From assembly GCF_963921235.1 (NCBI RefSeq), contig NC_086108.1, forward strand, positions 35,342,001 to 35,406,000: a stretch of 64,000 nt of DNA, given 5' to 3'. Both the position numbers and the translations under genes were made by a program. This stretch comes from Mobula hypostoma. Its lineage: Eukaryota. Shown one piece after another: positions 1-64,000 of this stretch. The first letter of the stretch is position 1. The number at the start of each line of letters is the position of its first letter. The notes beneath the pieces were generated by a model that did no database searches, had not been told where the DNA came from, and saw only the letters and a program-made list of their open reading frames with translations.

Positions 1-909
1 AGTCATTGTCAGAGTAACCAGGCCCATGAAGTGCTGATGTTAAAGAAGCGGATGAGATGATGGACCAAAAGATCAGAAAGATTTATCGTAAAAATAATTG
101 TATTCAGCAGCACAATTTTTTTTTAGTTTTCATGTGTGCTTTTCTCTTGAGAAAATACAAGAAATAATGCATATTACGGGAAATTTACTGTGACTCTGTT
201 GGCGCAGAGCAGGCTGACAGGGTATTTTTTGAATCGGAAGTTCTGGTCTTTATCAGAGTTTGATTATATCACCACATGAATCTGCCTCATAAGGATTGTT
301 ACTTCAGGCATTGGCAATAATAAAATCTGTGCGGGCGATTTTCGCCAGCAATTTTGAGCTCAAGTACCAAGCGTGAGATCTTATTTTGCTGTGACTGTGG
401 GAAACCACAAAACGACAATGGTGGTAAGGGAGGCATGATTCAGAGTGATGTCACCACTCCTGATAGGAACAAATTATTGGCACATCACTTTTGTGTTTAT
501 GGGAGCTTGCTGTGCACATTTTCTTCAAAAGTACAGTTGTGGTTGGTATTCATGACTCCGAGAGGTTACGGAAGGGTCTTCATAAAGGCAAGACCCTCAT
601 TTTATGTTGCCCTAATATACTTCTTCCCACTGTCGCAGCCTCTGAGGACACGTACTCCAATGCAGTGTTGTGTGTGGACAAAGTACAGACAACAATGACA
701 CAGATAAAGTTGCCGAGAATCCAAAGCAACTAATGATAGGTAAAAATGTTCAAAAACCTTCACTTTTCATGGCACTTCTAGTGGATTTGATGCGATTAAA
801 GCCCACATTAAAGCACCTTCAAATATTATGGGTGGTGGAAATGAATTTCGCCACACTTCACTGAACATACTAAAGCTTAGTACAATGACAAATAATGAGA
901 AACAATAAT

Positions 910-2682
910 GTTAAGAACATAGAACAGAGAACAGTACAGCACAGGACAGGCCCTTCGGCCCACAATTTGGTGCTAACCAATTACATTAGTTCTCAAATGG
1001 CCAACTAAACTAATCCCTTCCGCCTACACTGTCCATGTCCTTCTATTCATGTGCCTATCTAAAGGTTTCATAAAAATGTATCTGCATCTAACAGCACCCC
1101 AAGCAATCCAGGCACCCACCACTCTGTGTAAAATACTTGCCCCTCACATCCCCTATGAATTTGCGATGAACTTGGACTCCCAGATCCCTCTGCTCAACAA
1201 CAATATTAAGGGTCTTTCCCTTACATATGACTTACCAAGGTGCAACACTTCACATTTGGCTGGGTGAAACTCCATCTGCCAATTTTCCACCCATACCTAC
1301 AACTGATCTATATCCCACTGTATACTTTGCTAGTCTTCTACGATATCCACAGCACCATCAGTGTTCTTATCATCTGCAAAGTTACTAACCAACCTATCTA
1401 AATTTTCATCCATGTAATTTATATGCATTACTAACAGCAGTGGTCCTAATACAGATCCCTGTGGAATACCATTAATCACAGGCCTCCAGCTAGAATAAGT
1501 ATCTTCAACCACTACCATCTGTCTTCTACGGTCAAGCCAATGCTGAATCCAAACGGCCAATTCACAATGGATCCCATGCATCTTAATCTTCTGGCTGAGC
1601 TTCTCATGAAGGATCTTATCAAATGCCTTACTAAAATCTATGTGGATAACATCCACAGCTCTACCTTCACCAATCACCCTTGACACCTTGTCAAAAAATT
1701 CAGTCAAGTTAGAAAGTCACGACTTGCCCCAAACAAAATCATGATGGTTCTTCCTAATTAGGCCATGGTTTTCTAAATGTTCATAAATCCTATCCCTAAA
1801 AATTTTCTCTAGTAACTTCCCAACCACTGATGTGAAACTCACTGGTCTATAAAATCCAGTATTATCTCTTGTTCCATTCTTGGATAATGGAGCAGCATTA
1901 GCTACTCACCAGTTCGCCTGGACCTTGCCAGTGGCTAGAGAGGATGAAAAGATATTGGTCAGGTTCTGAGCAATTTCATTTCTTGTCTCTCTCAGTATCC
2001 CACCAGGCCCTGATGAATTATCCATCTTAATGCTCTTTAAGAGATGACAACATTACTTCCTTCTTTACCTCAAAATGTCCTAGCATAGTTGCACTCAGCA
2101 CTGATCTCTCTACTTTCCACATCCTTCTCCTCAGTAAATACTGATGTAAAGTACTCATTAAGGATTTCACCAACCTCTTCCACATTGAAGCAAATTTTCT
2201 ACCCTTTATCCTTGATTAGTCCTACCTACCCACTCCATAGTTATCCTCTTGCTCTTGATGTGCAGCAAGTATAGAAGTCTTGGGATTCTCTTTAATCCTA
2301 CTTTCGAAGGATTTTTCATGGCCCCTCTTTGTTTTCCTAATTTTCTTCTTGAGTTCTTTTCTGGCTGCTTTATAATCCTCAAGTGCTCTGTTTTAGTCCA
2401 GATTTGTAAGCTTTACATACTTGACATTTTTCTTCTTGACTAAGTTCATCACCCTTCTCAAAATCCAAGGTTCCCTTACCTTGCCACCCTTGTCCTTTCT
2501 TTTGACTGGAACACCCTGTACTCTGTGCATTTGGTCTTTAAACAGCCTCAATATGTTGGATGTGGACTTGACGAAAAACAGTTATTCCCAACTAATTCTC
2601 CCTAGTTCCTGTCTAATGCTCTCGTAATTTACCCTGTTCCAATTTAATACTCTCCTACAAGGTTCATACTTATCCTTATCAA
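910..2682 (-). mobile_element. CR1-clade LINE, decayed, 3' part (RT domain and tail); continues at 4674-4880
   Basis: ORF 1330-1707 has RT motifs DFSKAFDK, GIPQGSVLGPLL and FADD. A CR1-type tail (aacatagaacag...cacaggacaggcccttcggcccac on +) lies at ~910-965. Many stops and an internal deletion. Confidence 0.9.
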
Positions 2683-4673
2683 GTAAAGTCAAGTTTATTG
2701 TCATTTAACTATATACATGTACTGTATATAACCATATAATGTATATAGAAACAAGACAATGTTTTTTCAAGCCAGGGTGTAAAGCATAGTTGTACATGTA
2801 ACACACAATGACTTATTAGATTAGATTATGAGGACACGCAGTCCTCTTTTATTGTCATTTAGTAATGCATGCATTAAGAAATGATACAATGTTCCTCCAG
2901 AATGATATTACAGAAACACAAGACAAACCAAGACTAAAAACTGACAAAAACCACATAATTATAACATATAGTTACAACAGTGCAAAGCAATCCCGTAATT
3001 TGATAAAGAACAGACCATGGTCACGGTAAAAAAAAGTCTCAAAGTCTCTTGAAAGTCCCATCATCTCACGCAGACGGGAGAAAGAAGAAAAACTTTCCCT
3101 GCCATGAACCTCCAGCGCCGCAAACTTGCCGATGCAGCACCCTGGAAGCACCCGACCACAGCTGACTCTTGAGCCCGTCCAAAAACTTCGAGCCTCTGAC
3201 CAGCCCTCCGACACCGAGCACCGAGCACCATCTCTGCCGAGCGCTTCAACCCCAGCCCCGGCAACAGGCAATAGGCAAAGCTGAATATTTGGGGCCTTTC
3301 CCTCCGGAGATTCTCGATCGCACAGTAGCAGCAGCAGCGAAGCAGGCATTTCAGAAGTTTCTTCAGATGTTCCTCCGTGCTTCTCACGTCTGTCTCCATC
3401 AAATCAGGATTGTGCACGGCATCCTACTTACAAATATGATATAATTTTGGAGCGACTGCACACACTGTGTCGCACTGCCACCTTCTCCTCCCCTCCTTAT
3501 GAAGGTAAGGATAAAATCTGCAGATGAATCACACATAAATAACAAACTGAAGTGCATTAATATTAAATATTGTAAGGTAAGGAACAGATTAACCAGTGAC
3601 ACTTTGTATACGATGAACCCGGGAGTTTAGAAGTCTAATGGCCTGAGGGAAGAAATTGTTTCGCAGCCTGACCGCTCTTGTTTTTATGCATTGTAGTCCC
3701 CTGTCTGATGGTAGAAAGTCAAAGAGGGTGCCGGATGGATGGTGGGATCCTTAATAACACTTAAGGGCACTGCATATGGAGCACTCCTGATAAATGTCCC
3801 CGATGGATGGTAGGGAGAACCCGTGATCCTCTCAGCTGTTTTCACATTCTTTTGTAGGGACTTCTGGTCCGATGCTCAACTGCTCCCGTACCAGACAGAG
3901 ATGCAACTTGTCAGGATGCTCTCAATGGTGCGCAGTTAAGATGGCGGGGTGGTGTGGGGTGAGCCTTGCTGTCTCAATCTCCTTATGAAATGGAGGCGCT
4001 GCTGTGCCTTCTTCTTCAGGGAGGTGATATTAAGGGACCAGGTGAGGTCACCTGTGATGTGAACTTCCAGGAACTTGGTGCACTTAACCCTCTCTAGGGA
4101 GGAGCCATGTATTCCAGAGGGGGATGGCTTGTCTGCGCCTTCCTTTGTCTTCTCCACGTTCGGGCTTAGGTTGTTCTTCTCACACCAATCCACCAGTTGT
4201 TTCACTTCCTCTCTATACTCTGTCTCATCATCATTCTTGATAAGGTCAACCACTGTTGTGTGATCTGCAAACTTGATGTCACGGTTTGAGCTGGATCCTG
4301 CAACACAGTCATGCATCAGCAGTGTGATCAGCGGACCGAGCACACAGCCTTGGGGAGCACCAGTGCTCAATGTAATGGGACGAGAGATGTTCCTGCCCAA
4401 ACAGACTGACTGTGGCCTTACTGCTAAGAAGTCCAGTATCCAAATGCAGAGGGAGGTGTTGAGACCCAGTGAGGACAGTTTCTCCACCAGTTTCTATGGT
4501 ATAATGGTGTTGAATGCTGAACTTAAGTCTGGCATCTGAGACCCCACTTCCAGGTGGGACAGGACAGAGTGGAGCACAGACACTATTGCAGCGTCTGTGG
4601 ATCGATGTGAGTGATAAGCGACTGGAAAGAATCCAATGTAGCCGGGAGATAGGCTTTAATGTGCTACGTGACC
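2683..4673 (-). mobile_element. Rex1/Babar-type LINE, 5'-truncated, inserted into the CR1 and itself interrupted at 2817-3495
   Basis: ORF 3936-4487 reads [49 protein letters not shown]. The 3' end is ...atgacaataaacttgacttt on minus. Flanked by the direct repeat ATCAA (2678-2682, 4674-4678). Confidence 0.85.
2817..3495 (-). mobile_element. Non-autonomous retroposon without tRNA head, Rex1-like 3' end
   Basis: Flanked by CTTAT (2812-2816, 3496-3500). The minus-strand 3' end is ATGACAATAAA, then hairpin GAGGAC-5nt-GTCCTC (2830-2846), then an (AATCT)n tail. CpG-rich body with no recognisable protein. Confidence 0.65.
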
Positions 4674-4880
4674 ATCAATAGCTATCCACATTCCTGCACC
4701 CATTCCTGCCCCTTGTTAAACTAAGTATCTGTAATAGTCATCGTTCTATGTACTGATCCATGCTCTAAGTTCGTCGCCTTTACCCATAATATACCTAACA
4801 TTAAAATACAACACTTCAAACTGTACATTCCATTGTATCTATTACTTGGCTCCTGCCTGTTTTTACTGGACCTGACATCT
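4674..4880 (-). mobile_element. CR1 LINE upstream remnant (endonuclease-side), continuation of 910-2682
   Basis: Removing 2683-4678 restores the minus-strand frame IAIDKDKYEPCRRVLNWNRVNYESIRQELGRISW, typical of CR1 ORF2 between EN and RT. Confidence 0.65.
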
Positions 4881-5241
4881 GCCTTGTTTGGTTTGACCTA
4901 AATGAGTGCCCAGACAAAATGGCAGGGTTTTTATGGAATATATTTTAGGACATGCTTGTTGTTGGAAAGATCAGCACTTACTCAACCAGGCACCTTGACA
5001 GTGCCTCCCACAACCACAGCCTTTATGAAGAAGGACAAGAGTCACAGGCACATGAGAACACCAGTATTTGCCAGTTCTCTTTTTCCCTTTCCACCTTCTT
5101 TAAGGGCTTAGTGGATGTCCTCCCACAACATTGTTGGATAGAGAGTTTCCACATTTAGTTCCTGCTATGATGAAGGAATGGTGATGTTTGCAAACCAGGA
5201 GGCAAACTTGCAGGTGGTGGTGTTCCAATGCACCTGTGGGT

Positions 5242-5334
5242 TCTGACGAAGGGTCTCAGCCCGAAACGTCGACTGTACCTCTTCCTAGAGATGCTGCCTG
5301 GCCTGCTGCGTTCACCAGCAACTTTGATGTGTGT
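5242..5334 (+). mobile_element. Short Penelope-like pLTR fragment with minimal hammerhead ribozyme core
   Basis: CTGACGA (5243-5249)-A-GGGTCTCAGCCC-GAAAC-GTC. 13-bp TSD TGCACCTGTGGGT (5229-5241, 5335-5347). Similar to the 3' end of the Penelope element at 19165-19268. Confidence 0.8.
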
Positions 5335-5852
5335 TGCACCTGTGGGTCTTGTGATTCCTGTTAGATTGTGGATAAGGAAGGTGCAGTTGGATTAGCCTGG
5401 ATGGGTATCTCCAGTGCACTTTGTAATAAGCAGTAGTAGAACAGTGACTGTTTAGGGTGGCAGATGGAAGCCTATTTAAGTGGACCACACTGTCCTGGAT
5501 GGGAATGAAATTCTTGAGTGTTTATGGAACTGCACTCATTCAGGCAAGTGTGCTGTATCCCACTGCCGTCCTGTACTTGGTGGAAAGTGATTGGTGTGTC
5601 TGAAGGTGAGTCACACACCAAAGGATATCCTGGCTCTGATCTACTGTTACACCGCAGTATTTGCATGATTGTCTAAACATACTTTCTGCATAAAGGTGAT
5701 TCTACAGTTGGAGACTTGATGTATACAATGCCATTGGATATCACGGAGAGTGATTAGGCACTTTATTGTTGGAAATGGTCATTGTCTTTCCCCTTTGTTA
5801 AAGGAGTTTATGCTAATTGAATACTGTGGAAGTGTAATTGCATTTCAACTAT

Positions 5853-6059
5853 GAGAAGAAGAAGAAAGCCCTTAATTCTGAGTGGAGTCATCGGGACACT
5901 GACATGACGGCGCTTTTTTTTAGCAGGCTTTCTTATTTTTACGAGGTCAAGTTGCCAGCACGGATGGAAAGTGTGCAAGGGAGCTGGCTGGATTCAAACT
6001 CGGGAGCCTTCGCTCTGAAGTCCGACACTGATGCCATTACGCCACCAGCCAGCCCCACC
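5853..6059 (-). mobile_element. tRNA-derived SINE
   Basis: Minus strand has A-box TGGCGTAATGG and B-box-like GAGTTTGAATCC, with a (CTT)n tail. 8-bp TSD TCAACTAT (5845-5852, 6060-6067). Confidence 0.8.
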
Positions 6060-6156
6060 TCAACTATATACACACTAATTATATAGTGCAGCTACTGTAT
6101 ACAGACAACCACAGCATAGTAAATTTTAAATTGTCCCATTCAGTCCTAAAGTTTTA

Positions 6157-6955
6157 GACCATAATACCATAAGACATAGGAGCAGAATTAGGCCATCTGG
6201 CCCATCGAGTCTGCTCCGCCATTCAATCATGGCTGATCCTTTTTTTTTCCTCCACCTAAACCCCAGTTCCTGGCCTTCTCCTCATAAGCTTTGATGCCAT
6301 GGCCAATCAAGACCCTATCAATTTCTGCCTAAATACACAAAACAACCTGGCCTCCACAGCTGCATGTGGCAACAAATTCCACAAATTCACCACCCTTTGG
6401 CTAAAGAAATTTCTTTGCACCTCTGTATTGAAAGCGTGCCCCTCCATCCTGAGGATGTGCCCTCTTGTACTAGACTCTCCCACCATGGGAAACATCCTTT
6501 CCACATCTATCCTGTCTAGGGCTTTCACCATTCAAAAGGTTTCAATGAGATCCCCCCTCATCCTTCTGAATTCCAGCGAGTATAGACCCAGAGCCATCAA
6601 ATGTTCCTCGTATGATAACTCTTTCATTCCTGGAATCATCCTTGTGAACCTCCTCTGAACCCTCTCCAATGACAGCACATCTTTTCTTACATGTTCACAA
6701 TACTCAAAGTGAGACCTCACCAGTGCCTTATAAAGCCTCAGCATCGCATCCCTGATCTTGTATTCTCGACCTCTTGAAATGAATGCTAGTATGGCATTTG
6801 CCTTCCTCATCATTGACTCCACCTGCAAGTTAACCTTTACGGTGTTCTGCAGAAGGACTCCCAAGTCCCTTTGCATCTCAGATTTTTGGATTTTCTCCCC
6901 GATTAGAAAATAGTCCTTACATTTATTTCTACTATCAAAGTGCATGACCATTTAA
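6157..6955 (-). mobile_element. CR1 LINE 3' fragment inserted at the 3' end of the Gypsy pol remnant
   Basis: ORFs 6532-6951 (RDLGV, LYKALVRSHFEYC, LERVQRRFTRMIPG, RRMRGDLIETF) and 6307-6531 (TRGH, FFSQRVVNLWN). CR1 tail at 6157-6200. Confidence 0.9.
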
Positions 6956-7144
6956 TTTTAATCACTGTGGAGGGTTTCTTACTCTTGTCAGATAATGTCT
7001 TCCCTGACAAGGGGGATCACTCTGTTTGAGACTGGTGGCTATGAAACAATCTCAGGTTCTGGGGCCTCTTCCATGGTGGTTGTATGAGTTGACTCGGAGA
7101 TTGAGGAAAGTGGTTCTGACAGCTCTGGACACCTTCCATCTCCA

Positions 7145-7806
7145 CTTTTCTCTCTGGTTCTACTTCGATCCCTCTCTTTTTTCCCACCTGCCTTCTCTCT
7201 TTCACACCACACCATTCTCTTGCTCATCCACATCCTTTTTCTCCATTTCTTCCCTCCTTTTCCTGCTCCTAGTTTGTACATCTTGATCTTAAGAAGATGT
7301 TTTTAGTTCGCTGGAGTATTTTCTTAATAATCCTTCTATCACTCCCTTTATGATCTGATCCCTCCTCTTGGTGTCCTCATTCACAACATCCTCTGATGAA
7401 TCCTCTGTTTTCATATCTCCATTGACTCCTTTCTTTTTAACCTTCCATACAGCTAGTTGGACTTTGGTCTTTGCAGCTACTTTTACCAGCAGCTTTTTGA
7501 CCGCACTTGAAGTTCATGCAATAACCTTAACGCACACAGAGTAGATTCTTGATCTTTATACTCACAAAAACCAAATGCTTGTAACTTTCCTAAAGCTCCT
7601 TGAACTCTCTTCCAGCTTACAACCAAGCCACATTTCACAAGTAACTGTCTGATTAACACGTCAAAAGCTTTCTCAGATATGTTGCCTACAAAAACTATTG
7701 TAGTCGGACCTCTGCATTTGTCACTTTCTTGCTTCCTCTGAGCAGTATGGTTGTTCCTTGGTCCAATATGCTTTCCAACAAGAGGCACAAAGGCTGGAAC
7801 CAACAT
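7145..7806 (-). pseudogene. RBM25: Processed (intronless) RBM25 fragment: RRM and start of the charged RE/RD region
   Basis: Reads LVPAFVPLVGKHIG...GPTTIVFVGNISEKAFDVLIRQLLVKCGLVVSWKRVQGALGKLQAFGFCEYKDQESTLCALRLLHELQ. After a frameshift it continues KLLVKVAAKTKVQL..WK.KKK..DTKRRDQIIKGVIEGLLRKYSSEL, then a stop, then DRSRTREKS. Matches vertebrate RBM25 as recalled. No introns, no PWI domain. Confidence 0.92.
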
Positions 7807-9272
7807 CTGTTTGTCCTCTGCTGGGTTTCTATTCATGGAGTACAGTTTGGAGACAGTTGTGGCAACATCCAGCATATTTCTTAATTTGCTTTCTTATGGC
7901 TTCATTGCAGGGGATGTGGCATGCAAATAGTGGATGGATCTCCAATCAAGTTGTAGTCGTTTCAGCCAATCATGCCCCACAATGCTGTTGTTGGTTGTTG
8001 TATTTCACAGTTACAAATGTCATTCTCACAGAAGTTATCTATTCTCCAGTACAAGTTCTTAGTTGAATGTCTGTAAGTTTCAGTTTTGTATCTTTGAAAT
8101 GCCGTTCAAACTCATTTTGTGGAATGACTGAAACAGCCAAACTAGTATCCAGTTCCATTTTAATTAATTTGCAATTCACTTCTGGCATAAGCCATATTAC
8201 TTGTCTATTGTTAATATTCACACTGTAAATTTCTAAACTATACAATCCTGTGTTACTCTCATCATTGTCGTATTTTTCATCGACTGTGTGCAGCTAAATG
8301 CTCTTTTTGAATCAGTAACTAGACTCTTCCCTGTGCAGTTCATTTATTTCTGACTGCCTGACATGCTCTTTGCATGTGTTTGTATGAGCTACTTTGTTGC
8401 ACTTTCTTCAAGTTTTGCATTTATTTGGTGTATGCGAGCCCTGGCCACAACGGTAACACGAGTTGTTCGACCAGGCCGATCTCTGTTTAGACATTGTAAT
8501 TTTGTTCACGCTCACTTTCATTCCTCACTGCAACTCAATTGTGTCTCTGTCTCTGGTTCCCATCGAAACAGCGATTTCCACTGCACTTTTAAATGTAAGT
8601 TGTGCTTCGGTTAGGAGCCATTTTTGAATGCTTTCTTTTAAGATTTTGCAAACAAAACTGTCTCCTAGTGCATCATTAACCCCATTACTGAACTGGCAAT
8701 GCTCAGACAATCTCTTCAATTCAGCCGTGTACACTAAAGTGGACTCTCCATCCTGGTGATTCACTTATGAAGCTTAAAGTGTTCTGCGATTAACAATTCT
8801 AAGTGTTTCTGCATCACTCTTACACTTGTAGCAAAGCTCACTTCTGCTGGTTTGTTTGGAGAGGACAAACTTTGAAGCAAACTGTATGCCTTTAAACTCA
8901 ATGCACTTAGCAAAATTGGCATTTGCTTCTCATTGGCTATTTCATTGGTTTCAAAATATTGATCTAATATCTGAGCATACATAAGCCAATTACCTATTGT
9001 GTAATCAAACATGTCAATCTTTCTGATGTAGCCAGCCATTGCTGATTTTTTTAATGATTATTATCAACCAGTACTCGTTCTTTATGAACTCATGAATTGT
9101 TTCATTTTGACTTCTTTAAAAAGCACTTGATTATGTCTTCCTTTCTGAAGACCATATCTGCATGTGTTGGCTGTTTTTATTTTTACTCATTTTTTTTAGT
9201 TCGAGTATCTCGCTGCATTTTAATAGGTCAGCAGCTGTCTCTGGGTTTGTTTTAAAAATACCTCATCACCAA

Positions 9273-9531
9273 TGTTATGTTTTGTAACTTCAAGAACATT
9301 AAATTGATTCGACGGAAGACATGGTGATTCCGAAATACTGGTGTAACTTCATCTTTACTTTAAGTGAGGCATGCACGTATCACATATTAACATGACGATA
9401 TAGGCGATTAACATAGTTTTACATATAACCTGTAATTAATTAAACTAATTAAACAATAAATGCTTAATCAAACAATATATATACAAGGTTACTCAAGTAT
9501 TATTGAAATATTAAATACCCCTCAAATAACA
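9273..9531 (-). repeat. 5' LTR of the Gypsy element (259 bp)
   Basis: Inverted termini TGTTAT...ATAACA, followed on minus by a TGG-starting PBS and the gag leader. No second copy seen in the window. Confidence 0.7.
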
Positions 9532-10222
9532 CCTTTGGTTGGCCCTGTAGAAGCCGCCATCTTACCAGTAGAGACACATTTGCCTGCTTATCTGGCGTAT
9601 TTGCCTTTACTGCAAAGCATCATGGGCACCTTCCACCCCACCCCACCCCCCCAACTCTTTGTGTATAAAATATGCCTTGCACCTTGTTTGTTAGTTTGAA
9701 TTGCTATTTTCTAATATCTTAGAGTGATATACTGAGACACGGTGATAGAAATGTTAAGTGATAATTCTCTCAGATTTAGATGCAGGGCACTACAACTGAG
9801 ATCACATCAGTGCGGTTGCTTAGTGAGATAAAAGCCACAGGTCTGCATGTCCCAATGGAGAAGGACACTGTCTTGACACCACGATCTTTCCTGTTATTTA
9901 ATAAATTATCTTTGTTGCAATTTCAATCACCATCTATATTCCAATATGTTAGGTACAGAGGGAGGGACACCACAAAGACTGTTCATATTTAACTGTCTTC
10001 TGAAGTGGCTTAGCATGCCCTGCAATAGATACCAAACTTTCCCAGTGATGTCCGTATTCCACGAGGATTCAAAAACTACTGTGAAAACAGGAATAATCTA
10101 TTTGATTAACACTCTGCATGTTAATGAGAAAAAGACTTGATTATTAAATAATTTTCACAGACAAAATTGTTTTAATTTTAGATTTTTGCATATAAAATTG
10201 CAAATGGAAAGGGGAGTGCGGT

Positions 10223-10236
10223 GTTGCTATGGAGAC
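10223..10236. promoter_or_regulatory. RFX X-box-like motif
   Basis: GTTGCTATGGAGAC fits the 14-bp RFX X-box pattern and lies in non-repetitive sequence. Motif match only. Confidence 0.3.
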
Positions 10237-10429
10237 CAGCATACTTCTCCTCAGCTCCAACCATCAGAGATCCAGCCCTTCTCCCCAGGTAACTAACACA
10301 ACTCTTCTTCAGGATTCAAAACCTTCTGTTCCCCTTTCCCTACATCAGCATTTCCCCACCTGCACATGTCTGACCCTGCCATGTTGATATTCCCTTAATC
10401 TAAAATTTAATCAATTCCTATGTTCAAAA

Positions 10430-11080
10430 TGAGAACATGAAACAGTACAGCACAGGAATAGGCCCTTTGCCCTACAATGTCTGCGCTGAACACAAAGTCC
10501 AATTACGTTTGTAAATTCCTTCTTCTGCCTGTACATGTTCCTTATTCCTGCATTCCCTGCATTTTCTTTTGTCTTTCCAACTATCTCTTTAATGCCACTA
10601 TTGTGTCTGCTTTTAGCACTCCCCCTAAAAGCCTATTCTAGACACATAAAACTCTGTTTGCAAAAAAACTTGGCCCTCCAAACTCCCTTAAACTTTCTCC
10701 CTCTTGCCTTAAAAGCATGTCTCTAGTCTTTGACATCTCTACCCTTGGAAAAAGATTTGGACTGCCTCCCATAATCTCATCAACTTCTGTCAGTTCTCCC
10801 TTCTGCTATCTCGCCTCCACTTAAAACAGCCCAAGTTTGTCCACCTTTTTCTTATAGTTCAGACCTTCTAATCCAGGCAGCATCCAAGAATACCTCATCC
10901 GCTCCTTTTCCAAAGCTTCCACATCCTTCCCGTAACCAGGCCACCTGAATTGCACACATTATTCTAAGTGTGTCCTAACCGAAGGTTTATGTAGCTGCAA
11001 CATGTCTTTCTGACTTCCTAACTCTTATACTCAATGCCCTGAGCACGGAAGTCCAGCATCCAAGACACCTTCCTTACCAC
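10430..11080 (-). mobile_element. CR1 LINE 3' fragment, old
   Basis: Tail aacagtacagcacaggaataggcccttt and body ctaatccaggcagcatcc..., resembling the other CR1 copies in the window. Confidence 0.7.
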
Positions 11081-11644
11081 AGTCCTCCTGTCCTTTCCCC
11101 TGGTATTCTTAGATCCATGATTGAAAACAAAATGTAGCTGATGAACGTAGGAACATTGAAACATTGGGGGTATTATATTCCTTCACGTTTTTTTTAAAGA
11201 TGCCTTGTATTTTTCTCTCCATCCCTTCGTATGAGGAAGTATCCCACCTTGCACAACAGGAGGAAGGTAATGTTGCATGTATATTGTGGCTGGGTAACTC
11301 ATCATCCTTGTGGAGAAGCACCTGGCATTTATCTTTCAGCTCTCTACATAATGGTCAAAACCTCATAGATAAGGGAAGTTACTGAAGTACATTTATTCCT
11401 AACCTGTTGGACACTGTCCACTAGTGCAATATCTTGACACTTCTGTATATGACCCTTTATCGGAAGGGTGCAGATGCCAATGTATGCATCACACTTTACC
11501 TTATTTGCCTTTGGCACAATACACTTTGTGTCTCGGATGATATCACCAGCGCTTCTCCCAGAGAAGTGACAACTATTTACTGCTGTAATTAATAATGCAG
11601 TGGATCTGCTCTAGAACCTATGCAAAAGCATCAGTTGAATCACT

Positions 11645-11873
11645 GAACAACACACATAAAAGTTGCTGGTCAATGCAGCAGGCCAGGCAGCATCTCTAGG
11701 AAGAGGTACAGTTGACGTTTCGGGCCAAAACCCTTCGTCAGGACAGGCAAAGTCCTGACGAAGGATCTCGGCCCGAAACGTCGATTGTACCTCTTCCTGG
11801 AGATGCTGCGTTCACCAGCAACTTTTATGTGTGTTGCTTGAAATTCCAGCACCTGCATAATTCCTTGTGTTTG
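11645..11873. mobile_element. Inverted pair of Penelope-like pLTR fragments with two hammerhead cores
   Basis: Minus copy ~11648-11744 and plus copy ~11752-11873. CTGACGA...GAAACGTC occurs on both strands. 12-bp TSD AGTTGAATCACT (11633-11644, 11874-11885). Confidence 0.85.
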
Positions 11874-12832
11874 AGTTGAATCACTCATGGAATTGTGATG
11901 AATATTCACTTCCTGTGTCCCTTGGTTTTCTTGTAAAGCTCACTTCCTAAACGCAGCAGCTGCTACTTGAAAGCTCACAAGCAGATGTATGTAAACTTCC
12001 AACAAAGATTGTTTTTTTTAGTTTCTGGTTGTAAATGGGAGTCAGTCTTCAGTTCTTAAAATGTAAATGACAGGCAGTAATCAGTTTAAAATTAAAACAA
12101 GTACTGTCTCTAGAGCAGCTTTGCAGTGACTCTGCCTGCAGAAGCAGATGCTAGCTCACTGCACCTGGTCAAGATGCAGTATAAGACAAAGGGTTGCTTA
12201 AGTTGGCTTGTTTCAAACAGACAGCACTGACTAAGTTGCTTAGTTCAAGGGAGCTTGCAGATCGGATGGATAATATTATGCAGCATTACAAATAACTGGT
12301 GTGTTTATAGTTGGGAGCTTTCTGTACTCAAGGAAGTTAGCTTTTCAGCATTAATTGCGAACTATAAGCTGGCAACTAAGTCTCCAAGATGCTCTTAGAC
12401 CTTTGTGTAAAAGGATACCTGAAGAAATGTCATATGCATGTGAAGTCATCCACGTGGTAGAGAAAGAGTATAAATGTAGAGAGCAGTTCAGGCTTATTAG
12501 GAATGAGATAATGAACATCAATAAACATGAAAGAAATGCAGGGCGAACTAGAATCCATTTCTCTGGCTTTGATTTCTCCGATGGACAATTTGTTCATCTG
12601 CATCATTGATAACTCATTTTAGTTTGTAGGAATTGTACCTGTGCTTTGGAAATCCTTTGTGTCTTAGAAATCTTTATTTCTCTGTTTTGGAAATGCTTTG
12701 TGTTTCAGAGATGGTTTGTAATTTGGAAATGTTGAAGATGGAAATCCTCTGAGTTTTAAATGTGTTTTAAGAATGCTGTTTGGATTTAAATATGTATCAT
12801 GGTGTTTCAAACTACCTTGTTTGCTGTAAGTA

Positions 12833-14268
12833 CGGTGGTATGCAAAAGTTTGGGCACCCCGGTCAAAATTTCTGTTACTCTGAATAGTTAAGTGAGTAGA
12901 AGATGAACTGATCTCCAAAAGTCCTAAAGTTAAAGATAAAACATTTTTTCAACATTTTAAGCAAGATTAGTGTATTATTTTTGTTTTGTACAATTTTAGA
13001 GTGGAAAAAAAGGAAAGGAGCACCATGCAAAAGTTTGGGCGCCCCAAGAGATTTGAGCTCTCAGATAACTTTTACCAAGGTCTCAGACCTTAATCAGCTT
13101 GTTAGGGCTATGACTTGTTCACAGTCATCATTAGGAAAGGCCAGGTGATGCAAATTTCAAAGCTTTATAAATTTATAAATACCCTGACTCCCAACAATCA
13201 GCAGCCATGGGCTCCTCTAAGCAGCAGCCTAGCACTCTGAAAATTAAAATAAATGATGCCCACAAAGCAAGAGAAGGCTATAAGAAGATAGAAAAGCGTT
13301 TTCAGGTAGCTGTTTCCTCAGTTCGTAATGTAATTAAGAAATGACAGTTAACAGGAACAGTGGAGGTCAAGTTGAGGTCTGGAAGACCAAGAAAACTTTC
13401 CAAGAGAACTACTCGTAGGATTGCTAGAAAGGCAAATCAAAACCCCCATTTGACTGCAAAAGACCTTCAGGAAAATATAGCAGATTCTGGAGTGGTGGTG
13501 CATTGTTCTACTATGCAGCGACACCTGCACAAATATAAAAAGGGTGCAGAATTTCATGAAAAGAACACCTCTCCAACTGTTAAGCATGAAGGTTGATCGA
13601 TCATGCTTTGGGCTTGTGTTGCAGTCAGTAGCATGGGGAACATCTCACTGGTAGAGGGAAGAATGAATTTAATTAAATACAAGCAAATTCTGGAAGCAAA
13701 CATCACACCGTCTGTAAAAAAGCTGAAGATGAAAAGAGGATGGCTTCTACAACAGGATAATGATCCTAAACACACTTCAAAATCCACAATGGACTACCTC
13801 AAGAGGCGCAAGCTGAAGGTTTTGCCATGGCCCTCACAATCTCCTGACCTAAACATCATCGAGAATCTGTGGATAGATCTCAAAAGAGCAGTGGATGCAA
13901 GACAGCCCAAGAATCTCACAGAACTAGAAGCCTTTTGCAAGGAGGAATGGGCGAAAATCCCCCAAACGAGAATTGAAAGACTCTTAGCTGGCTACAGAAA
14001 GCATTTACAAGCTGTGATACTTGCCAAAGGGGGTGTTACTAAGTACTGACCATGCAGGGTGCCCAAACTTTTGCTTCGGGCCCTTTTCCTTTTTTGTTGT
14101 TTTGAAACTGTAAAAGATGGAAATAAAAAAGTTTTCTTGCTTAAAATATTAAAGAAATGTGTCGTCTTTAACTTTATGCCTTTTGGAAATCAGTTCTTCT
14201 TTTACTGCTTAACTATTTGCAGTAACAGAAGTTTTGACCAAGGGTGCCCAAACATTTGCATGCCACTG
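12833..14268 (+). mobile_element. Tc1/mariner DNA transposon, IR/DR type, internally deleted
   Basis: TA TSDs at 12831-12832 and 14269-14270. Termini CGGTGGTATGCAAAAGTTTGGGCACCCC / GGGTGCCCAAACATTTGCATGCCACTG. Inner direct repeats at ~13024-13045 and ~14056-14074. Confidence 0.95.
13207..14049 (+). pseudogene. Tc1 transposase pseudogene
   Basis: MGSSKQ..GYKKI..RSGRPRK, QQDNDPKH, WPSQSPDLNIIENLW. In-frame TGA at 13342 and 13594. A deletion near 13536 removes the region holding the first catalytic Asp. Confidence 0.92.
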
Positions 14269-14734
14269 TATCTTCTCTTTGGTGGGGAGGAGGGACCCAC
14301 CAATCGAATAGTGGGTATTGGCAGCTAAACTCGCTATGGAGAATAAACAAGAAGGTGAACTAGTCTTTGAAGATTAGGTAGTTGCAATGTAATCTCCCTT
14401 TAGTGAGAGTACTTGTGGCTATTTATATCTGATAGGCCTCAAGGTCTTTGTTTGAATTCAGAACTTTACGGTCAGCAAACAGAATATCATCACAGAATAA
14501 TTTGAAAGTACATCTCAGATGTTGTTGCTGTTTTATTTAATTCATAACTCACCTTTGCCTGCATTGACTCTTTTGAACTGAAGGAGGCATGTTGTTCCAC
14601 TTAGTTTGCAATCAACAATTTTAAAGGAGCATATTTTGTGGTAAATGGCAGCTGACATGTCAATTTGTAAGAATGTTTATCAAGCAAATATTTGGATGTT
14701 AAGAAATCACTTGCATCTGGGGACCTTACTTTTG

Positions 14735-15160
14735 CATCCAAAGGGACCACAATCTTGCTCTAGGTTTACGAGGCTTGCGTGCCTCAGTGACCCAGAGATC
14801 TATGTTGGCTGGAGTCAGGGTTTTATGCTTTGGCTCTTGGGAGCGTCACCCATAACAAATAGGTCAGAGGCCAGACTAAGAATGGTCCACTGTCCTCCAG
14901 GTTTGGGGGTTCAGCACTGGGCTAACAACCCTGATTGGAAAAAAAAATCAAAATTGTTACAGAACCAGCAATGAGGAATCCTTCTACATCCAAGTGTGAC
15001 AGCATTCCTGAGAATCCACCCAGGATTTGCACGAATGACTGTAGTGAAAACCAAGAGGAAGCTACTGATATGATGAGGAAAGCCCTGAACACCATCGGGG
15101 AAGCAGGACCTTCATTGCTGTCCTAAACGCCGGTGGCATAATGGGCAGTAAGTAAGTAAG
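14735..15160 (+). mobile_element. Probable RTE-derived non-autonomous retroposon
   Basis: RTE-like 5' UTR motifs (ctccaggtttgggggtt..gggctaacaaccct) joined to a 3' end with a (TAAG)n tail at 15149-15160. Boundaries approximate. Confidence 0.55.
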
Positions 15161-15494
15161 CACTTAGATGGAAAGGCCTCCTTAGTTAATTTGTTCTGTC
15201 TGCCTTAAAGACTCCGCTCCAATCTGAATGCATTGGTCAAATATCAGTGAACGGGGTGCTTCTCATGAACTGTGTCCCTGCAACAAAGGCAGGTTTCAAA
15301 GTGTAGAACTGCCCAAGCAAAAAGTCCAGGATGTGGCCAACTGCTACTTTTTCCTGAGTTTTGGTAGTTCCCTCCTGCTTCTCCTGAGGAAACACTGAAT
15401 CTCTCTTGATTCAACCAATATCCATTTTAACCATAGCTAAAGAGTTCTCTTCCCCTTAAGGTCTATACATTTCTCTTTCCCCTCCTAATTAAGC

Positions 15495-15760
15495 TTGACA
15501 ACTGTTAATTCCCACCACTGTCTGCAAGGAGTCTGTACACTCTCCCTGTGAGCACATGGGTTCCTCTAGCTCCCCCCCACAATTCAAAAACGCACTGGTT
15601 AGGGTTAGTAAATTGTGGGCATGCTATATTGGAGCCGGAAGCACAGTGACAATTGCAGGCTGCCTTCAGCACATCCTCGGACTGCGTTGGTAATTGGCAT
15701 GAAGGACTCACTTCAGTGTATGTTTTGATGTACATGTGACAAATAAAGCTAGTCTTTAAA
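15495..15760 (+). mobile_element. V-SINE-like element
   Basis: V-domain-like ctgtctgcaaggagtctgtacactctccctgtg..tgggttcctct and tail gtacatgtgacaaataaagct. Confidence 0.6.
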
Positions 15761-15962
15761 TATTTTCAAACGTGCAAAGAAGAAAATGAGTTAATATTTC
15801 AAGTCAGGGGTCTGAGTGCCAGTAATAACAGCCTGCCTGTGAGTTCTGTGTTCTGCTTCATGGTCATGAAGGATACACTGACAATGCTTTAAAGAGTTTC
15901 AAAGCTGTAAATCTGTGTAGGCAGATGGGATTACTTTAGTTAGGCAGTTAATTACAGGTTTA

Positions 15963-16194
15963 CACGAGGAATTCTGCAGATGCTGGAAATTCAAGCAACG
16001 CACTTCAAAGTTGCTGGTGAACACAGCAGGCCAGGCAGCATCTCTAGGAGGAGGTACAGTCGACGTTTCAGGCTGAGACCCTTCGTCAGGACTGCGTTTC
16101 AGGCCGAGAGCCTGGTCTCGGCCTGAAACATCGACTGTACCTCTTCCTAGGGATGCTGCCTGGCCTGCTGTGTTCACCAGCAACTTTGATGTGT
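15963..16194. mobile_element. Inverted Penelope-like pLTR pair with hammerhead, inserted in a CR1 tail remnant
   Basis: Minus copy 15963-16094 with complete CAGTC-CTGACGA-AGGGTCTCAGCCT-GAAAC-GTC-GACTG (16094-16057). Plus copy ~16113-16194. 16-bp TSD GTTAATTACAGGTTTA (15947-15962, 16195-16210). Confidence 0.85.
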
Positions 16195-16284
16195 GTTAAT
16201 TACAGGTTTAATTAGTTTGGCACAACATTGTGTGGTGGTGGGCTTGTTTTTGAGCTGTACCATTCTATGTTCGATGGGAGCCAC

Positions 16285-16480
16285 ACCCCCAGTATTATGG
16301 CTAATCTTTATCTTTACCAAGAAAGCAATTATCTTGTCATTGCATTGTTGTCCATGGGGACTTGCTCTGCACAAATTGGCTGCTACACTTGCAGTCATCC
16401 AACAGTGGGTCTTTGGCTACAAGAGCTGTGGGTTGTCTGGAAAGAGATACGAAAAACATTGTAAATTCAAGGCTTTCTTT
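16285..16480 (+). mobile_element. Deu-domain SINE relic (SacSINE1/AmnSINE1-like)
   Basis: attatcttgtcatt...ggggacttgctctgcacaaattggctgc resembles the Deu core as recalled. Further fragments at ~470-520 and ~18130-18215. Confidence 0.5.
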
Positions 16481-16714
16481 CCTGCTGTATTTTTTTGATC
16501 TTTGTATTTGGAATAGAAATCTGAGCACGAAATCTGGGTCCTTCATTACTGTCTCTGAAGCAAAGCCAACACAGCAAGAGTACAATCTAAGAGGGAAGAG
16601 GGGTGCATGAGAGTTTCTTGTACCTGGTTTATGTGGCACACAGGTTTACTTGGTGCCAGCTTACTGCATCCACACGAACCATTGGGCATCATTTATACTC
16701 ACTTTATTGTACCT

Positions 16715-16935
16715 CCACCCACATTCTCAGCAACTCCCCAAGATTCTATCACTCACCCTCACACTAGGGACAATCTACACCAGCCAATGAATCAACCAGC
16801 CCGCACGCCTTTGTGAACTGTATCACCTGAAGGAAACTCACACAATTATAGAGACAACTTGCAAGCTCCACACAGACAGTACTGTTAGTCAGCGATGACC
16901 CTGGGCTGTAAGACAGTGGCTTCACCAGCTGTAAG
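16715..16935 (-). mobile_element. V-SINE-like relic
   Basis: cactagggacaatctaca..gccaat..aacc and ggaaactcacac..acttgcaagctccacacagacag (reverse V-domain). Confidence 0.5.
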
Positions 16936-18319
16936 ACTGTGGTGTCCATTTGCAATCCATTATAATACTGCATTTAGAAACAATGACAAGGAGTGTTAAA
17001 TCTTAATCCGATGCGCCCCCCCCCCCCAAATAACTTTTTTTTTGTTTTAGTAAGGGAAGAAAGCAACATGAAGCTTTCTGGGATCGTCTGAAACTCCCTT
17101 TAGCAAAGGTCATGATGATCCCATTCCGAAATTTTATAAGAAATATGATGAAGCAGTGCTTTATTTGGTCCACCTATTCACTGGGGAGAGAAGCGAATTC
17201 AATGAGCTTTGGGCATGACTAAGCTGACTTTAGGTCAGGAGTTCTGTTTAATTCAAAGGTATTCACACCCATCAAACCAAACACCAAAAACTGAGCAGGT
17301 GGAATCTCCTTTAAAGAACTGAGATGTCACTGGCAAATTTAATGTTGTTCATGGAGAGAGAGATTTAACATATTTATACTTTACTTGCCACTATGAAGTA
17401 CTAATAATATATTAACCTGTCTTCGCATCCCAGGCCAGCCCATCTGCTGCTGTCAGTTTTTGGCAGTTGCATTTTCGGATGGTGTCAGAGCTCAAGGTCC
17501 CCTTGTCAGTCAAAGAACTCTCCCTGCACATCTCTCACCATCTGTTTTTGCCTTAATCCTGTGATTCTGAGCAATGGATTAGTTGGTACCACGCTTACTC
17601 CAAGTCAAATGCGTGTGCATCAAATGCATTAGAGCACAAAATATGGGCTGCTCTCACTCCTGGGCTAACTGGAAATGAGGAAGGGATGTATACTGACCCC
17701 TTCTGTCCTTTCGGAACAAGATCAGAGACACCCTCCCCCAAGTCCTGGTCACAACTGTGCCTCAACTAATGTGATATCTTGATGTTAATGTTTTGGGACA
17801 CCGGCCATCGCATTATTACTTGCTTATAATTGCCCTTGAGAAACTCCTGGGGAGTTGCCTTCTGGAGATTCTTTAAACCTTCTGAAGATGCTTGTCCAGT
17901 GTTGTTGGGTAGGGATTTATATCATCCCTATTTCATTGTTGTTACTTGGACCTTAGAGATATAGAGTAACACAGCAAGGAAACAGGCCCTTCACCCCAAC
18001 CAGCCCATGCTAGCCAATGTGCCCATCTAAGCTCAAACTACTTGTCTGCATCTGGCTTATTGTTCTCTCAACCATTCCTATTCATGTATCTGTCCACGTA
18101 CCTTTAAAAGGATCTTATAGAGTGCCCTTTGGCTACTGTGTTTCCTACATTACAATTGTGACCATGTTGCAAAACTACCTCATATCCTGTAAAATTCTGG
18201 AATGTCTTGAGCAGTTCATGAGAGTCATTATGTGACTGCCTTGATACCTGAACTTTCAAGATCAGTGGCCCTGGACAAGTTAATGAATAACAAACATGTG
18301 TGACTGCCATTCCCATTAA

Positions 18320-19268
18320 GTATAGAGTACAGAGTTCCTCTTGTCTTCACCTACCACCTCAGGAGTATCTGCATCCGACACATCGTTCTCCGCAACTTCC
18401 GCCACCTCCTGAGGGATCCTACCACCAAACACACCTTTACCTTTCTCCCCATCTCTCCGTTCCACAGGGATCACTCCCTCCGTGGTTCCCTTGTTCATTC
18501 CTCCCTCCCTGCACTTATCCCAGCTAGTGACCCAAGTGCTACACCAGCCCATTCACCTCCTCCCTTGCCTCCATTCAGGGCCCCAAACGGTCCTTCCAGG
18601 TGAGGCAACACTTCACCTGCAAATCTGCCGGTGTTGTCTATTGTGTCTGGTGCTCCTGGTGTAACCTCCTTTACACTGGTGAGATCTGCCATAAACTGGG
18701 GGCCTCTTCGTTGAGCACTCCGCTCCATCTGCCAAAATTGGATCTTTCCAGTGGCCAAATGTTTTAATTCTGATTCCCATTCCTGTTCCAACTTCTCGGA
18801 CTATGGCCTCCTCTTGCGCCACAATGAGGCCACCCTCAGGGTGAAGGAGCAACACCTTATATTCCACCTGGGTAGTCTCCAACCTGATTGCATGAATATC
18901 AATTTCTTCTTCCAGTGAAAAAAAAACCCTCCCCTCCCATCTTCTTCTATTCCCCACTCTGGACTCTTACTGCTTCTCAATTACCTATCACCTCCCCTGG
19001 TGCCCCCCACTTCCCTTTCTCCTATGGTCCACTCCACTCTCCTATCAGATTCCTTTCTCTCTAGCCTTTTACCTTTCCTACCCACCTGGCATCAGCTATG
19101 ACCTTCTAGCTGTCCACTCTACCCTTCTTCCACCTTTTCATTCTGGCGTCCTCCATTTTCCTTTCCGGTCCTGAAGAAGCACCTCAGCCTGAAATGCCGA
19201 CTGTTTATTCATCTCTATGGATGCTGCCTGACCTGCTGATTTCCTCCAGCATTCTGTGTGTGTTGCCT
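18320..19268 (+). mobile_element. Penelope-like element 3' part: GIY-YIG endonuclease pseudogene plus pLTR
   Basis: From 18573: IQGPKRSFQVRQHFTCKSAGVVYCVWCSWCNLLYTGE. C-terminus EQHLIFHLGSLQPDCMNINF, then a pyrimidine tract and a degenerate hammerhead cctgaagaag..cctgaaatgccgactg at ~19168-19204. Confidence 0.88.
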
Positions 19269-19655
19269 TGGATTGGGTTATGCTTATGGATGGATGCCCA
19301 CTGTGAGCGACTGATTTCACCTGGGAAGCTCAAGGACAATTGAAACTTACAGTGGAAGGGTATTGCTAATCGCAGGCATAGAGAATAGAGATTGAGGAAA
19401 ATAAACCCTTTAAGCAGAAGCAATTAAATTAATTTGTTTGGTAAAAGGTTAAAGAGCAACTCATAATATTGGAGAATTTGTAGGACTCCCACTGTGCACT
19501 TCTCTCCTTTGCATTGCCTGGAGCTGCTGTCAAGCGTAATGGAGGTGTTGGGTTGCAATGGGGACTTGAGGTGGGTGACGATGGCTCCAGGGAATCTGGT
19601 CAGAAGAAACTCAGATGACTGCTTTCTTGGTCATTTCTCTCACTTCCAAACTTAC

Positions 19656-22600
19656 AAATGATTTCTGTTCCATGACATTTTTGAGGCCAGTCCTAAGCAA
19701 TAGATTGTCTTTGTTTAAAATCCTGTAAACTCCATTTTGTGAAATGAGGGGGGAAGGAGGAAATACAATTAAGAGGCCTACTGGGCTGGGGTCAGGCCTT
19801 CTCAACATTATCCATCCAGGAACTATGGAACTCACCGAAGGAGTTGGACAATCCAGGGCATGGGCTGAAGAACCTGCAGTTGGAGCTACTCAGGCCACTG
19901 CAGGAGAAGGTCAGGCTGCTACAAGGTTGGAGTAACCGACTGCAGGAGGCTTGGAGCTCACCAGAAGAGATGGCACCAAAGCAGAAACAACACAGCATTA
20001 GTAATGCAGCCAAATGGAGGCAGTGAAACGCAGGAGCAGGGCGGGTGGTGAAACGCAGGAGCAGGGCGGGTGGTGAAACGCAGGAGCAGGGCGGGTAGTG
20101 AAACGCAGGAGCAGGGCGAGTAGTGAAACGCACAGCAGGAGCAGGGCGGGTGGTGAAACGCAGGAGCAGGGCGGGTAGTGAAACGCAGGAGCAGGGCGAG
20201 TAGTGAAACACAGGAGCAGGGCGGGTAGTGAAACGCACAGCAGGAGCAGGGCGGGTGGTGAAACGCAGGAGCAGGGCGGGTAGTGAAACGCAGGAGCAGG
20301 GCGAGTAGTGAAACGCACAGCAGGAGCAGGGCGGGTAGTGAAACGCAGGAGCAGGGCGGGTAGTGAAATGCACAGCAGGAGCAGGGCGGGTAGTGAAATG
20401 CACAGCAGGAGCAGGGCGGGCGGTGAAACGCAGGAGCAGGGCGGGTAGTGAAACGCAGGAGAAGGGCGGGTAGTAAAACGCAGGAGCAGGGCGGGCGGTG
20501 AAACGCAGGAGCAGGGCGGGCGGTGAAACGCAGGAGCAGGGCGGGTAGTGAAACGCAGGAGCAGGGCGAGTAGTGAAACGCACAGCAGGAGCAGGGCGGG
20601 TGGTGAAACGCACAGCAGGAGCAGGGCGGGTGGTGAAACGCACAGCAGGAGCAGGGCGGGTAGTGAAACGCACAGCAGGAGCAGGGCGGGTAGTGAAACG
20701 CACAGCAGGAGCAGGGCGGGTAGTGAAACGCACAGCAGGAGCAGGGCGGGTAGTGAAACGCACAGCAGGAGCAGGGCGGGTAGTGAAACGCACAGCAGGA
20801 GCAGGGCGGGTGGTGAAACGCAGGAGCAGGGCGGGTAGTGAAACGCAGGAGCAGGGCGAGTAGTGAAACGCAGGAGCAGGGCGGGCTGTGAAACGCAGGA
20901 GCAGGGCGGGTAGTGAAATGCCCAGCAGGAGCAGGGCGGGTGGAGAAATGCACAGCAGGAGCAGGGCGGGTAGTGAAACGCAGGAGCAGGGCGAGTAGTG
21001 AAACGCACAGCAGAAGCAGGGCGGGTGGTGAAACGCAGGAGCAGGGCGGGTGGTGAAACGCAGGAGCAGGGCGGGTAGTGAAACGCACAGCAGGAGCAGG
21101 GCGGGTAGTGAAACGCACAGCGGGTAGTGAAACGCAGCAGGGCGGGTAGTGAAACGCACAGCAGGAGCAGGGCGGGTGGTGAAACGCACAGCAGGAGCAG
21201 GGCGGGTAGTGAAACGCACAGCAGGAGCAGGGCGGGTAGTGAAACGCACAGCAGGAGCAGGGCGGGTAGTGAAACGCACAGCAGGAGCAGGGCGGGTAGT
21301 GAAATGCCCAGCAGGAGCAGGGCGGGTGGAGAAATGCACAGCAGGAGCAGGGGGGGTGGTGAAACGCACAGCAGGAGCAGGGCGGGTAGTGAAATGCAGG
21401 AGCAGGGCGGGTGGTGAAACGCAGGAGCAGGGCGGGTGGTGAAACGCGGGAGCAGGGCGGGTAGTGAAACGCAGGAGCAGGACGGGTACTGAAATGCAGG
21501 AGCAGGGCGGGTGGTGAAATGCACAGCAGGAGCAGGGCGGGTAGTGAAACGCAGGAGCAGGGCGGGTAGTGAAACGCAGGAGCAGGGCGAGTAGTGAAAA
21601 CGCAGGAGCAGGGCGGGCAGTGAAACGCAGGAGCAGGGCGGGTAGTGAAACGCAGGAGCAGGGCGGGCGGTGAAACACAGGAGCAGGGCGGGCGGTGAAA
21701 CGCAGGAGCAGGGCAGGTAGTGAAACGCAGGAGAAGGGCGGGTAGTAAAACGCAGGAGCAGGGCGGGCGGTGAAACGCAGGAGCAGGGCGGGCGGTGAAA
21801 CGCAGGAGCAGGGCGGGTAGTGAAACGCAGGAGCAGGGCGAGTAGTGAAACGCACAGCAGGAGCAGGGCGGGTGGTGAAACGCAGGAGCAGGGCGGGTAG
21901 TGAAACGCAGGAGCAGGGCGAGTAGTGAAACACAGGAGCAGGGCGGGTAGTGAAACGCACAGCAGGAGCAGGGCGGGTGGTGAAACGCAGGAGCAGGGCG
22001 GGTAGTGAAACGCAGGAGCAGGAGCAGGGCGGGTAGTGAAATGCACAGCAGGAGCAGGGCGGGCTGTGAAACGCAGGAGCAGGGCGGGTAGTGAAATGCC
22101 CAGCAGGAGCAGGGCGGGTGGAGAAATGCACAGCAGGAGCAGGGGGGGTGGTGAAACGCACAGCAGGAGCAGGGCGGGTAGTGAAATGCAGGAGCAGGGC
22201 GGGTGGTGAAACGCAGGAGCAGGGCGGGTGGTGAAACGCGGGAGCAGGACGGGTACTGAAATGCAGGAGCAGGGCGGGTAGTGAAACGCAGGAGCAGGGC
22301 GGGTGGTGAAACGCACAGCAGGAGCAGGGCGGGTAGTGAAACGCAGGAGCAGGGCGGGTAGTGAAACGCGCAGGAGCAGGGCGGGTAGTAAAACGCACAG
22401 CAGGAGCAGGGCGGGTAGTGAAACGCACAGCAGGAGCAGGGCGGGTAGTGAAACGCACAGCAGGAGCACGGAGGGTAGTGAAACGCAGGAGGAGGGCGGG
22501 TAGTGAAACGCACAGCAGGAGCAGGGCGGGTAGTGAAACGCACAGCAGGAGCAGGGCGGGTGGTGAAACGCACAGCAGGAGCAGGGCGGGTAGTGAAATG

Positions 22601-25600
22601 CACAGCAGGAGCAGGGCGGGTAGTGAAACGCACAGCAGGAGCAGGGCGGGTGGTGAAACGCAGGAGCAGGGCGGGTGGTGAAACGCAGGAGCAGGGCGGG
22701 TGGTGAAACGCAGGAGCAGGGCGGGTAGTGAAACGCACAGCAGGAGCAGGGCGGGTAGTGAAACGCACAGCAGGAGCAGGGCGGGTAGTGAAACGCAGGA
22801 ACAGGGCGGGTAGTGAAACGCACAGCAGGAGCAGGGCGGGTAGTGAAACGCAGGAGCAGGGCGGGTAGTGAAATGCACAGCAGGAGCAGGGCGGGTAGTG
22901 AAACGCAGGAGCAGGGCGGGTAGTGAAACGCAGGAGCAGGAGCAGGGCGGGTAGTGAAACGCAGGAGCAGGGCGGGTGGTGAAACGCAGGAGCAGGGCGG
23001 GTAGTGAAACGCACAGCAGGAGCAGGGCGGGTAGTGAAATGCAGGAGCAGGGCGGGTGGTGAAACGCAGGAGCAGGGCGGGTGGTGAAACGCAGGAGCAG
23101 AGCGGGTAGTGAAATGCAGGAGCAGGGCGGGTAGTGAAACGCAGGAGCAGGACGGTTAGTGAAATGCAGGAGCAGGGCGGGTGGTGAAATGCACAGCAGG
23201 AGCAGGGCGGGTAGTGAAATGCAGGAGCCGGGCGGGTAGTGAAACGCAGGTGCAGGGCGGGTCGTGAAATGCACAGCAGGAGCAGGGCGGGTGGTGAAAC
23301 GCAGGAGCAGGGCGGGTGGTGAAACGCACAGCTGGAGCAGGGCGGGTAGTGAAATGCAGGAGCAGGGCGGGTGGTGAAACGCAGGAGCAGGGCGGGTGGT
23401 GAAACGCAGGAGCAGAGCGGGTAGTGAAATGCAGGAGCAGGGCGGGTAGTGAAACGCAGGAGCAGGACGGTTAGTGAAATGCAGGAGCAGGGCGGGTGGT
23501 GAAATGCACAGCAGGAGCAGGGCGGGTAGTGAAATGCAGGAGCCGGGCGGGTAGTGAAACGCAGGTGCAGGGCGGGTCGTGAAATGCACAGCAGGAGCAG
23601 GGCGGGTGGTGAAACGCAGGAGCAGGGCGGGTAGTGAAACGCACAGCAGGAGCAGGGCGGGTAGTGAAACGCACAGCAGGAGCAGGGCGGGTAGTGAAAC
23701 GCACAGCAGGAGCAGGGCGGGTAGTGAAATGCACAGCAGGAGCAGGGCGGGTAGTGAAACGCACAGCAGGGGCAGGGCGGGTAGTGAAACGCACAGCAGG
23801 GGCAGGGCGGGTAGTGAAACGCACAGCAGGGGCAGGGCGGGTAGTGAAATGCACAGCAGGGGCAGGGCGGGTAGTGAAACGCACAGCAGGGGCAGGGCGG
23901 GTAGTGAAACGCACAGCAGGGGCAGGGCGGGTAGTGAAATGCACAGCAGGAGCAGGGCGGGTAGTGAAACGCACAGCAGGAGCAGGGCGGGTAGTGAAAC
24001 GCAGGAGCAGGGCGGGTGGTGAAACGCACAGCAGGAGCAGGGCGGGTACTGAAATGCACAGCAGGAGCAGGGCGGGTGGTGAAACGCACAGCAGGAGCAG
24101 GGCGGGTAGTCAAACGCACAGCAGGAGCAGGGCGGGTAGTGAAACGCACAGCAGGAGCAGGGCGGATAGTGAAATGCAGGAGCAGGAGCAGGGCGGGTGG
24201 TGAAACGCACAGCAGGAGCAGGGCGGGTAGTGAAATGCACAGCAGGAGCAGGGCGGGTGGTGAAACGCACAGCAGGAGCAGGGCGGGTGGTGAAATGCAC
24301 AGCAGGAGCAGGGCGGGTGGTGAAACGCAGGAGCAGGGCGGGTAGTGAAACGCAGGAGCAGGGCGGGTAGTGAAACGCACAGCAGGAGCAGGGCGGGTAG
24401 TGAAACGCAGGAGCAGGGCGGGTAGTGAAACGCAGGAGCAGGGCGGGTAGTGAAACGCAGGAGCAGGGCGGGTAGTGAAACGCACAGCAAGAGCAGGGCG
24501 GGTAGTGAAATGCACAGCAGGAGCACGGCGGGTGGTGAAACGCAGGAGCAGGGCGGGTAGTGAAACGCACAGCAGGAGCCGGGCGGGTAGTGAAATGGGC
24601 GGGTGGTGAAACGCAGGAGCAGGGCGGGTAGTGAAACGCAGGAGCAGGGCGGGTAGTGAAACGCAGGAGCAGGGCGGGTAGTGAAATGCACAGCAGGAGC
24701 AGGGCGGGTAGTGAAACGCAGGAGCAGGGCGGGTGGTGAAACGCACAGCAGGAGCAGGGCGGGTAGTGAAACGCACAGCAGGAGCAGGGCGGGTAGTGAA
24801 ACGCACAGCAGGAGCAGGGCGGGTAGTGAAACGCACAGCAGGAGCAGGGCGGGTAGTGAAACGCACAGCAGGAGCAGGGCGGGTAGTGAAACGCACAGCA
24901 GGAGCAGGGCGGGTAGTGAAACGCACAGCAGGAGCAGGGCGGGTAGTGAAACGCAGGAGCAGGGCGGGTAGTGAAATGCAGGAGCAGGGCGGGTGGTGAA
25001 ATGCACAGCAGGAGCAGGGCGGGTAGTGAAACGCAGGAGCAGGGCGGGTAGTGAAACGCACAGCAGGAGCAGGGCGGGTAGTGAAACGCAGGAGCAGGGC
25101 GGGTAGTGAAATGCACAGCAGGAGCAGGGCGGGTGGTGAAATGCACAGCAGGAGCAGGGCGGGTAGTGAAACGCAGGAGCAGGGCGGGTAGTGAAACGCA
25201 GGAGCAGGGCGGGCAGTGAAATGCACAGCAGGAGCAGGGCGGGTAGTGAAACGCACAGCAAGAGCAGGGCGGGTGGTGAAACGCACAGCAGGAGCAGGGC
25301 GGGTGGTGAAACGCACAGCAGGAGCAGGGCGGGTAGTGAAACGCACAGCAGGAGCAGGGCGGGTGGTGAAACGCACAGCAGGAGCAGGGCGGGTGGTGAA
25401 ACGCACAGCAGGAGCAGGGCGGGTGGTGAAACGCACAGCAGGAGCAGGGCGGGTAGTGAAACGCAGGAGCAGGGCGGGTAGTGAAACGCAGGAGCAGGAG
25501 CAGGGCGGGTAGTGAAACGCAGGAGCAGGAGCAGGGCGGGAAGTGAAACGCAGGAGCAGGGCGGGTAGTGAAATGCACAGCAGGAGCAGGGCGGGTAGTG

Positions 25601-28600
25601 AAACGCACAGCAGGAGCAGGGCGGGTAGTGAAACGCAGGAGCAGGGCGGGTAGTGAAATGCACAGCAGGAGCAGGGCGGGTAGTGAAACGCAGGAGCAGG
25701 GCGGGTAGTGAAATGCACAGCAGGAGCAGGGCGGGTAGTGAAACGCAGGAGCAGGAGCAGGGCGGGTAGTGAAACGCAGGAGCAGGGCGGGTAGTGAAAC
25801 GCAGGAGCAGGGCGGGTAGTGAAACGCACAGCAGGAGCAGGGCGGGTGGTGAAACGCAGGAGCAGGGCGGGTGGTGAAACGCACAGCAGGAGCAGGGCGG
25901 GTGGTGAAACGCACAGCAGGAGCAGGGCGGGTGGTGAAACGCCCAGCAGGAGCAGGGCGGGTAGTGAAACGCAGGAGCAGGAGCAGGGCGGGTAGTGAAA
26001 CGCAGGAGCAGGGCGGGTAGTGAAATGCACAGCAGGAGCAGGGCAGGGCGGGTGGTGAAACGCCCAGCAGGAGCAGGGCGGGTAGTGAAACGCAGGAGCA
26101 GGAGCAGGGCGGGTAGTGAAACGCAGGAGCAGGGCGGGTAGTGAAATGCCCAGCAGGAGCAGTGCGGGTAGTGAAACGCAGGAGCAGGGCGGGTAGTGAA
26201 ATAGTGAAAAGCAGGAGCAGGAGCAGGGCGGGTAGTGAAACGCTGGAGCAGGGCGGGTGGTGAAACGCAGGAGCAGGGCGGGTAGTGAAACGCACAGCAG
26301 GAGCAGGGCGGGTAGTGAAACGCACAGCAGGAGCAGGGCGGGTAGTGAAACGCACAGCAGGAGCAGGGCGGGTAGTGAAACGCACAGCAGGAGCAGGGCG
26401 GGTGGTGAAACGCACAGCAGGAGCAGGGCGGGTGGTGAAACGCACAGCAGGAGCAGGGCGGGTGGTGAAACGCACAGCAGGAGCAGGGCGGGTAGTGAAA
26501 CGCAGGAGCAGGGCGGGTAGTGAAACGCAGGAGCAGGGCGGGTAGTGAAACGCAGGAGCAGGGCGGGTAGTGAAAAGCAGGAGCAGGGCGGGTAGTGAAA
26601 TGCACAGCAGGAGCAGGGCGGGTAGTGAAACGCACAGCAGGAGCAGGGCGGGTAGTGAAACGCACAGCAGGAGCAGGGCGGGTAGTGAAACGCACAGCAG
26701 GAGCAGGGCGGGTAGTGAAACGCACAGCAGGAGCAGGGCGGGTAGTGAAACGCAGGAGCAGGGCGGGTAGTGAAACGCACAGCAGGAGCAGGGCGGGTAG
26801 TGAAATGCACAGCAGGAGCAGGGCGGGTAGTGAAAACAGCAGGAGCAGGGCGGGTAGTGAAACGCAGGAGCAGGGCGGGTGGTGAAACGCACAGCAGGAG
26901 CAGGGCGGGTAGTGAAATGGCAGGAGCAGGGCGGGTGGTGAAATGCACAGCAGGAGCAGGGCGGGTAGTGAAACAGCAGGAGCAGGGCGGGTAGTGAAAC
27001 GCACAGCAGGAGCAGGGCGGGTAGTGAAACGCAGGAGCAGGAGCAGGGCGGGTGGTGAAATGCACAGCAGGAGCAGGGCGGGTAGTGAAATGCACAGCAG
27101 GAGCAGGGCGGGTGGTGAAACGCACAGCAGGAGCAGGGCGGGTGGTGAAACGCACAGCAGGAGCAGGGCGGGTGGTGAAACGCACAGCAGGAGCAGGGCG
27201 GGTAGTGAAACGCACAGCAGGAGCAGGGCGGGTAGTGAAACGCACAGCAGGAGCAGGGCGGGTGGTGAAAAACAGCAGGAGCAGGGCGGGTAGTGAAAAG
27301 CAGTGCAGGAGCAGGGCGGGTAGTGAAAACAGCAGGAGCAGGGCGGGTAGTGAAACGCACAGCAGGAGCAGGGCGGGTAGTGAAACGCACCGCAGGAGCA
27401 GGGCGGGTGGTGAAACGCAGGAGCAGGGCGGGTAGTGAAACGCAGGAGCAGGGCGGGTGGTGAAACGCAGGAGCAGGGCGGGTGGTGAAACGCACAGCAG
27501 GAGCAGGGCGGGTAGTGAAACGCAGGAGCAGGGCGGGTAGTGAAACGCAGGAGCAGGGCGGGTAGTGAAATGCAGGGGCAGGGCGGGTGGTGAAACGCAC
27601 AGCAGGAGCAGGGCGGGTGGTGAAACGCACAGCAGGAGCAGGGCAGGTAGTGAAATGCACAGCAGGAGCAGGGCGGGTAGTGAAACGCAGGAGCAGGGCG
27701 GGTAGTGAAACGCACAGCAGGAGCAGGGCGGGTGGTGAAACGCACAGCAGGAGCAGGGCGGGTAGTGAAACGCAGGAGCAGGGCAGGTAGTGAAACGCAC
27801 AGCAGGAGCAGGGCGGGTAGTGAAACGCAGGAGCAGGGCGGGTGGTGAAACGCACAGCAGGAGCAGGGCGGGTAGTGAAATGCACAGCAGGAGCAGGGCG
27901 GGTAGTGAAACGCAGGAGCAGGGCGGGTGGTGAAACGCAGGAGCAGGGCGGGTGGTGAAACGCAGGAGCAGGGCGGGTAGTGAAACGCACAGCAGGAGCA
28001 GGGCGGGTAGTGAAACGCAGGGGCAGGGCAGGTAGTGAAATGCACAGCAGGAGCAGGGCGGGTAGTGAAACGCAGGGGCAGGGCGGGTAGTGAAACGCAC
28101 AGCAGGAGCAGGGCGGGTAGTGAAACGCAGGGGCAGGGCGGGTAGTGAAACGCACAGCAGGAGCAGGGCGGGTGGTGAAACGCACCGCAGGAGCAGGGCG
28201 GGTAGTGAAACGCACAGCAGGAGCAGGGCGGGTAGTGAAACGCAGGAGCAGCGCGGGTAGTGAAACGCAGGAGCCGGGCGGGTTGTGAAACGCACAGCAG
28301 GAGCACGGCGGGTAGTGAAACGCAGGAGCAGGGTGGGTAGTGAAACGCAGGAGCCGGGCGGGTTGTGAAACGCACAGCAAGAGCCGGGCGGGTGGTGAAA
28401 CGCAGGAGCAGGGCGGGTAGTGAAACGCACAGCAGGAGCAGGGTGGGTAGTGAAACACAGGAGCAGGGCGGGTAGTGAAACGCACAGCAGGAGCAGGGCG
28501 GGTAGTGAAACGCACCGCAGGAGCAGGGCGGGTAGTGAAACGCACCGCAGGAGCAGGGCAGGTGGTGAAACGCACAGCAGGAGCAGGGCGGGTAGTGAAA

Positions 28601-29650
28601 CGCAGGAGCAGGGCGGGTAGTGAAACGCAGGAGCAGGGCGGGTGGTGAAACGCACAGCAGGAGCAGGGCGGGTAGTGAAACGCACAGCAGGAGCAGGGCA
28701 GGTGGTGAAACGCACAGCAGGAGCAGGGCGGGTGGTGAAACGCACAGCAGGAGCAGGGCGGGTACTGAAACGCAGGAGCAGGGCGGGTAGTGAAACGCAC
28801 AGCAGGAGCAGGGCGGGTAGTGAAACGCACAGCAGGAGCAGGGTGGGTAGTGAAATACACAGCAGGAGCAGGGCGGGTGGTGAAATGCAGGAGCAGGGCG
28901 GGTGGTGAAACGCACAGCAGGAGCAGGGTGGATAGTGAAATACACAGCAGGAGCAGGGCGGGTAGTGAAACGCACAGCAGGAGCAGGGTGGGTAGTGAAA
29001 TACACAGCAGGAGCAGGGCGGGTGGTGAAATGCAGGAGCAGGGCGGGTGGTGAAACGCACCACAGGAGCCGGGCGGGTAGTGAAACGCACAGCAGTAGCA
29101 GGGTACCCCACACTGGGGACTGTTTCGATCACAGTAGGACAATGCAAGCTACAGCAGGCCTAGTGGAACTTATAGCAGGTGAAGGGCAGCCTGCTGGAAG
29201 ACAATGCATTCTGCTGGGGCTACACACCATTCTGTTGGATCTATATGACTTATTATGTTGCCTAGCTTGCTGAATACATCTGGTATGTTTTATTTTTAGC
29301 TTCTAGTATCAGTATTATTGTTATTCAATATGACTGATCATTAGGAACAACACTGCCAGTCCAAATACATACGTATTTACAACAGATCTAAAGCTGTTAC
29401 CAGCATTTAGCTTCACTGCTTAATTAGTAGGTTGCAATATTCCTAGAGTTTGCGGCTTTGCTCTTAAGGTTGGCCACACAGCTCCCACAGAGGACTGCAT
29501 TGCCTCCCCCGTAGGTTGGCTCACTTCTGCAGTAGGCACTGTATCTGTTGCATTGGTGCTGACACAGGCTGCAAAACTCCAGCTGTAATATGCATTTGGC
29601 CTGGAGTCATTGGCCGACATTACAAATGGCCACTGCTCTGAATACTCCAA
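19656..29650 (-). pseudogene. Candidate decayed Pro/Ala/Thr/Ser-rich coding exon hosting the minisatellite
   Basis: Both flanks encode related motifs in the frame of the 30-bp unit (AVRFTTRPAP): ALDCPTPSVSSIVP, GCPSPAISSTRPA, LHCPT, AVGYS/SVGYP. GTAAGT donor at 19655-19650. Several stops and one frameshift. No homolog recognised. Confidence 0.3.
20021..29103. repeat. GC-rich minisatellite of interspersed 25-bp and 30-bp units (roughly 330 units)
   Basis: 25-mer GCAGGAGCAGGGCGGGT(A/G)GTGAAA(C/T). The 30-mer adds GCACA; rarer 31-mers carry an extra GCAGGA. Confidence 0.98.
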
Positions 29651-31859
29651 ACACTTGCAAATCCATAGGGAATGTTATGCATTCAAAGTTAGCTTACTAG
29701 AAGACTGAGTAAACCTATACACATATAAAGCATCTGATTATCAAACTTGATTAACATTGTTTAATATTTATTTTTGAATTAAAATCCATTACATCTGAAT
29801 CTGCGTGTGAGCTAATGGTAATGTTGTAAATAGTATTCTGGAAATAAAACCAGAACTGCCCTGGAAAGTCTTTCCATTCTACAGAAGAAATGTGTCTTGC
29901 CAGAGGTCAGAACACCCTGTAAACTTTCTTAAAAATACTTTACATCTTTCTAGGACAAGTCCTATGAGCACCGACTGATTGATCAGTACCTCTGCCAGGA
30001 TTCCCTGAAACTCACCAATGTATTGTACAAAAACTGTAAACTGTGGACATGAGTGACATTACTGGACTATTGGTTCAGGGTCCAGAATTCAGTTCCCAAC
30101 AGAATGGTTTGGGAATTTAAATACAATGAATGAAGTAGACCGGCAGAAAGGGTCAAGTTCAATGTAACATGAGTTGAAGTGAAGGAAGTCTTCCTTTATT
30201 ATCCATTCTGATCATTCAGCTCGGTTGTGTTGATAGCCAGCTGTCAGTGGATTCCAGATTTCTACATCTGTATAACACAGTGCAGATGTGCGATTGTAGG
30301 GAACACACTGAAAGTTAGAAGATGGTGTGTCTGAGCTCCACAAAGCCCAAGGACCATTTCTGATCAAAGTTAAAAAAGGGGCTGGAGGCGCTTTGTCTCT
30401 GTCCCTCAGCCTCATGACAGGTGTTACCAGGTCATCAAGCAGCATGGCTTCTGTTTGTTTCTCTTTAGTTAATATTATTGCTTTCAATTAACTTACATTA
30501 GATGAATATTTTTAAAATATACTTACTATTTTTTACAAATATACTTGTTCTAATATGTCTCTGAATAACAGAGACATTAAAAATTGGGAGTGTAAGAAGT
30601 CCACACTGCTAGAACTGGGGTAGGGGGCTCAGTTGACAATTGTCAAGGTCTAATCATGGCTCACTTCTTGAGGTCTAACCATTTCCCTTGTCTGAGGTCA
30701 ATTCACACCCAAGACCTGTTTCATGTCGTTGGTACCATGGTGTTGAAGCCTAGTGGTTTTTGGGGTCACACTTGTAAAATGCATCTGTGAGGCTCATGAT
30801 GAATCAAGGTCATCTGGCAGGATTTGTCAGATAGACAGAAGTGCAGTTGATCTTTTAATCACCTTCTGCAAAGTCATTCTTTTGTATCAAATAGCTACAA
30901 CAGCACACGGGCTGCAGGCCGTCAGGAAAGCAACTTACCACCACATTCTCAAGGGCAATTAAGATTGAGATGAGGTAGGAAAGGTGCATTACGATGTCAC
31001 AAAATCTCATGCTTCGATTGCTGTATCTGATCCCAACACATCAGAAAAAGTCTCTCCCTTACAGATGTGCACTAGGGTGGCCGAACCTTCCTTTGTGCTC
31101 ACTGTCTCTTTCCTGCCACCTGGAAGAGTGGCCTGCAGGAGAAGATTGCAGAAGGTTGTGTCACATTGAGGCAATGCTCCATAAACATTGCAGGATGAAG
31201 CAGTAAGCTTGAGCCAGGGCAGAAAGAGTTTTGAGAGTGAGTGAGTGGCAACAGGAAGCGAGGCAGGAAGGCAATTTGAGCAGCCATTGGGTCGAATGTA
31301 AATTTCAAAGGTTCCGGATACATTCTTCTGCAGCCACTTCTTGCTTTGCTAAATTACTTGCTTTGCCATCCTTAAACACATCCACTACCTACCTAGGAGG
31401 ACAGGGTCATCTGGAGTTTGCATCTGCTCAGCAAGACCTAAAAACTTCAGGACCTTATTAGAATTTGCCTTGTTCCACAACCTAGGTCATGAAATCCATC
31501 CCGACACCATCATCACCCATCACCCCACTTTCCATCTCCTCACCGGCTTTACACCAGAAGATCATATTAGCATATACTCTCCTTCTAAAAGTCATTTAAA
31601 GACTTCCTTTAACTCTTTCTGTCCCCATTTTAAACTTACCGGTCAGTAAAGGTTTGGTTTCTCAGTCTTCATGACAAATAAGGGAAGAACAAATAAAACC
31701 AACATGGAAATTCTGTTCCGAAAAATTGAAACTATTGATTTGCTGCTTTAGAGAAGGCCTTTCAGTCCAGTGTAGCCTTCCACAAGAACAATTCCATTCA
31801 TTTCATTCCCCCTCTTCTTGTTTCCCCATGACTTGGCAATGTATCCTCTCACACACAGG

Positions 31860-32350
31860 GAGCAAATGTTTAATTTGAGATGGGAAAGGTTTAAAAGTGA
31901 ACTGAGGGGTAACATTTTCATACAGAGGGGTTTGTTTGTGTATTGCTTTCCATTGATTCAATTGCATTTCTTTGTCCTACTGTGAAGGCCTGAGGAAAAT
32001 GAATGCCAGGGTAGTACATGGTACATATTTATACTTTGATAATAAATTTACTTTGAACTTTGGAACAACTGCTGGAGGAATTTGCAGAGGTCAGCACAAT
32101 TACAATGTCTAAAAGGCATTTAGACAAGCACATAGATAGGAAAAATGAAGAGGGAACACAGAAGATTTGGGCTGAAAGACCTATTTCCATACTGTATGAA
32201 TCTCTGATTCTCCAGCATGTCTTTCAGATGTAGAAGGGAACTGTGCATCTACAGGGAAATGTACAAGTTCCAAGTTCCACAAAGACAGCACCGGAAGTCA
32301 AGATTGAACTCGGGCACTAGAGTTATGAGGCAGCTGCTCTACTGTGACAC
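31860..32350. mobile_element. Cluster of old fragments: CR1 3' end (+), nested Rex1-type tail (+), V-SINE remnant (-)
   Basis: gggaaaggtttaaaagtgaactgagggg..ttttcatacagaggg; tactttgataataaatttactttgaactt (same tail as 42826-42850); gtacaag..ccacaaagacagcacc. Confidence 0.55.
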
Positions 32351-32839
32351 CCTTTTATTATTGTTAAGGTATGACAAATAAAGTTGCTTGCCAGTCTATC
32401 CAAAACCATGATTATTTCTACACAAAATTCTTTTGCTTGAACAGTTCTCTGTTCTAATTCCTTTCTGCTCAGCACCACTGAAAATTGATCAAATGTTATG
32501 CCAACTTCGCTGATGCTCACTATTGATGTTCAGGACAACATATTAGTTTCCAATAACTTCTCTTTACCCTCTTGATATTTACATCGGGTCTCTTTCTCCT
32601 GGAGAAAACCAAGAAACAATGAGTGAAATGCAAACTATTGGAAATCTGAAATCAAAACGGAAAACAGTGCAAATACCCAGCAGATCAGATAGAATTCGTG
32701 AAGAGTGAAAGGAAGAAGGTTATAAAGAAAATGGAAGAGAGCAGGAAAAGTAAATCTGTGGAAGGAAATGGACAGTTTCTCATCTACACAAGCTATGAGT
32801 TTTTGTAGTGGTGGTGAAAAAGTGTCATGAATAAAGGAC

Positions 32840-34090
32840 TGTCTACTCAACAAACAGGCAAGTAAGAATAAACGGGTCATTTTCAGTTTGGCAGTCATTA
32901 GCTAGTCAGGTACCACAGGGGTCAGTGCTGAGCCTTTGACCACTTAGAGTCTGTAATGATGACTTGGATGAAGAAATCAAGTGTACAATAAGCAGTTGTG
33001 CTGATGACAGATGGTTCTCGAATAGTGAGGAGAGTACATAGAGCCTGGAAAGATGAAGTAGAATGGCTAAGAGAAGGGAAAGAATCTGACAGGTGGATTA
33101 TAATGTGAGAAATTTGATAACTGATTCGTTCATTACAGGTACAGTGGAAAAACTTTGTCCTGCATGCCATCCTTACAATTCATTTCAAAACATAGCTACA
33201 TCAAAGTAGTGCAAGGGGAAAGCAATAACAGATTGCAGAATGTATTACAATTACAGAGAAATCAGAGCTGCTGAAGGAGAGACAGAATAACCAAAAGATC
33301 CACCCACTAACCACAGCCACCACTTACACTACACCACAATGTATGGATCCCGGGTTGGTGTCCACAGCCACTTGAAGACCCACCAACAGACAACCCCTTA
33401 GAAGAACATTATAGTTGACTCAATAATTGTAGTACTACTAACACAGAGAAAGTGCAGTTCATGTGGAGAGTAAAGTACAAGGGCCATGACCAGGTAAATT
33501 ATGAGGTCAAGAGTTCATCATTATTGTACAAGTCCATTCAATAGCTATACACTTCGGAAGAATGATAAAGCAAATTATTAGTTATATGCATGGAGATGAC
33601 AAAATGTTTTGGTACAACGGAATTCGGTGGTCTTCATGAATGAAGCAGAAAGGGTTGGCATTACGCTACAACAAGAAGTTTGGAAGACTAATAGAATGAT
33701 GCTTGGATTGCAAGAGAGGTGCACAGTAGTATAAAATTAGGGAAGTTTTGATGACGCAGATGAGGCTGCATCTAGAGGACTGTGTGTTGTTTTCCACGTG
33801 TAGGAAAGGAAATATTTCCACTGTAGTCAGTGCAAGAAGGTTGCCTCTTGGGACGAAGGTGTTGATGTATTAAGAGAAGTTGAGTAAGCCAGACGTATGC
33901 TCTTTGTTCATTGGAAGTTAGAACAGTGAGAGATGCTTTTGTTGAAATGTGTTAGAGAATTAAGGATTCTGGGTATAGAGTGGGAATGTAATGTCGAGGG
34001 TAAGATTGGACAAGCCTTGATCTTATGCAATGGTGGAGTAACCTCAAAGGGTCAATTAATCTCATTCTGCTCCTCCCTTTTAGGTTCTCG
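32840..34090 (+). mobile_element. Highly decayed CR1 RT/3' region interrupted by other LINE tails (~33110-33545)
   Basis: ggtaccacaggggtcagtgctgagcct (GVPQGSVL-like), gctgatgacaga (ADD) and CR1-like tail at 33960-34090. Confidence 0.55.
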
Positions 34091-34454
34091 TGCTCCAAAA
34101 TGATAAAACTTAATGTTTTGGGTTGATAATCTTTCCTCAGTACTGGTGAATTTTGGTGGACAGAAATCCTTGAAATTATAGTTGATAGTTGTAAGGTGCC
34201 TTGTTGGAAGATGAGGTTCTATCCCCTAAGCTAGTTACTAGATTTGTTGGAACAGTGCAAGAGGCCATTGTCATTGTCATTGTCAGAGTGAAATGACTTA
34301 AATTAAATTAAATCTGAGGGCTACTATCACAAACTGAAACAATAGGTCCTGCAGCCAACTGGCATTTTGTTTCTCCAATGTGTAAGAGACCCCACTGTGG
34401 GTAGCAAATGCAATACATTTAACTGGATGTGAACAGCTGCTTTGGAACTCAAAT

Positions 34455-34660
34455 AAAACCATAGATGCTGGAGTCTAAAAAAAAATCAGAAATATTGGAA
34501 TAGTCAACCAATGAGGCAGCATCTGTGGAAAGATGTGCCATTTCATGTATCGGGTCAGTGATCTGAGAAAGGATTCTGAGGACGGTTAATTCACCCAAAA
34601 TGTTGACCGGTTTCTCTGTTAACAGAAGCTAATGGACCTGGCAGCTTTTGTACCATTGGA
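34455..34660. mobile_element. Old inverted Penelope pLTR-like pair
   Basis: agatgctggagtct..ggcagcatctgtggaaaga (minus copy) and cccaaaatgttgac..tttctc (plus copy). Confidence 0.45.
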
Positions 34661-35759
34661 ATTTTTGAATTGCTGCTTCATCTGTAATGACTGATTGGAT
34701 CCCTGGATTTTGTTAGGGAAGCGGGGTTGCAGTTCTTGTGGATGTATGAGGAAATTCCATGAAAAAGACACCGAGTACTGGGGAAATGGAAGAGGAAACA
34801 CAGAATACACTAAATGTTTTGAAAAGACAGATCATGTGGCTCAATTGCTCCCCCTGCTGGTGTTTGTGCTCCACTTCACCTTGCTCCCTCAACCAACTCT
34901 CAATCTTGGCATTTTCCTTCATGCACAGAGTTAATTGTTGATATATGAATGTTTTAGCAAAGAGGGTGGTTGTTAGAAGGCTGAAATATGGACAGAACTG
35001 TCAGTAGTTTGGAAATCTAAAGAGAACAAATCTCCCATTTAGGTCCCAGTGTTACTTACTTTTCCAAATCAATTTGAGCTAAGCTGATTCCACGCACAAG
35101 GAAGCTGGACAGCTACAACAACACTCAAAATGCTCATCCATTCAAAGACAAAGCAGTCTATCTGACGGTCATTCCATTTATGATCCTGAACTTTCTCTCT
35201 GTCAGCCAGCACTAATTGCAGCAACTTGCCAAGCCAACATAAACGCATATCCCAAGTCCGCAAACATTAGCACCTAGAATCTCTAAGGGTTGCAGGCAAA
35301 TAGGAAACACCACAAGCTGCACTTTCCTCTTCAAGTCACAAACTATCCTAAGCTGGAGCCACATGGTTGTGCCTTTGTGGTTACTGGGTCAAATATCTGA
35401 AACTGCTGATACACTGGTACAGTGGAAGTGTCTTTACCAGGTAGAAAGTAGTGGCTTCCTCAAAAACAACTTGGGATGGGCAATAACTGCTGACATTGCC
35501 AGGAATTGTCACATCGGAAATCTCAGGAGCATTGCAGTTCAGACTTTGAGCTGACTGACTTCCATTGAGAATTCACAAATAGATTGATGTCTTTTAAGGA
35601 TTCCCCATTTCTGATCTCCACCCAGTCTTCATTCTGGGAAATGCCTGAATGGCAGTGTGGAACTGGTTTTGATTCTGATATCACAGTTCTCCCTGTTCCC
35701 ACGGAAATTCAGCAGACCGTCCAGACTCTTCTTAAAGAAGAGAAACAATTCGGTTCCTA

Positions 35760-36150
35760 TCAGGAGACACAAGGGACTGCAGATGCTGGAATATGGAGCA
35801 ACAAGCGATCTACTGGAGGAACTCAGTGGGTTGAGAAGTATTTGTTGGAAGAAAGGAATTGTCATTGTTGCGGGTTGAGACCCTGCATCTGAACTGGGAA
35901 TGGAGAGACAAGATGGTCAGTACAAAGAGGAGAAGGGGAGTGATGAGAAAGGATTCTGAGCTGATTTATGGATATAGGTGGGAGTGGGAGACAAGGACAG
36001 GTGAATGATAGATGGAGGCAAATGAAGAGACAGAGAGATGAAAGAGGGAAAACAAAACTGATGGGGAGACAGGAAGAAACTTTGACCAAACCTTTCCTTC
36101 CACAGATGCTGCTTGAACAACTGGGGTCTTTCAGCAGATTGTTTGTTACT
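35760..36150. mobile_element. Old inverted Penelope pLTR-like pair
   Basis: ctgcagatgctggaatatggagcaaca..gggttgagaccctgcatctg (minus) and gaaactttgac..ccacagatgctgcttgaac (plus), around a purine-rich spacer. Confidence 0.55.
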
Positions 36151-37009
36151 CTGTGTACTCTCACTGGGTTCAGAATAATATCTAGGATCATTAGATATTC
36201 AGGGAGATTTAGAAATTAAATTCTTCATATGGCTCTCTGAGATACAGATCATTTTCTTAATATTATAATATCATTTGAGTACATATTGTTAATTGATGAG
36301 TTACATTGGATCTTTCACTTCTCTCCAACTCACTGATGCTGCCTCTGTTAATAATGTAGATGATGGATGAAATGTTGATAGATTATGGCATTGAACTTCT
36401 CTGAAGCTTCTTTTCTAAAAACGGACTATTTCCTATATTTACTTTTTCACTACTGCATGACATTGTATTGGCCAATTAAACACTGAATGAAAACCCATAG
36501 GAATACTGGAATTTGAACACAGTGACAGCTGTTGCTTGGCAGCTAAGAGTTACACCCAGAAGACAGTTTTGAAATGAAGATGGCACATACAATGTAACTT
36601 CACTTCACTTTGTCGCCTTACAACCACAGAACTTCTGCTTCTCATTGTTGTTACCTGGAAGTGGCAAAACTGGTATATAAATAGCTGGAGCCCGCAGCCA
36701 TAAGGCTCAGGAGTAACCAAATACAAGAGTTCTGAAGTATACAGAAAGAAAATGAGGGAAAGGAAGACTGGATTAAGAATAAGAGAAGTAGGATAAAAAT
36801 AAGGGAGAGTTTAAAAAAGTACATTTCACAATCTTTAATCTCTAAGTACAACTTGTCAATAGGTTGTGACAGTTGTTTGTTGTCAGACTCTCTTGATTCA
36901 ATTACTCCCTTTCAAGCCCAAAAGGCTTGTGAAAATAGTTATAAAATAGTTCTTATGCCACTGAAAACCCAATCTTAATTTCCTAGGTGGAATTTAATTC
37001 ACATTTGTT

Positions 37010-37365
37010 GAACAATATCAAGGTTTATAAGATTATGGGAGGATAGATAGAGTAAGCACACAGTATCTTTTTCCAGGGGTTGAAACGTCTAGTACTAGAG
37101 GACATGCATTTAAGGTGAGAAGGGGTCATTTCAAAGGAGATGTGAGGGTAAGTTTTTTACACAGAGATCAGTGGGTGCCTGCAGTGTGCTGTCTTGTGTG
37201 GTGGCAGAGGCATTAAAATCAGAGACTTATAAGAAATGTTTAACGAGGCACGTGGATGTGAGGAAAAAGGAAGGATATGAACATTGTGTTGTCAGAGGAG
37301 ATTAGTTTAGTCAGCCATTTGATTAATAATTTAAATGGTTTGGCACAGCATTGTGGCAAAGAGTT
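37010..37365 (+). mobile_element. CR1 LINE 3' fragment
   Basis: ggtttataagattatgggaggatagatag..actagaggacatgcatttaaggtgaga..ttttttacacagag (TRGH / FFTQR motifs). Confidence 0.8.
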
Positions 37366-37614
37366 CGGATTGATATGGAGATACTGTCTGTAAAACCTTG
37401 AACAGAATTCCTTCGGGAAGTAGAATATGCTGGGGAAGTCCAAAGCAGACAGCTTCAGTAGTGTGTAAGTTATTCATCAGCCTGTGATGTGGAAAATATA
37501 ATCTCTGAGTTATGAATTACTGAAAGTTTCTGGATGGTTTTCATCTCATCATTGTTAGCCTCAGACAAACAGATCTCAATGCCTTGATAGGTTGAAAGAA
37601 GCTACAGATATCAG

Positions 37615-38485
37615 AACATAAAGCATAAGAGCGTACAGTACAGCACAGGAACAGACCAAACCAATTAAATCATTAATCAAATGGCCAACTAAACTAACCT
37701 CCTCTGTCTACACAATGTCCATATCCTTCCATTTTCCTCACATTCACGTGCCTCGCTAAACGTTTTTTAAAAGTCTCTAATGTTTCTGCCTCCAGCACCA
37801 CCCCAGACAGTGCATTCCAGACACCCAGCACTATGTGAGTAAAAGACTTGCCGCTCACACCCCCTTAGAAATTATGAGCATGTGTGAGTATATATCTGCT
37901 GTAATTATTGCCCTACTATACATTTTTCATCCACACTGCTATGTCATAGAGTCATAGAACACTACAGCACAGAAACAGGCCTCTCGGCCCATGTAGACCA
38001 TGCCAAATTGTTACTCTGCCTAGACTCATTGACCCTTCCCAGGACCATAGCCCTCCATAACCCTCCCATCGATGTGAACTTCTCTTAAATGGTGCAATCG
38101 AGCCCACGTCCACCACTTCCACTGGCTGCTCCTTCCGCACACGCACAACTCCTCCGAATGAAGAAGTTCCCCCTCAAGTTCCCTTTAAATATTTCACTGT
38201 TCACCCTTTACGTAGTCTCACCCAACCTCAGTGGAAAATGTCTGCTTGCATTTACCCTATCTAGGCCCCTCATAATTGTATATACCTCTATCAAATCTAC
38301 CCTCATTCTCCTATGCTCCAGGGAGTAAAGTCCTAACCTATCAAACCGTTCCCTATAACTCAGGCCCTCAAGTCTCAGCAACATCCTTGCAAAGTTTCTC
38401 TGTATCCTTTCAATCGTATTGATATCTTTCCTGTGGGTAGGTGAATAGAACTACACACAAAGCTCCAAATTAGCCCTCAGCAACA
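37615..38485 (-). mobile_element. Two CR1 3' fragments (37615-37870 and 37945-38485)
   Basis: Tails agtacagcacaggaacag.. (similar to 930-1150) and catagagtcatagaacactacagcacagaaacaggcc, with a CR1 C-terminal body. Confidence 0.8.
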
Positions 38486-39224
38486 TAAAGAGGAGAAAGG
38501 GTACTGAATATTGAGTACCGTTTTATAACAATCCTAAACGTTCTGATATTTTGAAGTATGTCAGGCAGAGTGTATAATTTAAAACATTCAGCTGGTCTAC
38601 CAACAGTTTTACACTCACCCATTCCAAGGAAAGGACTTACACTTCTAGAACACTTTTCTCAAAATTAAGGTGTACCTAGGGATTTTGTTAAAGTTAAAGT
38701 CTGTCCTGAGCCTTGTGCCCAATGAGATACTTTTTGAAAACTCGAGGCTGTGGTGAAGTAGGAAGTAGAACAATTATTGTGTGATTGGCCAAGATATAAA
38801 AATCAAATGGTGTCCTTAAGTCAACAGATTTTGCGATTGTGCATCAGCATTTATTACATTCTTCAAAAAAAAGCACTAAGAGGTTTAATAATCACAACAA
38901 TCTGTAGAAATGCACAGTCAACTTCATGCGAATGAGCTGCATTAGTTATAAATTCAAAACCCCCTCTGTAACAATCTTCCTGTCATCTAATTGTCCTCAT
39001 TTTTATAAAAGTTCACTTTATAAATGTGCAGGTTATATTGAAAATATTAATGCAACAGAAGCACTGAGTTGTAAACATTTTAGTAGGTTTCAAAGTGCAG
39101 TAATGTCTGAAATGTGACCGGACAGTATTAGCTAAAAGTGGAATTATGATCATAGATCAGTGCAAATAAGAATGACTAATTAAGTTACTTTAATCAGATT
39201 CTGAAAAGCAGCGAGTGAAGAGCA

Positions 39225-39425
39225 AGATCTACAGCTTCTGGAATCTCAAATAAAAACAGCAAATTTTGGAAATGTGTAGACTGGGCAGCATCTGTGAAGG
39301 GAGAAGTAGACCGATAACCCGATGAAAGGTCAATTTCATAACATGGCTAATGAGTTGAACCTTTAACTTTCTCCATAGATTCCTCCTGAACTGCTGAGTG
39401 CTTCTAGCATTTTCTGTTTTTACTT
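39225..39425. mobile_element. Old inverted Penelope pLTR-like pair
   Basis: ggcagcatctgtgaagggagaag (minus) ... ccgatgaaaggtca ... ctccatagattcctcctgaactgctgag..ctagcattttctgtttt (plus). Confidence 0.45.
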
Positions 39426-40824
39426 CTGAAAGGAATTAAATGGTTTCATGTAATGCAATTAATGATCACTATATAGAGAATCTTAAGTTATACATAATCA
39501 GCACTGCAATATGTTTCAGTCACAATTTTATTTCCATTTTGCTTTTAGTCCATTCTCTGGATTTCCAGCATCTACAGAATCTCCTGTATTTATGAATTGA
39601 AGCATCTTTCTCTATTGGTATTTTTATCCCCACCCCTCTCATCCCTTTATCCCCTCAACCCAGGTTCCCCTGGAAAGGAAAACGGCCAACCTTATCTCAC
39701 AAGGTAAAGTAAGCTAATAAGTACCAGAGTAGCTTACTGGTAAGAAATAGCTGATGCATTCAGTTCAGTTGGGTTAAAATTGTAATGCTAGTGATACAAC
39801 TGTACGAGTAAGAAATTTCATTTACCCGCTCAGGCCTGCATTCAAATCTAGACTCATGGTAATCCGTTTGACTTTTGACCCTTCACTTTTCAGGGGATAA
39901 TAAATATTTCAGAGGATATAGTAATTATGCATGTATAATAAATATCAGCTCTATCAACGTCCCATAAACAAATATATTTTTAAAAAATCATTCCTGTTAG
40001 ACTTCCCTTTTTACAATAGGTACATATGAGCAGTATGTCAAATTGCCGTGAGTTATAATCAGTAAAGTATTAGCAATTTTCTATAGTATCTTAAAAGGGA
40101 CATCTTACAGTACCACTATATGCCTATAATCTGGGAGATTTGCTACCAACAGCATAATCATTGGCCACCTTCGCAAAGTTATAACTTCAAATCACTTGAA
40201 CTCGGGTTTTTCCCATCTAGGTTATCTAAACTTCAATCTTGATATCTCCAGTGCAACCCACCATCCACACTCCTCATTGCTTTGTTCCCTTTAGAATTTC
40301 TATTCATTTACTTTCTGCTGATTTTCCAATTGAAAAGGTTGTTGCCTACACATATCCTGCTTTAGCTGAGAGAATGACTCATAGGCTTTGCACCTTACTG
40401 AAGAACAGGAATCGGAGCAAATGAGGGGACTAAGCCCTCGATGTGAAATTGCAAATGAGACATTTTTTTTACACTTAGTTCAACATTAACTTTTGATAAA
40501 GGTCTAAACACTGAATTTCTGTTAGAGTGTCCCCAAATGTTTGGCTGAGGTTTCTGATGAAATGCTCAAAGAGATGAGTTCACAAGTCACAGTCAAAAAT
40601 CTCACTGTAAAGACTCTGCCTGATTGTGTGTCTGGTTTAGCTCAATGCCTTGCCACAATGATCCAATGTCCTCAAAGGCAACCAATTTAATTGACAATTA
40701 TTACTTAAGTGATTACCTCAGGAGAGAAGGGGGAATGGGGAGGATGGTGTGGGGTTAAAAGAGTGGGAAATGAAGGGGTAGATGGGGATTGGGGAAAGGT
40801 AGAAAATCACAAAAAGAAATGTTT

Positions 40825-41135
40825 ATTTGATGAGGCTAGCAGAGTTGTTAAGACCAGAGGTCTTGCGTTCAAAGGAAGGGTTAGAGGATTTAGAAGGGAC
40901 CTGAGGAAGGATTATTTTCAGGTGGAAGGTGACTGGAATCTGGAGCTCACTGCCTGAAGGTATGGTGAAGTCAGAAACATTCACAAATTTAAGAAAGTAT
41001 CTGAATGAACACTTGAATCACCAAGGTATGGAAGGTTACAGGCGGAAGGCTGAAAAATGATTTTAGCATGGACAGTTACTTGATAGTCAGAGGTTCATGA
41101 AGGGTCAAAAGGCCTGTTTCCATGCTGTATAAATA
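40825..41135 (+). mobile_element. Old CR1 3' fragment
   Basis: aagaccagaggtc..ttagaagggacctgaggaagga..tggaatctggagctcactgcctgaa and tail gggtcaaaaggcctgtttccatgctgtat. Confidence 0.6.
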
Positions 41136-41554
41136 TAGCATTGTGGATGATGAGGTCTGTGGAAGGCCATTATATTTTCAAGTTCATGAAATTTAGGTCA
41201 TAAAAGCGTAAGATATAGGACCAGAATTAGACCGACCAACACATCAATTATTTTTCCCTCTCAACCCCATTCTCCTGCCATCTCTGTGTAAATTGAATGC
41301 CATAAGACATAGGAGCAAAATCAGGCCATTCAGCCCATCAAGTCTGCTCCTCCACTTCATCATGGCTGATTTATTCTCTCTCTCAATTCCATTCTCCTGC
41401 CTTCCCCTCATAACCTTTGATGTCCTTACTAATCAAGAACCTGCCAACGTCTGCTTTAAATGTACCCAATGACATGGTCTCCACAGCTGTCTGTGGAAAC
41501 AAATTCCACAGTCTCACCAACTTCTGGCTAAAGAATTTCCTCCTTATCTCTGTA

Positions 41555-42860
41555 TAAAGCTCTACTCACTTATTACTGTGAGGCTAATCACTGTTTCAAT
41601 AACATATTTAAGCTTGCTGACAACACAACTGTCATTGGCCAAATCAAAGCTGGGGATGAATCAGCACGTAGGAAGGAGATTGAAAATCTGGCTGAATGGT
41701 GCCACAACAACAACCTTTCATTCAATGTCAGCAGAACCAAAGAGATGATCATTGACCACAGATTTGGGAAACTGGAGGTCCGTGAGCCAGCTCTCATCAG
41801 AGGATCAGAGCTGGAGAGGGTCAGCAACTTTAAGTTCCTGAGCATTATCACTTCAGAGGATCTGTCCTGGGTCCAGCGCAGAAGTGCCATTACAAAGAAA
41901 GTACAACAGAGCATCTACTTTCTCAGAAGTTTGCGAAAATGTAGTATGTCATCTAAAATTTTGACAAACTTCTATATATGCTTGGTGAAGAGTATACTGA
42001 CCAGTTACATCATGGCCTGGTACAAAACACCAATGCTCTTGTATGGAAAAGCCTACAAAACATCTTGGATATGGCCCAGTCCACCATGAGTGAAGCCCTC
42101 ACCACCACTGAGAACATCTACATAGAACATCACAGGATAGCAGCATCCATTATCACGGACCCCCACCATGCAGGCAATGCACTCTTCTCGCTGCTGCCAT
42201 GAGGAAGGGAGTATAGGAGCCTCAGGACCCACACTTCCAAGTTCAAGAACAGTTATTACCCTTCGCTCACCCCATCACTGAACTGTTCCTACAACCTATG
42301 AACATATTTTCAATGACTCTTCATCTCATTTTCTTGATATTTATTGCTTATTTCTTTTATGTGTTTGCACTGTGTGTTGTCTTTTACATGTTGGTTGTTT
42401 GTCTGTCTTGTTGTTTATGTACATACTTATTTATTTATTTAGAGATATGGTACAGAGTAGATCCTTTCAACCTTTTGAGCCTCACTGCCTAGCAACCCCT
42501 GATTTAAACCTAAACTAATCACAGTACAATTTACAATCTCCAACAAACCTACTAACTTGTAAATCTTTGTTCTGTGAGAGGACACTGGAGAACCCAAAGA
42601 GGGCCCATGAATTCCACTGGGGGAACATACAGTCTCCTTACAGCTGACATCGGAATTGAACTCCAAACTCTGAATTCCCCAAGCTGTAATCGTGTCCTGC
42701 TAACTGCTACACCGCCGTGGAGCGCATTGTGTTCGGTTTTTCCTCGATTCTATTGTGTTTGTTTGTACTTACTGTGAATGCCCACAGGAAAATGAATCTC
42801 AGGATAGTATATTGTGACATTTAGGTACTTTGATAATAAATTTACTTTGAAATTTGTACT
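41555..42860 (+). mobile_element. Rex1/Babar-type LINE 3' part
   Basis: IFKLADNTTVIGQI, WCHNNNLSFNVSRTKEMIID, FKFLSI, KKVQQSIYFLRSL. Tail tactttgataataaatttactttga. Confidence 0.85.
42425..42722 (-). mobile_element. V-SINE-like element nested in the Rex1 3' UTR
   Basis: (TTTA)n tail at 42428-42441 and reverse V-domain/B-box gggaacatacagtctccttacagctgac..ggaattgaactc. Confidence 0.7.
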
Positions 42861-45554
42861 TTGAAGGGTCATCCTTGTATTCTGAGGCTGTGCCCTTTGG
42901 TCCTAGCCTCACCCACTATAGGAAACATCCTCTGCAGAACAATTCTATCTCGTCCTTTCAATATTTGATAGATTTCAAAGAGATCCCCTTTCATTCTTCT
43001 AAGTCCCATCATGTCCAGGCCCAGAGTGATCAAATGCTCCTTATATGTTATACCCTTTCATTCCTGAGGTCATTCTCTAAATCCTCTCCAATGCCAGCAC
43101 ATCCTTCCTTAGATATGAGTTCAAAACAGATCACAATATTCTTTTGCCCTTCCGATTTCTGAAAAAATAGTTCACTCAGCTTTATTTCTTCTGCCAAACT
43201 GCATGACTATGCACTTCCCTATGCCATATTCCATCAAATACTTCTTTGCCCATTCTCCCAACCTATCCAAATCCTTCTGCAAGACTTCCTACTTCCTCAA
43301 CACTACCTGACCTACCTCCTATCTTTGTATCATCTGCAAATTTGTCACAAAATCATCAGTTCTGTTATCCATATCATTAACATATAACGTGGACCCAACA
43401 CCCACCCCTACTGAACACAACTAGTCACTGGCAGCCAACCGGAAAAGGTCCTCTTTTTTCTACCATTTAGTTGACGGGCAGCAGGAAATCGGCTATCCAT
43501 GGTAGTACCTTTCCTGTAAAACCATGAGCTCCTATCTTACTTAGCAGCCTTATGTACAGCACCTTGTCAAAGGCCTTCTGGAAATCCAAGTAAACAACAT
43601 CCACTGGCTCTCCATTGTCTATCCTGTTTTCTACTTCCTCAAGGAATTCCAATAGATTTGTCAGGCAATCTATTCAGCTACCTCATTCAGAACCCTAGAT
43701 TAATGTCCATTTGGTCCAAGTGACTTATCCACCTTCAGATCTTTCAGCTTCCCAAGTATTTTCTTCTTAGTCATAGAAACTACATTCACTTCTGCCCCCT
43801 GGCATTCTCGAATCTCTGGCATGTTGCTGGTGTTTTCCACTGTGAAGGATAATGCAGAATACTTATTCAGTTTATCTTCCTTTTCTTTGTTCCCCATTAC
43901 TACTTCTCCAATGTCATTTTCCTGTGATCCAATGTCCACTCTTGTTTCTCTTTTATTTTTTATATTTCTGAAATGAAACTTTTGGCATCCTCTTTTATAT
44001 AATTGGCTAGCTTACCTTCATATTTTATCCTTGTTCCCTTTGGCTTTTTATTTGCCTTCTGTTGTTTTTTAAAAGCTTCCCAATCATCTAGCTTTCTGCT
44101 AAATTTTGCAATATTTTATGCCTTTTCTTTTATTTTTATGTTGTCTTTGTTTTCCTTCGTCAACCACAGTTGCCATATCCTCCCTTTAGAATTCTTCAAC
44201 TCTTTTGGAATTAGATGTTCCTGCATCTTCAGAATGATTCCCAAAAACTCTAACTATGGCTGGTCTACCGTTATTCCTGCTAGTGTCCCCTTCCAATCAT
44301 CTTTTGCCAGCTCTTCTCTCAACTGTAATACTAAAACATCTGATTTCAGCTTTACCCTCTCAAAACCGCAGGATGAATTTCATCATATTGTGATCACTGC
44401 CTCCTAAGTGCTCCTTTACCTTACGCTCCCTAATCAAATCTGGTTCATTGCCTAATTTAGTTTTTCCCTAGTGGGCTTGATAACAAGCTGCTCTAAAAAG
44501 CCATCTCATAAGCATTCTACTAATTCCTTCTCCTGGGATTCAGTGCCAAACAGATTTTTCCTGTCTACCTGCACTTGAAATCCCCCATGACCACTGTAAC
44601 ATTGCCTTTTTTACATGCCTTTTCCATCTCCTGTTGTAATTTGTACCCATGATTCTGGCTACTATGTGAAGCCCTGTATATACTCCCGTCAGGATCTTTT
44701 TACCCTGGCATTTTCTTAAATCTACCTACAAGGATCCTAAATCTTCTGATCCTATGTCACTTCTTGTGAAAATTTGATTTCATTTTTTTTACCACGAAAG
44801 CCACACCACCCCTTCTGCCAACCTGACTGCCTTTTTTGATCGCACAGTTCTCATTGGATGTTTAGCTGTTCAGACTGAAATAAAGCAATCTTAAATATGA
44901 AGGAGATGTTGTTATGGATACTACCTATTGAATTAAAATTAAGCATGCTAACTCAGACTTTAATGCTAATGTTAACCTTAGAGCTACAATGGTGTAAAAA
45001 CTAACCATTACTTAACTTCAGCAGAAACAGACCTTTCTAAAGTAGCTGCTCTAGAAAGAAACCTATTATTGCTGAACTGCTATGAACAGAATTTGATTAG
45101 TTTTAGTCACTTGCTGTTAGTCTCCTTCTCAGGATCAATAATTCTTGATTAATTTTAAGCATATTTATTTTCTTGCTATAAGATATCAAGAAATCCATAA
45201 TTCAATGATATTTTGTTAACCTTGACAATCTTGGTAAAGAATGAAACGTTTTCACTAATTCACACATTTTTCATATCTGCAGATCTCATTTAAAAGTCTA
45301 AAATCTTGAAATCGTAAAACGGAAATCCATATTGGGTATTGATCTCAACGAGGATGTTACTAAAATAATAATGACTGAGAGGTAGACACACATGCTAAAG
45401 ATTTCTGGGAAATAATTCAGCAACACAATCCAGGTCTATGCAATATAGAGGAGTTCAATTCACAGCAATCAATTTCTGGTCATTCCATTCCAGATGAGCG
45501 ATGCACAATGAACCCAGTCATGACAAACAAATCTATGCTGCACCAAACAACACT

Positions 45555-46090
45555 GAGGTGAGGTGAGGGCCTCCGTTGCCCAGAGTTGACCACGGATATT
45601 GCATCCTAGTGGTCTAGATATGCAAGCCTGGGCAGTACAATATGGAGAGCAAGCTGTGGCCCATCTAACAAGCTCCCCGTCTCCCCGCATCTGATGAACC
45701 CAAGGGAACGGCAAACCGATACAGTTTGGTACCAGCAGCTTCACAGCTGCCAGCCAGTATTCAACTCAGTATTGGACTGTCTTAATGACTCCAGCTCTGG
45801 ATTTTTCCCTTGGGATTTACTCCCAAAGACTTCCCCGTAAGCAGGTATAGCCCCAAGACAGCGGAGGTTTGAGATTAGAGCTCTCCTTCTCCTGGATGAG
45901 CTGCCAACCATGGCTGACAAGCCCCAGCAGCCCAAAGTGACAGGTTTCAGGCACCAGTAACCCACCTTTGCCCTTTCTCCTGTCAGTAGAGATGGTTCAG
46001 CCGAGCTTAGTCGCGAAACCACATGTGAAGGCCAGGAGCTGGACTCGTTTCTTGAGGGCTATTGAGGTATGCTCCATTGGGAACATTTAA
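45555..46090 (-). mobile_element. Probable RTE-derived non-autonomous retroposon
   Basis: Minus strand RTE-like 5' UTR motif ggcagctcatccaggagaaggagagctctaatctcaaacctccgctg and a short (CCTCA)n tail at 45554-45568. Non-coding. Confidence 0.55.
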
Positions 46091-46104
46091 TGAAGGGAGG
46101 TCAC

Positions 46105-49100
46105 TACCTACCATCCTCCCTTCAATACAATACAGTGCTCACCGTCAGCCTACCGTCCTCCCTTCAATACAATACAGTGCTCACCATCAGCCTACAGTCC
46201 TCCTTTCAGTACAATACAGTGCTCACCATCAGCATACCGTCCCCCCCACAGAACAATACAGTGATCACCATCAGCCTACCATCCTCAATTCGGTACAATA
46301 GAGCGCTCACCACCAGCCTACCGTCCTCAATTCAGTACAATACAGTGCTCACCATCAGCCTACCGTCCTCCCTTCAGTACAATACAGTGCTCACCATCAG
46401 CCTACCATCCTCCCTTCTGTACAATACAGTGCTCATCATCAGCCTACCATCCTCCCTTCTGTACAATACAGTGCTCACCATGAGACTACCGTCCTACCTT
46501 CAGGACAATTCATCGCTCACCATCAGCCTACCGTCCTCAATTCGGTACAATACAGCGCTCACCACCAGCCTACCGTCCTCCCCATGGTACAATGCGGTGA
46601 TCACCATCAGCCTACCATTCTTCCTTCAGCACAATACAGTACTCACCATGAGACTACCATCCTACCTTCAGTACAATTCATCGCTCACCATCAGCCTCTT
46701 GTCCTCGCCACAGTACAATACAGCGGTCACCATCAACATACCATCCCCCCTTCAGTACAATACAGCACTCACCATCAGCCCATCGTCCTCCATACAGTAC
46801 TATACAGTGCTCACCATCAGCCAACCGTCCTCTCTTCAATACAATACAGCACTCACCATCAGCCTATCGTCCTCCCTTCAGTACAATACAGTACTCACTA
46901 TCAGCCTACCATCCTCACTTCAGTACAATACAGTGCTCACCATCAGTCTACCGTCCTTCCCACAGTACAATACAGTGCTCATCATCAGCCTACCGTCCTC
47001 CCTTCAGTACAATACAGTGCTCATCATCAGCCTACCATCCTCCCTTCAGTACAATACAGTGCTCACCATCAGCCTACCGTCCTCTCTTCAGTACAATACA
47101 GCACTCACCATCAGCCTATTGTCCTCCCTTCAGTACAATACAGTGCTCACCATCAGCCTACCGTCCTCCCTTCAGTACAAGACAGTGCTCACTATCAGAC
47201 TACCGTCCTCCCTTCAGTACAATACAGTACTCACCATGAGACTACCGTCCTACCTTCAGTACAATTCATCGCTCACCATCAGCCTCTTGTCCTCCCCACA
47301 GAACAATACAGTGATCACCCTCAGCCTACCGTCCTCAATTCAGTACAATACAGTGCTCACTATCAGCCTATCGTCCTCTCTTCAGTACAATACAGTGCTC
47401 ACCATCAGCCTACCATCCTCCCCACAGTACAATACAGCACTCACCATCAGCCTACTGTCCTTCCCACAGTAGAATACAGCTTTCACCATCAGCCTATCAT
47501 CCTCCCTTCAGTAGAATACAGTTCTCACCCTAAGCCTACCGTCCTCACTTCAGTACAATACAGTTCTCACTCTCAGCCTACCGTCCTCCCCACAGTACAA
47601 TACAGTGCTCACTATCAGACTACCATCCTCCCTTCAGTACAATACAGTACTCACCATGAGACTACCGTCCTACCTTCAGTACAATACAGTGCTCACTATC
47701 AGCCTACCGTCCTCCATTCAGTACAATACAGCACTCACCATCAGCCTACCGTCCTCCCTTCAGTACAATACAGTGCTCACAATCAGCCTACCGTCCTCCC
47801 TTCAGTACAATACAATGCTCACCATCAGCCTACCGTCCTCCCTTCAGTACAATACTGTGCTCACTATCAGACTACCGTCCTCCCTTCAGTACAATACAGC
47901 ACTCACCATCAGCCTACCGTCCTCCCTTCAATACAATACAGTGCTCACAATCAGCCTACCGTCCTCCCTTCAGTACAACACAGTGCTCACCATCAGCCTA
48001 CCATCCTCTGTTCAGTACAATACAGCACTCACCATCAGCCTACCGTCCTCTCTTCAGTACGATACAGCACTCACCATCAGCCTATTGTCCTCCCTTCAAT
48101 ACAATACAGTGCTCACCATCAGCCGACCGTGCTCCCCACGGAACAATACAGTGATCACCATCAGCCTACCGTAGTCCATTCAGTATAATTCAGTGCTCAC
48201 CATCACCCTACCGTATTCTCTTCAATACAATACAGCTTTCACCATCAGCCTATCATCCTCCCTTCAGTACAATACAGTGCTCACCATCAGTCTACCGTCC
48301 TCACTTCAATACAATACAGTGATCACTATCAGCTTACCGTCCTCCCTTCAGTACGATACAGTGCTCGCCATCAGCCTACCGTCCTCCCTTCAGTACAATA
48401 CACTGCTCACCATCAGCCTACCGTCCTCCCTTCAGTACGATACAGTGCTCACCATCAGCCTACCGTCCTCCCTTCAGTATAATACTATGCTCACTATCAG
48501 ACTACCGTCCTCCCTTCAGTACAATACTGTGCTCACTATCAGACTACCGTCCTCCCTTCAGTAAAATACAGTACTCACCATGAGACTACCGTACCCCCTT
48601 CAGTACAATACTGTGCTCACTATCAGACTACCGTCCTCCCTTCAGTACAATACAACACTCACCATCAGCCTACCGTCCTCCCTTCAGTATAATACAGTGC
48701 TCACCATCAGCCTACCGTCCTCCCTTCAGTACAATACCGTGCTCACTTTCAGACTACCATCCTCCCTTCAGTACAATACAGTGCTCACCATCAGACTACC
48801 GTTCTCTCTTCAGTACAATACAGTGCTCACCATCAGCCTACCGTCCTCCCTTCAGTACAATACAGCACTCACCATCAGCCTATTGTCCTCCCTTCAGTAC
48901 AATACAGTGCTCACCATCAGCCTACCGTCCTCACTTCAGTACAATACAGCACTCACCATCAGCCTATTGTCCTCCCTTCAGTACAATACAGTGCTCACCA
49001 TCAGCCTACCGTCCTCCCTTCAGTACAATCCTGTGCACTTTCAGACTACCGTCCTCCCTTCAGTACAATACAGCACTCACCATCAGCCTACCGTCCTCCC

Positions 49101-52100
49101 TTCAATACAATACAGTGCTCACTATCAGCCTACCGTCCTCCCTTCAGTACAATCCTGTGCACTTTCAGACTACCGTCCTCCCTTCAGTACAATACAGCAC
49201 TCACCATCAGCCTACCGTCCTCTCTTCAGTACAATACAGCACTCACCATCAGCCTACCGTCCTCCCTTCAATACAATACAGTGCTCACAATCAGCCAACC
49301 GTCCTCCCTTCAGTACAATACCGTGCTCACCATCAGCCTACCATCCTCCGTTCAGTACAATACAGCACTCACCATCAGCCTACCGTCCTCTCTTCAGTAC
49401 AATACAGCACTCACCATCAGCCTATTGTCCTCCCTTCAGTACAATACAGTGCTCACCATCAGCCTACCGTGCTCCCCACGGAACAATACAGTGATCACCA
49501 TCAGTCTACCGTCCATCCCACGGAACAATACAGTGATCACCATCAGCCTACCGTAGTCCCTTCAGTATAATTCAGTGCTCACCATCACCCTACCGTATTC
49601 TCTTCAATACAATACAGCTTTCACCATCAGCCTATCATCCTCCCTTCAGTACAATACAGTGCTCACCATCAGTCTACCGTCCTCCCTTCAGTACAATACA
49701 CTGCTCACCATCAGCCTACCGTCCTCCCTTCAGTACGATACAGTGCTCACCATCAGCCTACCGTCCTCCCTTCAGTACAATACTATGCTCACGATCAGCC
49801 TACAGTCCTCCCTTCAGTACAATCCTGTGCACTTTCAGACTACCGTCCTCCCTTCAGTACAATACAGCACTCACCATCAGCCTACCGTCCTCCCTTCAAT
49901 ACAATACAGTGCTCACTATCAGCCTACCGTCCTCACTTCAGTACAATACAGTGCTCACCATCAGCCTACCGTCCTCTCTTCAGTACAATACAGCACTCAC
50001 CATCAGCCTACCGTCCCCCCTTCAATACAATACAGTGCTCACAATCAGCCTACCGTCCTCCCTTCAGTACAATACAGTGCTCACCATCAGCCTACCATCC
50101 TCCGTTCAGTACAATACAGCCCTCACCATCAGCCTACCGTCCTCTCTTCAGTACAATACAGCACTCACCATCAGCCTATTGTCCTCCCTTCAGTACAATA
50201 CAGTGCTCACCATCAGCCTACCGTGCTCCCCACGGAACAATACAGTGATCACCATCAGTCTACCGTCCATCCCACGGAACAATACAGTGATCACCATCAG
50301 CCTACCGTAGTCCCTTCAGTATAATTCAGTGCTCACCATCACCCTACCATATTCTCTTCAAGACAATACAGCTTTCACCATCAGCCTATCATCCTCCCTT
50401 CAGTACAATACAGTGCTCACCATCAGTCTACCGTCCTCACTTCAATACAATACAGTGATCACTATCTGCTTACCGTCCTCCCTTCAGTACGATACAGTGC
50501 TCGCCATCAGCCTACCGTCCTCCCTTCAGTACAATACACTGCTCACCATCAGCCTACCGTCCTCCCTTCAGTACGATACAGTGCTCACCATCAGCCTACC
50601 GTCCTCCCTTCAGTACAATACTATGCTCACTATCAGACTACCGTCCTCCCTTCAGTACAATAATGTGCTCACTATCAGACTACCGTCCTCCCTTCAGTAA
50701 AATACAGTACTCACCATGAGACTACCGTACTCCCTTCAGTACAATACTGTGCTCACTATCAGACTACCGTCCTCCCTTCAGTACAATACAGCACTCACCA
50801 TCAGCCTACCGTCCTCCCTTCAGTACAATACAGTGCTCACCATCAGCCTACCGTCCTCCCTTCAGTACAATACTGTGCTCACTATCAGACTACCATCCTC
50901 CCTTCAGTACAATACAGTGATCACCATCAGACTACCGTTCTCCCTTCAGTACAATACAGTGCTCACCATCAGCCTACCGTCCTCCCTTCAGTACAATACA
51001 GTGCTCACCATCAGCCTACCGTCCTCCCTTCAGTACAATACAGTGCTCACCATCAGCTTACCATCCTCCCTTCAGTACAATCCTGTGCTCACTTTCAGAC
51101 TACCGTCCTCCCTTCAGTACAATACACAACTCACCATCAGCCTACCGTCCTCCCTTCAATACAATACAGTGCTCACTATCAGCCTACCGTCCTCCCTTCA
51201 GTACAATACAGTGCTCACCATCAGCCTACCGTGCTCCCCACGGAACAATACAGTGATCACCATCAGTCTACCGTCCATCCCACGGAACAATACAGTGATC
51301 ACCATCAGCCTACCGTAGTCCCTTCAGTATAATTCAGTGCTCACCATCACCCTACCGTATTCTCTTCAATACAATACAGCTTTCACCATCAGCCTATCAT
51401 CCTCCCTTCAGTACAATACAGTGCTCACCATCAGTCTAACGTCCTCACTTCAATACAATACAGTGATCACTATCAGCTTACCGTCCTCCCTTCAGTACGA
51501 TACAGTGCTCGCCATCAGCCTACCGTCCTCCCTTCAGTACAATCCACTGCTCACCATCAGCCTACCGTCCTCCCTTCAGTACGATACAGTGCTCACCATC
51601 AGCCTACCGTCCTCCCTTCAGTACAATACTATGCTCACGATCAGCCTACCGTCCTCCCTTCAGTACAATCCTGTGCACTTTCAGACTAACGTCCTCCCTT
51701 CAGTACAATACAGCACTCACCATCAGCCTACCGTCCTCCCTTCAATACAATACAGTGCTCACTATCAGCCTACCGTCCTCACTTCAGTACAATACAGTGC
51801 TCACCATCAGCCTACCGTCCTCTCTTCAGTACAATACAGCACTCACCATCAGCCTACCGTCCCCCCTTCAATACAATACAGTGCTCACAATCAGCCTACC
51901 GTCCTCCCTTCAGTACAATACAGTGCTCACCATTAGCCTACCATCCTCCGTTCAGTACAATACAGCACTCACCATCAGCCTACCGTCCTCTCTTCAGTAC
52001 AACACAGCACTCACCATCAGCCTATTGTCCTCCCTTCAGTACAATACAGTGCTCACCATCAGCCTACCGTGCTCCCCACGGAACAATACAGTGATCACCA

Positions 52101-55100
52101 TCAGTCTACTGTCCATCCCACGGAACAATACAGTGATCACCATCAGCCTACCGTAGTCCCTTCAGTATAATTCAGTGCTCACCATCACCCTACCATATTC
52201 TCTTCAAGACAATACAGCTTTCACCATCAGCCTATCATCCTCCCTTCAGTACAATACAGTGCTCACCATCAGTCTACCGTCCTCACTTCAATACAATACA
52301 GTTATCACTATCAGCTTACCGTCCTCCCTTCAGTACAATACACTGCTCACCATCAGCCTACCGTCCTCCCTTCAGTACGATACAGTGCTCACCATCAGCC
52401 TACCGTCCTCCCTTCAGTACAATACTGTGCTCACTATAAGACTACCATCCTCCCTTCAGTACAATAATGTTCTCACTATCAGACTACCGTCCTCCCTTCA
52501 GTAAAATACAGTACTCACCATGAGACTACCGTACTCCCTTCAGTACAATACTGTGCTCACTATCAGACTACCGTCCTCCCTTCAGTACAATACAGCACTC
52601 ACCATCAGCCTACCGTCCTCCCTTCAATACAATACAGTGCTCACTATCAGCCTACCGTCCTCACTTCAGTACAATACAGTGCTCACCATCAGCCTACCGT
52701 CCTCTCTTCAGTACAATACAGCACTCACCATCAGCCTACCGTCCCCCCTTCAATACAATACAGTGCTCACAATCAGCCTACCGTCCTCCCTTCAGTACAA
52801 TACAGTGCTCACCATCAGCCTACCATCCTCCGTTCAGTACAATACAGCCCTCACCATCAGCCTACCGTCCTCTCTTCAGTACAATACAGCACTCACCATC
52901 AGCCTATTGTCCTCCCTTCAGTACAATACAGTGCTCACCATCAGCCTACCGTGCTCCCCACGGAACAATACAGTGATCACCATCAGTCTACCGTCCATCC
53001 CACGGAACAATACAGTGATCACCATCAGCCTACCGTAGTCCCTTCAGTATAATTCAGTGCTCACCATCACCCTACCATATTCTCTTCAAGACAATACAGC
53101 TTTCACCATCAGCCTATCATCCTCCCTTCAGTACAATACAGTGCTCACCATCAGTCTACCGTCCTCACTTCAATACAATACAGTGATCACTATCTGCTTA
53201 CCGTCCTCCCTTCAGTACGATACAGTGCTCGCCATCAGCCTACCGTCCTCCCTTCAGTACAATACACTGCTCACCATCAGCCTACCGTCCTCCCTTCAGT
53301 ACGATACAGTGCTCACCATCAGCCTACCGTCCTCCCTTCAGTACAATACTATGCTCACTATCAGACTACCGTCCTCCCTTCAGTACAATAATGTGCTCAC
53401 TATCAGACTACCGTCCTCCCTTCAGTAAAATACAGTACTCACCATGAGACTACCGTACTCCCTTCAGTACAATACTGTGCTCACTATCAGACTACCGTCC
53501 TCCCTTCAGTACAATACAGCACTCACCATCAGCCTACCGTCCTCCCTTCAGTACAATACAGTGCTCACCATCAGCCTACCGTCCTCCCTTCAGTACAATA
53601 CTGTGCTCACTATCAGACTACCATCCTCCCTTCAGTACAATACAGTGATCACCATCAGACTACCGTTCTCCCTTCAGTACAATACAGTGCTCACCATCAG
53701 CCTACCGTCCTCCCTTCAGTACAATACAGTGCTCACCATCAGCCTATTGTCCTCCCTTCAGTACAATACAGTGCTCACCATCAGCCTACCGTGCTCCCCA
53801 CGGAACAATACAGTGATCACCATCAGTCTACCGTCCATCCCACGGAACAATACAGTGATCACCATCAGCCTACCGTAGTCCCTTCAGTATAATTCAGTGC
53901 TCACCATCACCCTACCATATTCTCTTCAAGACAATACAGCTTTCACCATCAGCCTATCATCCTCCCTTCAGTACAATACAGTGCTCACCATCAGTCTACC
54001 GTCCTCACTTCAATACAATACAGTGATCACTATCAGCTTACCGTCCTCCCTTCAGTACAATACACTGCTCACCATCAGCCTACCGTCCTCCCTTCAGTAC
54101 GATACAGTGCTCACCATCAGCCTACCGTCCTCCCTTCAGTACAATACTGTGCTCACTATAAGACTACCATCCTCCCTTCAGTACAATAATGTGCTCACTA
54201 TCAGACTACCGTCCTCCCTTCAGTAAAATACAGTACTCACCATGAGACTACCGTACTCCCTTCAGTACAATACAGTGCTCACTATCAGCCTACCGTCCTC
54301 CCTTCAGTACAATACAGCACTCACCATCAGCCTACCGTCCTCCCTTCAGTACAATACAGTGCTCACCATCAGCCTACCGTCCTCCCTTCAGTACAATACT
54401 GTGCTCACTATCAGACTACCATCCTCCCTTCAGTACAATACAGTGCTCACCATCAGCCTACCGTTCTCCCTTCAGTACAATACAGTGCTCACCATCAGCC
54501 TACCGTCCTCCCTTCAGTACAATACAGTGCTCACCATCAGCCTACCGTCCTCCCTTCAGTACAATACAGTGCTCACCATCAGCCTACCATCCTCCCTTCA
54601 GTACAATCCTGTGCTCACCATCAGCCTACCGTCCTCCCTTCAGTACAATACAGCACTCACCATCAGCCTACCGTCCTCCCTTCAATACAATACAGTGCTC
54701 ACTATCAGCCTACCGTCCTCCCTTCAGTACAATACAGTGCTCACCATCAGCCTACCGTCCTCCGTTCAGTACAATACAGCACTCACCATCAGCCTACCGT
54801 CCTCTCTTCAGTACAATACAACACTCACCATCAGCCTACCGTCCTCACTTCAGTACAATACAGTGCTCACCATCAGCCTACCGTCCTCCCTTCAGTACAA
54901 TACAGCACTCACCATCAGCCTATTGTCCTCCCTTCAGTACAATACAGTGCTCACCATCAGCCTACCGTCCTCCCTTCAGTACAATCCTGTGCACTTTCAG
55001 ACTACCGTCCTCCCTTCAGTACAATACAGCACTCACCATCAGCCTACCGTCCTCTCTTCAGTACAATACAGCACTCACCATCAGCCTACCGTCCTCCCTT

Positions 55101-58100
55101 CAATACAATACAGTGCTCACAATCAGCCTACCGTCCTCCCTTCAGTACAATACAGTGCTCACCATCAGCCTACCGTGCTCCCCACGGAACAATACAGTGA
55201 TCACCATCAGTCTACCGTCCATCCCACGGAACAATACAGTGATCACCATCAGCCTACCGTAGTCCCTTCAGTATAATTCAGTGCTCACCATCACCCTACC
55301 GTATTCTCTTCAATACAATACAGCTTTCACCATCAGCCTATCATCCTCCCTTCAGTACAATACAGTGCTCACCATCAGTCTACCGTCCTCACTTCAATAC
55401 AATACAGTGATCACTATCAGCCTACCGTCCTCCCTTCAGTACGATACAGTGCTCGCCATCAGCCTACCGTCCTCCCTTCAGTACAATACACTGCTCACCA
55501 TCAGCCTACCGTCCTCCCTTCAGTACCATACTATGCTCACGATCAGCCTACCGTCCTCCCTTCAGTACAATCCTGTGCACTTTCAGACTACCGTCCTCCC
55601 TTCAGTACAATACAGCACTCACCATCAGCCTACCGTCCTCCCTTCAATACAATACAGTGCTCACTATCAGCCTACCTTCCTCACTTCAGTACAATACAGT
55701 GCTCACCATCAGCCTACCGTCCTCTCTTCAGTACAATACAGCACTCACCATCAGCCTACCGTCCCCCCTTCAATACAATACAGTGCTCACAATCAGCCTA
55801 CCGTCCTCCCTTCAGTACAATACACTGCTCACCATCAGCCTACCATCCTCCGTTCAGTACAATACAGCACTCACCATCAGCCTACCGTCCTCTCTTCAGT
55901 ACAATACAGCACTCACCATCAGCCTATTGTCCTCCCTTCAGTACAATACAGTGCTCACCATCAGCCTACCGTGCTCCCCACGGAACAATACAGTGATCAC
56001 CATCAGTCTACCGTCCATCCCACGGAACAATACAGTGATCACCATCAGCCTACCGTAGTCCCTTCAGTATAATTCAGTGCTCACCATCACCCTACCATAT
56101 TCTCTTCAAGACAATACAGCTTTCACCATCAGCCTATCATCCTCCCTTCAGTACAATACAGTGCTCACCATCAGTCTACCGTCCTCACTTCAATACAATA
56201 CAGTGATCACTATCAGCTTACCGTCCTCCCTTCAGTACGATACAGTGCTCGCCATCAGCCTACCGTCCTCCCTTCAGTACAATACACTGCTCACCATCAG
56301 CCTACCGTCCTCCCTTCAGTACGATACAGTGCTCACCATCAGCCTACCGTCCTCCCTTCAGTACAATACTATGCTCACTATCAGACTACCATCCTCCCTT
56401 CAGTACAATAATGTGCTCACTATCAGACTACCATCCTCCCTTCAGTAAAATACAGTACTCACCATGAGACTACCGTACTCCCTTCAGTACAATACTGTGC
56501 TCACTATCAGACTACCATCCTCCCTTCAGTACAATACAGCACTCACCATCAGCCTACCGTCCTCCCTTCAGTACAATACAGTGCTCACCATCAGCCTACC
56601 GTCCTCCCTTCAGTACAATACTGTGCTCACTATCAGACTACCATCCTCCCTTCAGTACAATACAGTGCTCACCATCAGACTACCGTTCTCCCTTCAGTAC
56701 AATACAGTGCTCACCATCAGCCTACCGTCCTCCCTTCAGTACAATACAGTGCTCACCATCAGCCTACCGTCCTCCCTTCAGTACAATACAGTGCTCACCA
56801 TCAGCTTACCATCCTCCCTTCAGTACAATCCTGTGCTCACTTTCAGAGTACCGACCTCCCTTCAGTACAATACAGCACTCACCATCAGCCTACCGTCCTC
56901 CCTTCAATACAATACAGTGCTCACTATCAGCCTACCGTCCTCCCTTCAGTACAATACAGTGCTGACCATCAGCCTACCGTCCTCCGTTCAGTACAATACA
57001 GCACTCACCATCAGCCTACCGTCCTCTCTTCAGTACAATACAGCACTCACCATCAGCCTACTGTCCTCACTTCAGTACAATACAGTGCTCACCATCAGCC
57101 TACTGTCCTCCCTTCAGTACAATACAGCACTCACCATCAGCCTATTGTCCTCCCTTCAGGACAATACAGTGCTCACCATCAGCCTACCGTCCTCCCTTCA
57201 GTACAATCCTGTGCACTTTCAGACTACCGTCCTCCCTTCAGTACAATACAGCACTCACCATCAGCCTACCGTCCTCTCTTCAGTACAATACAGCACTCAC
57301 CATCAGCCTACCGTCCTCCCTTCAATACAATACAGTGCTCACAATCAGCCTACCGTCCTCCCTTCAGTACAATACCGTGCTCACCATCAGCCTACCATCC
57401 TCCGTTCATTACAATACAGCACTCACCATCAGCCTACCGTCCTCTCTTCAGTACAATACAGCACTCACCATCAGCCTATTGTCCTCCCTTCAGTACAATA
57501 CAGTGCTCACCATCAGCCTACCGTCCTCCCTTCAGTACAATACAGTGCTCACCATCAGTCTACCGTCCTCCCTTCAGTACAATACTGTGCTCACTATCAG
57601 ACTACCGTCCTCCCTTCAGTACAATACTGTGCTCACTATCAGACTACCATCCTCCCTTCAGTACAATACAGTGCTCACCATCAGACTACCGTTCTCCCTT
57701 CAGTACAATACAGTGCTCACCATCAGCCTACCGTCCTCCCTTCAGTACAATACAGTGCTCACCATCAGCCTACCGTCCTTCCTTCAGTACAATACATTGC
57801 TCACCATCAGCTTACCATCCTCCCTTCAGTACAATCCTGTGCTCACTTTCAGACTACCGTCCTCCCTTCAGTACAATACAGCACTCACCATCAGCCTACC
57901 GTCCTCCCTTCAATACAATACAGTGCTCACTATCAGCCTACCGTCCTCCCTTCAGTACAATACAGTGCTGACCATCAGCCTACCGTCCTCCGTTCAGTAC
58001 AATACAGCACTCACCATCAGCCTACCGTCCTCTCTTCAGTACAATACAGCACTCACCATCAGCCTACCGTCCTCACTTCAGTACAATACAGTGCTCACCA

Positions 58101-59799
58101 TCAGCCTACCGTCCTCCCTTCAGTACAATACAGCACTCACCATCAGCCTATTGTCCTCCCTTCAGTACAATACAGTGCTCACCATCAGCCTACCGTCCTC
58201 CCTTCAGTACAATCCTGTGCACTTTCAGACTACCGTCCTCCCTTCAGTACAATACAGCACTCACCATCAGCCTACCGTCCTCTCTTCAGTACAATACAGC
58301 ACTCACCATCAGCCTACCGTCCTCCCTTCAATACAATACAGTGCTCACAATCAGCCTACCGTCCTCCCTTCAGTACAATACCGTGCTCACCATCAGCCTA
58401 CCATCCTCCGTTCAGTACAATACAGCACTCACCATCAGCCTACCGTCCTCTCTTCAGTACAATACAGCACTCACCATCAGCCTATTGTCCTCCCTTCAGT
58501 ACAATACAGTGCTCACCATCAGCCTACCGTGCTCCCCACGGAACAATACAGTGATCACCATCAGTCTACCGTCCATCCCACGGAACAATACAGTGATCAC
58601 CATCAGCCTACCGTAGTCCCTTCAGTATAATTCAGTGCTCACCATCACCCTACCGTATTCTCTTCAATACAATACAGCTTTCACCATCAGCCTATCATCC
58701 TCCCTTCAGTACAATACAGTGCTCACCATCAGTCTACCGTCCTCACTTCAATACAATACAGTGATCACTATCAGCTTACCGTCCTCCCTTCAGTACGATA
58801 CAGTGCTCGCCATCAGCCTACCGTCCTCCCTTCAGTACAATACACTGCTCACCATCAGCCTACCGTCCTCCCTTCAGTACCATACTATGCTCACGATCAG
58901 CCTACCGTCCTCCCTTCAGTACAATCCTGTGCACTTTCAGACTACCGTCCTCCCTTCAGTACAATACAGCACTCACCATCAGCCTACCGTCCTCCCTTCA
59001 ATACAATACAGTGCTCACTATCAGCCTACCGTCCTCACTTCAGTACAATACAGTGCTCACCATCAGCCTACCGTCCTCTCTTCAGTACAATACAGCACTC
59101 ACCATCAGCCTACCGTCCCCCCTTCAATACAATACAGTGCTCACAATCAGCCTACCGTCCTCCCTTCAGTACAATACAGTGCTCACCATCAGCCTACCAT
59201 CCTCCGTTCAGTACAATACAGCACTCACCATCAGCCTACCGTCCTCTCTTCAGTACAATACAGCACTCACAATCAGCCTATTGTCCTCCCTTCAGTACAA
59301 TACAGTGCTCACCATCAGCCTACCGTGCTCCCCACGGAACAATACAGTGATCACCATCAGTCTACCGTCCATCCCACGGAACAATACAGTGATCACCATC
59401 AGCCTACCGTAGTCCCTTCAGTATAATTCACTGCTCACCATCACCCTACCATATTCTCTTCAAGACAATACAGCTTTCACCATCAGCCTATCATCCTCCC
59501 TTCAGTACAATACAGTGCTCACCATCAGTCTACCGTCCTCACTTCAATACAATACAGTGATCACTATCAGCTTACCGTCCTCCCTTCAGTACGATACAGT
59601 GCTCGCCATCAGCCTACCGTCCTCCCTTCAGTACAATACACTGCTCACCATCAGCCTACCGTCCTCCCTTCAGTACGATACAGTGCTCACCATCAGCCTA
59701 CCGTCCTCCCTTCAGTACAATACTATGCTCACTATCAGACTACCATCCTCCCTTCAGTACAATAATGTGCTCACTATCAGACTACCGTCCTCCCTTCAG
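46105..59799. repeat. 42-bp minisatellite, about 325 units, with higher-order repeats; truncated by gap
   Basis: Consensus GTGCTCACCATCAGCCTACCGTCCTCCCTTCAGTACAATACA, with recurrent variant units including a 40-bp unit (..aatcctgtgcactttcagac..). Confidence 0.98.
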
Positions 59800-59999
59800 N
59801 NNNNNNNNNNNNNNNNNNNNNNNNNNNNNNNNNNNNNNNNNNNNNNNNNNNNNNNNNNNNNNNNNNNNNNNNNNNNNNNNNNNNNNNNNNNNNNNNNNNN
59901 NNNNNNNNNNNNNNNNNNNNNNNNNNNNNNNNNNNNNNNNNNNNNNNNNNNNNNNNNNNNNNNNNNNNNNNNNNNNNNNNNNNNNNNNNNNNNNNNNNN
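59800..59999. other. Assembly gap (200 N)
   Basis: Run of exactly 200 N, a round value typical of scaffolding gaps of unknown size. Confidence 0.99.
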
Positions 60000-62900
60000 T
60001 TCAGACTGAAATAAAGCAATCTTAAATATGAAGGAGATGTTGTTATGGATACTACCTATTGAATTAAAATTAAGCATGCTAACTCAGACTTTAATGCTAA
60101 TGTTAACCTTAGAGCTACAATGGTGTAAAAACTAACCATTACTTAACTTCAGCAGAAACAGACCTTTCTAAAGTAGCTGCTCTAGAAAGAAACCTATTAT
60201 TGCTGAACTGCTATGAACAGAATTTGATTAGTTTTAGTCACTTGCTGTTAGTCTCCTTCTCAGGATCAATAATTCTTGATTAATTTTAAGCATATTTATT
60301 TTCTTGCTATAAGATATCAAGAAATCCATAATTCAATGATATTTTGTTAACCTTGACAATCTTGGTAAAGAATGAAACGTTTTCACTAATTCACACATTT
60401 TTCATATCTGCAGATCTCATTTAAAAGTCTAAAATCTTGAAATCGTAAAACGGAAATCCATATTGGGTATTGATCTCAACGAGGATGTTACTAAAATAAT
60501 AATGACTGAGAGGTAGACACACATGCTAAAGATTTCTGGGAAATAATTCAGCAACACAATCCAGGTCTATGCAATATAGAGGAGTTCAATTCACAGCAAT
60601 CAATTTCTGGTCATTCCATTCCAGATGAGCGATGCACAATGAACCCAGTCATGACAAACAAATCTATGCTGCACCAAACAACACTGAGGTGAGGTGAGGG
60701 CCTCCGTTGCCCAGAGTTGACCACGGATATTGCATCCTAGTGGTCTAGATATGCAAGCCTGGGCAGTACAATATGGAGAGCAAGCTGTGGCCCATCTAAC
60801 AAGCTCCCCGTCTCCCCGCATCTGATGAACCCAAGGGAACGGCAAACCGATACAGTTTGGTACCAGCAGCTTCACAGCTGCCAGCCAGTATTCAACTCAG
60901 TATTGGACTGTCTTAATGACTCCAGCTCTGGATTTTTCCCTTGGGATTTACTCCCAAAGACTTCCCCGTAAGCAGGTATAGCCCCAAGACAGCGGAGGTT
61001 TGAGATTAGAGCTCTCCTTCTCCTGGATGAGCTGCCAACCATGGCTGACAAGCCCCAGCAGCCCAAAGTGACAGGTTTCAGGCACCAGTAACCCACCTTT
61101 GCCCTTTCTCCTGTCAGTAGAGATGGTTCAGCCGAGCTTAGTCGCGAAACCACATGTGAAGGCCAGGAGCTGGACTCGTTTCTTGAGGGCTATTGAGGTA
61201 TGCTCCATTGGGAACATTTAATGAAGGGAGGTCACTACCTACCATCCTCCCTTCAATACAATACAGTGCTCACCGTCAGCCTACCGTCCTCCCTTCAATA
61301 CAATACAGTGCTCACCATCAGCCTACAGTCCTCCTTTCAGTACAATACAGTGCTCACCATCAGCATACCGTCCCCCCCACAGAACAATACAGTGATCACC
61401 ATCAGCCTACCATCCTCAATTCGGTACAATAGAGCGCTCACCACCAGCCTACCGTCCTCAATTCAGTACAATACAGTGCTCACCATCAGCCTACCGTCCT
61501 CCCTTCAGTACAATACAGTGCTCACCATCAGCCTACCATCCTCCCTTCTGTACAATACAGTGCTCATCATCAGCCTACCATCCTCCCTTCTGTACAATAC
61601 AGTGCTCACCATGAGACTACCGTCCTACCTTCAGGACAATTCATCGCTCACCATCAGCCTACCGTCCTCAATTCGGTACAATACAGCGCTCACCACCAGC
61701 CTACCGTCCTCCCCATGGTACAATGCGGTGATCACCATCAGCCTACCATTCTTCCTTCAGCACAATACAGTACTCACCATGAGACTACCATCCTACCTTC
61801 AGTACAATTCATCGCTCACCATCAGCCTCTTGTCCTCGCCACAGTACAATACAGCGGTCACCATCAACATACCATCCCCCCTTCAGTACAATACAGCACT
61901 CACCATCAGCCCATCGTCCTCCATACAGTACTATACAGTGCTCACCATCAGCCAACCGTCCTCTCTTCAATACAATACAGCACTCACCATCAGCCTATCG
62001 TCCTCCCTTCAGTACAATACAGTACTCACTATCAGCCTACCATCCTCACTTCAGTACAATACAGTGCTCACCATCAGTCTACCGTCCTTCCCACAGTACA
62101 ATACAGTGCTCATCATCAGCCTACCGTCCTCCCTTCAGTACAATACAGTGCTCATCATCAGCCTACCATCCTCCCTTCAGTACAATACAGTGCTCACCAT
62201 CAGCCTACCGTCCTCTCTTCAGTACAATACAGCACTCACCATCAGCCTATTGTCCTCCCTTCAGTACAATACAGTGCTCACCATCAGCCTACCGTCCTCC
62301 CTTCAGTACAAGACAGTGCTCACTATCAGACTACCGTCCTCCCTTCAGTACAATACAGTACTCACCATGAGACTACCGTCCTACCTTCAGTACAATTCAT
62401 CGCTCACCATCAGCCTCTTGTCCTCCCCACAGAACAATACAGTGATCACCCTCAGCCTACCGTCCTCAATTCAGTACAATACAGTGCTCACTATCAGCCT
62501 ATCGTCCTCTCTTCAGTACAATACAGTGCTCACCATCAGCCTACCATCCTCCCCACAGTACAATACAGCACTCACCATCAGCCTACTGTCCTTCCCACAG
62601 TAGAATACAGCTTTCACCATCAGCCTATCATCCTCCCTTCAGTAGAATACAGTTCTCACCCTAAGCCTACCGTCCTCACTTCAGTACAATACAGTTCTCA
62701 CTCTCAGCCTACCGTCCTCCCCACAGTACAATACAGTGCTCACTATCAGACTACCATCCTCCCTTCAGTACAATACAGTACTCACCATGAGACTACCGTC
62801 CTACCTTCAGTACAATACAGTGCTCACTATCAGCCTACCGTCCTCCATTCAGTACAATACAGCACTCACCATCAGCCTACCGTCCTCCCTTCAGTACAAT

Positions 62901-64000
62901 ACAGTGCTCACAATCAGCCTACCGTCCTCCCTTCAGTACAATACAATGCTCACCATCAGCCTACCGTCCTCCCTTCAGTACAATACTGTGCTCACTATCA
63001 GACTACCGTCCTCCCTTCAGTACAATACAGCACTCACCATCAGCCTACCGTCCTCCCTTCAATACAATACAGTGCTCACAATCAGCCTACCGTCCTCCCT
63101 TCAGTACAACACAGTGCTCACCATCAGCCTACCATCCTCTGTTCAGTACAATACAGCACTCACCATCAGCCTACCGTCCTCTCTTCAGTACGATACAGCA
63201 CTCACCATCAGCCTATTGTCCTCCCTTCAATACAATACAGTGCTCACCATCAGCCGACCGTGCTCCCCACGGAACAATACAGTGATCACCATCAGCCTAC
63301 CGTAGTCCATTCAGTATAATTCAGTGCTCACCATCACCCTACCGTATTCTCTTCAATACAATACAGCTTTCACCATCAGCCTATCATCCTCCCTTCAGTA
63401 CAATACAGTGCTCACCATCAGTCTACCGTCCTCACTTCAATACAATACAGTGATCACTATCAGCTTACCGTCCTCCCTTCAGTACGATACAGTGCTCGCC
63501 ATCAGCCTACCGTCCTCCCTTCAGTACAATACACTGCTCACCATCAGCCTACCGTCCTCCCTTCAGTACGATACAGTGCTCACCATCAGCCTACCGTCCT
63601 CCCTTCAGTATAATACTATGCTCACTATCAGACTACCGTCCTCCCTTCAGTACAATACTGTGCTCACTATCAGACTACCGTCCTCCCTTCAGTAAAATAC
63701 AGTACTCACCATGAGACTACCGTACCCCCTTCAGTACAATACTGTGCTCACTATCAGACTACCGTCCTCCCTTCAGTACAATACAACACTCACCATCAGC
63801 CTACCGTCCTCCCTTCAGTATAATACAGTGCTCACCATCAGCCTACCGTCCTCCCTTCAGTACAATACCGTGCTCACTTTCAGACTACCATCCTCCCTTC
63901 AGTACAATACAGTGCTCACCATCAGACTACCGTTCTCTCTTCAGTACAATACAGTGCTCACCATCAGCCTACCGTCCTCCCTTCAGTACAATACAGCACT
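60000..64000 (+). repeat. Duplicate of 44869-48869 (unique DNA, RTE-like element and start of the 42-bp array)
   Basis: Constant offset 15131 (45469/60600, 46069/61200, 46584/61715, 48193/63324) with identical ORF translations. Confidence 0.95.

Follow-up and report, generated by a model that had tools for sequence, protein, structure and literature searches.

An LTR family that carries part of an rbm25 mRNA

The stretch of DNA analysed here (the window, 64,000 nucleotides) holds at 6060-9531 one dead copy from a large family of non-autonomous Gypsy-type LTR elements. In these elements RT, RNase H and most of integrase have given way to a piece of spliced rbm25 mRNA. Chimeric copies of this kind number no fewer than 800 in the genome, and probably about 2,000. 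We consider it probable that they go back to one capture by two template switches, and that the enzymes of the normal, RT-bearing family then multiplied the chimera to about 2,000 copies.

The copy at 6060-9531

Read on the minus strand, the copy consists in order of an LTR, a primer-binding site (PBS), gag, protease, an intronless sense segment of rbm25, the tail of pol, a LINE-like insert and the element's 3' UTR. Its parts, in window coordinates, are as follows.

9273..9531, minus: 5' LTR, TG...CA, 259 bp; matches both LTRs of other copies
9261..9271, minus: primer-binding site; can pair at 9 of its 11 bases with the 3' end of tRNA-Ser(GCT) from this genome, two CpG-type changes
8300..9039, minus: gag; ATG at 9039, stops and frameshifts, 3' border approximate
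7865..8299, minus: protease region with linker, followed directly by RT in normal relatives
7858..7864, minus: 5' switch point, in frame, on 7 nt common to pol and the end of rbm25 exon 2
7134..7864, minus: rbm25 insert, intronless and sense; exons 2-7 and bits of 9 and 10 (host cDNA 162 to about 1233)
7492..7695, minus: RRM (RRM_1, E=2e-7), broken by a 1-bp deletion near 7501-7505
7172..7275, minus: subfamily-marking double deletion; lacks about 770-918 and about 1013-1187 of the host cDNA
7134..7142, minus: 3' switch point; decayed form of the 9 nt common to rbm25 exon 10 and the integrase tail
6957..7133, minus: pol C-terminal tail (integrase end); gag and tail come from one family
6157..6956, minus: LINE-like insertion, later than the element; other copies join 6957 straight to 6156
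6060..6156, minus: element 3' untranslated stretch, broken off before the PPT and 3' LTR
5853..6059, minus: SINE-like insertion with an 8-bp TSD

A first-pass annotation had listed an LTR, a PBS, a gag with zinc knuckle and a protease, and all of these are present (LTR at 9531-9273, PBS at 9271-9261), the knuckle, from about 8458, being decayed; the only Pfam profile matched by gag is DUF7083, weakly. The LTR is the sole one within the 64-kb window, and the PPT and 3' LTR are absent from this copy. The same annotation had called the copy dead and noted a frameshift near 7500, which we place at a 1-bp deletion near 7501-7505 that is private to the window copy.

The LINE-like insertion at 6157-6956 has no Pfam match; we take it to be a CR1-type LINE. 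Two more pieces of this repeat lie at 41296-41560 and 42879-43114, and a SINE-like repeat lies at 5240-5337, 11648-11837 and 15995-16199, two occurrences being head-to-head inverted pairs. The window also contains a G+A-rich tandem array of about 9 kb (20030-29103; 30/55-bp unit) and an array of more than 425 copies of a 42-bp unit (46107-63996), with a short interruption near 59-61 kb.

The captured segment and its donor

The insert had been read as intronless RBM25, and this is borne out by six host exon-exon joints that are contiguous in the window, by the RRM_1 match and by protein comparisons, in which the best matches are all RBM25 and the closest is a shark protein. The SINEs suggest a ray-like host. 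Host rbm25, located with an RBM25 C-terminal query, has normal introns and lies at about 99.79-99.84 Mb of contig C1 in a genome of 3.48 Gb; the window is on another contig, C50. The same query revealed no second rbm25 gene in the genome, and a PWI family search of the genome gave three matches, none of them rbm25. Identity between the insert and host rbm25 is 74-90% exon by exon, and about 84% over the core.

The insert begins in the last 10 bases of host exon 2. The first-pass boundary at 7806, with an insert of ~660 bp, has to be revised: 7806 is the joint of a 48-nt rbm25 exon with the next exon, the real start lies 58 bp further up, at the switch point 7864-7858, and the insert is therefore about 730 bp long. 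The return to pol, put at ~7145, matches the switch point at 7142-7134. The 48-nt exon (C1:99832586-99832633) occurs in cartilaginous-fish proteins and is absent from the bony-fish and frog proteins compared; the isoform that includes it is the one fixed in the element.

In the window insert, two internal deletions have removed host exon 8 and most of exon 9, and the segment ends in exon 10. The longest copies in the family span host cDNA 162 to about 1233 and thus stop 28 bases into exon 10; other copies carry nested deletions in the purine-rich part of the rbm25 piece. PWI was never captured in the family. The capture held the RRM together with a charged Arg/Glu region, which was trimmed later. 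The earlier proposal that a non-autonomous family had amplified an RRM-only, PWI-less RBM25 is thus correct as to amplification (808 loci) and the missing PWI, and mistaken as to "RRM-only", the charged region having been captured as well.

Family size and independent insertion

The chimeric 5' joint was found at 808 places in the genome with a 27-base pattern (≤2 mismatches), and the normal joint at 1,729 places in a pattern search of the same kind; both reversed controls gave 0. By these joint counts the chimera makes up a third of the family and the normal form outnumbers it 2 to 1. The fraction of fetched copies that pass the joint test (27 of 72) leads to an estimate of about 2,150 chimeric copies, which is likely low because the sample is well preserved: the copies studied are the best-matching ones and not a random draw. 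First-look DNA candidates numbered 2,759 for the window piece, 2,335 for host exon 4 and 357 for host exon 8, with 40 scored each.

Copies with the same joint have LTR pairs and 5-bp TSDs. LTR pairs were found in 22 of 72 chimeric copies, with a median difference of 18%, and in 6 of 14 normal copies (17%), so the two forms are equally old by this measure. A 5-bp TSD matches at 4/5 or better in seven of the nine copies in which both ends are readable (shuffled mean 1), and the PPT motif is common to family copies. At the level of the family there are thus both LTRs, a PBS, a PPT and TSDs at independent sites, as for a non-autonomous LTR retrotransposon. One locus, L156 (C96:22.42 Mb), has a tandem duplication of the protease-rbm25 part.

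The 98 loci are dispersed over 29 contigs. Some words of the stretch occur in eleven organisms. Three of these, besides the present one, were compared with it: all three have many DNA contigs across the intronless rbm25 part, and the 3' joint is spanned by one contig. In one sequencing run, presumed to be RNA, 1 of 487 contigs bridges the 5' joint, which may be DNA or intronic and is not counted, and there was no RNA run among the sequencing runs listed for the stretch. A single retropseudogene, a segmental duplication and an assembly artefact were each considered and ruled out by the dispersal of the copies, their own TSDs and their presence in other organisms.

RT-bearing relatives and the joints of the capture

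In the 29 best protease matches besides the window, the protease is followed by rbm25 in 15 and by RT in 14. The RT-type copies have their LTR, gag, pol tail and 3' UTR in common with the window copy, and the flanks of the insert accordingly belong to the same Gypsy family as the gag, as had been supposed. The parent family has the order gag-protease-RT-RNase H-integrase, which is the Ty3/Gypsy order, with Pfam matches on one decayed RT-type copy (RVT_1, Integrase_H2C2 and rve) that are all below the cut-off; the RT piece of that copy scores 0.97 against RT clusters. The single gag-pol frame, tRNA-Ser PBS and 5-bp TSD presumably fit a Mag-like element. Four RT-type relatives (L143, L148, L149, L150) have large internal pol deletions of their own, and two of them apparently share a breakpoint before the tail, a second and cargo-free non-autonomous lineage that could serve as a control.

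In the chimera rbm25 replaces pol and does not interrupt it, since in normal relatives the space between the joints is taken up by RT to integrase. At the 5' joint 7 identical bases are common to element and host (10/12 overall), at the 3' joint 9 bases, and both ends of the insert fall inside exons, on these homologies. Among random position pairs, a homology of at least 7 nt occurs in about 5 of 10,000, and one of at least 9 nt in 4-7 of 100,000. Short homologies at both joints indicate one template-switch capture, and they support the view, advanced in the first-pass annotation, that the chimera was made by a known mechanism, LTR-mediated capture with RT template switching. In LTR-mediated retrocopies of animals, the cited part of Tan et al. 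(2016; PMC5131818) gives a median homology of 6 bp at the joints.

Under the reading that we regard as probable, rbm25 mRNA would have been co-packaged with element RNA, and RT would have jumped onto the mRNA and back at the 7-nt and 9-nt homologies, likely only once. The product would have kept all cis signals (LTRs, PBS, PPT) and been shorter, going through a short burst beside the normal family, whose enzymes likely copied it as a passenger. An LTR, a PBS and an age equal to those of the RT-bearing family would fit movement by the RT and integrase of this partner. Later slips between purine repeats may have cut down the charged region.

Reading frame and founder product

Length and stop statistics agree with the earlier suggestion that gag, protease and RBM25 form one frame. 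Judged by length class, 42 of 61 copies keep the frame across the 5' joint, and 31 of the 61 have exactly the modal length. From the gag ATG to the joint, one phase is free of stops shared by the 39 aligned copies (11 of them RT-type), against dozens in the other phases. From this we infer that the founder likely encoded a Gag-protease-RBM25 polyprotein with the RRM and charged region and no PWI; under the passenger reading, its RBM25 part was likely without selected benefit.

Beyond the 3' joint the integrase tail is in another frame, and the RBM25 frame runs on for about 62 codons. In the two commonest deletion subfamilies of the sample (27 and 22 copies) the RBM25 frame is open to the downstream stop of the long form; this shared frame end would arise by chance in about 1 of 9 cases, and the rarer forms do not all keep the frame. 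A search of protein databases for gag- or protease-fused RBM25, which was weak and limited by protein length, gave no such name.

Age, decay and selection

Copies differ from one another by about 17-18% and their relationships are star-like, with deletion-defined groups at 0.16-0.19 within and 0.17-0.19 between. Groups that are as far apart within as between indicate one burst, followed by silence. Dating from 9% per lineage and the rate of 7e-10 per generation given for the epaulette shark in the cited part of PMC10587355 was rejected, as the result, more than 100 million generations, is not credible.

The copies have decayed neutrally. Of the 98 loci, 89 align over 300 bases or more. Across these, low-frequency transitions per site are equal among classes (4.1 nonsynonymous, 3.7 synonymous, 4.3 stop), and the aligned core is interrupted by a stop or frameshift in 88 of the 89, the remaining one aligning over only 393 bases. 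In a protein search, the best 150 of 5,629 candidate pieces are 62-85% identical to shark RBM25; 15 of these 150 are without a stop, at 66-80% identity. Neither among the best 89 DNA matches nor among the best 150 protein matches was there a domesticated copy with an intact frame under purifying selection. The intact members, or working fusion, envisaged in the first-pass annotation are thus not supported so far.

Near-fixed differences from the host comprise 20 synonymous and 3 nonsynonymous changes, a ratio that is expected if the host gene stayed constrained. Non-CpG synonymous differences between family and host number 19, where 11-12 are expected for the age of the burst (P=0.02-0.04), and only one non-CpG nonsynonymous site differs from the host in the long forms. 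This synonymous excess and the kept frame are two weak hints of constraint; the synonymous changes may lie on either the host's or the element's branch. With star-like relationships there is little power to detect selection, and gag-protease gives none, with a flat variability by codon position (0.22/0.19/0.22) and only 4 sites that separate chimeric from normal copies.

Alternative accounts of the family

RBM25 is linked to U1/LUC7, and the Gag-protease-RBM25 fusion, or read-through of the long frame, could have helped the active element, either as an extra RNA-binding domain in RNA packaging or stability or by shifting U1/LUC7-dependent splicing in its favour. We think this doubtful. The in-frame 5' joint, the stop-free phase from gag ATG to joint, the frame kept in both common deletion subfamilies and the synonymous excess are all as a useful product would have it, as is the extension through exon 7 of 13 of the 15 chimeric copies selected by protease; so is the chimera's share of a third of the family. 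However, the only shared core changes that followed the capture, those marking subfamilies, are nonsynonymous (3/3), the deletions sit in purine repeats, where slips are expected anyway, and the normal form remains twice as numerous. Short non-autonomous elements, moreover, often spread well without useful cargo (cited part of PMC5131818).

A fuller version of this idea makes the captured splicing factor an accessory protein: the polyprotein would have released a PWI-less RRM fragment that favoured element RNA or skewed U1/LUC7 splice-site choice, been kept by selection on the element's stem, and driven the burst to which the roughly 2,000 rbm25 copies in several related species go back. We rate this as unlikely, slightly more so than help by the fusion in general.

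Improbable, in our view, is a capture in another cartilaginous-fish lineage, or from a lost allele or duplicate of rbm25, by which the chimera would have arrived already diverged. A synonymous excess without amino-acid change is the expectation for the orthologue of a sister lineage, and at one amino-acid site the copies match a shark RBM25 and not this genome's gene, but a faster local rate, or an ancestral residue later changed in the host, explains these observations likewise; the family's presence in at least three other organisms fits vertical descent, and no second rbm25 gene appeared. Although LINEs are common here, with one inside the window copy, and could leave a similar end product, it is very improbable that a LINE-made processed pseudogene or DNA-level recombination placed rbm25 cDNA in a resident element that then spread, this route being largely refuted by the two homology joints within exons, by the replacement rather than interruption of pol and by the lack, already noted in the first-pass annotation, of any poly(A) or TSD around the rbm25 piece; neither a single locus with such marks nor flanks from another family were found.

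Comparison with known systems and significance

In acutely transforming retroviruses, Gag is fused in frame to a spliced host gene and propagation is helper-dependent. The first-pass comparison with these viruses holds for the layout, and the likeness is architectural only: the rbm25 family has no env and no infection, and its cargo is a splicing factor. In chimeric and normal copies alike, about 150-200 bp separate the end of pol from the 3' LTR, which leaves no room for env; this is not an infectious, env-using lineage.

The closest likeness is to the LTR-mediated retrocopies in the cited part of Tan et al. (2016; PMC5131818), in which a partial spliced mRNA also replaces part of the internal ORFs, is flanked on either side by a single LTR family, meets the element at short homologies and lacks a poly(A) or TSD, and which spread non-autonomously with shared switch points. 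In contrast, secondary spread there reached few insertion sites (18 for nine retrocopies); in the present family 808 copies are verified and the total is put at about 2,000, the subfamilies are nested, and the captured piece is fused in frame to Gag-protease. Maize Bs1 and human HERV-K/FAM8A1 are likewise LTR elements with captured exons, and Bs1 copies share switch points; on the account in the same part of that source, Bs1 has 1-5 copies with three donor genes and FAM8A1 is a single described case, whereas here one donor is present in hundreds of times more copies (PMC5131818).

Histone H3 captured by hAT elements in Pseudocercospora fijiensis is similar in that a housekeeping gene gave rise to hundreds of dead transposon copies, also in related species, but that case, in the cited part of PMC6710886, involves a DNA transposon in a fungus, inactivated by RIP and without an RNA step. 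The Pxyfem retrocopies of PxyMasc are partial host cDNAs in a retrotransposon context and a precedent for small RNAs against a parent gene; as described in the cited part of PMC9674220, they form W-linked tandem arrays with piRNAs, while the rbm25 family is dispersed and about 13% diverged from the host. The mechanism of capture is therefore known (Tan et al. 2016, cited part), and for the scale seen here we found no printed case. Our literature search returned no report of an rbm25-carrying family or of such a scale, and the family may be listed in Repbase/Dfam, subscription papers or supplements.

In these genomes, copies of this family will be a source of error for rbm25 annotation, PCR and read mapping. 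They also preserve an ancient state of the rbm25 mRNA, the 48-nt exon included, and provide a marker shared across related species. The family makes two questions testable, namely whether a cargo can benefit an LTR element and whether silencing of the element spills over onto the host gene. LTR capture of host mRNA, described mainly from single- or few-copy cases, can make a repeat family with thousands of copies of part of a conserved vertebrate gene.
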